Shown: positions 1-45,856 of the stretch, piece by piece
Numbering within the stretch: position 1 is the stretch's first letter
Layout: every line of letters begins with the position of its first letter
Assembly: GCA_002269645.1 (NCBI GenBank)
Contig: NIVC01004439.1
Coordinates: forward strand, 1 to 45,856
DNA: 45,856 bases
DNA from: Macrostomum lignano
Taxonomy: Eukaryota
Reading direction: 5' to 3'
Translations under genes and position numbers: made by a program
Notes under the pieces: model-generated
What the model saw: the letters and a program-made list of their open reading frames with translations, nothing else
Databases searched by the model: none
What the model was told of the DNA's origin: nothing

Positions 1-364
1 CGCCTTCGCCACCGAGGTCGCCGCGGCGTTCGACGCAAAGAGTCGGACGATGAGAGCGCAGCAAAGACATCGAATCGACGACGCGAAGACATGTATCCAG
101 CCTGCTGAGGATCGACTACATTTATGAGGCAGACCAGAGACAGTGGGAGCCGCCCGCCCGGCTTCGATAAGCAGCCCGCCTGTCGAAGTCGAGAAAAGTG
201 ATAGTGAGTATAAGGCACAGAGTTTCTGGGTTTTAACTTTGCTGAAATTTTCTAGTAAAGGCAAGGATCCTGGGATTGGATTCGGACGGTTTGAAGGCAC
301 ACACGGAGTGTTTTATTTGTACGAAAATTAATAAAAATTTGCTGGAATTTTCGTGTTTAATAAT

Positions 365-1249
365 CAGTGTTGGGCACCGTTAATGAAAATATTAACTTCC
401 GTTAATAGCAAAAGCGTTAGCGTTAAAACAAAACAATCTTAACTTTTTAACTCCTAAATTTCGTTAAGTTAACTGAAAGTTAACTGATAATCGTTAATAA
501 GCGTTAATCCGTTAAAGTTAACACGGAAAATACGGAAATCTTGCACGTTTTTTTTCCAAAAACAGACTTCGTAATGCACGTCTTTGCTATTCCATCTTTT
601 TAGCGAAACACAGAGGTCATCTAAGCGATTTGAAAGCTAAAAAAGTAATAAATAATCATTTTAAAAACTTGCATGCATAATACTACTAAAAGTAAAGCAT
701 ATGGTAAAAAAGTAACTTATTTTATTTGAAACTTAAAAGCTAATAACGAGAAATTCATAATTAAATACGCATAGGAAGGTTGTTTCAGTACCATTAGCAG
801 GCGCAGCAGAAAGTTGCGAAAGATTGGGACAGAAGTGAATCAAAGCGATCGATGCTCACGCGCAAGAAATAAAGTTTCACACTATTTTAATTCATTATTT
901 TAAAGTTTATTTGTAAGAAGTTGTTAATTACATGTACGTCTGTATGATCATCGTCATAAATAAAGAGATTATATTTAGGCATATAGGTAAGCTCAAATAC
1001 GTTCGTAATGTTTAAACTTCTTGTAAGACTTCTATTTTTCGTTCCTTCTTTGCGTCTTTGGTCATTAACATAGACACTACCGTTAACGATAAATTTATCG
1101 TTAATTTACAAAATTTTTAACGCAAATTCGTTAATCCGTTAGTTCAAAAAAATCTTAACGACAGACCGTTAACGTTAATGAAAAATCTTAACGCTTATTA
1201 ACGCTTATTAACGGATTAACGCTTATTAACGGACTGGTGCCCAACACTG
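365..1249. mobile_element. Non-autonomous hAT-like MITE (885 bp)
   Basis: 14-bp TIRs CAGTGTTGGGCACC (365-378) and GGTGCCCAACACTG (1236-1249); perfect 8-bp TSD TTAATAAT (357-364, 1250-1257); dense subterminal CGTTAA/TTAACG repeats; no ORF. Confidence 0.85.
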
Positions 1250-1948
1250 TTAATAATCGATCTTAACCTAGCGCAATGGAATGACAACTGTGTAGGAATG
1301 CATCACTATGATTTAACTGGTTCAACCCTAACAAAGGGGTTTCTGATGGGTGTTGGAGAAACCCTATACTATTGAGGTGCTCATTCAATCATTCATTTGG
1401 TCTTAAGCTTGAATTCATAGCGACGCATTCAGTTCAATTAGAGCACCCAACCCTACAGTAGTGTATAGATTTGCAGGGCCTCTATGCGGCTTCAGGCATA
1501 GTCAGTTTTCATACTTTACTGTTTTCAAACAAGCAACTGCAACTAACCGGAGAGTTGATTCTCTTTCTACGACCAGAGGCCGCGAGTATCCCAGCTCAAA
1601 CTACGAGCGTAGATCCCGAAGAGGCCGCGTGGCACTCGCGTCCAATTGACTAGGCCGAGAGCCTGCGAATGGAAAAGGTCGCATGCACGCTTGGGCCAGG
1701 CATGCAGTGTCTTCTCGCTTCCTGGGTTGCCATGACGACCCCGCATTGAAAGGCATTGAAAGGCATCGAAGCCAAAGTTTCCCAGCCGTAGCTCAATAAG
1801 AAAAAAAGGCGCACACTTTCTCTTCTCGGGTCAAAATCCGGCTCACGCACTGGCTTCCTACCTGACTAGATTTAAAGTGCAAATCAATATAGCGAGCCAA
1901 CTCTCTCAGCTGCCTAGAGACAATATGAACACAAATTCTCAATTTTAG

Positions 1949-2244
1949 CCCCTGCCGACGATCCGAGCTCAAAGTCGGACTTCAAGGTGAAGGACCTGCA
2001 GACGGAGCAGCTGAAGGAGCAGCTGCACAAGCTGCAGCGAGAGTTGAGCAAGTTTGGCCACAAAATCGAGGGACTTCGGCCCAGAGAGTGAGGCGAACTT
2101 AACAATAAGCATCTTCTTTCAGATTTTGAGCAGTTGGAAAAATATGGCCCAATAATTGATTGCAGACGGCTTCACAAGCCGGCAACCTTCAACGATCTCA
2201 GTCCCTACCGAGAGACTCAGACGGCCATGCGAACTTTGACCACG
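1949..2244 (+). CDS. Putative host exons (coiled-coil-like), product unknown
   Basis: TTTTAG acceptor then PADDPSSKSDFKVKDLQTEQLKEQLHKLQRELSKF, GTGAGG donor at 2088; CTTTCAG acceptor then FEQLEKYGPIID...RTLTT, GTGAGC donor at 2245. The intron is only 35 nt and the phases differ by 1, so uncertain. Confidence 0.35.
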
Positions 2245-2768
2245 GTGAGCGCTCCGCTCCGCTGTGGCAGTGACTGTGGCAGATATGCTATGCTCAGTAG
2301 CATATTAGATAGCCTACTAGGCATGCCTACCACTCTGTGAGAGTCCAGAAAATTTCCCGCCTCACTTGGTGCTACGTGCAGATCTGTCATTATGCTAGCA
2401 TATTTGCAGTTCAGTTCTGTGTATTTCAAAACAGCTTGACCGTATATTCGAATTAAAAGAATTATTAAATGATCAGTTATAACAGAGATTAAATTTAAAC
2501 AAATGAAATAAAAATTGTAAGGGCAACGAAAAACAGACAGAGGGAGGGCCTAGGATATACTATATAAAAGCCATCTGTTTGAAATGAACGAACGCTTTGT
2601 ACATAAGACTGTTCAAACATCTATTAATTTTTCTACGGTTTAAACGAAAGCTTTAACCACCCGATAAAGCTTTTTTACTTTAAACAGCAGCTTTAAAATA
2701 CTTAAACTGCTACTAATAGTCGAACTGTTGAGTAGCATAGTCAGGACATTTTTAACCGTTGCAAATCG

Positions 2769-3130
2769 GTGAATCACCCGCAGTCGAGCCGACCCCGGCT
2801 GCCGTGCGGCTACGCCAGCAGGCTCACTACCAATCGAGTCTGCGACGCAGTCGAGAACCACCGAATGGACGTCGCTCCGCCGCCGCCGCTGCCGACTCAG
2901 GTAGATACGACCTCGCCGATGTCGCCTACGTCGACTGCGGTGAGTAGGCAGCGGCGTCGTCGCCAATTGGGCCCACTGAGCACCCAGCGATCATCGGCGC
3001 TGTCCACCGACCGGTCGACAGCCAGCGGCGAGCGGCTGAGCAGCCATCAGGCCCGCTTTCCCAGAATTGTGTTCAACTACGACCGAAGTCTGCTGACAGA
3101 TCTCAGCAGCGAGGACGTCACCATGATTCG
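2769..3130 (+). CDS. Possible host exon, Pro/Ser/Arg-rich low complexity
   Basis: GC-rich open frame ending at a GTGAGG donor-like site (3131). No recognisable domain. Confidence 0.25.
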
Positions 3131-3850
3131 GTGAGGGCGGTTTTTATGCGCATAACGTTTCCCGGGAAGAACTTCTCATGGTCAGTAGGGACGGTTTCGC
3201 TTGGCATCGCAGTCAGTCTCAACTCTGAACTGTCTCTCAGGGGCAACTCAGGGGCCAAGGGCTACTTTGATTTCGTGTCTAGCCTGTACTTCAGTACTCA
3301 AGGGGCAGAGCAGCTCAGTGGCAAACGCATCCGACTCTGGCTCTACGAACCCCGGTTCGATTCCGTGCGTGGCCACTTTCAATTGCGGCTTGTGTGTGCA
3401 GGAAAACTGGCCTAGGGGGCTGCTGTGCGATTCACACCATGAGGGCCAACCCCCATGGCACAGAGGGTGTACAAGCCAGGGCCGCCGTACACCCTGAGTG
3501 AGCGTGCATGAGTGCGTGCTGCGTACAGTGTTGGCCGGCTTGCATGTGCTCGGGAGTCAGTGGAATGGGCAGGATTGCCGTCAGCGCTGGTTGTGGGACC
3601 ATGTCGCTGAAGGTGCAGATAGTCAAGGTGCTGAAAGCTAGCCCTCCTGCAACAATTGTATATCACTTATAGTTTGGTCTTCTTAAGTAGTCCTTGCTAA
3701 ATACGAGCCCCATTTGACGGGAAACTTGCGGTTAATGCAGAAAAATCTCGAAGGTCATATTTTAGGCTCGCTTTAAAGCCAGTTTTCGAAGATTTTCGAA
3801 GAAACGATGCTTCGATTTCTTCAACCAAACTGACGCTGCCAACCCCGCAG

Positions 3851-3910
3851 CCGGGAGGTCGGGCAGAACAGGCTGCACTCCACCAGCCAGCGCGTCGAGG
3901 AGGACTACAT
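3851..3910 (+). CDS. Possible 60-nt symmetric host exon abutting Polinton copy 1
   Basis: CCCCGCAG acceptor; open frame REVGQNRLHSTSQRVEEDY; followed by GCA plus the element's AGT (a GC-type donor, GCAAGT). Confidence 0.3.
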
Positions 3911-3913
3911 GCA

Positions 3914-4221
3914 AGTAGTATAGAAAAAGACGCTTCTAGACCCAGAGCACTTTTTTAATGACCGTTTTAAGGGTCTAGAGGGGGGACACGGGGGGTAAAT
4001 AAAAAAACACATCTAAACACCCTTAACACATCTAATCACCCATAATCACCCCTAACAATAAAAATCACTTCCCAACACTTCCAAACACTCCCCAACACCC
4101 CCCTCGCGTCCCCCCTCTTAAGACCTTACAAACGGCCATTAAAATAAGGTCTGATCTAGAAGCGTCTTTTTCTATACTACTACTCTATAACCCCTTGCCC
4201 GCGCCGCAGGCGCGAAGGGTC
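3914..4221 (+). repeat. Left TIR of copy 1 (308 bp)
   Basis: Reverse complement of 21250-21556; contains an internal inverted copy of the terminal 27-mer at 4155-4181. Confidence 0.95.
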
Positions 4222-4402
4222 GGAAAGAATAGAAGCTATTTATAGTCAGCTCACCTACCCACCCAACATTCCATTTAGACCAGATTTTAGACCAAACAAA
4301 ACTAGACTATCGTTTTGGTTTTCGTTTTCAAAAATTTGGTCTAAAATCTGGTCTAAATGGAATGCAGACAATCTTTTTCTGTTACTAAAAATAGAACAAA
4401 AA

Positions 4403-4801
4403 ATGACACACGTTACACATATGCAAAATCTGAATGAATTGCAGGTAGGAGACCCAGTTGAATACCGAGGTGAGGGGCTTTTTGATGTGGTTGGAACAGC
4501 AGCAAATTTTGTTAAAGACAATATGGGGCTTATAGGGCAAGCTGGCTCTGCAGCAGGCTCTATAACAAATGCTGTAAAAGGAGGAATTGAAGCAGCTAGA
4601 GCGGCAGAAGAACTAAAGAAATTGAGAGATTTTAACGACACCCTCTCACAAATAAATGCAATAAAAGATTTAAAGCTGGCACAAGCCGCACAACCAACAG
4701 AAACCCCCACGAAAAGCGCACCAATAAGTAATAAAGATATTCAGGATTTTAATAAAATGTTAAATACTATTAAAGGTGGAAAAGGATTAAAGAAATTTTA
4801 A
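4403..4801 (+). CDS. 132-aa putative virion core/minor protein with protease-site-like motifs
   Basis: Intact and identical in protein sequence in both copies; YRGEG, VKGG and IKGGKG motifs resemble adenain (M/I/L)xGG / xGxG sites. Confidence 0.65.
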   Translation: MTHVTHMQNLNELQVGDPVEYRGEGLFDVVGTAANFVKDNMGLIGQAGSAAGSITNAVKGGIEAARAAEELKKLRDFNDTLSQINAIKDLKLAQAAQPTETPTKSAPISNKDIQDFNKMLNTIKGGKGLKKF

Positions 4802-4811
4802 CAATATAAAA

Positions 4812-5795
4812 ATGGACACAGATAACGACCGCTTATATTTTATAGGAGAAATTGTAGATACTTTAGATCTAGATGATAATAAACATAGCCACACAATGTT
4901 AAAAAGATTGGATCGATTAGGTAAAAAGTTTGACTACGACATCGATACATTTAAACTCGCAGCAAAATATGCACAAGAAGGAAGGCCAATATCCTTTAAG
5001 AATCGCGGCAGAAATTATAGGTTGACAGACTCCGATGTGAAATTTTTAATGGAGACTCACACTAAAAAGGACGGCGGATTACTACCCATTCTACCGCTTC
5101 TTTTAGGACTTGGCGCAGCTGGAGCAGTCGGTTTAGCCGGAAAAAGAATTCATGATAATGTAAAACAGCTAGGAGAGTTAAGAGCGAAACAGGGGGGAAT
5201 CTTGCCCCTTGCAGCTTTGCTCCCAATAATTTTTGCAGGAATTGGAGCAGCTGGAGGAGTTGCTGGCGGAGCAGCTGGAATTGCAAAAGCAGTAAATGAC
5301 AAAAAAGCTGCGGACGAAAAAGCTAAAAGAGAGGCCGAATTTCAAAGACAGCAAATAACGCAGGACGCACAATTTAAACAGAAACTTATTGATACCATTA
5401 ATAGTAGTTCAGCAACAGCAGAGCAAAAAAGAAATGCAGAAGCTAGGTTAGCAGCCGGAAAAGGTTTACTCTTGCAAGGAACAAATCACGGGAATGGTTT
5501 GGTACTAAAAGGAACAACCCAAGGAAGTGGAGTTGTCGCAGATAAACTACATGAATTTGGCAAACTTTAGAAAAAACGGGTGAGAAAGCTAAAGGATTTT
5601 TTGACAATATTGGATCCAATTTTAGACCAGCTGTTCAGAAAATTTTTAATAAATTAGGAAAAGATTTTAACATCATTGAAAAACACGACGGAAGCGGATT
5701 ATATCTCGAAATGAGACCAAAAGCAGGTTCAGGAATTTTCTTAAATTCAAACGTTATGGGCAATGGATTGCTATTACCAAAAGCAGATCTCGAAT
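4812..5795 (+). CDS. pX (adenovirus mu precursor)-like core/membrane protein; frameshift near 5567
   Basis: Two GG-[LI]LP hydrophobic segments (KQGGILPLAALLPIIFAGIGAAGG) resembling the adenovirus pX C-terminus; repeated G[KNS]G[LIV] motifs; intact as 328 aa in copy 2. Confidence 0.7.
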
Positions 5796-5880
5796 AGGCT
5801 CCTGGGGGAGGGTCTGGACACCAAAAACACAAAATTAAAAAATCAATAATTCAAACATTATATAAATTTTATTCTATAAA

Positions 5881-8800
5881 ATGGAAGCAATTTTAGCTCA
5901 AATCGACAACCCTGAACTTAGAGCACAATTAATAGCTCAAATCGATGCACAACGAATTGCCGATAGGGCTGAAATAGAAGCAAGAATTAGGGCAGAAAAT
6001 GAGATACGTTTAGAAAGACAATTAAATGATATTAATAACCCCCAACCACAAGGACAAAATGGAGCTGAAGTAATATATATAGATATAGATATAAATACAA
6101 ATTATAAAGAATATTTTAAACAAATGAAAGATAAATTAAAGACCATATTAAACAATTATACTATAAGGCCAAATAACAAACGACAGCCAATTAAGTATAA
6201 AATAGAAGTTGAAACAGAATTTAAAAAACCAAATATTCTTAATGCAAATTCAGAAATTGAAGTAATAAATAACTTTTCACAAGAATCATATAAAACATTA
6301 TTATCAATGGGAAATTACAACAATCAATTCGATCAAATAGAAGCTGAGTTTGATGAATGGATAGATAAGATGACAGAAAACGGATCTGGGTTTATATTTG
6401 TATCCTGTAATTCAGCAATAGTAAAGATTGCACCTATAGAAATTCTTAAAGGACGATCACATATGAAGCTCAAATTTAAATCACCTATGATTATAAATCC
6501 AGACAATAAAGATAATAAATGTTTATTATGGTGTTTATTAATTCATAAATATCACAATCAAGTAGAATCACACATTAATAAAATATATAATTATAGACAA
6601 TATGAGGATGAAATAATAATGAAAAACATATCATACCCAGTAGCAATAGATGATATATATAAGATTGAAAAAATGAATGGTTTAAATATTAATGTGTTTA
6701 CAATTGAAGAACCAAAAGATCTAGAAGAAATTCAGCAGGTCGATCCAGAATGGTATAAGAAAAACTGTTATCTTGTTAAGCCAGCAACTGATATAACAGC
6801 ACCAGATCAAATCGATCTTTTGTACATGCAGCGCGAAAATGAAACACATTATATATACATAAAAGATATTAGTTCTTTTTTAAGAGAAAATAGAAATAGA
6901 TATCCACTATGTAGAAATTGTTTTACATTTAAAAAGGATGAAACAGCTCTTAAAAACCACCAACGATTTTGTTTAGATCACAAATTTACTAATGCTATAA
7001 TGCCAGCATCTGAAGATGCAACCCTAAAGTTCCAACAACATTATATGGCAGTTAAAAAACCAATAGTAATATATGCTGATTTTGAAGCAACAAATGTTCC
7101 CTTAAAAGAATCACAGACGGTATCTGATGACGGTGAATGCACAAAAAAATTGGCACAACAGTTTCCGAATAGTTATTGTATATATGTACACTCTGTAGCT
7201 GATCATATATTTAAATCAAGGATGATTACTTACCACGGTAATGATGCAGCTAAGCACATGGCAGAATCATTAGTAAATGTATTTGAATATATTCAAAATC
7301 AATATGATAAATTATCAAAAAATATTAATATGACAAATAAGGATAGAGACAATTATAAAAATGCAACAAATTGTTTTATGTGCAAAAGACATTTAAGTAA
7401 GAATAATAAGATACGAGAACATTGTCATCTAACAGGAAATTATCGAGGGGCAGCATGTAGATCATGTAATGCAAAAGAAGGAAAAGGATGTAAGGAAATA
7501 CCAGTATTTTTTCATAATGGTTCCGGATATGATTTTCATTTCTTAGTTCGAGAATTGCTTCATTTAGGAAAGGATGAATATGAAATAAATATATTACCTA
7601 AAACATCAGAAAATTACATATCAATAACATATGGTAAGAAATACTCCCATCTAGTTTTTCTAGATTCCTTGAGATTCTTATCAACATCTTTAGCAAATGT
7701 TGTTTCATCATTAGTTCCAAAACCATGGGATTTAGAAATAGTAAAGAAAAACTTTCCAATACTATTGAATCGTTTCAAAAAGAAAAACTATCCGAGGAAG
7801 AACTAATGCTATTAACTCGTAAGGGCATCTATCCATATGAATATGTAACATCTGAAGACGTATTTTTTCATACCGAATTACCCCCAATTGAAAAGTTTTA
7901 TTCAACATTATCACAAACAAACATAAGTGAATCGGATTATGAACACGCTCAAAAAGTATGGAAATACTTTAATTGTAAAACATTTAAAGATTATCATAAT
8001 CTATATCTTAAAGCAGATGTTCTCCTATTAGCTGATGCATTTGAAAACTTTAGGAATCATACATATGAGAATTTTAAAATTGATCCCGCATATTGTTTCA
8101 GTGCACCGGGATTAACATGGGCTTGTGGTTTGAAACATACAGATGTTAAGATTGATTTACTAACTGATCATGATATGTTGTTAATGATTGAGAGAGGAAT
8201 TCGCGGTGGATTCTCGGGTGTACTAGGAGATAGATATACTAAAGTAAATAATAAATATCTACCAAATTATAATAAAAAAGAAAAATCATCATATGTATTA
8301 TATCTAGATGCAAACAATTTATACGGTGGTTGTATGAAACAAAAATTACCAATAGCTGATTTCCAATGGGAAGATGACCCCGATTATTACAAAAATATTC
8401 CCGAAGGAAGGGGCTGTATCGTAGAAGTGGATTTGCAATATACTCGGGAAGCAAAAGCAAAAACATATAAATATCCTTTAGCTCCAGAGCATTGTTCAGT
8501 TAATGAAGATGATTTATCACAAACACAAAAAGATTATCTTAAAGTAGATAATGCAAAACATCTAGCAACAAAAAAATTAATATTAAATTTACATGATAAG
8601 AAAAACTATGTAGTGCATTATAAGCTTCTACAATTTTATGAAAAGCAGGGATTAAAAGTGTCTAAAGTACATCGAACAATATCGTTTATTGAGGAAGATT
8701 GGTTAGCTAAATATATTGACTTTAATTCAAATCAGAGACAGATGTCAAAAACAAATTTTGAGAAAGATTATTGGAAATTAATGAATAATGCTTTTTATGG

Positions 8801-9844
8801 AAAAACGGTTGAAAATATTAGAGATAGAACCCAATTCCATTTAGAAAAGGATATTGATAAAGCAAAGAAATATTTCTCAAAACCTAACTTTAAAGACTTT
8901 ATAAAATTTGATGATAACTTTATGGGTATTCATATGAGAAATAAAACAACAAAATTTCTTAAACCAATATTTATTGGAATGGTTGTTTTAGATTTGCAAA
9001 GCTAGTAATGTATGAATACTATTATGATGTTATAAATAAAACATGGCCAGATAACTATCCAATATATGCAGACACCGACAGTTTGGTATTTAAGGTTGAA
9101 ACAGATGATCGGACAGCCGCGAACCAAAGGTTCGATGTCTATAAAGATATGGAAAAAATTAAGGATACATTGGATACCTCCGACTATCCGGATAACCATC
9201 CTTTAAAATCAGATCAAAATAAAAAAGTTGTACTTAAAATGAAAGATGAATTAAATAGCAAAATCATAACCGAGTTTATAGCAATAAGATCAAAATGCTA
9301 TGCATTTAAGGTTTTAGGACAGGAGGGAGAGGTAAAAAAAATAAAAGGGGTATCAAGAGCAGCAGTAAAAAAGATAACATTTGATGATTATAAAAACGTA
9401 CTTTTAGATTACCTTAATACAATTGAAAATTATCATGCTCCACAATATCGATTAAATTCAGATAAGCATCAGATGTTTGTCATCGAGACAGATAAAAAAA
9501 CATTAAGTCCATTTGATGATAAAAGATATTTAGATGATAAAATTAAAACATATCCATATGGTTTAAAAGAAGAGATAAAAAATATGATAAAAGATAAAAA
9601 ACAAAAAGAAGATATAATAAGTAAATATAATGAATACAAAGCGGCAATAAATAATTATTATTACGATTGTGATTGTGAATCCGAATGTGATTGTGAATAT
9701 AATACATTTCTAGAATATGAAAAAGATATAGATAATTATTATTCAACATTTCCAAAAGAACTTAAAAAATTAAATAAGGAAAAAGTCTTGAATAACTGGA
9801 AGAGATTAACAGAAAAATTACTTATCGGGTCTGTAAAAAACTAA
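5881..9844 (+). CDS. polB: Protein-primed family B DNA polymerase (~1320 aa; frameshifts near 7790 and 9000)
   Basis: ExoI IYADFE, ExoII FFHNGSGYD, YLDANNLYG, KLMNNAFYGK, YADTDS, SKCY and KGV motifs; EndoVII-like Zn insert CFMC...HCHLTGNYRGAACRSCN typical of Polinton PolB. Confidence 0.97.
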
Positions 9845-10177
9845 AGCATGTAATTGTTTGAGCAAATCATTAACTTCAATTTCATATATTATTGAGCACC
9901 AATTATCCTCACAGTCGGCAGGGTAACTTAAACAATCCTTTATTTTTTTCCTAAGTTTTTTTATTTTTCTAACCAATCTATCTATTTCAATTTCAATTAC
10001 TATTTCAGCATAAACAATATCTTGTCTTAAAAAACGTTTTCTTTTATCTATCTCATATCGGATGGGAAACATATCGTCCCCATACTCATGATATTTCTGA
10101 GATATAATTATATTTATTTTTTTATTAATATCATTAAGTTCACGCTCTTTAGTGATAAGGATTTTTATCGTATCCAT
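9818..10177 (-). CDS. 119-aa hypothetical helical protein
   Basis: ATG-initiated ORF, intact and identical in both copies. Confidence 0.55.
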   Translation of the reverse strand: MDTIKILITKERELNDINKKINIIISQKYHEYGDDMFPIRYEIDKRKRFLRQDIVYAEIVIEIEIDRLVRKIKKLRKKIKDCLSYPADCEDNWCSIIYEIEVNDLLKQLHALVFYRPDK

Positions 10178-10192
10178 TTTCTTATAAAAAAT

Positions 10193-10525
10193 TTAGTCTT
10201 CGTCGTCATCCTCCCAAACAGCCGCCAATTTTACAGTCCTATCACTCTTTTTATTATTTGTTTGTTTTAGTTTAAATTGCAATCCACCCTCGTTGCAGTA
10301 TTTCATAACAAACGCTTTAGGTTTATTAATAACTAAAACAGGAAAATTTTTAACATCATCTCCGCTTAGACATAAAATTTTTTGCCCATCTAATTGTAAA
10401 AATATTGATTGAAGCCCAATAAATTTAACCTGTCTCAAACATATAATATTATATTCTTTATTCTCCAACATATTGGGTGTGAGATAATTAATCACATTAG
10501 AATCGGTTTTGAACCAGCTCTCCAT
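10193..10525 (-). CDS. 110-aa hypothetical protein with acidic tail (possible OB-fold ssDNA-binding protein)
   Basis: Intact in both copies; beta-rich pattern and WEDDDED C-terminus. Confidence 0.55.
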   Translation of the reverse strand: MESWFKTDSNVINYLTPNMLENKEYNIICLRQVKFIGLQSIFLQLDGQKILCLSGDDVKNFPVLVINKPKAFVMKYCNEGGLQFKLKQTNNKKSDRTVKLAAVWEDDDED

Positions 10526-10551
10526 TTTTAATCTAAAAAAATAACAAAAAA

Positions 10552-11064
10552 ATGAAAGACATTTATGTTTGTAATAAATGTAATGTGACTATGCACAGAG
10601 GGCAAACAGCAAACGGAGATATATATCATATGTGTTATTCATGTTCTAAAATATATCAATTTGAAAAAACAAAAAAGATTGAAAACTCATATTACTATTT
10701 TAAAAACACAATTTTAAGAAATCTTACAAGAGACATTTCTGATCCAATTTTAATTCCCGGAAATAATGTTTATTTATATAATAACTTTTTCCATTTAAAT
10801 AAAGGAAAGGGATTAAGTTCGAAAGACTCTGAAAGGATTTTAATTTTAGTTGGATATTATTTCAATTTTCTTATTCGAGAGAATACAAAGTTTATAAGGA
10901 TAGGTAACATACCTAACGAAATGTTATTGAAAAAGTCATTGGAATTTTTATGTATTGATAAAAAATTTAAACCTAGGATCAGAAGAGAGTTACCACTTTG
11001 GGAAGAATATATAACATATGCATTAGAAAAACTAAACAACCTGAAGTTCTACCGCACTTCCTGA
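10552..11064 (+). CDS. 170-aa Zn-ribbon protein (possibly VLTF3-like)
   Basis: CNKC...CYSC at the N-terminus; present in both copies. Confidence 0.55.
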   Translation: MKDIYVCNKCNVTMHRGQTANGDIYHMCYSCSKIYQFEKTKKIENSYYYFKNTILRNLTRDISDPILIPGNNVYLYNNFFHLNKGKGLSSKDSERILILVGYYFNFLIRENTKFIRIGNIPNEMLLKKSLEFLCIDKKFKPRIRRELPLWEEYITYALEKLNNLKFYRTS

Positions 11065-11688
11065 CCGCGGGCTTTGTGCCCCAGTAGCAATAGTTTCAGG
11101 TTCGTAAATGCCTAATGTTTCTATCGGTGGAGCTTTGGGTTTATCGAGTCTCAACTCTTTTAATTCCATATCGGTAAAAGTTTCAACATCTAAAATTCTA
11201 TTTCTATCTTTTAAATATTTTTCATATAATTCAACCGCGGTTGATAATTCATGAATCGTTATCTCTCCGTCATCCAATATTTTTTGCACATATAAATATA
11301 ATTGATTTTTATATTGTTTTGCAACATCTCTTAAAGATTTATATTTTTCCTTTCTTTTTTTAAGATATAATTTAATTGCTAAAAGTATTGATAAGTTCCT
11401 GATCAATTCAAAACCTGATATTGAGCCAATTGAAATACCTAAAAATAATTGAGATAAATTAAGAGTTGGAATAGATTGTAAAATACCTAAAACGATTACA
11501 CATAACATTGATAAGCTTCCAAATCCAATATTGAAAAAGTCCATATTTCTTATATGGTTTGAAACTCTTCTTACTTTTTTAGCATATAAATCATAATCAT
11601 AGTTAATACGATCAACATTACTTAACATCTGACCTTTACGTTGGTTGAACCGGTCGCGTTCCCATTTATCTGCTTCAGATACCGACAT
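11032..11688 (-). CDS. 218-aa two-TM membrane protein of a type common in Polintons
   Basis: Two hydrophobic helices followed by a basic segment and KILDDGEITIHELSTAVELYEKY. Confidence 0.65.
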   Translation of the reverse strand: MSVSEADKWERDRFNQRKGQMLSNVDRINYDYDLYAKKVRRVSNHIRNMDFFNIGFGSLSMLCVIVLGILQSIPTLNLSQLFLGISIGSISGFELIRNLSILLAIKLYLKKRKEKYKSLRDVAKQYKNQLYLYVQKILDDGEITIHELSTAVELYEKYLKDRNRILDVETFTDMELKELRLDKPKAPPIETLGIYEPETIATGAQSPRSGSAVELQVV

Positions 11689-11998
11689 TCTCGTCTATTT
11701 TTAATAGCACCAAAATGAATTCCCCGCTCTTTGGGATTTGTCCCGAGCTCAATAGGTATTGTATTGGAGTTATTCTTTCTTTTTTCTCCCATTTAAATCC
11801 TATTTTCCAAAACTCTTGAAGTATAATATGATTTTTTAATAACTTAATTAATTCTTGAAGCTTCTTATTATCCTGAACATTTACAGTACTAAATAAAAAT
11901 TTGGTATGAGATTTGAATGTTTTTATATTTGATTCTTGTTTAGGAATAGGAATAATAACATTATTTTGCCGCATCGATGGAGTTCTACTAAAAGCCAT
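11675..11998 (-). CDS. 107-aa hypothetical protein (MAFSRTPS...)
   Basis: ATG at 11998; counterpart at 33993-34319. Confidence 0.5.
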   Translation of the reverse strand: MAFSRTPSMRQNNVIIPIPKQESNIKTFKSHTKFLFSTVNVQDNKKLQELIKLLKNHIILQEFWKIGFKWEKKERITPIQYLLSSGQIPKSGEFILVLLKIDENVGI

Positions 11999-12029
11999 TT
12001 TATATAGAAATATTTTATATATAAATATT

Positions 12030-14072
12030 TTATATTTGAGTAGGAGGTTTTTCCAAATAAGCAGTAGAGGGAAAAACATAACCAAACGACGTACTACCAC
12101 ATACAACTGCACCACGAATAAAATGTGCAGCATCCGCTCCACCAGTTCGAGCACCAAAACCCATAAGGGTTCCAGATTTATCTAAAGTTCCCCAAGTTCC
12201 ACTATCATATGTGAAAACGTTCTGTCCAATGAGGGTAAAAGAATCACCAGCAACATTGTATGACTGTAATCGGTACCAAACCCTTTGATTTAAAATATTA
12301 ACTTCAAATAAATGCCAATCGCCGTTATCAATATTAGCATAGGCTACAGTTTGATCCGCATCACTACTAACATCGTTACGAACCGTAGATCCGTCTGATT
12401 TTTTATTACTCCAAACAACTCCAAACCTATCATGCCACTCACTAGCAAAACTATCAATCCGGCGTCGGTTGATAATCCAGTCCAAATTCCGATGTTGGAC
12501 GTTGTGACAGTATGCATAAAACCAAACCGCATCTGCACCATCTCCTGTAGCATTAGCAACTCGGAAAAAGAAAGACGCAGATATATTTTGAAAATGTGTG
12601 AAATTGAATTGTAAAGCACCACTTACTCCAGAAGTTTCACGAGTAATTCTAGCGCCGTTTTGATAATCGATATAAGAAGCGTCACCAATTAAAGAACCGA
12701 CTGGATATATATCTCCGGCGGTTGTTGGATTTTGATATCCAGACCAATTGCAAATTACTGGTTCGAACAAGGCCGCATCAATAGCAGGTATTCCATCCAA
12801 TTTATTTTTATCGCTTCCAGACATTCTACCATTTGATGTTGGAGTAGCTAGCTGATCTACGTACGCTCGCGGAACTGCAGAAAGTATTTGAGTTGGCCAA
12901 TTAAGATCTTGAATTTCAACACGGTGTTCAAATAATTGTATTTGACGAACCTCGATAGGTTGTGTACCGGTACCACCAGTTGGGAAGAATACGCTATAAT
13001 ATTTCCAAAAATTAGTCGTTAAATTAGATAGAGCAAATGATGTTGCTTGAACTGGTGATCCCGACGTAGTTAATGTCGTCCATGAATCGGTAGCAACATT
13101 TTTTGCGCGAACCGACCACCCCGAGGGTATCTCAATTGTTTCACTGCCTGTAATTCTTAATTCAAATATTCTTCTATTATAACCTAAAAATTCAAATTGA
13201 ATTTCCATATTGGTTGTGGTTCCGGTATTTGGTGACCATTGTGTCGCAAGGCTTCCATCTCCAACTCGAAAAGCTGTGTTGCCATTTTCAGATGCTGTAA
13301 GAACAACATCAGGATTTGAAGTATTTGATGTAAGCGGCGTGGTAAAAATATCGGCGTCGGTTGCATTAGCTCGCTCGTTTACTTGGCCTAGAGTTATCGA
13401 GTCTGCGTTCTCTGTTCCAAATAATAAATTTGTTAATTTAAAATTATTCATATTAATATTACCACTACGAGTGGCAACTTGATTATCGACATAGTTCTTA
13501 TCAACCACTGAATCACTAGTTGTAATTGAAACATTTATAATTCGGTTGTTGCTCATATCTAGGTTTCCGGTTGCGGTGGTTTGAACATAACGTGAATCAG
13601 AATCAGTTCGAGAATAAGAATCAGTTACATCTCTTTTTAAATTTAATCCATTATCAACTTCGGTTTTGGTATAAGAATCGGCTACGTTCCGTTTCAAATT
13701 TAATGAATTATCAACTTCGGTTTTGGTATAAGAATCGGCTGTATTGCGTTTTAAATTTAATGAATTATCAACTTCGTTTTGGTATAAGAATCGGCTGTAT
13801 TGCGTTTTAAATTTAATGAATTATCAACTTCGGTTTTGGTATAGGAATCGGCTACGTTCCGTTTCAGATTTAGTGAATCATCTATTTGAGTTTTGGTATA
13901 GGAATCTGCAACATTTCTTTTTAAATTTAGTTTAGTATCAATTCACTTTTTTTATAACCTTCATCTCATTAATATATCGATTATCTCCAAATGTAACACT
14001 TATTCCACCAGATGTGCCACCACCACCACTACTTGTTGTTCCGTTCCATGAGGGTGTTCCAGAAAATAACAT
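12030..14072 (-). CDS. Fibre/receptor-binding-like protein: 14-aa repeats, discoidin (F5/8C)-like domain and ConA/L-lectin-like domain; N-terminus frameshifted
   Basis: KRNVADSYTKTEVDN repeats; ASENGNTAFRVGDGSLATQWSP...IQFEF; C-terminal SGALQFN...GDGADAVWFYAY. Confidence 0.7.
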
Positions 14073-14082
14073 TTTTTACTGT

Positions 14083-14529
14083 CTATTTTATAGAGTCTAA
14101 AATATCTGCTTTGCATGATACTAAATCTTCGGGTTTCCTTCGAGTTATTAATTTTATATAAAAAATACAACGCCGCTTGCCCGCAATAACTTTTATCAAA
14201 GTTTGAAATTGTTCGTGATGATCTCCACATAAACGATTTTTAGTATGATTAAATTTATCTTTTATTTCCTGTAACGGAGGAAGCGCGTATGAATCAAAAA
14301 AATAAACAAGTTTTGGTTTTGAATAAACTGCTGACCAATGAACACCATTTTCTTTTGTTGTTTCAATATTAACAATGAAAGATCCATATTGTGGTAAGTC
14401 TTTGATCTCATCTCGCATAACACATCTGAATGGTTTTATTTTTAACTGCCTCGCCCAATTTGTTAATTCGATATTGCTTGTTGTGTCCGTTCCATATCTT
14501 TGTTTAAAATCATCCCACGTCATGGTCAT
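14083..14529 (-). CDS. Adenain-type cysteine maturation protease (1-nt frameshift before the catalytic Cys)
   Basis: NGVHW (His), FFDSY (Asp); the adjacent frame continues with (Q)NFDKSYCGQAALYF (Gln/Cys). Confidence 0.9.
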   Translation of the reverse strand: MTMTWDDFKQRYGTDTTSNIELTNWARQLKIKPFRCVMRDEIKDLPQYGSFIVNIETTKENGVHWSAVYSKPKLVYFFDSYALPPLQEIKDKFNHTKNRLCGDHHEQFQTLIKVIAGKRRCIFYIKLITRRKPEDLVSCKADILDSIK

Positions 14530-14530
14530 T

Positions 14531-14730
14531 TTATGTTCCTGAAAAACTCTTGGTTTTAGTTAGTTTCGTAGGTGTGGGTTTTAACAATTCCTTTCTTATT
14601 TTATCAGCTTGTAACTGCCTTAATTTTGCTAGTTCTAGTTCGTAATTATCTTCAGCTTTTTTAACTTTTTCTGATTGTTTTTTTATTAAATTATTATTAT
14701 TATTTTACGCCATGTTGTTCGATTACCCAT
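14531..14730 (-). CDS. Small coiled-coil protein (~65 aa)
   Basis: NLIKKQSEKVKKAEDNYELELAKLRQLQADKIRKELL present in both copies between penton and protease. Confidence 0.45.
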
Positions 14731-14733
14731 TTA

Positions 14734-15513
14734 CTAAACCTGTTTTATACGTAAAATTATTGTTATTGACTGCCCACCAAAACTTATTAATCTATCGCTT
14801 TCATCTACAATCCTAATATAAATTGATTGAACATTATATTGATTTAATGGGTAATATATTGGGGTTTGAGGTGATACAATCATTTTCTCTCCAATTGGAA
14901 CAGCAAGAAATGGGATTGAATAAATAATTCCACGTTGAACCAAAACTCCGTTATCTGTTATATAACCACCGTTTGAAATGTCGGTTGTTATATTAATTGT
15001 ATTACTCCACCCTCATATTTCCACTGTATCACCGGTGCTTGATGTGGTAACTATTCGGGAATTAAATCCAAGTATGGTTCTGAGTGAATTTGCAATTGTG
15101 AAATCAACCTGATATCCGGATCCTAGTGATAGTGTGAATCTGCCAGACGGTAAATCAACACCTATAACAATTGCTCCTGCTACCCAATCACCATTAGTTG
15201 TTAATTCTCCTTCTATATAAGCATTCAAATCAGTATAGCTATACGCTCCTGGGTTAACGCTAAATGTTGTCCAATTGGCTCCGGAATCTTTAGAATATCT
15301 AAATTGATTATTTGTTGCATTAATTAATTGAGGCATGTTGAAAACCGAAAATAGTATTAAACCTATTTGATAACTTAGGCTTTGATCAAGTTGTAATGGA
15401 TCGCGCAATTGAATCCGTTGCTCGCTGGTTGTCATTATAAACTGTAATGTTGTACTAAATTTTGAATTAGTTCGATCTACCAATTGTTTTATAGTATTTA
15501 AATTTGTAGTCAT
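14734..15513 (-). CDS. Minor capsid protein (penton, single jelly roll); frameshifted
   Basis: LRDPLQLD...YQIGL...NNQFRY...PGAYSYTDL and C-terminal IIYSIP...PIYYPL...IRIVDESDRLISFGGQSITIILRIK pattern. Confidence 0.85.
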
Positions 15514-15528
15514 TTTTATAGTGGGAAA

Positions 15529-16314
15529 TTAATTCTCTTCCTCTCCTTCTTTTATCAAATTTGTTAAAATTCTATGTTTCCTTTCTAACCTCGGATTGAT
15601 ATAAATATGTTTGTATTGGCTATCATCCCAAATTTTTTTACACATACTTTTAAATGGTTTTGCATCCAATCCGGGATTAAATCTAGCGTGAATATTTTGT
15701 AATCATAATTATCTAAATCAAACATTACACAACAACTTGCATTCTTTTTTATAATCGATTCTAATTCTCTAAAGGATTGAGTAAGATAAAAAGCTCCAAT
15801 TCCATCTCCTCTACCACTAACAAAAATTTCCTTTTGCAATTCTTGATCACCGTCATTAATACAATCATCAAAAATAATTAGTGTTTTATCATGTTTTGGA
15901 ATTTGATCATAGGCTAATCGGGTTGATACTCTAACAGTTGGGGCGATCGGACGAAGTCCGCGACCCTTCGGGGCGATCGGTGATGTTTTCTGGCTGTTGT
16001 GCCATTGTTTTACATAAATCCTCAATGTCTGCTAGATTAAATCGCGGTTCGTCATCATCCTCATATTGCTCATATGCTCTTAACATTCTAAACAAGACAT
16101 CTTTTTTTAATTTGTTTTTTAATCCATGTTTAAGAAATTCATAATATTTTATTCTAGGTTTATTAGTATAAATTATTAAATTATTATAGTCTAACATTCC
16201 ATCTGTTGTTAATAAATCGTAAACAAAGTGTGTTTTTCCTTTACCTGATCCTCCGATTACTAAACAAAGAAAAGGATCATTTGGAAATATTTTATTGTGT
16301 TTTGCCTTTACCAT
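15529..16314 (-). CDS. A32/FtsK-like genome packaging ATPase; frameshifted
   Basis: Walker A GGSGKGKT, Walker B LIIFDD, SGRG and YLTQS motifs. Confidence 0.92.
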
Positions 16315-16329
16315 TTTTAAAGAAATAAT

Positions 16330-17829
16330 TTAAATAGGCGCGACGGTCGGAGACCTGCATTTTACAGCGGCGTCCCGAACAATCGTGCCATCAGCTTTAG
16401 CAATTGACATATATTCCTCTAGAAACAATACGTGGGCGTCAAGTGCCTGATTACCGGTTTTATTAATCTCTAACATATAATTAAGTCCAATATTGGCTAC
16501 GTTTTCTTTCTGTGCCGTTAGATCATAAACAACCACTGGATGAATGTTTAGAAACTCTGTGGGTGTGTACTGAGGGACGGCATACGCTTCATTTTTGCAT
16601 AATCTTGATAATATTTTATAAAATCATTAACATTATTATTTGCTATATTTAAATTTAGGGGTCTTTAACCGGATAATATTGATCATCAACCTGCAGGCGG
16701 ATATTCTGAACATTAAACTCGTTAATAGCTGCAGCCGCATTGTCTGTTGCGGTGGCTGCTTGTTCTGCTATGGCACCGGATTGAAGCCAATATAAATCCC
16801 CATTTGCTCTTTTACTCCTTCTATTTGTTATCTTAAACCAAACAAAAATATATCTCACCCGACGTTTTGATGTCAGTATTTGCCACTGGAATGAATCCTG
16901 GTTATTATTAATGGTTCGCATAAAATGTCGACGATTCAAATAAAATATTTCCTGATCATGCGTTAACTGATTATCGATGTGTTTTAAAAGTGGGGCTGTT
17001 ACCTCAATAGTTGGTACGACTAATTGAATTGAATCTATACGAACTGCTATATCGGTTGAAATTGAGGTTCCATAAAGTATCCTAGGCTGATATCCACCAG
17101 ATATTTGCAACTGTATCCCAAATTTTAATCCTTTCCATACCCGATTTGGTGAGAAAAACCCAAATAGTGGAAAGATTGAAAAGTCCTGCTCATATGCTGT
17201 TGCTGTGGTTAAAACCGCGACTGGGAATTTATTCTGACGATCTATAAAACCAGTATTAATATCTTTTGTATTAGTCATAGTGGTTACAACTGGAACTATG
17301 TTTGTATTAAGGTAAACAATTAGCGCTGCAGTATCTGCACCGGCTGCGTTTTGTACATTAGGGAAAACTACTGCTTGCCGTTACCTTTATCCGGCATCCA
17401 CCCAACATTATCACCAACTTGTTTTGATAAATAAGTATAATTTAAATGTTTCAAAACTCCATTAATCTCTGCGGGGTTTGATGATGTCTCAACCTCAGCA
17501 CCATTAACAGTTAGTTGAGCTTGGGAAAAACATTTATAAAACCAATCATTTTCTATTATTATTCCGGATCGATCTGCGATATCTCCGGCTGCAAGAGCAG
17601 TTCCATCATTTCTAGTATACAACCATCTAACGCGGAAAAACGCATTTTTCATATCCAATATAGTGTTGGTTGCGCCGATGTCAAAAGTTACCGTTCCAGT
17701 AGTAAAGTTATTTGAATTATCACTTGTTGGTAGGGTATAATTTAAATCTCTTGCTCTGACCTCATTAATATACTGTCGGTGCTTTTTGAAATGAAATTTA
17801 TCACTCCACATAGTTTTTGTTTCAGCCAT
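16330..17829 (-). CDS. Major capsid protein (double jelly roll, hexon-like); frameshifted
   Basis: FDIG...LDMKNAFFRVR, FSQAQLTVNGAEVE, PLFGFF, RYIFVWF, NIRLQVDDQYYP and VVVYDLTAQKE; ~500 aa once frames are joined. Confidence 0.88.
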
Positions 17830-17863
17830 TTTTTTAAGTTAAAAAAGTTTTTTATGTTAAAAA

Positions 17864-18528
17864 ATGAGTCAATTTATGGACGTTGATGGAGAGTTAGCGA
17901 TTTATAAAGAGAAGCAAAGATATTCTGATTTTGTTAGAAATTTACAAAAAAGAAAGTTAGGAATACAATTAGCGGGTGAAAGATTTGCTGCTCCTTTTGT
18001 TAATCCTATTACTGGGAAAATTAGTGAACTAGAAAAAACAGATAAAGATCTTCTGGAAAAAATTGCTAAAAATACGAGCCAAAAGAGGATGAAATTTTGG
18101 ATGAGCCGCCTGCTTATGATGTTGATCAAGCACAATTGAGAATTGCAGAGATTAGACGTGCAGAGCGGGGCGATCGGGAACAATATCCAAGAGTACCAGC
18201 TAGTATTGCTGCGACAGATTTAGGTAATAATAATTATCGAATTGGTGGAGTTGATAAAAATCGAGATGAACTATATAGAGAATTGGGTGGAGCATATAAT
18301 ATTGTTATGAACCCTAGGGTAAAATTTAACCCTGATTTATATACTAGGGATGAATTAATAAGTGCTAGAATTTTTTATGATGAGTTAGGAGGAGCTGTTA
18401 AAAATACCAGCTTGTATAAAAGGATTGTTAATTCTATAAATAACAAACCAGCTGTTGGAGAAGGATTTAAAACACCGCGAAAACTTGTTTTAGCTGCTGC
18501 GAAAGCTGCTGGACATACTGGAGTTTAA
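17864..18528 (+). CDS. ~220-aa conserved Polinton protein, function unknown; frameshifted
   Basis: Two overlapping ORFs that join into the copy-2 ORF at 40225; C-terminal VGEGF protease-like site. Confidence 0.6.
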
Positions 18529-18555
18529 TTAATTGTTAAATTTATTTTTTATAAA

Positions 18556-19122
18556 ATGGAAACTAATAAGATTTGTACTAAGTGTAAACAAGAAAAACCG
18601 ATGACGAAAGAATTTTATTTTTGGAGAAATGATTCAAAAAAATTTAGAAATGATTGTCGATCTTGTCATAATACCTCATCTGCTATTTGGATAAAAAACA
18701 ATAAAGATAAATGGAATGAATATAGAAAAAATAAGTATCACACTGATGATAATTACAAACATATTGTTTTAATTAGAAATAGAATAAATTGGGCGTTGAA
18801 AAATTTTAATGACAAGGACTATATCTCATATCTTGGTTGCACAAAAGAATTCTTTTTTGATTGGTTAAATTTCACAAGAAATTATTATGTATCAAAAGAT
18901 TATACTGGAAAGTTAGATATTGATCATTTCATCCCGCTTCTTCATTTAGTTACAAAGACGATGATCAGATTAAAAAGTCTGAAAATTGGAGAAATAAAAG
19001 ATACTTAACTAGCGTAGATAATAACTATAAAAAAGTTAAACAACCAACATTGAAGAGTTTGCAAAACAATTGGTGCTTCATGTATTTTTAAGGCTATTAA
19101 AAATGAACCAAATAGTGTTTGA
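18556..19122 (+). CDS. HNH endonuclease with N-terminal Zn finger (giant-virus type); frameshifted
   Basis: CTKC...CRSC; YLGCTKEFF; LDIDHFIP...HWTNKRYLTSVDNNYK when the frames of both copies are combined. Confidence 0.8.
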
Positions 19123-19228
19123 AGGAGGATTTTTAGATGTTCAAAAAGGATTAACAAGCTTACCACCAATCTTTACTACTGGTAAATATACAGGGGAACT
19201 ACACCTACCATCAATGAACTTCACAGGT
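19103..19228 (+). CDS. PLA2 exon 1 (42 aa)
   Basis: MNQIVFEGGFLDVQKGL...GELHLPSMNFTG, ending at the U of the intron 5' splice site. Confidence 0.85.
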
Positions 19229-19530
19229 TAACCCGTGGCCTGAGTGAGGAAGGCAATGTCCTTGCTAGTCACTATTTGTGGCGACATCTCCAAATTGCGT
19301 GAAACCCGTCATACAGCTTCAAGTACCACTTCAATTGAGAAATCTTTTGAAGGAACAGAGGTAACTCCTCTTCCCAAAGGTAAAAAGCTTGAAGACACGG
19401 TGGCAATGCGCAGCCAAGCTCCTAAGTATTTTAAATATAAGGAGAAGGTTCAGAGAGCAGACGGAGATGGGCGGTAATTATCGCCGCTTAAGGTGTGCTC
19501 CAGCCTCTTCGAAAGATTGAGGGTAAACTA
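19229..19530 (+). ncRNA. Group I self-splicing intron, IC1-like (302 nt)
   Basis: P AAATTGCGTGAAA, Q AATGCGCAGCCAAG, R GTTCAGAGAGCAG and S TAAGGTGTGCTCC; P3 CATCTCC/GGAGATG; P7 G-A(bulge)-GAGCA/TGCTCC; P5abc; P1 with a U-G pair. Removing it restores NFTG|PGT. Confidence 0.93.
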
Positions 19531-19853
19531 CCGGCACTCGCTTAGATTTGAGATTAAATCCTGACAATACTCCAAAATCTGATTCAATTCCAATAAATGG
19601 GATTGATTGGTTAGCATACTATCACGACTTAGCATATAGAGATGCTGACAAGAACCCGCCCGAGGAAGCATTAAGATTAAAACATGAAGCCGATCAAAAA
19701 ATGATTCAAGGATTAGATAACTTGCAGGGATTATCGGTAGGTCAAAAATTAACTAGGTGGATGGTTAAAAAATTCTTGCAGTCTAAAGTTAAATTTGGTT
19801 TAGGAATTAATTACAACAACATGGAAATAATTGTGTCGAATGTTTGTTATTAA
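19531..19853 (+). CDS. PLA2 exon 2 (parvovirus VP1u-type phospholipase A2)
   Basis: PGTRLDLRL...PINGIDWLAYYHDLAY...EADQKM: HD catalytic dyad and downstream D. Confidence 0.88.
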
Positions 19854-20666
19854 GTGGTAGTGGGCTAAGTTCTGATAAGGCTAAGGTTCTTCATAAAGAA
19901 TATCGAAAACCTAAATTTTATAGAAAAATCATGAACTTCAAAAAGAATGAAATTTGGTATGCTGATTTAATGTCGATGCCGAACGAAAGAGGATATAAAT
20001 ATATCTTAACCATATTAGATGGTTTTACTCGATACGCGTGGGCTGTTCCTTTAAATCCAAAAAGGAGAGGATGTTGCTGCTGCTTTTAGAAGTCTTGGAG
20101 AAAAAAGCGAACGTTTGTGTGTTGACGAAGGAAAAGAATTTTACAATCCTCATATGTATAAATTGTATCATTTTGAAAAAGGACAAGAAAGGAAAAAGGA
20201 CGCGAATGGGGAGTATATTAATAAAATTTATTCTATTTATGGAGAGAGTAAAAACGCATTAATAGAAAGATTTAATCGAACTTTAGGTAAGAAATTATGG
20301 TTTCAGTTTAGTCTTAATGGTAACCAAAAGTGGGTAAAAATATTACCAGACGTAGTGAAAGATTATAACAATTCATATCATTCAGCTATAAAGATGACTC
20401 CTCAACAAGCTTATAACAATCCTGAAAAGTTAAAGTTACTTTTGGAAAATTTGAAAAAAAAAAAAAATTTTAAGGTTGGTGATTCTGTTTATATCTATAA
20501 ATGGAAAGATAAGTTTGAAAAGGAAGAAAAGGATATTGGAAATAAGTGAGAAATTTACCATCAGTAAAGTTTTAAATACCAATCCTACAACCTATATAAT
20601 TGCTGATAAGGACGGTGAAGAAATATTGGGTTCTTTTATGAGAACCAGATAATGTCTGCGAACTAA
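19844..20666 (+). CDS. Retroviral-type (rve, DDE) integrase; frameshifted; probably C-terminal to PLA2
   Basis: VLHKEYRK...IWYADL...YKYILTILDGFTRYAWAVPL, VDEGKEF, NALIERFNRTL, YNNSYHSAIKMTP. Confidence 0.93.
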
Positions 20667-20676
20667 GTTCAAACAG

Positions 20677-20901
20677 TTACTTAAGACAACATGGTAGTAA
20701 ATTTTTTATAACAAACAAAAACAATATTATTACTATAATTGTTACTAATATTATTATTGACATTTGTTCAACTGTTATCAAACTTAAATTTTCATTAAGT
20801 TCATTAATTGGAACATTTCCGATGTAGGAATAGTTTACCTTCATTTTTTTATATATATTTTTCACAATAAATGTCGTTTCTGTTATAGAATAATAGTTCA
20901 T
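20677..20901 (-). CDS. 74-aa single-TM protein
   Basis: Hydrophobic IIILVTIIVIILFLFVI; identical in both copies. Confidence 0.55.
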   Translation of the reverse strand: MNYYSITETTFIVKNIYKKMKVNYSYIGNVPINELNENLSLITVEQMSIIILVTIIVIILFLFVIKNLLPCCLK

Positions 20902-20917
20902 TTTTTAAATATTTTTT

Positions 20918-21232
20918 TCACATAAAAATTTCACTTTCATTCTCTGAATCACTGGTTTCATATGAACTATTTGTTGATTCGGAATCTGTTGATCTAACCT
21001 CCCAATCATCCGAATTTAAATAATCTCCAAGTTGAAATATTAACTCACCCTCTTGTTCTAAATCATACATCTCATCTAGCTCTAATGGATAAAGTTTTAG
21101 GTCGTGCTTGTCGTCATATTTTAAATAAACTTCATCAATTATTCCATTCAAAATATGTTGTTTTATTATCTCTGCATTTTTAGCAACAGTCTCAAAAGTA
21201 TCACTAACAGAAAAGGTGTAAACTCGGGTCAT
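20918..21232 (-). CDS. 104-aa acidic hypothetical protein
   Basis: ATG next to the right TIR; identical in both copies. Confidence 0.55.
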   Translation of the reverse strand: MTRVYTFSVSDTFETVAKNAEIIKQHILNGIIDEVYLKYDDKHDLKLYPLELDEMYDLEQEGELIFQLGDYLNSDDWEVRSTDSESTNSSYETSDSENESEIFM

Positions 21233-21249
21233 TTTTAGTAACAGAAAAA

Positions 21250-21556
21250 GACCCTTCGCGCCTGCGGCGCGGGCAAGGGGTTATAGAGTAGTAGTATAGA
21301 AAAAGACGCTTCTAGATCAGACCTTATTTTAATGGCCGTTTGTAAGGTCTTAAGAGGGGGGACGCGAGGGGGGTGTTGGGGAGTGTTTGGAAGTTTGGGA
21401 AATGATTTTTATTGTTAGGGGTGATTATGGGTGATTAGATGTGTTAAGGGTGTTTAGATGTGTTTTTTTATTTACCCCCCGTGTCCCCCCTCTAGACCCT
21501 TAAAACGGTAATTAAAAAAGTGCTCTGGGTCTAGAAGCGTCTTTTTCTATACTACT
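21250..21556 (-). repeat. Right TIR of copy 1 (307 bp)
   Basis: Reverse complement of 3914-4221; internal terminal 27-mer at 21290-21316. Confidence 0.95.
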
Positions 21557-21785
21557 TACATCCAAGTACTTGGAAAGTATCCAAAGTAGAGCCTACTTGG
21601 TTCGACTTTCCAAGTTTGCAAAGTACACTTCCGATGTCTACATCCAAATACTTAGAAAGTATCCAAAGTAGAGCCTACTTGGTTCGACTTTCCAAGTTTG
21701 CAAAGTACACTTCCGATGTCTACATCCAAGTACTTGGAAAGTATCCAAAGTAGAGCCTACTTGGTTGACTTTCCAAGTTTGCAAA
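21557..21785. repeat. 82-bp tandem repeat, ~2.8 copies
   Basis: Units start with TACATCCA at 21557, 21639 and 21721. Confidence 0.9.
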
Positions 21786-23943
21786 ATCCGTACATACACA
21801 TTTTTTACCAGCAGGATAACAGCTTTTATTTAGCTGACATCACTCCCGCTCACAAAAAATGATTATTTGGCTATTCCTCGGAATTTTTATATTCCTGAAT
21901 ACAGCTGAATACAGCTACAGCAATACATCCCGAAGCTATAGGTGTCTGTATTTTTCTTTGGGAAGAGCTTGGCTAGCTGCATCATCAAAGCTAGTGTTCC
22001 GTAAAAGGCAAACATTCTTTTGGATTGCATAATTTACATGAAAAGACTCTATAAATACATTTACACAATTGCACATTGCAAGACTTTAATTCTTTTACTA
22101 ATCTATTATGACAAAAATTTTAGGAAGTTTTGCTAAAATATCAGTATTTACTGATTCTTGAGTGTTTGTTTCATTAACAAATGAAATATATATTACATCT
22201 TATATTGTTTGGGGCAAATGATTATTATCTAATTTGTTTAAACTGTCAAAATTTGAAACGAAAATTCTAATTTTCGCTTTCGCATAGGTTTGTGTAAAAT
22301 TGTCCTTTTATCTTTCTTTTCAAACTTAGGCTTTAGTTAGATAGGCCTTTTAGCAATTATTTGTTGCCGATTTTATTTCATATAGTAGTTGATATACCTT
22401 GTCGCTCAACAATTGGCTGACTATAGTTATTGTAATTGACATTTTATATGGCCCAGTAGGCCAGCCTACCCACTATGCCCTATAGGCATAGGCCTGCCTT
22501 CTTGGCTTCTTTAACTAGATCTAGAAGTTTTTTAGAAGGCTAATATTATAGTCATATGGGCTTAGTATATTACTTATACTGACTCAGAATATAAATATAG
22601 ATAAAATTTTAAAACTGACTTTTTTGAGTTGTGACTTAAGAATTATTGTCTTGATCTGCATAATGGTTAGTATATATATAGGAAAAATCATCTGGCCTTC
22701 CTTATCTAACCTTGACCTTGTTTATAGTTTTGCCTTATAGCTTCTGTTTTTAATCTTCAGTTTCAGATTTAATGTCATTGTAAAAAGTGCAAGAAATGCT
22801 TCAGAGTAAAAATACTTTGTTTTTTTACTTTTAGACAGCTGGACTAGAATTATCCAGGCTATGTTAATAATTTTGATTGCAAATTTTTTACTTTTATTAT
22901 TGATAATAGATTGGTAGTAATAATATTGTTTTATTAAGACTTAGGATATTTGTTGATTAGGCCCAATTATAATTATAATCATTCTAATAAATTGTCTTTA
23001 GCTTATTAGAAATATAATATAGGCCTAAGCCTAGTTAGTTTTTAATTATAAGCCTAGAAGTATTTAGACTTAAAATTTTATTTTTAGTTTATAGAATATT
23101 TTTATTTTTAGTATATTTGATGATTTAGATTTTAAGATCAGAAAATTAAGCAATTTATAATAAAAAAATATTTAAGTATATTTATAAACTATGTTATATT
23201 ATTGGTCTATTAAGGACAAGGCCTAAATTAAATTTTTATTCAAAAGCAAAGTAATATTTTTGTTTGGAATATATTTAGATTTCAATACTTTCTATATTTT
23301 ATAATATCTCTATAAAAATATTTAAAGACTTATTTATTACATTCAAAAAAAGACTGCTATTAGTCTCAAAATAGTAATTATATTATAAAGTGCATTTACT
23401 TAGCATTTCTTTAGATTAAGAACTATTACCTGGGTAAAATTTACATGGTTTAATTTTTTGTGAAATATAATTATTCATATTCACTTAAATTTCCATTTTA
23501 GCTACCATCTACAAATGTCATCATCTATATTTAAAAAACCTGCTGAAAACAATGAAGATTTGTTAGCTATATAATTGTCCATTTTTTATGCTGCTTTTTC
23601 TTTGTCTTGCATTTTTTCTGCCTGTGATCATTTGAATAATTTGTTAAAATGCAACTTTTATGTGTATCAATACTTTGAATACAATATAACAGTACACTTT
23701 ACAATTATTTTGAAGCTCCCTATTGCTTGTTGAATTTTTTCTTTAACAAGTGAAATTCCGTATGATGGAATTATTTTTTGTTCTTTGTAACTTTTGCAAG
23801 TCCATAGTATGAGTATCAACATTTTGCCAAGTGCTCTATAGATAAATTATATATTTAATAGGTTCACACTTGGAACCATATACTTTCTCGTAAATAAGTC
23901 ACCTAAATCACTTTGAAATGTGATAAGTATTTATAGCTCTTGT

Positions 23944-24560
23944 GAACATTGCATACCTGGAAGGTACTTGAAAAGTGATTTAAGAAAACATTGCATACTT
24001 GGAAAGTACTTGAGAAGTGACTTGAGAAAACATTGCATACTTGGAAAGTACTAGAGAAGTGACTGGAGAAAACATTGCATACTTGGAAAGTACTTGAGAA
24101 GTGACTGGAGAAAACATTGCATACTTGGAAAGTACTTGAGAAGTGATTGGAGAAAACATTGCATACTTGGAAAATACTTGAGAAGTGACTGGAGAAAACA
24201 TTACATACTTGGAAAGTACTTGAGAAGTGACTGGAGAAAACATTGCATACTTGGAAAGTACTTAAGAAGTGACTGGAGAAAACATTGCAAACTTGGAAAG
24301 TACTTGAGAAGTGACTAGAGAAAACATTGCATACTTGGAAAGTACTTGAGAAGTGACTGGAGAAAACATTACATACTTGGAAAGTACTTGAGAAGTGACT
24401 GGAGAAAACATTGCATACTTGGAAAGTACTTAAGAAGTGACTGGAGAAAACATTGCAAACTTGGAAAGTACTTGAGAAGTGACTAGAGAAAACATTGCAT
24501 ACTTGGAAAGTACTTGAGAAGTGACTGGAGAAAACATTGCATACTTGATACTTGGAAAGT
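23944..24560. repeat. 42-bp minisatellite, ~14 copies
   Basis: Unit GAAAACATTGCATACTTGGAAAGTACTTGAGAAGTGACTGGA. Confidence 0.95.
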
Positions 24561-25033
24561 ACTTATTGAGTGTACTTGGAAAACTTAGAAAGTACTTAGG
24601 CGGTACTTGCCACGAGGTTGCATTGTTGACTTACCAAGTACTTAGCAAGTTTGGTTTGTTTTTTTTTCTCGGGTAGGGACATTGATATCAATGCCGGGCC
24701 AATATTTTCTCATGTACTCGCTGCATTCAAGTTTGCATCGGTACTTGGATTTGTAATTAGGCTCGTGCGCTTTGTAATAAGAACCCGGAGAGACAACTGG
24801 AAACATTTTTTTTATTGAGAATTTAATTTTTTTCAAAGGGTGAGGACCCTGCGCTGATGATTTAAAGTCTTTGGGATCTGGTTTCGCTTTGCAAATTGAA
24901 TGTGGGGAGAAGAATGCAGATTATTTTCTGATTGTTTCGAACATGCTATAGATGGATGTCAGTGGATTATGTCTGTGTCAGTGAACATAACAGGTGTCCA
25001 CAGTGAGCATAACAGGTATCAGTGGACACCTGC

Positions 25034-25335
25034 TCTGATTCTGTCAGGGATAATATGGATGGATTTAATGGGATTATGTTCGAAGTTTTCGGAGCAAGTG
25101 CGGCCCCTCCCCTTTTTTTTCTGATTCTGTCAGGGATAATATGGATGGATTTAGGTGGATTATGTTCGAAGTTTTTGGAGTAAGTGCGACCCCCCCTTTT
25201 TTTCTGATTCTGTCAGGGATAATATGGATGGATTTAATGGGATTATGGAGGACGTTTTGTGAACAAGTCCGACCCCCCTTTTTTTCTGATTCTGTCAGGG
25301 ATAATATGGATGGATTTAATGGGATTATGGAGGAC
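25034..25335. repeat. ~82-86-bp tandem repeat, 4 copies
   Basis: TCTGATTCTGTCAGGGATAATATGGATGGATTTA starts at 25034, 25120, 25203 and 25285. Confidence 0.85.
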
Positions 25336-25730
25336 GTGAAAAATTTTGTCCCAAAAGCCCCCTCATGCCTTCTACTCAACTGAAATAAAATTGGAGAACA
25401 CACGTGTAGCGAGTTTCCGTCAGTAAGTATCTTGATAATATTTTTTATAAATATTGATTTATAAGATTTCGAATTGAAAAAATCGGCTCATAGTAGTTTT
25501 ATGTCGATTGTTAATGAAAAGTACAAGGAACAGATAATTTGATTGCTCAAAATTAAATAACGTTGGAGCATTTTTTGCAAGCCTCAACTAATCATAAAAA
25601 GTTATAGCCGCCGTCATATATTTGATGTTCCGTCCGTCGTATTTGGTTCTACACTGCTGATAGATGCTTTTTTGTCAGTCTATATAAAGTTTTGCAGTAT
25701 GCCAATGCCTGTCGTAGCTCCAAACCAACC

Positions 25731-26167
25731 CTAACCATTCTGCACCATCAGCTGGATGCTTTTCAGAGCGGCATAGGTGCCACCAGTGGCGTATTTCCAC
25801 ATCATCTTCTTGAGCGAATCAGCGATGACGGAGGTCTCGTAGACGCCGCTCGGGTTGCAGTAGGCGCAGCTCGAGTACCACCAGCCGCCGTTGCCGCAGT
25901 GAGCCACAGAGCAGCTGGAACCGGACCTGCCATCGTTGTCCCGGTCCATAGTGGAGAACTGGCTGCCTTTGTGGTAGGCCAGAGCGTCTCCCGTCATGTT
26001 GGAGCTGGCGGTCAGGTACGAGGTGTAAGTCATGGCGTAGTTGGTGCTGGCGTCGCCTACGGTGAAGCCGGAGTACTCGGCGATGAAGAGTTCGTCAGCC
26101 CAGGTGACAGCCTCCACCCGCAGCACTCTCGGCGTGCTGCCCGTCAGCTCGTTGATGATGCGAAGAC
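25731..26167 (-). CDS. Host fibrinogen-related domain (FReD) terminal exon
   Basis: After a TTTGTTTCAG acceptor: (G)LRIINELTG...LRVE...AEYSGFTVGD...DALAYHKGSQFSTMDRDND...C...GGWWYSSC..CNPSG. Confidence 0.9.
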
Positions 26168-26244
26168 CTGAAACAAACGCATTGACATTCAGTTCTAGGA
26201 TGCTCTTTCTACTTTCTACTTGACTTTTGTTGACTGCTTACCAA

Positions 26245-26542
26245 AGTAGTATAGAAAAAGACGCTTCTAGACCCAGAGCACTTTTTTAATGCCCGTTTTA
26301 AGGGTCTAGAGGGGGGACACGGGGGGTAAATAAAAAAACACATCTAAACACCATTAATACATCTAATCACCCATAATCACCCCTAACAATAAAAATCACT
26401 TCCAAACACTCCCCAACACCCCCCTCGCGTCCCCCCTCTTAAGACCTTACAAACGGCCATTAAAATAAGGTCTGATCTAGAAGCGTCTTTTTCTATACTA
26501 CTACTCTATAACCCCTTGCCCGCGCCGCAGGCGCGAAGGGTC
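26245..26542 (+). repeat. Left TIR of copy 2 (298 bp)
   Basis: Lacks one 10-bp internal unit relative to copy 1; internal inverted terminus at 26476-26502. Confidence 0.95.
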
Positions 26543-26723
26543 GGAAAGAATAGAAGCTATTTATAGTCAGCTCACCTACCCACCCAACATTCCATTTAGA
26601 CCAGATTTTAGACCAAACAAAACTAGACTATCGTTTTGGTTTTCGTTTTCAAAAATTTGGTCTAAAATCTGGTCTAAATGGAATGCAGACAATCTTTTTC
26701 TGTTACTAAAAATAGAACAAAAA

Positions 26724-27122
26724 ATGACACACGTTACACATATGCAAAATCTGAATGAATTGCAGGTAGGAGACCCAGTTGAATACCGAGGTGAGGGGCT
26801 TTTTGATGTGGTTGGAACAGCAGCAAATTTTGTTAAAGACAATATGGGGCTTATAGGGCAAGCTGGCTCTGCAGCAGGCTCTATAACAAATGCTGTAAAA
26901 GGAGGAATTGAAGCAGCTAGAGCGGCAGAAGAACTAAAGAAATTGAGAGATTTTAACGACACCCTCTCACAAATAAATGCAATAAAAGATTTAAAGCTGG
27001 CACAAGCCGCACAACCAACAGAAACCCCCACGAAAAGCGCGCCAATAAGTAATAAAGATATTCAGGATTTTAATAAAATGTTAAATACTATTAAAGGTGG
27101 AAAAGGATTAAAGAAATTTTAA
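26724..27122 (+). CDS. 132-aa putative virion core/minor protein (copy 2)
   Basis: Identical to 4403-4801. Confidence 0.65.
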   Translation: MTHVTHMQNLNELQVGDPVEYRGEGLFDVVGTAANFVKDNMGLIGQAGSAAGSITNAVKGGIEAARAAEELKKLRDFNDTLSQINAIKDLKLAQAAQPTETPTKSAPISNKDIQDFNKMLNTIKGGKGLKKF

Positions 27123-27132
27123 CAATATAAAA

Positions 27133-28119
27133 ATGGACACAGATAACGACCGCTTATATTTTATAGGAGAAATTGTAGATACTTTAGATCTGGATGATAA
27201 TAAACATAGCCACACAATGTTAAAAAGATTGGATCGATTAGGTAAAAAGTTTGACTACGACATCGATACATTTAAACTCGCAGCAAAATATGCACAAGAA
27301 GGAAGGCCAATATCCTTTAAGAATCGCGGCAGAAATTATAGGTTGACAGACTCCGATGTGAAATTTTTAATGGAGACTCACACTAAAAAGGACGGCGGAT
27401 TACTACCCATTCTACCGCTTCTTTTAGGACTTGGCGCAGCTGGAGCAGTCGGTTTAGCCGGAAAAAGAATTCATGATAATGTAAAACAGCTAGGAGAGTT
27501 AAGAGCGAAACAGGGGGGAATCTTGCCCCTTGCAGCTTTGCTCCCAATAATTTTTGCAGGAATTGGAGCAGCTGGAGGAGTTGCTGGCGGAGCAGCTGGA
27601 ATTGCAAAAGCAGTAAATGACAAAAAAGCTGCGGACGAAAAAGCTAAAAGAGAGGCCGAATTTCAAAGACAGCAAATAACGCAGGACGCACAATTTAAAC
27701 AGAAACTTATTGATACCATTAATAGTAGTTCAGCAACAGCAGAGCAAAAAAGAAATGCAGAAGCTAGGTTAGCAGCCGGAAAAGGTTTACTCTTGCAAGG
27801 AACAAATCACGGGAATGGTTTGGTACTAAAAGGAACAACCCAAGGAAGTGGAGTTGTCGCAGATAAACTACATGAATTTGGCCAAACTTTAGAAAAAACG
27901 GGTGAGAAAGCTAAAGGATTTTTTGACAATATTGGATCCAATTTTAGACCAGCTGTTCAGAAAATTTTTAATAAATTAGGAAAAGATTTTAACATCATTG
28001 AAAAACACGACGGAAGCGGATTATATCTCGAAATGAGACCAAAAGCAGGTTCAGGAATTTTCTTAAATTCAAACGTTATGGGCAATGGATTGCTATTACC
28101 AAAAGCAGATCTCGAATAG
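27133..28119 (+). CDS. pX-like core/membrane protein, intact, 328 aa
   Basis: Two pX-like hydrophobic segments and six G[KNS]G[LIV] motifs. Confidence 0.72.
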   Translation: MDTDNDRLYFIGEIVDTLDLDDNKHSHTMLKRLDRLGKKFDYDIDTFKLAAKYAQEGRPISFKNRGRNYRLTDSDVKFLMETHTKKDGGLLPILPLLLGLGAAGAVGLAGKRIHDNVKQLGELRAKQGGILPLAALLPIIFAGIGAAGGVAGGAAGIAKAVNDKKAADEKAKREAEFQRQQITQDAQFKQKLIDTINSSSATAEQKRNAEARLAAGKGLLLQGTNHGNGLVLKGTTQGSGVVADKLHEFGQTLEKTGEKAKGFFDNIGSNFRPAVQKIFNKLGKDFNIIEKHDGSGLYLEMRPKAGSGIFLNSNVMGNGLLLPKADLE

Positions 28120-28203
28120 GCTCCTGGGGGGAGGGTCTGGACACCAAAAACACAAAATTAAAAAATCAATAATTCAAACATTATATAAATTTTATTCTAT
28201 AAA

Positions 28204-31200
28204 ATGGAAGCAATTTTAGCTCAAATCGACAACCCTGAACTTAGAGCGCAATTAATAGCTCAAATCGATGCACAACGAATTGCCGATAGGGCTGAAATAG
28301 AAGCAAGAATTAGGGCAGAAAATGAGATACGTTTAGAAAGACAATTAAATGATATTAATAACCCCCAACCACAAGGACAAAATGGAGCTGAAGTAATATA
28401 TATAGATATAGATATAAATACAAATTATAAAGAATATTTTAAACAAATGAAAGATAAATTAAAGACCATATTAAACAATTATACTATAAGGCCAAATAAC
28501 AAACGACAGCCAATTAAGTATAAAATAGAAGTTGAAACAGAATTTAAAAAACCAAATATTCTTAATGCAAATTCAGAAATTGAAGTAATAAATAACTTTT
28601 CACAAGAATCATATAAAACATTATTATCAATGGGAAATTACAACAATCAATTCGATCAAATAGAAGCTGAGTTTGATGAATGGATAGATAAGATGACAGA
28701 AAACGGATCTGGGTTTATATTTGTTTCATGCAATTCAGCAACAGTAAAGATTGCACCCATAGAAATTCTTAAAGGACGATCACATATGAAGCTCAAATTT
28801 AAATCACCTATGATTATAAATCCAGACAATAAAGATAATAAATGTTTATTATGGTGTTTATTAATTCATAAATATCACAATCAAGTAGAATCACACATTA
28901 ATAAAATATATAATTATAGACAATATGAGGATGAAATAATAATGAAAAACATATCATACCCAGTAGCAATAGATGATATATATAAGATTGAAAAAATGAA
29001 TGGTTTAAATATTAATGTTTTACAATTGAAGAACCAAAAGATCTAGAAGAAATTCAAGGTCGATCCAGAATGGTATAAGAAAAGGTGTTATCTTGTTAAG
29101 CCAGCAACTGATATAACAGCACCAGATCAAATCGATCTTTTGTACATGCAGCGCGAAAATGAAACACATTATATATACATAAAAGATATTAGTTCTTTTT
29201 TAAGAGAAAATAGAAATAGATATCCACTATGTAGAAATTGTTTTACATTTAAAAAGGATGAAACAGCTCTTAAAAACCACCAACGATTTTGTTTAGATCA
29301 CAAATTTACTAATGCTATAATGCCAGCATCTGAAGATGCAACCCTAAAGTTCCAACAACATTATATGGCAGTTAAAAAACCAATAGTAATATATGCTGAT
29401 TTTGAAGCAACAAATGTTCCCTTAAAAGAATCACAGACGGTATCTGATGACGGTGAATGCACAAAAAAATTGGCACAACAGTTTCCGAATAGTTATTGTA
29501 TATATGTACACTCTGTAGCTGATCATATATTTAAATCAAGGATGATTACTTACCACGGTAATGATGCAGCTAAGCACATGGCAGAATCATTAGTAAATGT
29601 ATTTGAATATATTCAAAATCAATATGATAAATTATCAAAAAATATTAATATGACAAATAAGGATAGAGACAATTATAAAAATGCAACAAATTGTTTTATG
29701 TGCAAAAGACATTTAAGTAAGAATAATAAGATACGAGAACATTGTCATCTAACAGGAAATTATCGAGGGGCAGCATGTAGATCATGTAATGCAAAAGAAG
29801 GAAAAGGATGTAAGGAAATACCAGTATTTTTTCATAATGGTTCCGGATATGATTTTCATTTCTTAGTTCGAGAATTGCTTCATTTAGGAAAGGATGAATA
29901 TGAAATAAATATATTACCTAAAACATCAGAAAATTACATATCAATAACATATGGTAAGAAATACTCCCATCTAGTTTTTCTAGATTCCTTGAGATTCTTA
30001 TCAACATCTTTAGCAAATGTTGTTTCATCATTAGTTCCAAAACCATGGGATTTAGAAATAGTAAAGAAAAACTTTCCAATCTTATTGAATCGTTTCAAAA
30101 AAGAAAAACTATCCGAGGAAGAACTAATGCTATTAACTCGTAAGGGCATCTATCCATATGAATATGTAACATCTGAAGACGTATTTTTTCATACCGAATT
30201 ACCCCCAATTGAAAAGTTTTATTCAACATTATCACAAACAAACATAAGTGAATCGGATTATGAACACGCTCAAAAAGTATGGAAATACTTTAATTGTAAA
30301 ACATTTAAAGATTATCATAATCTATATCTTAAAGCAGATGTTCTCCTATTAGCTGATGCATTTGAAAACTTTAGGAATCATACATATGAGAATTTTAAAA
30401 TTGATCCCGCATATTGTTTCAGTGCACCGGGATTAACATGGGCTTGTGGTTTGAAACATACAGATGTTAAGATTGATTTACTAACTGATCATGATATGTT
30501 GTTAATGATTGAGAGAGGAATTCGCGGTGGATTCTCGGGTGTACTAGGAGATAGATATACTAAAGTAAATAATAAATATCTACCAAATTATAATAAAAAA
30601 GAAAAATCATCATATGTATTATATCTAGATGCAAACAATTTATACGGTGGTTGTATGAAACAAAAATTACCAATAGCTGATTTCCAATGGGAAGATGACC
30701 CCGATTATTACAAAAATATTCCCGAAGGAAGGGGCTGTATCGTAGAAGTGGATTTGCAATATACTCGGGAAGCAAAAGCAAAAACATATAAATATCCTTT
30801 AGCTCCAGAGCATTGTTCAGTTAATGAAGATGATTTATCACAAACACAAAAAGATTATCTTAAAGTAGATAATGCAAAACATCTAGCAACAAAAAAATTA
30901 ATATTAAATTTACATGATAAGAAAAACTATGTAGTGCATTATAAGCTTCTACAATTTTATGAAAAGCAGGGATTAAAAGTGTCTAAAGTACATCGAACAA
31001 TATCGTTTATTGAGGAAGATTGGTTAGCTAAATATATTGACTTTAATTCAAATCAGAGACAGATGTCAAAAACAAATTTTGAGAAAGATTATTGGAAATT
31101 AATGAATAATGCTTTTTATGGAAAAACGGTTGAAAATATTAGAGATAGAACCCAATTCCATTTAGAAAAGGATATTGATAAAGCAAAGAAATATTTCTCA

Positions 31201-32166
31201 AAACCTAACTTTAAAGACTTTATAAAATTTGATGATAACTTTATGGGTATTCATATGAGAAATAAAACAACAAAATTTCTTAAACCAATATTTATTGGAA
31301 TGGTTGTTTTAGATTATGCAAAGCTGTAATGTATGAATATTATTATGATGTTATAAATAAAACATGGCCAGATAACTATCCAATATATGCAGACACCGAC
31401 AGTTTGGTATTTAAGGTTGAAACAGAGATCGGACAAAGCCGCGAACCAAAGGTTCGATGTCTATAAAGATATGGAAAAAATTAAGGATACATTGGATACC
31501 TCCGACTATCCGGATAACCATCCTTTAAAATCAGATCAAAATAAAAAAGTTGTACTTAAAATGAAAGATGAATTAAATAGCAAAATCATAACCGAGTTTA
31601 TAGCAATAAGATCAAAATGCTATGCATTTAAGGTTTTAGGACAGGAGGGAGAGGTAAAAAAAATAAAAGGGGTATCAAGAGCAGCAGTAAAAAAGATAAC
31701 ATTTGATGATTATAAAAACGTACTTTTAGATTACCTTAATACAATTGAAAATTATCATGCTCCACAATATCGATTAAATTCAGATAAGCATCAGATGTTT
31801 GTCATCGAGACAGATAAAAAAACATTAAGTCCATTTGATGATAAAAGATATTTAGATGATAAAATTAAAACATATCCATATGGTTTAAAAGAAGAGATAA
31901 AAAATATGATAAAAGATAAAAAACAAAAAGAAGATATAATAAGTAAATATAATGAATACAAAGCGGCAATAAATAATTATTATTACGATTGTGATTGTGA
32001 ATCCGAATGTGATTGTGAATATAATACATTTCTAGAATATGAAAAAGATATAGATAATTATTATTCAACATTTCCAAAAGAACTTAAAAAATTAAATAAG
32101 GAAAAAGTCTTGAATAACTGGAAGAGATTAACAGAAAAATTACTTATCGGGTCTGTAAAAAACTAA
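28204..32166 (+). CDS. polB: Protein-primed PolB (copy 2; frameshifts near 29020-29060, 31325 and 31430)
   Basis: Same motifs as copy 1; intact across the position broken at ~7790 in copy 1. Confidence 0.97.
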
Positions 32167-32499
32167 AGCATGTAATTGTTTGAGCAAATCATTAACTTCA
32201 ATTTCATATATTATTGAGCACCAATTATCCTCACAGTCGGCAGGGTAACTTAAACAATCCTTTATTTTTTTCCTAAGTTTTTTTATTTTTCTAACCAATC
32301 TATCTATTTCAATTTCAATTACTATTTCAGCATAAACAATATCTTGTCTTAAAAAACGTTTTCTTTTATCTATCTCATATCGGATGGGAAACATATCGTC
32401 CCCATACTCATGATATTTCTGAGATATAATTATATTTATTTTTTTATTAATATCATTAAGTTCACGCTCTTTAGTGATAAGGATTTTTATCGTATCCAT
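32140..32499 (-). CDS. 119-aa hypothetical protein (copy 2)
   Basis: Identical to 9818-10177. Confidence 0.55.
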   Translation of the reverse strand: MDTIKILITKERELNDINKKINIIISQKYHEYGDDMFPIRYEIDKRKRFLRQDIVYAEIVIEIEIDRLVRKIKKLRKKIKDCLSYPADCEDNWCSIIYEIEVNDLLKQLHALVFYRPDK

Positions 32500-32514
32500 T
32501 TTCTTATAAAAAAT

Positions 32515-32847
32515 TTAGTCTTCGTCGTCATCCTCCCAAACAGCCGCCAATTTTACAGTCCTATCACTCTTTTTATTATTTGTTTGTTTTAGTTTAAATT
32601 GCAATCCACCCTCGTTGCAGTATTTCATAACAAACGCTTTAGGTTTATTAATAACTAAAACAGGAAAATTTTTAACATCATCTCCGCTTAGACATAAAAT
32701 TTTTTGCCCATCTAATTGTAAAAATATTGATTGAAGCCCAATAAATTTAACCTGTCTCAAACATATAATATTATATTCTTTATTCTCCAACATATTGGGT
32801 GTGAGATAATTAATCACATTAGAATCGGTTTTGAACCAGCTCTCCAT
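32515..32847 (-). CDS. 110-aa acidic-tail protein (copy 2)
   Basis: Identical to 10193-10525. Confidence 0.55.
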   Translation of the reverse strand: MESWFKTDSNVINYLTPNMLENKEYNIICLRQVKFIGLQSIFLQLDGQKILCLSGDDVKNFPVLVINKPKAFVMKYCNEGGLQFKLKQTNNKKSDRTVKLAAVWEDDDED

Positions 32848-32873
32848 TTTTAATCTAAAAAAATAACAAAAAA

Positions 32874-33407
32874 ATGAAAGACATTTATGTTTGTAATAAA
32901 TGTAATGTGACTATGCACAGAGGGCAAACAGCAAACGGAGATATATATCATATGTGTTATTCATGTTCTAAAATATATCAATTTGAAAAAACAAAAAAGA
33001 TTGAAAACTCATATTACTATTTTAAAAACACAATTTTAAGAAATCTTACAAGAGACATTTCTGATCCAATTTTAATTCCCGGAAATAATGTTTATTTATA
33101 TAATAACTTTTTCCATTTAAATAAAGGAAAGGGATTAAGTTCGAAAGACTCTGAAAGGATTTTAATTTTAGTTGGATATTATTTCAATTTTCTTATTCGA
33201 GAGAATACAAAGTTTATAAGGATAGGTAACATACCTAACGAAATGTTATTGAAAAAGTCATTGGAATTTTTATGTATTGATAAAAAATTTAAACCTAGGA
33301 TCAGAAGAGAGTTACCACTTTGGGAAGAATATATAACATATGCATTAAAAAATAAACAACCTGAAGTTCTACAGCACTTCCTGACCGCGGGCTTTGTGCC
33401 CCAGTAG
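32874..33407 (+). CDS. Zn-ribbon protein (copy 2)
   Basis: Matches 10552-11064 except at the extreme C-terminus. Confidence 0.55.
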   Translation: MKDIYVCNKCNVTMHRGQTANGDIYHMCYSCSKIYQFEKTKKIENSYYYFKNTILRNLTRDISDPILIPGNNVYLYNNFFHLNKGKGLSSKDSERILILVGYYFNFLIRENTKFIRIGNIPNEMLLKKSLEFLCIDKKFKPRIRRELPLWEEYITYALKNKQPEVLQHFLTAGFVPQ

Positions 33408-34006
33408 CAATAGTTTCAGGTTCGTAAATGCCTAATGTTTCTATAGGTGGAGCTTTGGGTTTATCGAGTCTCAACTCTTTTAATTCCATATCGGTAAAAG
33501 TTTCAACATCTAAAATTCTATTTCTATCTTTTAAATATTTTTCATATAATTCAACCGCGGTTGATAATTCATGAATCGTTATCTCTCCGTCATCCAATAT
33601 TTTTTGCACATATAAATATAATTGATTTTTATATTGCTTGCAACATCTCTTAAAGATTTATATTTTTCCTTTCTTTTTTTAAGATATAATTTAATTGCTA
33701 AAAGTATTGATAAGTTCTGATCAATTCAAAACCTGATATTGAGCCAATTGAAATACCTAAAAATAATTGAGATAAATTAAGAGTTGGAATAGATTGTAAA
33801 ATACCTAAAACGATTACACATAACATTGATAAGCTTCCAAATCCAATATTGAAAAAATCCATATTTCTTATATGGTTTGAAACTCTTCTTACTTTTTTAG
33901 CATATAAATCATAATCATAATTTATTCGATCAACATTACTTAACATCTGACCTTTACGTTGGTTGAACCGGTCGCGTTCCCATTTATCTGCTTCAGATAC
34001 CGACAT
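33301..34006 (-). CDS. Two-TM membrane protein (copy 2; frameshifted)
   Basis: Fragments 33698-34006 and 33301-33609 match 11032-11688. Confidence 0.6.
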
Positions 34007-34319
34007 TCTCGTCTATTTTTAATAGCACCAAAATGAATTCCCCACGCTCTTTGGGGATTTGTCCCGAGCTTAATAGGTATTGTATTGGAGTTATTCTTTC
34101 TTTTTTCTCCCATTTAAATCCTATTTTCCAAAACTCTTGAAGTATAATATGATTTTTTAATAACTTAATTAATTCTTGAAGCTTCTTATTATCCTGAACA
34201 TTTACAGTACTAAATAAAAATTTGGTATGAGATTTGAATGTTTTTATATTTGATTCTTGTTTAGGAATAGGAATAATAACATTATTTTGCCGCATCGATG
34301 GAGTTCTACTAAAAGCCAT
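33993..34319 (-). CDS. 108-aa hypothetical protein (copy 2)
   Basis: Matches 11675-11998. Confidence 0.5.
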   Translation of the reverse strand: MAFSRTPSMRQNNVIIPIPKQESNIKTFKSHTKFLFSTVNVQDNKKLQELIKLLKNHIILQEFWKIGFKWEKKERITPIQYLLSSGQIPKERGEFILVLLKIDENVGI

Positions 34320-34334
34320 TTTATATAGAAATAT

Positions 34335-36377
34335 TTAAGGTATTTCGGTTTGTGGCCGTTCCAAATATGCGGTCGCAGCAAAATCATATCCTGCTGATGT
34401 GCTACCACAAACGGCTGCACCACGAATAAAATGTGCGGCATCTGCTCCTCCAGTTCGAGCACCAAAACCCATAAGAGTTCCCGTTTTATCTAAATCTCCC
34501 CAAGTTCCACTATCATATGTAAAAAAGTTTTGCCCAATTAGCGTATATGTATTAGCTGATACATTGTATGTGCTTATTTGATACCAAACTCTTTGATTTA
34601 AAATATTAATTTCAAAAAGATGCCAATCGCCGTTATCAATATTAGCATAGGTTATAGTTTGATCTGCGTCATTAAGAACATCATTACGAGCTGTTGCACC
34701 GTCTGATTTTATATTGCTCCAAACAACCCCAACTCTATCATGCCATTCACTCGCAAACACAATCAAGCCGGCGCGGGTTGTTAACCCGGATCCAAATTCA
34801 CTTGTTGGACGTTCGTGACAATATGCATAAAACCAAACCGCATCAGCACCATCTCCTGTAGCATTAGCAACTCGGAAATAGAAGGAGGCGGAGATATTAC
34901 GAAAATGGGTGAAATTAAATTGCAACGCTCCAGACTGACCACTTGCTTCATCAGTAATTCTAGCTCCATTTTGATAATCAATATAAGTAGCGCTACCAAC
35001 AAAACTTCCAGTTGGAAAAATATCACCGGCTGTGGTTGGGTTTTGATATCCAGTCCAATTGCAAATTACAGGCTCGTACAAAGCGGCATCGATTGCAGGT
35101 ATTCCATCCAATTTTATTTTATCGTTAAAAGACATTCGGCCATCCGCCGTTTGTGTTACTCGCGTATCAACATAACCTTTAGTAACAACAGAACTGTTAT
35201 TGTTTATAGTAGAGATATTAGTAATTGTATTACCTCCCATATCAATTGATTGATTAACCACTCCCAAATTTAAATCAAGAATTGTAAACGTCTGTCTATA
35301 AATCTGGAAGGTTGACAGACCCGGGTTGGTTGAACCCGAGTTGATGTAAGACAGAACAATCTGAAATATGAATATGTTTTATCAAAATTTTGTGTGACAT
35401 TAATTGTTTGAGTTGAGTTATTTATTGCTACAGAACTATCCGCAGGTATTAATACGTCCCAACTTGTATTGTCATTACTTCCCTCAAATCGCCATGATGC
35501 TGGGTGCTCGGTTGAAGGTGATGGCCTACCACGTAAATCAATTTTATAACACATTATTGCGGAAGGGCATTGGACTTGAATCCAATAATCGGTTTGAGTA
35601 TTATTTGTTGCCCAATCTGTTGAATCATTTCCATCAAACGCTTTCCAACTTGCAAAATCAGTTGTATTAAATGCAGTGCTTGCGGTTATTGCAAAACCAT
35701 TTCCACTCCAATCTGCCATGGTAGGTATGTGACCAGTTTCAACCGTTTGGAATCGATCTGTTTTGGGGCTCCACCCCAACTAAATTATCAACCTCCGTTT
35801 TGGTATAGGAATCAGTTATATCTCTTTTTAAATTTAAGGAATTATCAACTTCAGTTTTGCTATAAGAATCAGTTATATCTCTTTTTAAATTTAGGGAATT
35901 ATCAACTTCGGTTTTGGTATAGGAATCAGTTATATCTCTTTTTAAATTTAGGGAATTATCAACTTCAGTTTTGGTATAGGAATCAGCAACATTCCGTTTT
36001 AAATTTAGGGAATTATCAACTTCGGTTTTGGTATAAGAATCGGCCGTATTGCGTTTTAAATTTAATGAATCATCTATTTGAGTTCGAGAATAAGAATCAG
36101 TTATATCTCTTTTTAAATTTAACCCATTGTCAACCTCTGTTTTTGTATATGAATCGGCTACGTTCCGTTTTAAATTTAGGGAATTATCTATTTGAGTTTT
36201 GGTATAGGAATCTGCAACATTTCTTTTTAAATTTAGTTTAGTATCAACTTCACTTTTTTTATAACCTTCATCTTCATTAATATATCGGTTATCTCCGAAT
36301 GTAACACTTATTCCACCAGAAGTACCACCACCAGTACTTGATGTTCCGTTCCATGAGGGTGTTCCAGAAAATAACAT
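34335..36377 (-). CDS. Fibre-like protein (copy 2): repeats, a different discoidin-like domain, and the lectin-like domain; three fragments
   Basis: YTKTEVDN repeats (35739-36377); FASWKAFDGNDSTDWAT...YWIQVQCP...WRFEGSNDNTSW (35270-35779); lectin-like domain (34335-35267). Confidence 0.7.
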
Positions 36378-36387
36378 TTTTTACTGT

Positions 36388-36827
36388 CTATTTTATAGAG
36401 TCTAAAATCATCTTAAATACTTCGGGGTTTACACGAGCTTCATTCGAAAGTCGATATAAAAAATACAACGCCGCTTGCCCGCAATAACTTTTATCAAAGT
36501 TTGAAATTGTTCGTGATGATCTCCACATAAACGATTTTTAGTATGATTAAATTTATCTTTTATTTCCTGTAACGGAGGAAGCGCGTATGAATCAAAAAAA
36601 TAAACAAGTTTTGGTTTTGAATAAACTGCTGACCAATGAACACCATTTTCTTTTGTTGTTTCAATATTAACAATGAAACATCCATATTGTGGTAAGTCTT
36701 TTATCTCATCCCGCATAACACATCTGAATGGTTTTATTTTTAACTGCCTCGCCCAATTTGTTAATTCGATATTGCTTGTTGTGTCCGTTCCATATCTTTG
36801 TTTAAAATCATCCCACGTCATGGTCAT
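36388..36827 (-). CDS. Adenain-type protease (copy 2; same frameshift)
   Basis: NGVHW, FFDSY and SYCG in the adjacent frame. Confidence 0.9.
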
Positions 36828-36828
36828 T

Positions 36829-37035
36829 TTATGTTCCTGAAAAACTCTTGGTTTTAGTTAGTTTCGTAGGTGTGGGTTTTAACAATTCCTTTCTTATTTT
36901 ATCAGCTTGTAACTGCCTTAATTTTGCTAGTTCTAGTTCGTAATTATCTTCAGCTTTTTTAACTTTTTCTGATTGTTTTTTTATTAAATTATTATTATCG
37001 TGCTTTGCACGCGAACATGTTGTTCGATTACCCAT
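36829..37035 (-). CDS. Small coiled-coil protein (copy 2)
   Basis: MGNRTT...KSFSGT. Confidence 0.45.
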   Translation of the reverse strand: MGNRTTCSRAKHDNNNLIKKQSEKVKKAEDNYELELAKLRQLQADKIRKELLKPTPTKLTKTKSFSGT

Positions 37036-37079
37036 TTTTACTATAGGAAACGGACAAAGTCCGTGAACCAAAGGTTCGA

Positions 37080-37863
37080 TCAAACCTGTTTTATACGTAA
37101 AATTATTGTTATTGATTGCCCACCAAAACTTATTAATCTATCGCTTTCATCTACAATCCTAATATAAATTGATTGAACATTATATTGATTTAATGGGTAA
37201 TATATTGGGGTTTGGGTGAACAATCATTTTCTCTCCAATTGGAACAGCAAGAAATGGGATTGAATAAATAATTCCACGTTGAACCAAAACTCCGTTATTA
37301 TCTGTTATATAACCACCGTTTGAAATGTCGGTTGTTATATTAATTGTATTTACTCCACCCTCTATATTTCCAACTGTATCACCGGTGCTTGATGTGGTAA
37401 CTATTCGGGAATTAAATCCAAGTATGGTTCTGAGTGAATTTGCAATTGTGAAATCAACCTGATATCCGGATCCTAGTGATAGTGTGAATCTGCCAGACGG
37501 TAAATCAACACCTATAACAATTGCTCCTGCTACCCAATCACCATTAGTTGTTAATTCTCCTTCTATATAAGCATTCAAATCAGTATAGCTATACGCTCCT
37601 GGGTTAACGCTAAATGTTGTCCAATTGGCTCCGGAATCTTTAGAATATCTAAATTGATTATTTGTTGCATTAATTAATTGAGGCATGTTGAAAACCGAAA
37701 ATAGTATTAAACCTATTTGATAACTTAGGCTTTGATCAAGTTGTAATGGATCGCGCAATTGAATCCGTTGCTCGCTGGTTGTCATTATAAACTGTAATGT
37801 TGTACTAAATTTTGAATTAGTTCGATCTACCAATTGTTTTATAGTATTTAAATTTGTAGTCAT
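37080..37863 (-). CDS. Minor capsid protein/penton (copy 2)
   Basis: Matches 14734-15513. Confidence 0.85.
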
Positions 37864-38669
37864 TTTTATAGAAATCGTGCTATGTCTCTCTTCCTCATTA
37901 TCTTCTTTTATCAAATTTGTTAAAATTCTATGTTTCCTTTCTAACCTCGGATTGATATAAATATGTTTGTATTGGCTATCATCCCAAATTTTTTTACACA
38001 TACTTTTAAATGGTTTTGCATCCAACCGGATTAAATCTAGCGTGTATATTTTGTAATCATAATTATCTAAATCAAACATTACACAACAACTTGCATTCTT
38101 TTTTATAATCGATTCTAATTCTCTAAAGGATTGAGTAAGATAAAAAGCTCCAATTCCATCTCCTCTACCACTAACAAAAATTTCCTTTTGCAATTCTTGA
38201 TCACCGTCATTAATACAATCATCAAAAATAATTAGTGTTTTATCATGTTTTGGAATTTGATCATAGGCTAATCGGGTTGATACTCTAACAGTTGGGGCTC
38301 GATCGGACGAAGTCCGCGACCCTTCGGGGCGATCGGTGATGTTTTCTGGCTGTTGTGCCATTGTTTTACATAAATCCTCAATGTCTGCTAGATTAAATCG
38401 CGGTTCGTCATCATCCTCATATTGCTCATATGCTCTTAACATTCTAAACAAGACATCTTTTTTTAATTTGTTTTTTAATCCATGTTTAAGAAATTCATAA
38501 TATTTTATTCTAGGTTTATTAGTATAAATTATTAAATTATTATAGTCTAACATTCCATCTGTTGTTAATAAATCGTAAACAAAGTGTGTTTTTCCTTTAC
38601 CTGATCCTCCGATTACTAAACAAAGAAAAGGATCATTTGGAAATATTTATTGTGTTTTGCCTTTACCAT
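37864..38669 (-). CDS. Packaging ATPase (copy 2)
   Basis: Walker A at ~38590-38615 (minus strand); LIIFDD; YLTQS. Confidence 0.9.
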
Positions 38670-38671
38670 TT

Positions 38672-40190
38672 TTAAAGAAATAATTTAAATAGGCGCGACG
38701 GTCGGAGACCTGCGCTTACAGGGCGACGTGCGTCCCGAACAATCGTGCCATCAGCTTTAGCAATTGACATATATTCCTCTAGAAACAATACGTGGGCGTC
38801 AAGTGCCTGATTACCGGTTTTATTAATCTCTAACATATAATTAAGTCCAATATTGGCTACGTTTTCTTTCTGTGCCGTTAGATCATAAACAACCACTGGA
38901 TGAATGTTTAGAAACTCTGTGGGTGTGTACTGAGGGACGGCATACGCTTCATTTTTGCATAATCTTGATAATATTTTATAAAATCATTAACATTATTATT
39001 TGCTATATTTAAATTTAGGGGTCTTTAACCGGATAATATTGATCATCAACCTGCAGGCGGATATTCTGAACATTAAACTCGTTAATAGCTGCAGCCGCAT
39101 TGTCTGTTGCGGTGGCTGCTTGTTCTGCTATGGCACCGGATTGAAGCCAATATAAATCCCCATTTGCTCTTTTACTCCTTCTATTTGTTATCTTAAACCA
39201 AACAAAAATATATCTCACCCGACGTTTTGATGTCAGTATTTGCCACTGGAATGAATCCTGGTTATTATTAATGGTTCGCATAAAATGTCGACGATTCAAA
39301 TAAAATATTTCCTGATCATGCGTTAACTGATTATCGATGTGTTTTAAAAGTGGGGCTGTTACCTCAATAGTTGGTACGACTAATTGAATTGAATCTATAC
39401 GAACTGCTATATCGGTTGAAATTGAGGTTCCATAAAGTATCCTAGGCTGATATCCACCAGATATTTGCAACTGTATCCCAAATTTTAATCCTTTCCATAC
39501 CCGATTTGGTGAGAAAAACCCAAATAGTGGAAAGATTGAAAAGTCCTGCTCATATGCTGTTGCTGTGGTTAAAACCGCGACTGGGAATTTATTCTGACGA
39601 TCTATAAAACCAGTATTAATATCTTTTGTATTAGTCATAGTGGTTACAACTGGAACTATGTTTGTATTAAGGTAAACAATTAGCGCTGCAGTATCTGCAC
39701 CGGCTGCGTTTTGTACATTAGGGAAAACTACTGCTTGACCGTTACCTTTATCCGGCATCCACCCAACATTATCACCAACTTGTTTTGATAAATAAGTATA
39801 ATTTAAATGTTTCAAAACTCCATTAATCTCTGCGGGGTTTGATGATGTCTCAACCTCAGCACCATTAACAGTTAGTTGAGCTTGGGAAAAACATTTATAA
39901 AACCAATCATTTTCTATTATTATTCCGGATCGATCTGCGATATCTCCGGCTGCAAGAGCAGTTCCATCATTTCTAGTATACAACCATCTAACGCGGAAAA
40001 ACGCATTTTTCATATCCAATATAGTGTTGGTTGCGCCGATGTCAAAAGTTACCGTTCCAGTAGTAAAGTTATTTGAATTATCACTTGTTGGTAGGGTATA
40101 ATTTAAATCTCTTGCTCTGACCTCATTAATATACTGTCGGTGCTTTTTGAAATGAAATTTATCACTCCACATAGTTTTTGTTTCAGCCAT
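38672..40190 (-). CDS. Major capsid protein (copy 2)
   Basis: 391-aa intact N-terminal part plus a frameshifted C-terminus. Confidence 0.88.
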
Positions 40191-40224
40191 TTTTTTAAGT
40201 TAAAAAAGTTTTTTATGTTAAAAA

Positions 40225-40895
40225 ATGAGTCAATTTATGGACGTTGATGGAGAGTTAGCGATTTATAAAGAGAAGCAAAGATATTCTGATTTTGTTAGAA
40301 ATTTACAAAAAAGAAAGTTAGGAATACAATTAGCTGGTGAAAGATTTGCTGCTCCTTTTGTTAATCCTATTACTGGGAAAATTAGTGAACTAGAAAAAAC
40401 AGATAAAGATCTTCTGGAAAAAATTGCTAAAAATACGGAGCCAAAAGAGGATGAAATTTTGGATGAGCCGCCTGCTTATGATGTTGATCAAGCTCAATTG
40501 AGAGTTGCAGAGATTAGGGCTGCAGAAAGGGGTGGAGTTGATGAATATCCGAGAGCTGCACCAACTAGTATTGCTGCGACAGATTTAGGTAATAATAATT
40601 ATCGAATTGGTGGAGTTGATAAAAATCGAGATGAACTATATAGAGAATTGGGCGGAGCATATAATATTGTTATGAACCCTAGGGTAAAATTTAACCCTGA
40701 ATTATATACTAGGGATGAATTAGTAAGTGCAAAAATTTTTTATGATGAGTTGGAGTAAGAGCTGTTAAAAATACCAGCTTGTATAAAAGGATTGTTAATT
40801 CTATAAATAACAAACCAGCTGTTGGAGAAGGATTTAAAACACCGCGAAAACTTGTTTTAGCTGCTGCGAAAGCTGCTGGACATACTGGAGTTTAA
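40225..40895 (+). CDS. ~220-aa conserved Polinton protein (copy 2)
   Basis: Matches 17864-18528, with a locally divergent segment at ~40500-40570. Confidence 0.6.
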
Positions 40896-40922
40896 TTAAT
40901 TGTTAAATTTATTTTTTATAAA

Positions 40923-41510
40923 ATGGAAACTAAAAAGATTTGTATAAGTGTAAACAAGAAAAACCAATGACGAAAGAATTTTATTTTTGGAGAAATGATT
41001 CAAAAAAATTTAGAAATGATTGTCGATCTTGTCATAATACCTCATCTACTATTTGGATAAAAACAATAAAGATAAATAATGAATATAGAAAAAAAAGTAT
41101 CACACTGATGATAATTACAAACATATTGTTTTAATTAGAAATAGAATAAATTGGGCGTTGAAAAATTTTAATGACAAGGACTATATCTCATATCTTGGTT
41201 GCACAAAAGAATTCTTTTTTGATTGGTTAAATTTCACAAGAAATTATTATGTTCAAAAGATTATACTGGAAATTTAGATATTGATCATTTCATTCCCGCT
41301 TCTTCATTTAGTTACAAAGACGATGATCAGATGAAAAAGTCTGAACATTGGACAAATAAAAGATACTTAACTAGCGTAGATAATAACTATAAAAAAGTTA
41401 AACAACCAACCATTGAAGAGTTTGCAAAACAATTGGTGCTATCATGTATTTTTAAGGCTATTAAAAATGAGCAATCATGCGACGATGCGAACCGAAGGTT
41501 CGACAATTAG
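40923..41510 (+). CDS. HNH endonuclease (copy 2; frameshifted)
   Basis: LDIDHFIPASSF...HWTNKRYLTSVDNNYK in one frame. Confidence 0.8.
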
Positions 41511-41623
41511 TATTTGAAGGAGGATTTTTAGATGTTCAAAAAGGATTAACAAGCTTACCACCAATATTTACTACTGGGAGGTATACGGGTGAGCTACACC
41601 TACCATCAATGAACTTCACAGGT
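41477..41623 (+). CDS. PLA2 exon 1 (copy 2, 49 aa)
   Basis: MRRCEPKVRQLVFEGGFLD...GELHLPSMNFTG. Confidence 0.85.
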
Positions 41624-41920
41624 TATCCCGTGGCCTGAGTGAGAAGCAATGTCTTGCTAGTCACTATTTGTGGCGATCTCCAAATTGCGTGAAACCCGTC
41701 ATACAGCTTCAAGTACCACTTCAATTGAGAAATCTTTTGAAGGAACAGAGGTAACTCCTCTTCCCAAAGGTAAAAGCTTGAAGACATGGTGGCAATGCGC
41801 AGCCAAGCTCCTAAGTATTTTAAATATAAGGAGAAGGTTCAGAGAGCAGACGGAGATGGGCGGTAATTATCGCCGCTTAAGGTGTGCTCCAGCCTCTTTC
41901 GAAAGATTGAGGGTAAACTA
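41624..41920 (+). ncRNA. Group I intron (copy 2, 297 nt)
   Basis: Same P/Q/R/S core; excision gives an exact in-frame GGT|CCC GGC ACT (G|PGT). Confidence 0.93.
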
Positions 41921-42259
41921 CCCGGCACTCGCTTAGATTTGAGATTAAATCCTGACAATACTCCAAAATCTGATTCAATTCCAATAAATGGGATTGATTG
42001 GTTAGCATACTATCACGACTTAGCATATAGAGATGCTGACAAGAACCCGCCCGAGGAAGCATTAAGATTAAAACATGAAGCCGATCAAAAAATGATTCAA
42101 GGATTAGATAACTTGCAGGGATTATCGGTAGGTCAAAAATTAACTAGGTGGATGGTTAAAAAGATCTTGCAGTCTAAAGTTAAATTTGGTTTGGGAATTA
42201 ATTATAATCAACATGGAAATAATTGTGTTGAGTGTTTGTTGTTAAGTGGCGGGGGTTAA
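41921..42259 (+). CDS. PLA2 exon 2 (copy 2), running into the linker toward the integrase
   Basis: PGTRLDL...YHDLAY...KVKFGLGINYNQHGNNCVECLLLSGGG. Confidence 0.88.
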   Translation, partial: PGTRLDLRLNPDNTPKSDSIPINGIDWLAYYHDLAYRDADKNPPEEALRLKHEADQKMIQGLDNLQGLSVGQKLTRWMVKKILQSKVKFGLGINYNQHGNNCVECLLLSGGG

Positions 42260-43062
42260 GTTCTGATGAGGCAAAGATTCTTCATAAAGAATATCGAAAA
42301 CCTAAATTTTATAGAAAAATCATGAACTTCAAAAAGAATGAAATTTGGTATGCTGATTTAATGTCGATGCCGAACGAAAGAGGATATAAATATATCTTAA
42401 CCATATTAGATGGTTTTACTCGATACGCGTGGGCTGTTCCTTTAAAATCCAAAAAGGGAGAGGAGGTTGCTGCTGCTTTTAGAAGTCTTGGAGAAAAAAG
42501 TGAAAGTTGTGTGTTGACGAAGGAAAAGAATTTTACAATCCTCATATGTATAAATTGTATCATTTTGAAAAAGGAAAAGAAAGGAAAAAAGACGCGAATG
42601 GGGAGTATATTAATAAAATTTATTCTATTTATGGAGAGAGTAAAAACGCATTAATAGAAAGATTTAATCGAACTTTAGGTAAGAAATTATGGTTTCAGTT
42701 TAGTCTTAATGGTAACCAAAAGTGGGTAAAAATATTACCAGACGTAGTGAAAGATTATAACAATTCATATCATTCGGCGATAAAGATGACTCCTCAACAA
42801 GCTTATAACAATCCTGAAAATGTTAGGGTTACTTTTGGAATTTGAAAAAAGAAAACTAAAGGTTTTAAGGTTGGTGATTCTGTTTATATCTATAAATGGA
42901 AAGATAAGTTTGAAAAGGAAGAAAAGGATATTGGAAGATAAGTGAGAAATTTACTATCAGTAAAGTTTTAAATACAATCCTACAACCTATATAATTGCTG
43001 ATAAGGACGGTGAAGAAATATTGGGTTCTTTTTATGAGAACCAGATAATATCTGCGAACTAA
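42232..43062 (+). CDS. rve integrase (copy 2; frameshifted)
   Basis: WYADL, ILDGFTRYAW, DEGKEF and IERFNRTL motifs. Confidence 0.93.
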
Positions 43063-43072
43063 GTTCAAACAG

Positions 43073-43297
43073 TTACTTAAGACAACATGGTAGTAAATTT
43101 TTTATTACAAACAAAAACAATATTATTACTATAATTGTTACTAATATTATTATTGACATTTGTTCAACTGTTATCAAACTTAAATTTTCATTAAGTTCAT
43201 TAATTGGAACATTTCCGATGTAGGAATAGTTTACCTTCATTTTTTTATATATATTTTTCACAATAAATGTCGTTTCTGTTATAGAATAATAGTTCAT
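43073..43297 (-). CDS. 74-aa single-TM protein (copy 2)
   Basis: Identical to 20677-20901. Confidence 0.55.
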   Translation of the reverse strand: MNYYSITETTFIVKNIYKKMKVNYSYIGNVPINELNENLSLITVEQMSIIILVTIIVIILFLFVIKNLLPCCLK

Positions 43298-43313
43298 TTT
43301 TTAAATATTTTTT

Positions 43314-43628
43314 TCACATAAAAATTTCACTTTCATTCTCTGAATCACTGGTTTCATATGAACTATTTGTTGATTCGGAATCTGTTGATCTAACCTCCCA
43401 ATCATCCGAATTTAAATAATCTCCAAGTTGAAATATTAACTCACCCTCTTGTTCTAAATCATACATCTCATCTAGCTCTAATGGATAAAGTTTTAGGTCG
43501 TGCTTGTCGTCATATTTTAAATAAACTTCATCAATTATTCCATTCAAAATATGTTGTTTTATTATCTCTGCATTTTTAGCAACAGTCTCAAAAGTATCAC
43601 TAACAGAAAAGGTGTAAACTCGGGTCAT
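43314..43628 (-). CDS. 104-aa acidic protein (copy 2)
   Basis: Identical to 20918-21232. Confidence 0.55.
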   Translation of the reverse strand: MTRVYTFSVSDTFETVAKNAEIIKQHILNGIIDEVYLKYDDKHDLKLYPLELDEMYDLEQEGELIFQLGDYLNSDDWEVRSTDSESTNSSYETSDSENESEIFM

Positions 43629-43645
43629 TTTTAGTAACAGAAAAA

Positions 43646-43951
43646 GACCCTTCGCGCCTGCGGCGCGGGCAAGGGGTTATAGAGTAGTAGTATAGAAAAA
43701 GACGCTTCTAGATCAGACCTTATTTTAATGGCCGTTTGTAAGGTCTTAAGAGGGGGGACGCGAGGGGGTGTTGGGGAGTGTTTGGAAGTGTTGGGAAGTG
43801 ATTTTTATTGTTAGGGGTGATTATGGGTGATTAGATGTATTAATGGTGTTTAGATGTGTTTTTTTATTTACCCCCCGTGTCCCCCCTCTAGACCCTTAAA
43901 ACGGTATTAAAAAAGTGCTCTGGGTCTAGAAGCGTCTTTTTATATACTACT
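43646..43951 (-). repeat. Right TIR of copy 2 (306 bp)
   Basis: Reverse complement of the left TIR; internal terminal 27-mer at 43686-43712. Confidence 0.95.
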
Positions 43952-43954
43952 TAC

Positions 43955-44424
43955 CAACGGTCGCAAAGCATGTCGATTCTCATCTCGGCTGCATCCATCG
44001 CATCGGCCATGATCACCAAGCCGGGCTCGCTGTCACACTTGGCCTTGCTCGGCTTCCAGAACTTAATTCCGGTACAGCTTGTACTTTGACAAAAGTCGTC
44101 GCCATAGCCAGAACACAGAGCGCAGCTCGGTTGGTCCTCGGTGGACGCAGTCGCGCACTTGCTTGCTGCACCGATCGAACACGAACAGCCGACAGACACG
44201 GGAGCTCGTAGCCGTCTCCATGGTGAACGCCTTGCACAGGGGCTCCGATCTGCACTGAATGGAGCAGTCGAGCTCGGTGCGAGCTCGCGGCATGACTTTG
44301 ACGAACTCGTCTCGGATGCACAGGAATCCTTCGATTGCGTTGAACTCGTCCATGTGGCAGGCGCTCCAACCGGCCGAGTAGCCAGCATGAGGCCGAGGAG
44401 TGTCCGGAGCAGAGCCGGCCACAT
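43955..44424 (-). CDS. Host exon: signal peptide, PAN/apple-like domain and Cys-rich segment (two apparent frameshifts); probable 5' part of the FReD gene
   Basis: MWPALLRTLLGLMLATRPVGA; LDCSIQCRSEPLCKAFTM...CRLF (PAN pattern); ends at TG|GTAAGT. Confidence 0.6.
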
Positions 44425-45006
44425 CGCTTTCAGGTGTCGAGTGATCTTTGGTAAGATATCGCTTGAAAGAGAAGATGCTACGTCGAGGTAGCAACGGGAA
44501 GTCCTGAGTTTTATGTCTAGCTTGCTCAATCAATTTATGTGCTTTCTGTGGGTTTCAAGGAGCTTGTCATGCAGGTGCTTGCAGATAGTTCCTAGTTTGG
44601 TGAGTGTTAACAACTGGTACGACCTGAACAGCCCTTCCAGGGAAGAGAATGTGAGCCATGAATTCTGGCTGCTTAAGTCCTTCAGTCCTGCCAGTCTTCA
44701 AGAATTTTTCCAGAATCCACTTCTTCTCATCCTATTGTTTTCAACTACTTGGTTTCCTCACAAAAATCAACGGCAGTCGTAATTTTTGGGCCAGACACCT
44801 TGCGTCTACGGCCTATGTGAACAAAATAGCGACAAGTGTAGCTGGTGGGCGAAAAATGTATCTGAAGTGAGCAGAAGAAGCGACAGGGTAAGCATTTGGC
44901 CAAGAGCCCTTGTTGACTCTGTAGAGAATACTTCTCTTGCAGTCTACAATCTGAGTGTCTGGAGTGGCTGTGGAGATGGAATCGAACTGATGTGCTCTGT
45001 CAACTG

Positions 45007-45392
45007 GTGTCTGGGAGCTGGTGCTCAATCTGAGTGTCTGGGAGGCTGGCTGCTCAATCTGAGCGTCTGGGAGGCTGGCTGCTCAGTCTGAGGATCTGGA
45101 GGCTGGCTGCTCAGTCTGAGTGTCTGGGAGGCTGGCTGCTCAATCTGAGTGTCTGGGAGGCTGGCTGCTCAATCTGAGGATCTGGGAGGCTGGCTGCTCA
45201 GTCTGAGTGTCTGGGAGGCTGGCTGCTCAATGTGTCTGGGAGGCTGGCTGCTCAATCTGAGTGTCTGGAGGCTGGCTGCTCATCTGAGTGTCTGGGAGGC
45301 TGGCTGCTGTCTGAGTGGCTGCTCAGTCTGAGGGGTTGGCAATCTGCTCAGTCTGAGTCTGGGAGGCTGGCTGCTCAGTCTGAGGATCTGGG
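45007..45392. repeat. ~29-bp GC-rich minisatellite, ~12 copies
   Basis: Unit CTGAGTGTCTGGGAGGCTGGCTGCTCAAT. Confidence 0.9.
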
Positions 45393-45500
45393 CCGACGCT
45401 GGCGTCCCGGATTCGGTCGGCGGCGTGGCGTTCGTTCACGACCTGGCCAGAATAGGCGCGCCCTGTGATACTGACTTCTAAAGATTCTGACAGTGAATTT

Positions 45501-45626
45501 TGTTGTTACTGTTGTTGTTGGTTGTTGTTGTTGTTGTTGTTGTCGTTGTTGCTGTTGTTGCTGTTTTTGCTGCTGTTGTTGTTGTTGTTGTTGCTGTTGT
45601 TGTTGCTGTGTGTGTGTGTGTGTGTG
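45501..45626. repeat. Compound microsatellite (GTT/GCT)n followed by (GT)n
   Basis: Seen directly in the sequence. Confidence 0.95.
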
Positions 45627-45856
45627 CCTCGGACCGGAGCTCTCAGGTGATCCACTGCGGGTGGGCCACCCTCAAGAACCCTATCACCATGTTCTCCTCG
45701 CGCAGATCCTTCAGTTCACGCAGACCAGTGTGTGCCGAAGCCCGTCCCAACGCGCGCACGACCACCAGTGGTCTTTATCTTCTATGTCACCGCAGTCCTC
45801 GCAAACGCCTTCTGCTTCCAGACCAATCTTCTGCCTCCAGTACTTAGTGAGTCTGC

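Follow-up and report, generated by a model that had tools for sequence, protein, structure and literature searches.

Polinton ends that carry an inverted copy of themselves in Macrostomum lignano and in some related elements

Results

Two Polinton copies on a Macrostomum lignano contig

The window analysed here, the whole 45,856-nucleotide stretch of Macrostomum lignano contig NIVC01004439.1, contains two Polinton/Maverick copies (E1 and E2) of about 17.7 kb each in the same orientation. Their principal features are given below; L numbers denote related pPolB loci described further on.

3914..21556, plus strand: Polinton element 1 (E1), 17,643 bp, with a 308-bp terminal inverted repeat (TIR) at both ends and pPolB, rve, A32, PLA2-like and pX matches
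5881..9844, plus strand: E1 pPolB, Beta / group-1 type with an HNH Endonuclease_7 insert, in three ORFs
14083..14529, minus strand: probable maturation protease, named from its motifs; no Pfam match; homologues beside core genes in L001, L003, L028 and L047
15585..16329, minus strand: A32-like packaging ATPase, in two ORFs; Pox_A32 E 0.004, below cut-off
16330..17838, minus strand: capsid ORF, putative double jelly-roll (DJR) MCP, through a 49%-identical homologue
19811..20549, plus strand: rve integrase, in two ORFs
26239..26244, plus strand: left 6-bp TSD of E2, TACCAA
26245..43951, plus strand: Polinton element 2 (E2), 17,707 bp, oriented as E1
43952..43957, plus strand: right 6-bp TSD of E2, TACCAA

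The first-pass annotation of this DNA identified the elements as Polintons, an identification borne out by their length, TIRs, end motif and polymerase and integrase genes and by the TSD of E2. Element and TIR lengths fall within the ranges of 13–25 kb and 100–1500 bp given in the available text of PMC10748475, and all four window ends carry the (AGT)2//(ACT)2 motif defined in that of PMC8097293. The TSD of E2 is perfect at 6 bp, where 5–8 bp, usually 6, is expected of a Polinton. E1 lacks a clean 6-bp TSD; its 8-bp flanks (3906-3913 and 21557-21564) match at 7 of 8 positions. The right flank of E1 opens an 82-bp tandem repeat, the start of which resembles the element junction. Between E1 and E2 there are 24 substitutions in the first 8 kb and 33 gap events over 8.9 kb, and frameshifts, owing either to sequencing error or to decay, split pPolB, MCP, ATPase and integrase in both copies.

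A homologue search with the polymerase scored 8,000 sequences, 6,011 of them at E<=1e-20, and the phage and plasmid collections contain no match to it. Pfam Endonuclease_7 is matched within pPolB at 29.3 bits against a cut-off of 23.6. PF03175 finds no match in the window polymerase, which together with the HNH insert fits the Beta / group-1 / pPolB2 class as defined in the available text of PMC8502044 and PMC10748475. In a sequence comparison with relatives, the N-terminus of pPolB keeps Ser-Gly and Cys motifs, apparently those of the TP and vOTU domains described in 10.1101/2024.03.18.585575. Matches to rve, Pox_A32, a PLA2-like domain and adenovirus pX stay below the Pfam cut-offs; for the split integrase ORF, rve scores 26.5 bits (E 7.7e-06) against a cut-off of 32.6, and the second piece matches a DDE model (E 1.3e-05). 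The capsid homologue P0121 (49% identical) matches a double jelly-roll cluster (TM 0.77/0.84), and by way of this homologue the window ORF is read as a putative double jelly-roll MCP. Homologues of the ATPase and the protease sit among the core-module genes of L028 and L047. Among the 29 ORFs scanned against Pfam, several of which have no assignment, none matches HUH/Rep.

Each window end is a fold-back unit

The TIRs of both elements are built from an outer arm, a loop and an inner arm, followed by a short segment on the side of the core.

3914..4221, plus strand: E1 left TIR, 308 bp; 99.0% identical to 21250-21556, 98.4% to 43646-43951 and 95.8% to 26245-26542
3914..4181, plus strand: fold-back unit (outer arm, loop, inner arm), 268 bp
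3914..3940, plus strand: outer 27-bp end, with the (AGT)2 motif and a TTC box at 21-23
3914..3995, plus strand: outer arm, with its own AGACC/GGTCT dyad
3996..4097, plus strand: C/A loop, 102 nt, G-free on the plus strand, unstructured, with 10-bp-period repeats
4100..4181, minus strand: inner arm, 83% like the outer arm
4155..4181, minus strand: inner exact copy of the 27-bp end
4182..4221, plus strand: inner TIR segment, 40 bp, with a GC hairpin at 4192-4219 (-11.2 kcal/mol), 11 nt inward of the unit
4267..4364, no strand: subterminal 30-bp perfect inverted repeat, at the left end only, with tandem TAGACC motifs, between the TIR and the first ORF; E2 counterpart at 26588-26685
21250..21556, minus strand: E1 right TIR, with fold-back unit 21290-21556
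26245..26542, plus strand: E2 left TIR, with unit 26245-26502 and a 10-bp loop deletion
43646..43951, minus strand: E2 right TIR, with unit 43686-43951 and one mismatch at outer position 10

The terminal 27-mer occurs eight times in the window, seven times exactly and once with a single mismatch, the latter at the outer right end of E2 (43925-43951); no copy appears in 100 shuffles. The exact inverted copies that the first-pass annotation placed inside the TIRs, at 4155-4181, 21290-21316, 26476-26502 and 43686-43712, are all present, and they pair with the outer copies into four fold-back units of 268, 267, 258 and 266 bp. Its account of imperfect arms of about 80 bp around a C/A-rich loop of about 100 bp also agrees with the alignment of the first unit, in which 3914-3995 and 4100-4181 are 83.3% identical over 84 columns; across the four units the arms are 81–83% identical over 84 columns. 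The first unit begins where that annotation had it begin, at 3914, and ends at 4181 rather than 4184, positions 4182-4184 being a third ACT repeat; the complete TIR is longer than the roughly 270 bp proposed, with 40 bp lying core-ward of the unit.

Arm identity is unevenly distributed. The terminal 27 bp form a perfect stem in the first unit, and all 14 arm differences fall beyond position 27 (P 0.002 if randomly placed), where the stem continues as about 55 bp of imperfect pairing. The unit is predicted to form a single hairpin at -61.9 kcal/mol on the plus strand (z -13.4) and -65.0 kcal/mol on the minus strand (z -12.9), energies equalled by none of 200 shuffles on either strand; the expectation that each end can fold into a large hairpin is thus upheld. 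The loop (47 A, 36 C, 19 T and 0 G on the plus strand) has no predicted structure on either strand. At the folded right end of E1 the 3'-terminal base, 21556, pairs with 21290, and the partner strand continues into the core. A full panhandle between the two TIRs is predicted at -398 kcal/mol, against -147 kcal/mol for two local folds. Rfam holds no match for the unit.

As already recorded in the first reading, the same arm is outermost at all four window ends, with no flips. Left and right units also align in direct orientation (arms 83% and 82% identical, with 27-bp perfect blocks). A read-level fold-back artefact is unlikely, because the positions at which the two arms differ are constant across the four copies and the copies have different flanks. 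Two loop substitutions are common to both ends of E1 and different at both ends of E2, which indicates that copying between the left and right TIRs is still going on.

Several smaller observations concern the same units. Outer-arm positions 47-48 (3960-3961 and their equivalents), at a hairpin mismatch site, show four states in the four copies, unlike the nearly invariant inner arm. G-runs had been assigned to the strand opposite the loop; they do exist, yet they sit in the arms of both strands, paired with C-runs. The bottom strand holds no four-tract G-quadruplex pattern with loops <=12 nt, and a G-quadruplex role is not supported. The motif AGACC/GGTCT, probably a protein-binding site, occurs eight times in 487 bp (3914-4400) and nine times in the 16.8-kb core (P 4e-10), as a dyad within each arm and as tandem pairs in the subterminal repeat. 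Over 4260-4370, this repeat gives only below-threshold, chance-level Rfam matches to miRNA hairpins.

Nested ends occur in some related elements

GTDB contigs were scanned with a 39-protein pPolB alignment, which yielded 65 loci (L001-L065). These lie in GTDB representative prokaryotic MAGs, many of them in one assembly (CBDDTI01), and are probably eukaryotic contamination. A candidate terminus was located in 12 of the 65 loci, as a single end each and without TSD support, and a nested inverted end motif is found at the apparent terminus of five (L017, L014, L016, L005 and L053). The L017 unit spans 129 bp and has an AGT-type end with 19 bp exact; L014 and L016 belong to the same family, are near-identical to each other and are truncated at the contig start, losing the outer ~10 nt. 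L005 has a near-perfect hairpin of 159 bp and its relative L053 a unit of 104 bp with ~29-bp arms, and both termini bear an AC-type motif known from swamp-eel Mavericks (PMC8097293, available text). In L050 the subterminal hairpin is degenerate, with the last 10 nt unpaired. The nested end is absent at the remaining six candidate termini, L001, L003, L010 (which has an N gap), L011, L012 and L046, and L003 is a close pPolB relative of L005 and L053. No flip in orientation is seen among the three L017-family ends (L017, L014, L016) or the two L005-family ends (L005, L053).

A control screen of 528 end-motif occurrences across the 65 loci recovered an inverted copy matching at least 13 of 14 positions within 800 nt only in the L005, L017 and L053 units (6 hits). 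All three units lie directly upstream of pPolB, and a search of 152 Polinton ORFs gave no matches outside them and 22–75 inside. Inverted repeats lacking the end motif (L022 4288-4654, L005 7578-7745, L007 4984-5261, and L028/L047 near the right boundary) were left out of the count. Within the DNA examined, the L007/L021/L040/L044 and L029/L035/L049/L051/L057 families have no identifiable terminus. At 4523-4549 of L012, at the contig end, a GC hairpin directly follows the apparent end motif and recalls the window hairpin past the inner motif.

The nested end had been described as non-standard for Polintons. It is indeed not routine, as the six termini without it attest, and neither is it unique to the window, given the five loci that have it; it is present in some Polintons and absent from others.

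Arms co-vary within elements and the perfect stem stops past a TTC box

Outer and inner arms of L017 agree at 27 of 30 positions. The inner arms of L017 and L014 agree at only 17 of 30 (4 of 14 at positions 7-20), with 55 of 73 loop positions shared and pPolBs 69% identical. Likewise, the arms of L005 match at 30/31 and those of L053 at 26/31 within each element, as against 22/30 and 21/31 between the two. In these aligned ends, then, the two arms of an element change together, even though they diverge from one element to another.

Six of 10 termini have a TTC beginning at position 20-22, compared with 21 of 585 background motif occurrences; the termini were chosen without reference to TTC, and L001, found through the motif, was left out. 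The TTC box (positions 20-24) is present in the window, L017, L005, L053, L003 and L010 and missing from L011, L012, L046 and L050. Because the perfect stem ends just past this box, it likely matches the functional end, and the minimal Polinton end is likely about 27 bp.

On a pPolB tree of 14 rows (the window, 12 loci and one protein), nested ends require three changes in three separate places, and a single clade is rejected (p-AU 1.3e-64). A 41-row quick-mode tree had been seen before this 14-row test, and the 'no nested' labels rest on uncertain termini. Polymerase exchange between elements also occurs, with L028 and L047 as the example: the two are 93% identical over ~9 kb, while no DNA-level alignment is obtained between their pPolB regions, which lie apart on the tree. 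With these caveats on labels and swapping, the tree points to a scattered occurrence, through repeated gain or loss.

Discussion

A distinct end architecture in otherwise ordinary Polintons

We conclude that the nested end is genuine, recurs, and forms an end architecture that has apparently not been described before, in Polintons that are otherwise ordinary. The window elements share with Beta-PolB Polintons/Mavericks (group 1; pPolB2 with HNH insert) their size, TIR length, (AGT)2//(ACT)2 ends and 6-bp TSD, together with the pPolB, rve integrase, ATPase, DJR capsid, pX and PLA2-like genes, and differ in that their own end is repeated in inverted form within the TIR (Barreat & Katzourakis 2021, PMC8097293; Jeong 2023, PMC10748475; Starrett 2021, PMC8502044). 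The main texts of PMC8097293 and PMC10748475 contain neither 'hairpin' nor 'palindrom', and that of PMC8502044 does not contain 'hairpin'. Term and end-motif searches of the supplements of Starrett 2021 and Jeong 2023, respectively, yield no TIR sequences, and the supplement of Barreat 2021 gives only 6-bp motifs in a table, among the first 2 of 713 matches. The available portions of these three papers, of PMC11296320, PMC5803895, PMC12747079, PMC4061559, PMC5449611, 10.1101/2024.01.15.575659, 10.1101/2024.03.18.585575 and 10.64898/2026.10.13.758929, and of the C. elegans eri-6/7 preprint, contain no description of a nested inverted end in pPolB Polintons of animals.

The only close precedent found in the open full-text literature, so far as the accessible text of that preprint goes, is a July 2026 report of terminal palindromes in Halocafeteria seosinensis virophages (subtypes 1, 2, 5 and 6) as well as in PLV subtype 4, which proposes a hairpin-priming model, concerns mostly non-pPolB replicases and calls for a wider survey (10.64898/2026.07.28.741278). 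In both cases a palindrome lies within the TIR beside the TSD of an integrating Polisuviricotina element, and a replication role is proposed for the hairpin. The protist palindromes are short (52 nt in the case shown; the screen allowed gaps of up to 10 nt) and go with non-pPolB replicases, whereas the window unit measures 268 bp, has a 102-nt loop and belongs to an animal pPolB element. Some casposon TIRs contain internal palindromes (PMC4046053), and bidnavirus TIRs, which are tied to Polintons, form no such hairpins (PMC4061559), as far as the available text of each goes. Terminal-protein telomeres of Streptomyces resemble the window ends in being protein-primed linear ends whose 3' single strand folds back, and truncated ends are there shown to be repaired from a fold-back template; they differ in their unrelated proteins (Tap/Tpg), in their 13-nt palindromes and in repair by a short terminal hairpin rather than a long-range duplex (PMC5449611, available text). 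The working model of Polinton replication, a single-strand panhandle between the two TIRs, is restated in the accessible text of PMC4046053 and 10.64898/2026.07.28.741278.

The unit as a proposed fold-back telomere

The unit is a structural part of the Polinton TIR rather than a separate mobile element. We infer that it serves as a fold-back telomere: on single-stranded intermediates it would offer protein priming a duplex origin formed locally, and it would also be a template from which the 3' end is repaired, without flip-flop. This remains a tentative reading, to which we assign a probability of roughly 40%. On the general view of Polintons, replication would pass through single strands, arising by excision or strand displacement. 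A freed 3' end could then fold locally into a double-stranded origin within ~270 nt, with no need of a 17-kb panhandle, and the terminal-protein domain of pPolB would prime at the outer end and copy arm, loop and core; priming there would keep a single orientation. A nibbled or mismatched 3' end might be trimmed and rewritten from the inner arm through the same fold, which would make identity perfect at the tip and let it decay inward. Each of the two unstructured loops on one strand is complementary to the other, and a panhandle could still start from them, which would account for the homogenisation of left and right ends. Copy-back at termini would probably create such units repeatedly, and TIR copying would carry them to both ends.

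The fixed orientation, the perfect tip at a conserved box, the co-variation of the arms and the retained Ser-Gly/Cys motifs all fit a fold-back telomere. The proposal in the first-pass annotation that the inner copy acts as an origin or repair template is accordingly plausible, the perfect part of the stem comprising the terminal hexamer and the TTC box. Against a fold-back telomere, the panhandle is far more stable, so local folds could be no more than kinetic intermediates, and the six candidate termini without a nested copy, including that of L003, indicate that the unit is not required. In Streptomyces the long-range terminal duplex (Rabbit Ears) is not the repair template (PMC5449611, available text), which also counts against it. 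Co-variation could result from mechanical copying without benefit, and what the relatives appear to contribute comes from candidate termini, one end each. Finally, the folded 3'-OH is paired and ready to prime, a geometry that fits self-priming equally well.

Alternative explanations

Hairpin self-priming is the main rival to a fold-back telomere. The ITR of parvoviruses and AAV is a palindromic terminus with a paired 3' end and an inner non-palindromic segment common to both ends, and the window TIR is likewise a terminal palindrome with a paired 3' end and an inner non-palindromic segment at both ends. On a parvovirus-like scheme the paired 3'-OH would prime the second strand, with the core beyond the inner motif as template, and a nick near the inner motif or the GC hairpin, a small hairpin 11 nt inward of the unit, would resolve the closed end; perfect pairing of the tip would be a primer requirement, and a model of this kind has been proposed for the Halocafeteria virophage and one PLV subtype (10.64898/2026.07.28.741278, available text). 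Simple terminal resolution, however, predicts flip/flop, of which there are 0 cases in 9 ends, a small sample in which this outcome has an estimated chance of about 1/8 to 1/32, according to the number of ends taken as independent. The lack of a Rep/HUH nickase match in the Pfam scan, the apparent TP/vOTU motifs retained in pPolB and the association of the preprint's palindromes with non-pPolB replicases argue in the same direction, the window element being a protein-primed dsDNA element with an integrase; we therefore regard self-priming as unlikely. A neutral origin, in which the end was duplicated by a template switch, the copy spread through TIR copying to both ends and hairpin-driven conversion keeps the tip matched at no benefit, would suit the scattered distribution on the pPolB tree (three changes, one clade rejected), the range of unit sizes from 104 to 268 bp, the contrast between the near-perfect L005 hairpin and the short arms of L053, and the unpaired tip of L050. 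Yet L017 and L014, with pPolBs 69% identical, keep the structure at a fixed position and with a conserved loop, and the point where the perfect stem breaks off is not random but lies immediately beyond the TTC box. An origin without function seems to us rather improbable as well.

MITEs and composite transposons place a short unit with its own inverted ends on both sides of a cargo. The first-pass annotation likened each element to a composite transposon bounded by two MITE-like units, so that the unit would be a mini-Polinton, its inner end a second integrase substrate and solo elements of ~268 bp a product. The unit does have a full left and right end and is short, non-coding and bounded by its own terminal inverted repeats; left and right units align in direct orientation, and because a palindromic TIR doubles as an imperfect direct repeat, solo units comparable to solo LTRs could result from recombination. 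The comparison is nonetheless unsupported. The unit is a sub-part of the TIR, with the 40-bp segment core-ward of it, and no TSD surrounds it, the flanks differing in 4/4 window units and in L017, L005 and L053; neither a solo nor an inner-ended copy appears in 10,506 bp of window flanks or in the 65 loci, and no older terminus comes after the inner motif. We consider this explanation very unlikely.

Cleavage of an extruded cruciform is similarly a long shot: a junction extruded at the host-element boundary would be cut by the HNH domain of pPolB and the end refilled without a flip, a geometry that would explain the absent flip-flop. Besides the Endonuclease_7 score given above, a weak alignment to T4 endonuclease VII (E 0.83) that keeps the zinc cysteines, His and Asn speaks for such an activity. 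The HNH motif, however, is found in 5/5 nested and 5/6 non-nested loci and so does not track nested ends, which leaves a link between the two unsupported, and Glu takes the place of Asp as first metal ligand (likewise in 55/120 homologues). Extrusion from duplex DNA is also unfavourable with a 102-nt loop and mismatched arms. Inserts of this kind are interpreted as homing-endonuclease invasions in the available text of Krupovic 2024. A broader version holds that self-complementary ends arose repeatedly in pPolB Polintons as a release route, in which the HNH/endonuclease-VII domain cuts the boundary junction, pPolB refills a correctly oriented end and the donor site collapses through its direct-repeat arms to a solo unit with the old TSD, like a solo LTR; we give this little credence.

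Whichever process operates, a self-folding end with two distinguishable arms is a built-in reporter for Polinton exit and replication: orientation counts, solo units and end chemistry would separate protein priming, hairpin priming and junction cleavage. The recurrence of nested ends in three pPolB lineages, with two end motifs and a position-fixed TTC box, suggests from these alignments an overlooked layer of Polinton end biology, and the design may help explain how Polintons copy and repair their ends.

Additional observations

In L007 an internal segment of ~6 kb (10596-16814) is inverted relative to L040 and L044, with short AT-rich palindromes at its borders. A fibre-like gene with 57-bp repeats differs between the two window copies (12030-13820 and 34335-36380): its C-terminal part is only 74% identical and its middle does not align, which looks like a swapped receptor-binding module. 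On the minus strand at 25731-26168, an exon for a fibrinogen C-terminal domain adjoins E2, which seems to have inserted in an intron of a host fibrinogen-domain gene. The flanks contain tandem repeats at 23819-24658, 25034-25337 and 44993-45391 (42-bp, ~85-bp and 29-bp units), and the 42-bp host repeat unit has a motif in common with the 82-bp repeat beside E1.

Follow-up and report, generated by a model that had tools for sequence, protein, structure and literature searches.

Do the PLA2 and the integrase of a Polinton belong to one protein, and does a group I intron decide whether this protein can be made? The question is raised by the window analyzed here, the whole contig C4439 with a length of 45,856 nucleotides. 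Two Polinton copies, each about 17.6 kb long, lie in it; in both, a PLA2 domain is split by an intron and followed by an rve integrase, with broken reading frames at the junction. The initial annotation had seen in this arrangement a virion-packaged polyprotein that is separated by the maturation protease and gated by self-splicing. The following features were assigned (strand in brackets):

3914-21556: Polinton copy 1, between terminal inverted repeats; the flanking 6-mers differ
26245-43951: Polinton copy 2, with terminal inverted repeats and a 6-bp target-site duplication
18529-19005 (+): free-standing, presumably HNH-like ORF upstream of exon 1; no Pfam nuclease match
19103-19228 (+): PLA2-integrase exon 1, copy 1; ATG at 19103; stops within the Ca-binding loop (NFTG); its boundary follows from the intronless copies
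19229-19530 (+): group I intron, copy 1, presumably IC1-type; P1 U.G, P3, P4, P7 and P9.0 intact; final base A
19531-19808 (+): remaining PLA2 domain, copy 1; YHDLAY at 19620; first Gly-x-Gly-hydrophobic motif at its end (19797-19808); frame break at about 19531
19809-19867 (+): linker, copy 1; HxxxCxxC; second motif GSGL at 19856-19867; frame break at about 19817
19868-20666 (+): rve integrase, copy 1; LHK at 19889; Asp motifs at 19955-19966 and 20121-20132; Glu motif at 20262-20273; stop at 20664-20666; several breaks
41467-41623 (+): exon 1, copy 2; short palindromic insertion behind the ATG
41624-41920 (+): group I intron, copy 2; final base A
41921-43062 (+): exon 2, copy 2 (PLA2, linker, integrase); frame break at about 42250, more downstream
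14003-14559 (-): adenain-like (C5) cysteine protease of copy 1, spread over two frames; that of copy 2 at 36432-36857
27112-28116 (+): pX-like putative core protein (Adeno_PX, E 0.01); copy 1 equivalent from 4791
26481-27119 (+): putative core protein (left ORF) with two Gly-x-Gly-hydrophobic motifs; copy 1 equivalent at 4160-4801
39018-40199 and 3' part of 37183-38646: candidate major capsid and penton ORFs, assigned by position only

The Elements and Their Genomic Setting

A 6-bp target-site duplication, as found around copy 2, is a feature of Polinton/Maverick elements. The remaining genes are assigned with varying strength. The A32-like ATPase scored under the cut-off (Pox_A32, E 8.6e-4) with a P-loop present, and the motifs of a putative protein-primed PolB were picked out by eye from what we take to be the typical ones. 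The sole Pfam match in the PolB region was Endonuclease_7, which places an Endonuclease VII domain within this region (29047-31326). The ORF at 18529-19005 is presumably HNH-like by its motif. Between copies of the element, HNH-like and PD-(D/E)xK-like ORFs swap in this slot upstream of the PLA2-integrase gene (window 18529-19005; L009, L010, L015).

The genome searched comprises 764 Mb. Wnt genes are present (86 matches), and we therefore regard the host as an animal. Many of the Wnt matches occur at two to four near-identical places in the same genome, which indicates duplicated genome segments, and the copy counts given below are inflated for this reason. Several other observations were made on the way. 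A fibre-like gene with 57-nt repeats (12033-13820 and 34338-36380, minus strand) differs strongly between the window copies and contains an F5/8 type C domain in copy 2. Between and beside the elements, the host sequence contains tandem arrays with units of 42 nt and 29 nt (23819-24658 and 44993-45391). Palindromic inserts of about 30 nt, often frame-preserving, occur behind the start codon or in the intron loop (window 41470-41500; L005, L010, L013, L022, L023, L029) and are possibly a tiny mobile hairpin element.

PLA2 and Integrase Share One Reading Frame

In the window, the frame of copy 2 reads PLA2 through ...KFGLGINYNQHGNNCVECLLLSGGG and then meets a stop, and the frame of copy 1 reads NCVECLLLSGSGLSSDKAKVLHKEYRK straight into the integrase, with the breaks at the junction located at about 42250 and 19817, respectively. 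The readings and breaks are thus as initially described, but the proposal that the two copies combine into one continuous frame, each lacking a single base, needs to be amended: each copy has many more breaks and the continuity rests on unaltered copies elsewhere. In detail, 24 indel differences separate the two copies over 18900-20700, and further breaks of copy 1 lie, for example, near 19531, 20053-20064, 20114, 20542 and 20634. Compared with the nearest other family copy over 1.45 kb, copy 1 is shorter at 12 gaps and longer at none, and copy 2 is shorter at 11 gaps and longer at one. Eight other copies were counted as the shorter side in the same way: six have 0-2 gaps to a non-window neighbour, one has a single gap to window copy 2 and one has nine. 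Because of this deletion-only pattern of the window copies, read errors in the contig are the likely cause of their frame breaks, with private decay of the two copies as the alternative; contigs of independent runs deviate from copy 1 by one-letter gaps at several of the break sites.

A DNA search for this family (family 1) yielded 196 candidates, of which 40 were scored and 30 fetched. The frame from KFG to LHK is open in 28 of 30 family loci, and both exceptions are the window copies. From PLA2 to the end of the integrase it is open in 38 of 47 distinct family-1 places, a set that was partly picked by protein score. A second family carries the same fusion and the same intron site, with integrase pieces 44-77% identical to that of the window (its linker was taken from the ORF translation). 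With the intronless outside relative P0001 as query, the genome yielded 117 scored matches; the seven of full length are intronless copies (three of family 1, four of family 2) that contain a single frame from Met to the integrase end. The claim of one PLA2-integrase ORF is therefore confirmed by the 28 loci in frame together with these seven intact copies. A third family has a stand-alone PLA2X and a separate, divergently oriented integrase (judged from 7 of 30 loci).

The initial annotation had also suggested a look for PLA2-rve fusions in related elements, and these are frequent. Searches with the PLA2 region outside the genome returned 7 and 18 proteins, most of them with both Pfam domains. 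Among all proteins fetched from databases there are 50 PLA2-integrase fusions. Of 54 metagenome loci, 29 have the fusion and another four have both domains in separate frames. No match was obtained when viral_contigs was searched with P0001; an alignment search of viral_contigs gave three loci, in which PLA2 is not fused to an integrase. The virophage-like contigs L137 and L138 have a PLA2 that ends a 630-aa ORF, also without integrase fusion. In a quick tree, families 1 and 2 fall into a clade of 21 rows (SH-aLRT 96), 20 of which are fused and the remaining one is a fragment. Other fusions are scattered in this tree, some of them next to unfused sisters, and it is compatible with one origin of the fusions as well as with several.

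The values of pN/pS range from 0.05 to 0.11 across PLA2, linker and integrase. At about 0.09, the linker is under purifying selection. The predicted fold of an intronless copy (84-row alignment) reached a pLDDT of 88.5 with values below 50 only at residues 1-11 and 135-151, leaving a linker of low confidence (135-151) between two well-predicted modules. Its fold matches are integrases (the best being MELD virus integrase, foamy virus and mavirus) and a viral PLA2-like protein. Both Pfam and the fold matches identify an rve integrase with DDE. The PLA2 profile PF08398 is weak on exon 2 and over the cut-off in the intronless P0001; HDxxY in 46 of 48 fusions and the Gly-x-Gly Ca loop are the features of a PLA2X. 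Pfam found no Chromo match in the fusion of this family, which other relatives do have, and no Adeno_PX match; the PLA2 reads on into the integrase rather than ending in a pX-like tail.

In line with the earlier statement that the integrase has no start of its own, the window copies lack a Met between the last PLA2 helix and LHK. Across 40 fusions, 11 have a Met 22-45 amino acids ahead of the first Asp, and judged from these positions internal starts are possible in some of them. It is hardly conceivable that the fusion is an artefact or a chance read-through of adjacent genes. This idea could draw on the broken junction of the window copies and on the scattered database fusions beside unfused sisters, but it is at odds with the 28 open loci, the two families, the fused clade, the constrained linker and the 29 fused metagenome loci, and at the DNA level it is refuted for this family.

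A Group I Intron Interrupts the Calcium-Binding Loop

In a local scan, the sequence at 19219-19521 matched RF00028 with 57 bits (gathering threshold 50, E 1.4e-13). Rfam scans of the whole window and of six loci did not report the intron. No intron was reported either in 15 metagenome loci, a weak result as larger inputs missed the known intron; the relatives outside the genome are intronless. We take the intron to belong to subgroup IC1. Pairing holds for P1 including its U.G, for P3, P4 and P7 in the 36 family-1 and the 24 family-2 loci. For the family-1 type-A loci the U.G in P1 is present in 35 of 36, and P4 and P7 are paired in all 36. Between the families, three pairs in P7 and one in P4 are compensated. 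The intronless copies place the insertion site in the Ca loop, where it separates a Gly from a Pro codon. The last intron base, which is set by P9.0, is A in both window copies. Altogether, A was counted in 60 copies and G in 20, and family 2 has G in 22 of 24 loci read.

Exon 1 of copy 1 ends at 19228 and TAA follows directly at 19229. A stop is reached 0-8 codons past the 5' splice site in all 38 measurable intron copies (six more were not measurable), which bears out the earlier observation that the unspliced intron blocks the frame. Most family-1 introns have a length of 303 nt and are in frame with exon 2. A near-open frame through the intron core (window 19229-19530; L035-L062) is the tail of the family-2 nuclease ORF, and in the relatives P0002 and P0004 the 3' end of the intron contains an in-frame Met. 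In 6 of 47 places, this insertion site is occupied by a second intron core. In these copies (L004, L009, L015, L017, L020, L116) the peripheral parts are shared with the window intron and the catalytic core is different; of two successive G candidates for the 3' splice site, only the first preserves the frame. Spliceosomal removal was rejected by hand from the boundaries, since the frame would be lost.

Contigs of four runs, whose type we guessed to be RNA, contain no joint across the window intron, and one of them spans 19107-20276 with the intron retained; this negative result carries no information on expression. Family-2 joints in two runs were discarded as evidence for splicing because their letters are those of the intronless DNA allele. 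A third family-2 joint (one contig, depth 3.3) has an exon 1 end like that of the intron-bearing allele and matches no listed exon-2 start. Judged from its final base, the A-ending intron of the window type may splice poorly or not at all. For comparison, the coral mitochondrial intron ND5-717, which also lacks the terminal G, splices accurately with lower efficiency according to the accessible text of PMC6545197.

Mobility of the intron is suggested by its surroundings. Most copies have an intron in the PLA2-integrase gene, and intronless alleles coexist with them in both families. The family-2 intron contains a 237-aa Eco47II-like ORF (E 2.3e-5), and some family-1 copies have a free-standing homologue ahead of exon 1. 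From the Pfam name we presume that this nuclease cuts GGNCC. This word is absent from both window elements (0 and 0 vs 20.7 and 22.2 expected) and not depleted in the flanks (25 vs 17.6 expected), and the joined Gly and Pro codons create it in intronless copies. In the same elements (3914-21556, 26245-43951) the counts of CCNGG, CTNAG and CANTG are reduced by a factor of about two to three, and GCNGC is about threefold in excess. The best reading of the intron is that of an optional, mobile passenger which arrived later at the Gly-Pro codons and on which the fusion does not depend. Its spread and the shielding of its site are likely assisted by a GGNCC-type nuclease.

Splicing as a designed gate, the strong reading of the initial proposal, is not supported by these data: both families have intronless alleles, relatives are intronless, a nuclease ORF lies in or beside the intron, and the window intron has no terminal G. 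Entry and integration would be gated only in the sense that the frame is blocked, which is a side effect. One could still argue that splicing was selected as a gate and that a ribozyme weakened by the terminal A throttles entry and integration together, in agreement with the blocked frame of every measurable copy, the excess of A-ending over G-ending copies and the coral precedent for accurate but less efficient splicing. As two different intron cores occupy one site, intronless alleles persist in both families, and the nuclease ORF together with the loss of GGNCC points to selfish spread, we consider this improbable. Somewhat more room has to be given to the possibility, which we nevertheless doubt, that the A-ending copies including those of the window are unable to splice and are non-autonomous, with the precursor supplied by a helper or the integrase made from an internal start in exon 2. 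The terminal G is missing where P9.0 fixes its position, intronless and G-ending alleles of the helper type exist, and there are in-frame Met codons in the PLA2 part. On the other hand, P7 is fully paired in 36 of 36 copies, the frame is open in 20 of 24 A-ending places, and splicing without terminal G has the precedent described in the available part of PMC6545197. That pN/pS is low for the A-ending copies can be a legacy of recombination.

Gly-x-Gly Motifs as Candidate Cleavage Sites

The conserved word of the linker is Gly-x-Gly followed by a hydrophobic residue. Of 50 PLA2 fusions, 38 have it 25-58 amino acids ahead of the first catalytic Asp. The same interval lacks it in all 29 stand-alone integrases that are long enough to cover it and in all 70 shorter ones, and integrases with other long N-termini have it in 3 of 11 cases, all three being protease-integrase fusions. 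Five same-cluster duplicates, 14 fragments and one row without core were left out of this tally, and the resulting Fisher p of 2e-12 is overstated, as the fusions are related. Counted over 23 fusions, there are 29 motifs in 1037 linker residues vs 3 in 7131 residues elsewhere. The strict motif occurs in 15 of 29 metagenome fusions, and several of the others have GG by eye. P0059, one of the 11 integrases with long N-terminus, is a PLA2 fusion not caught by the profile and is also without motif.

The first motif is at the same time the conserved tail of stand-alone PLA2X, so that a fusion with a single motif may have kept it as part of the PLA2X structure and not for cleavage. A second motif is located at a fixed distance of 33-34 amino acids before the first Asp in the clade of the two families and, after a long insert, in P0007. 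Cleavage at both motifs of the window family would free a 20-residue Cys-bearing peptide, which may resemble the protease-activating peptide of adenovirus pVI. Adenain cuts at (M/I/L)xGG↓X or (M/I/L)xGX↓G. Both families fit this strict consensus, as do 8 of 50 fusions overall, at a background of 0.05 per 25 amino acids; the virophage-type GG↓X or GX↓G is present in 40 of 50 fusions, yet also in 8 of 29 stand-alone integrases. The linker had been described as matching an adenain site. A Gly motif of the protease type and an adenain-like protease in the element were indeed found, but this family has two candidate sites, they are of the mavirus type GX↓G, and few of the fusions follow the strict consensus.

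Atlas matches with scores of 0.94-0.95 connect the protease to Peptidase_C5 clusters with recognition below threshold, and no sequence match to it was obtained in Pfam or PDB. Its gene is broken in both window copies; the His, Asp, Gln and Cys motifs are in a single frame in 7 of 10 stretches fetched, two of which did not reach the gene. Further candidate substrates carry the same motif: the pX-like ORF has six (1.3 expected) and the left putative core ORF two (0.17 expected), whereas polymerase, capsid, ATPase, protease and integrase together have two in 2467 amino acids, one of them in PolB. Small ORFs adjoining metagenome fusions repeat it 3-4 times. In P0052, P0066 and P0137 an adenain-like protease with His, Asp and Cys motifs (weak Peptidase_C5 in two of three) is fused to the integrase via Gly-x-Gly, possibly as a self-cleaving precursor. 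Their motif is support that does not depend on PLA2, with two of the three being sisters.

From this pattern we infer, as a reasonably probable model, that PLA2 and integrase would be made as one precursor after removal of the intron, which is required for the full protein. The precursor would be packaged into the particle through its PLA2 part and cut at the Gly-x-Gly sites by the cysteine protease of the element during maturation. PLA2 would then aid membrane escape, by analogy to the entry function described in the parts of PMC4642659 and PMC8502044 at hand, and integration of the genome that has entered would be carried out by the released integrase. Cleavage and virion packaging, which the initial annotation had already proposed, share the probability of this model. 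It is also imaginable, if unlikely, that the two domains function without being separated and that the Gly motif is only the structural tail of PLA2X plus a flexible hinge. The motif of stand-alone PLA2X, the lack of the strict pattern in 12 of 50 database and 14 of 29 metagenome fusions and the very short linkers of some relatives would fit such a protein. The fixed position of the second motif in the clade and in P0007, its occurrence ahead of the integrase in three of three protease-integrase fusions, none of them with PLA2, and its repetition in putative core proteins speak against it. A wider version of the precursor model is a long shot: in a broad Polinton group the integrase would, as in retroviruses, be the C-terminal cargo of a virion protein, either the phospholipase or in some members the protease, and freed at Gly-x-Gly, and here a slowed A-ending ribozyme would set the amount of precursor while it shields the one GGNCC that cannot be lost.

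Comparison With Known Systems

Polintons and adintoviruses, of which the group 2 Maverick-Polintons (10.64898/2026.06.19.733378) are among the closest systems compared, share with our element a parvovirus-like PLA2 that is thought to be a virion entry factor, an rve integrase, a C5 protease and terminal inverted repeats. In the accessible portions of these papers PLA2X and integrase are separate genes, in contrast to the one ORF found here (PMC8502044, PMC4642659, PMC5803895, 10.64898/2026.06.19.733378). The adintovirus integrase has a C-terminal chromodomain in the available text of PMC11071296, unlike the fusion described here, and the pX-like match of our element lies on another ORF and not in the fusion. 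Mavirus, the integrase of which is among the closest non-retroviral fold matches, has both integrase and a hydrolase in the virion, the hydrolase being cut near GK↓G, and its related protease cleaves GG↓X and GX↓G. It differs in that MV02 and MV13 are separate genes, the lipase has another fold and, in the sections of the paper at hand, cleavage of the integrase from a precursor is not reported (PMC6048507).

As in our element, the group I introns of protist Polinton-like viruses have an RF00028 fold, a length of about 300 nt, a position in a virus protein gene and an optional nuclease ORF, going by the accessible text of PMC12220804. The coral ND5-717 intron shares the missing terminal G with that of the window (PMC6545197, available part). 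The intron described here differs from these by its animal nuclear host, the insertion in a PLA2 Ca loop and the restriction-enzyme-like nuclease. A review of 2013 lists nuclear introns of this group from microbial rRNA genes only, at least in its accessible text (PMC3679873). In the literature searched, as far as its accessible text goes, no group I intron in an animal Polinton was found.

The carrier of the integrase is a phospholipase in our element and a protease in three relatives, and the DNA virus in question presumably has a module of the double jelly-roll type; this sets the fusion apart from precursors of the retroviral Pol or adenovirus type. In retroviral Pol, the viral protease frees the integrase from a packaged precursor, and adenovirus core proteins undergo maturation cuts at Gly motifs. 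The literature searched contained no paper on the delivery of the Polinton integrase or on the substrates of the protease. Likewise, no PLA2-integrase or protease-integrase precursor of a Polinton was found in its accessible text, though such fusions may already be visible in Repbase or in the supplementary genome maps of PMC8502044 and PMC11071296.

Furthermore, the natural A-ending, G-ending and intronless alleles, which exist side by side, are a comparison set for a catalytic RNA that lies within a protein gene in animal chromosomes. A PLA2-integrase precursor with a marked cut site would be the first concrete substrate for the Polinton protease. Such a precursor would tie integration to particle entry and would thereby speak for a true virus cycle over transposition within one cell.

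What the first reader, a model, noticed from the sequence alone, without database searches (positions are those of the whole stretch)
19229..19530. Group I self-splicing intron (IC1-like) inside a Polinton PLA2 gene in an apparently animal nuclear genome
Seen in the sequence: the conserved PLA2 Ca-binding loop is split as ...MNFTG (ends 19228) / PGTRLDL (starts 19531) by a 302-nt insert that folds as a complete group I ribozyme. P1 pairs exon UCACAGGU with IGS GCCUG(AG)UGA, with the U-G pair at G19238. P2 and P2.1 carry the GCUAGUC...GGCGAC motif. P3 is CAUCUCC (19285-91)/GGAGAUG (19463-69). P4 is UGCGU/GCGCA. P5abc has an A-rich bulge plus GAAA and GUAA tetraloops. P6 is CUCCU/AGGAG. P7 is G,A-bulge,GAGCA (19453-59)/UGCUCC (19496-501), with an intact G-C guanosine-binding pair and three compensatory pairs relative to the Tetrahymena intron. 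P8 is GGCGGU/AUCGCC. P9 has a GAAA loop, and P10 pairs with exon 2. Established knowledge: IC1 introns are typical of protist and fungal nuclear rDNA and occur in chlorovirus protein genes, while in animals group I introns are known to me only from mitochondria of non-bilaterians. A ribozyme intron in an mRNA of an integrated animal Polinton appears undescribed or at least very rare, and it points to exchange with protist or fungal viruses (inference).
Basis: partly seen in the sequence, partly recalled or inferred. Interest (0 to 1): 0.97.

Follow-up and report, generated by a model that had tools for sequence, protein, structure and literature searches.

The report
Ribozyme intron in animal Polinton gene
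A genuine group I (self-splicing type) intron splits the phospholipase gene of a virus-like Polinton element present twice in what looks like an animal genome, a setting where such introns are not known, although these two copies are decayed and lack the usual final G, so they probably cannot finish splicing.

Summary
A roughly 300-nt insert splits the PLA2-like gene exactly at the point where uninterrupted relatives read straight through. It matches Rfam RF00028 over the model's full length, above the gathering score. The window holds two copies of a 17.7-kb element, and both carry the insert (A 19229-19530, B 41624-41920). All core helices are intact, including the P7 pseudoknot that the model does not score.

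The element is a Polinton. It has ~310-bp TIRs, a 6-bp TSD (copy B), an HNH-bearing protein-primed polymerase, integrase pieces and a mavirus-like double jelly-roll capsid protein. A flanking fibrinogen-domain ORF, whose closest relative is from a flatworm, indicates an animal host; the species is unresolved.

- The intron's last base at the homology-defined junction is A in both copies, not the terminal G of known group I introns. P9.0 and P10 nevertheless fit only that junction.
- Both copies are decaying, with many broken genes.
- Chlorovirus introns are subgroup IB.
- RF00028 introns were reported in 2025 in Polinton-like viruses of protists.

A free-standing HNH/endonuclease VII ORF sits just upstream of the PLA2 gene. 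I found no report of such an intron in an animal Polinton. Activity, subgroup and origin remain untested.

The parts
19229..19530 (+). Group I intron, copy A (302 nt): bounds set by the P1 U.G pair at the 5' side and by uninterrupted PLA2 relatives at the 3' side
   Evidence: RF00028 57 bits, E 7.7e-14. Helices verified. Junction fixed by alignment A2. P9.0 and P10 fit this boundary.
41624..41920 (+). Group I intron, copy B (297 nt)
   Evidence: RF00028 60.2 bits. 98% identical to copy A. Helices kept. P9.0 fully Watson-Crick and P10 4/5 at this boundary.
19103..19853 (+). PLA2-like gene, copy A (exon 1 19103-19228, intron, exon 2 to the stop at 19853). One frameshift relative to copy B.
   Evidence: Exon 2 gives a weak PF08398 match. 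Exons aligned as separate rows to uninterrupted relatives. Relative P0003 passes PF08398 at 39.7 bits.
41477..42259 (+). PLA2-like gene, copy B (exon 1 41477-41623, intron, exon 2 41921-42259). One frame across the homology junction.
18556..19008 (+). Free-standing endonuclease VII/HNH-type ORF (150 aa) directly upstream of the PLA2 gene, copy A. The copy B counterpart is split by 2 frameshifts.
   Evidence: phrog_1035 endonuclease VII E 1.6e-9 and phrog_2255 HNH E 2.2e-5. Copy comparison.
3909..21561 (+). Polinton copy A (outer bounds of the TIR match; TIRs about 3909-4221 and 21250-21561). No clear TSD.
   Evidence: Self-comparison; ends
26245..43951 (+). Polinton copy B (AG...CT termini; TIRs about 26245-26542 and 43646-43951). 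6-bp TSD TACCAA at 26239-26244 and 43952-43957.
5881..9005 (+). Protein-primed DNA polymerase B with an embedded endonuclease VII/HNH domain, copy A (1 frameshift). Copy B counterpart 28204-31329 (1 in-frame stop).
   Evidence: PF02945 E 8e-7. More than 3,000 relatives of 1,000-1,270 aa, several with PF03175, one named from Exaiptasia diaphana. Break counts.
39015..40190 (-). Major capsid protein (double jelly roll), copy B. Copy A counterpart 16655-17829 (1 frameshift). Both are shorter than their 450-500-aa relatives.
   Evidence: Relatives. Model pLDDT 78.6, pTM 0.79. Best fold match is the mavirus MCP, E 5.6e-6.
19844..20652 (+). rve-type integrase, copy A, in pieces (at least 2 breaks). 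Copy B counterpart 42232-42845 (at least 1 break).
   Evidence: PF00665 E 2.9e-7 and PF13683 weak. ORF maps.
25731..26126 (-). Host flank: fibrinogen C-terminal domain ORF, outside the TIRs, about 120 nt from copy B
   Evidence: PF00147 E 5.1e-20. Best relative is Macrostomum lignano, 57% identity, E 4e-31.

Best explanation
The insert is a true group I intron. It has an IC1-like periphery (P2, P2.1 and a P5abc-type extension) and a minimal P9.

It sits in the most conserved motif of the virion PLA2-like gene of a Polinton, the Ca-loop region between Gly and Pro. Two recently diverged copies of that Polinton are integrated in an animal genome.

Inferred mechanism in the active ancestor:
1. The gene is transcribed with the intron.
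2. The RNA folds and P1 presents the U.G pair.
3. A free guanosine bound at the P7 G-C site attacks after U19228.
4. P9.0 and P10 bring the 3' junction into the same site, and the exons are joined to give the uninterrupted PLA2 reading seen in relatives.

Shown here: the fold, the insertion point, the carrier and the flank. Inferred: the chemistry.

As they stand, both copies end the intron in A rather than G, and many of their genes are broken. I therefore take them for relics in which the second step is probably impaired. My estimate is about 0.2 that these copies still yield a correct mRNA.

The neighbouring free-standing HNH-type nuclease ORF may have spread the intron by collaborative homing. 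This is inference only.
For: - RF00028 matches above the gathering score over the full model in both copies.
- All helices are intact in both copies. Differences between the copies keep the pairing or lie in loops.
- P7 is not part of the covariance model's structure, yet it pairs perfectly with two double changes relative to the consensus.
- The insertion point is exact against 14 uninterrupted relatives. It lies within PF08398.
- Only the homology junction has a full Watson-Crick P9.0 together with the best P10. The joint chance is 0.0037.
- Polinton hallmarks are present.
- The flank is animal-type.
- There is an HNH ORF next door.
- The closest PLA2 relative, P0001, has a gene call that begins exactly at the exon-2 boundary. 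This hints that it is interrupted at the same site.
Against: - The terminal base is A in both copies, where group I chemistry uses a terminal G (mechanism as in PMC2588497).
- The nearest G's, 7-9 nt upstream, have no P9.0 and at most 2 P10 pairs. They would give extra residues, a frameshift or a stop.
- The two copies are about 98% identical, so they carry no covariation or selection signal.
- There is no expression data.
- The host species is unresolved.
- The subgroup was not tested with subgroup models.
- No packaging ATPase or protease was recognised.
Confidence: 0.8

Rival explanations
1. The intron is still active and joins the exons precisely at the homology junction despite the non-G terminal base, perhaps inefficiently or with help from a host factor.
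For: P9.0 and P10 fit that junction and the core is undamaged. The intron-bearing element inserted at least twice at different sites.
Against: The P7 guanosine-binding pair is the standard G-C, so nothing suggests a changed specificity. The element's other genes are decaying.
Confidence: 0.12
2. The ribozyme uses one of the G's 7-9 nt upstream. In copy B one of these keeps the frame and adds three residues inside the Ca loop.
For: The RF00028 alignment ends on the first G of that run. One option is in frame in copy B.
Against: There is no P9.0 and at most 2 P10 pairs at these sites. Two of the three options lead into stops (an immediate stop, or a shifted frame that soon ends). None of 14 relatives has extra residues there. 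Two of the G's pair within the P9 stem.
Confidence: 0.05
3. The setting is not an animal nuclear genome. The contig comes from a protist or symbiont, or is chimeric.
For: The species is unresolved and there is only one informative flank ORF. Look-ups found no record.
Against: Fibrinogen_C matches at E 5e-20, with its best relative in a flatworm. Copy B has a clean 6-bp TSD in that flank. Polymerase relatives lie on megabase contigs and one is from a sea anemone.
Confidence: 0.07
4. The insert is not a ribozyme intron. It is a chance resemblance, or a stretch removed by the spliceosome.
For: The default whole-window scan found nothing. MFE z-scores are modest, at -1.5 and -2.6.
Against: E-values are 1e-13 to 1e-14 in both copies over the full model. 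The P7 pseudoknot is independent support. The insert has no GT...AG bounds.
Confidence: 0.02

Closest known systems
RF00028 group I introns in Polinton-like viruses of protists (Paulinella micropora, Desmodesmus armatus, Rhodomonas lacustris; PMC12220804)
   Same: Same RNA family, a carrier of the same broad virus group, located in a protein-coding gene, about 300-380 nt, no recognised nuclease inside the intron.
   Different: Those hosts are protists, and that paper calls the introns restricted to a few protist groups. In Rhodomonas the interrupted gene is a short ORF upstream of the capsid gene. Here the carrier is a polymerase- and integrase-bearing Polinton in an animal-type flank, and the gene is the PLA2.
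Chlorovirus self-splicing introns in protein genes (PBCV-1 a125l TFIIS-like gene; PMC7019647)
   Same: A group I intron in an mRNA of a eukaryotic DNA virus.
   Different: Subgroup IB, a giant virus of algae, not integrated in an animal genome.
Nuclear rDNA group I introns of the IC1 type (Tetrahymena-type; established knowledge)
   Same: P2 and P2.1 together with a P5abc-type extension carrying an A-rich bulge. GNRA loops on the P5 extension and on P9.
   Different: Those lie in rRNA genes of protists and fungi and end in G. This one lies in a protein gene, has a single P9 hairpin and ends in A. Subgroup membership was not tested.
[quoted passage not shown] 2009, as cited in PMC11296320)
   Same: An intron without its own nuclease gene, next to a free-standing HNH-type nuclease ORF.
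   Different: That system was shown in phages. Here there is only adjacency, the nuclease's target is unknown, and its copy B counterpart is broken.
Mitochondrial group I introns of hexacorals and sponges (PMC5496520)
   Same: Group I introns in animals.
   Different: Those are organellar. This one lies in nuclear-type DNA inside a virus-like element.

Membership tests
Group I intron (Rfam RF00028) | Covariance-model score at or above the curated gathering score, over the full model | tested here: met
   57 and 60.2 bits against 50, model 1-253/253
Group I intron (Rfam RF00028) | P1 with a U.G wobble at the 5' splice site | tested here: met
   U19228.G19238 inside a 7-bp P1, the same in copy B
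Group I intron (Rfam RF00028) | P3-P7 pseudoknot with a G-C pair next to a bulged A (guanosine-binding site), plus P4-P6 and P8 | tested here: met
   All helices pair in both copies. P7 has two double changes relative to the consensus.
Group I intron (Rfam RF00028) | Terminal guanosine at the 3' splice site | tested here: not met
   The last base at the junction fixed by homology, P9.0 and P10 is A in both copies. The upstream G's lack guide helices.
Group I intron (Rfam RF00028) | P9.0 and P10 helices that guide the 3' splice site | tested here: met
   Found only at the homology junction. Joint chance 0.0037. P10 is weaker in copy A.
Group I intron (Rfam RF00028) | Self-splicing of the transcript | not testable with these tools
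   No expression or biochemical data were available.
Subgroup IC1 | P2 and P2.1, plus a P5abc extension with an A-rich bulge | tested here: met
   MFE folds and helix checks
Subgroup IC1 | Match to a subgroup-specific model or phylogeny. Extended P9 (P9.1, P9.2) in typical members. | not testable with these tools
   No subgroup models were on hand. P9 here is a single hairpin.
Polinton / Maverick | Terminal inverted repeats of several hundred bp and a 6-bp target-site duplication | tested here: met
   ~310-bp TIRs in both copies. TSD TACCAA for copy B. No TSD seen for copy A.
Polinton / Maverick | Protein-primed family B DNA polymerase | tested here: met
   Pfam does not match the ORF directly. 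Its relatives of about 1,000-1,270 aa (37-58% identical) carry PF03175 and PF02945. This is the layout of the HNH-bearing pPolB2 class of PMC10748475.
Polinton / Maverick | Retrovirus-type (rve) integrase | tested here: met
   PF00665 E 2.9e-7 at 31.1 bits, just under the cut-off of 32.6 because the gene is in pieces.
Polinton / Maverick | Double jelly-roll major capsid protein | tested here: met
   The AlphaFold model (pLDDT 78.6) best matches the mavirus MCP, E 5.6e-6.
Polinton / Maverick | Packaging ATPase and adenain-type protease | tested here: inconclusive
   No Pfam or PHROG match at E up to 5. Several ORFs remain unassigned.
Parvovirus-type PLA2-like domain (PF08398) | Profile match, with the Ca-loop and His-Asp motif columns kept | tested here: inconclusive
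   Exon 2 alone scores 18.5 bits, below the cut-off of 23.9, and covers profile positions 21-73. Exon 1 alone gives no match. The uninterrupted relative P0003 scores 39.7 bits over 2-79/80. The motif columns are kept in alignment A2. The joined product was not searched, by rule.
Collaborative homing pair (free-standing nuclease plus intron) | The nuclease gene adjoins the intron-bearing gene, and the nuclease cuts the intron-less allele | tested here: inconclusive
   Adjacency is met. The cleavage target cannot be tested with these tools.

The most novel reading that the evidence does not exclude
A lineage of animal Polintons (adintovirus-like viruses) carries a splicing-competent, mobile group I intron in its virion PLA2 gene, spread by the neighbouring free-standing HNH-type nuclease. 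This would be the first ribozyme intron known to act on nuclear-type transcripts in Metazoa. The two copies here would be decayed descendants of that lineage.
Probability: 0.3. Interest if true: 0.9.

Novelty: new member of a known kind. Interest (0 to 1): 0.72.

Why it matters
In animals, group I introns are known only from the mitochondria of a few non-bilaterian groups (PMC5496520). In the nucleus of other eukaryotes they are essentially confined to rDNA. Those in Polinton-like viruses have been reported only from protists (PMC12220804).

A member inside a Polinton integrated in an animal genome extends the known range of ribozyme introns to animal nuclear DNA. It also shows that virus-like elements can carry such introns between distant hosts. 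It provides a concrete locus where expression data could show whether a ribozyme intron is removed from an animal mRNA.

There is also a practical point. Default Rfam filters on long contigs missed both copies, so similar introns may be under-counted in surveys.

Tried and rejected
- The whole-window Rfam scan at gathering thresholds found nothing. This was a filter effect, and the region scan finds the intron.
- Pfam, PHROGs and PDB sequence searches did not name the polymerase, capsid protein, ATPase or protease directly. The polymerase was settled through its relatives and the capsid protein by fold.
- I tried to identify the host by exact look-up of the flank ORF, in two start variants with small flanks. 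No record was found. The other flank ORFs have no domains.
- I tested whether the intron is more conserved than its surroundings. It is not significantly so (P = 0.19), and the divergence is mosaic.
- I tested whether the upstream nuclease ORF is a paralogue of the polymerase's HNH domain. There is no significant similarity.
- I rejected removal by the spliceosome, because the insert has no GT...AG bounds that keep the frame.
- I rejected the G run upstream as the 3' splice site, because it has no guide helices.
- My first script used wrong P6 coordinates, and one scan used J7/9 coordinates off by one. Both were corrected.

Full report
**What is there.** The stretch 19229-19530 interrupts an ORF that ends ...MNFTG at 19228. 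A whole-window Rfam scan with default filters gave nothing. A scan of 19100-19700 gave RF00028 (group I catalytic intron) at 19219-19521: 57 bits against a gathering score of 50, E 7.7e-14, covering the model from position 1 to 253.

**Two copies.** A self-comparison shows that the window holds two copies of an element of about 17.7 kb in the same orientation. Copy A spans 3909-21561 and copy B spans 26245-43951. The two long aligned blocks are 97.5% and 95.9% identical, gaps counted, and each copy has terminal inverted repeats of about 310 bp. Copy B carries the same RNA match at 41614-41911 with 60.2 bits. A sensitive scan of the whole window found no other intron, and there are no tRNAs.

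**The fold.**
- MFE folding alone recovers P1, P2, P2.1, P3, P4-P6 with a long three-way P5 extension, P8 and P9.
- A script check confirmed each helix in both copies: P1 of 7 bp with the U19228.G19238 wobble, P3 19285-91/19463-69, P4, P5, P5a/b/c with an A-rich bulge, P6, P8, and P9 with a GAAA loop.
- P7 (19455-59/19496-500, plus G19453-C19501 across a bulged A) forms a pseudoknot that the Rfam structure does not include. It nevertheless pairs perfectly and differs from the family consensus by two double changes. This is support independent of the model score.
- The few differences between the copies keep the pairing (G.U to A-U in P2, a mismatch to A-U in P5) or lie in loops and junctions.

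**The gene.**
- I never joined the exons for a search, a fold or an alignment.
- Exon 2 alone gives a weak partial match to PF08398, the parvovirus-type PLA2-like domain: 18.5 bits, profile positions 21-73. Exon 1 alone gives no match.
- A protein search with exon 2 of copy B found 17 relatives, most of them annotated with PF08398.
- In an alignment with the two exons as separate rows, the uninterrupted relatives read straight through the point where exon 1 ends and exon 2 begins. They have no extra residues there, and the columns just after the junction are the most conserved in the family.
- One such relative, P0003, passes PF08398 at 39.7 bits over profile positions 2-79.
The intron sits in the most conserved motif of the gene, as mobile introns often do.

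**The 3' end.**
- For every possible boundary I scored P9.0 (the two bases before the boundary against the two bases after P7) and P10 (the first exon bases against the 5' part of the guide sequence).
- Only the junction required by homology (19530|19531 in A, 41920|41921 in B) has a full Watson-Crick P9.0 together with the best P10 (4 of 5 pairs in copy B). The joint chance at a junction fixed beforehand is 0.0037.
- The last intron base there is A in both copies. In group I splicing, the terminal guanosine occupies the guanosine site for exon ligation (PMC2588497).
- The run of G's 7-9 nt upstream has no P9.0 and at most 2 P10 pairs. Two of those G's pair in the P9 stem. Use of these G's would give three extra residues in the Ca loop (absent from all relatives), a frameshift or an immediate stop.
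- I give this as a description of the intron's bound and propose no change.
- My reading is that the guide helices record where the intron used to be spliced, and that these two copies probably cannot complete the second step.

**The carrier.**
- Copy B has AG...CT termini and a 6-bp duplication, TACCAA.
- The large ORF (A 5881-9005, B 28204-31329) carries an endonuclease VII/HNH domain. It has thousands of relatives of 1,000-1,270 aa, many on megabase contigs. Several carry PF03175, and one is named from Exaiptasia diaphana. This fits the HNH-bearing pPolB2 class described in PMC10748475.
- Integrase pieces match rve.
- The 391-aa ORF of copy B was modelled from 25 sequences (pLDDT 78.6). Its best structural match is the mavirus major capsid protein, followed by other double jelly-roll capsid proteins.
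- PLA2-like genes are a known feature of Polintons and adintoviruses (PMC8502044).

**State of the copies** (counts only, and the ORF maps):

| Gene | Copy A | Copy B |
|---|---|---|
| Polymerase | 1 frameshift | 1 in-frame stop |
| First ORF | 1 frameshift | open |
| 488-aa ORF | at least 2 breaks | open |
| Capsid gene | 1 frameshift | open |
| 178-aa ORF | 1 frameshift | open |
| PLA2 gene | 1 frameshift relative to B | one frame |
| Integrase | at least 2 breaks | at least 1 break |
| 220-aa ORF | open | 2 frameshifts |
| Nuclease ORF | open | 2 frameshifts |
| Hypervariable gene | open | at least 1 break |

Both capsid ORFs are also shorter than their relatives. Both copies are decaying.

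**Host.** Outside the TIRs, about 120 nt from copy B, an ORF matches Fibrinogen_C at E 5.1e-20. Its only close relative in the word-indexed search is from the flatworm Macrostomum lignano, at 57% identity. This makes an animal host likely, but the species is unresolved. I do not take the contig for human.

**Divergence.** The intron differs at 1.0 per 100 nt between the copies, against 1.8 for the element as a whole. The difference is not significant. Divergence is mosaic: most of the element differs by under 1%, there are hypervariable patches, exon 1 differs at 7.9%, and the capsid gene has no substitutions. Two such similar copies cannot show covariation or selection.

**Literature.**
- RF00028 introns were reported in 2025 in Polinton-like viruses of a few protists (PMC12220804).
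- The PBCV-1 intron is subgroup IB (PMC7019647).
- Group I introns in metazoans are reported only from mitogenomes (PMC5496520).
- Searches for such an intron in animal Polintons, Mavericks or adintoviruses found nothing.

I also did not fetch DNA of related elements, by look-up of the closest relative's contig or by pattern scan for the intron.

**Verdict.** This is a real group I intron in a new setting, an animal-integrated Polinton. It is a new member of a known kind. Its activity is doubtful in these copies, and its subgroup and origin are untested.

Noticed in passing
window 18556-19008 (+): A free-standing endonuclease VII/HNH-type ORF ends about 95 nt before the PLA2 start codon and about 220 nt before the intron site. 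The layout recalls collaborative homing in phages. It is not a close paralogue of the polymerase's HNH domain.
   Followed up: partly
window 11900-14000 and 34300-36400 (-): A hypervariable gene, 12-18% diverged with a stretch that does not align, while the rest of the element differs by under 1%. It holds a 57-nt tandem repeat with 5.6 copies in A and 8.3 in B, and gives weak tail-fibre-like PHROG matches. It may be a surface or attachment protein.
   Followed up: partly
window 16655-17829 against 39015-40190; 19103-19228 against 41477-41623: Divergence between the copies is mosaic. The capsid gene has 0 substitutions in 1,175 nt, while PLA2 exon 1 differs at 7.9%. This suggests recombination or gene conversion among family members.
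   Followed up: partly
window 3909-3913 and 21557-21561; 21557-21785: Copy A shows no 6-bp target-site duplication. Its inverted-repeat match runs 5 nt further out than in copy B. An 82-nt tandem repeat (2.8 copies) starts at its right end.
   Followed up: no
window 26239-26244 and 43952-43957: Copy B has a clean 6-bp duplication (TACCAA). It lies about 120 nt from a fibrinogen-domain ORF, so the element may have inserted into or beside a host gene.
   Followed up: partly
protein P0001: The gene call of the closest PLA2 relative (64% identity) begins exactly at the exon-2 boundary. This suggests the same interruption in a diverged relative. Its DNA was not fetched.
   Followed up: no
window 1-45856: The default Rfam gathering scan of the whole window missed both introns. 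Even the sensitive whole-window scan kept only copy B. Only short-stretch scans find both. Surveys run on long contigs may under-count such introns.
   Followed up: yes
window 4812-5567 and 27133-28116 (+): The first ORF of the element gives a weak, sub-threshold match to adenovirus protein X (PF05829, E 0.007-0.01). In adintoviruses a pX-like part is fused to the PLA2 gene (PMC8502044); here it would be a separate ORF.
   Followed up: no
window 3914-4181 and 26245-26502; 4261-4369: Short internal inverted repeats (about 82 nt, 83% identical) lie inside the left TIR region. Hairpins there give miRNA-family hits far below the gathering scores.
   Followed up: no
window 23945-24547, 25034-25329, 45000-45385, 45500-45609: The host flanks hold satellite-like arrays with periods of 42, 83 and 29 nt, and a (TTG)n run.
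   Followed up: no
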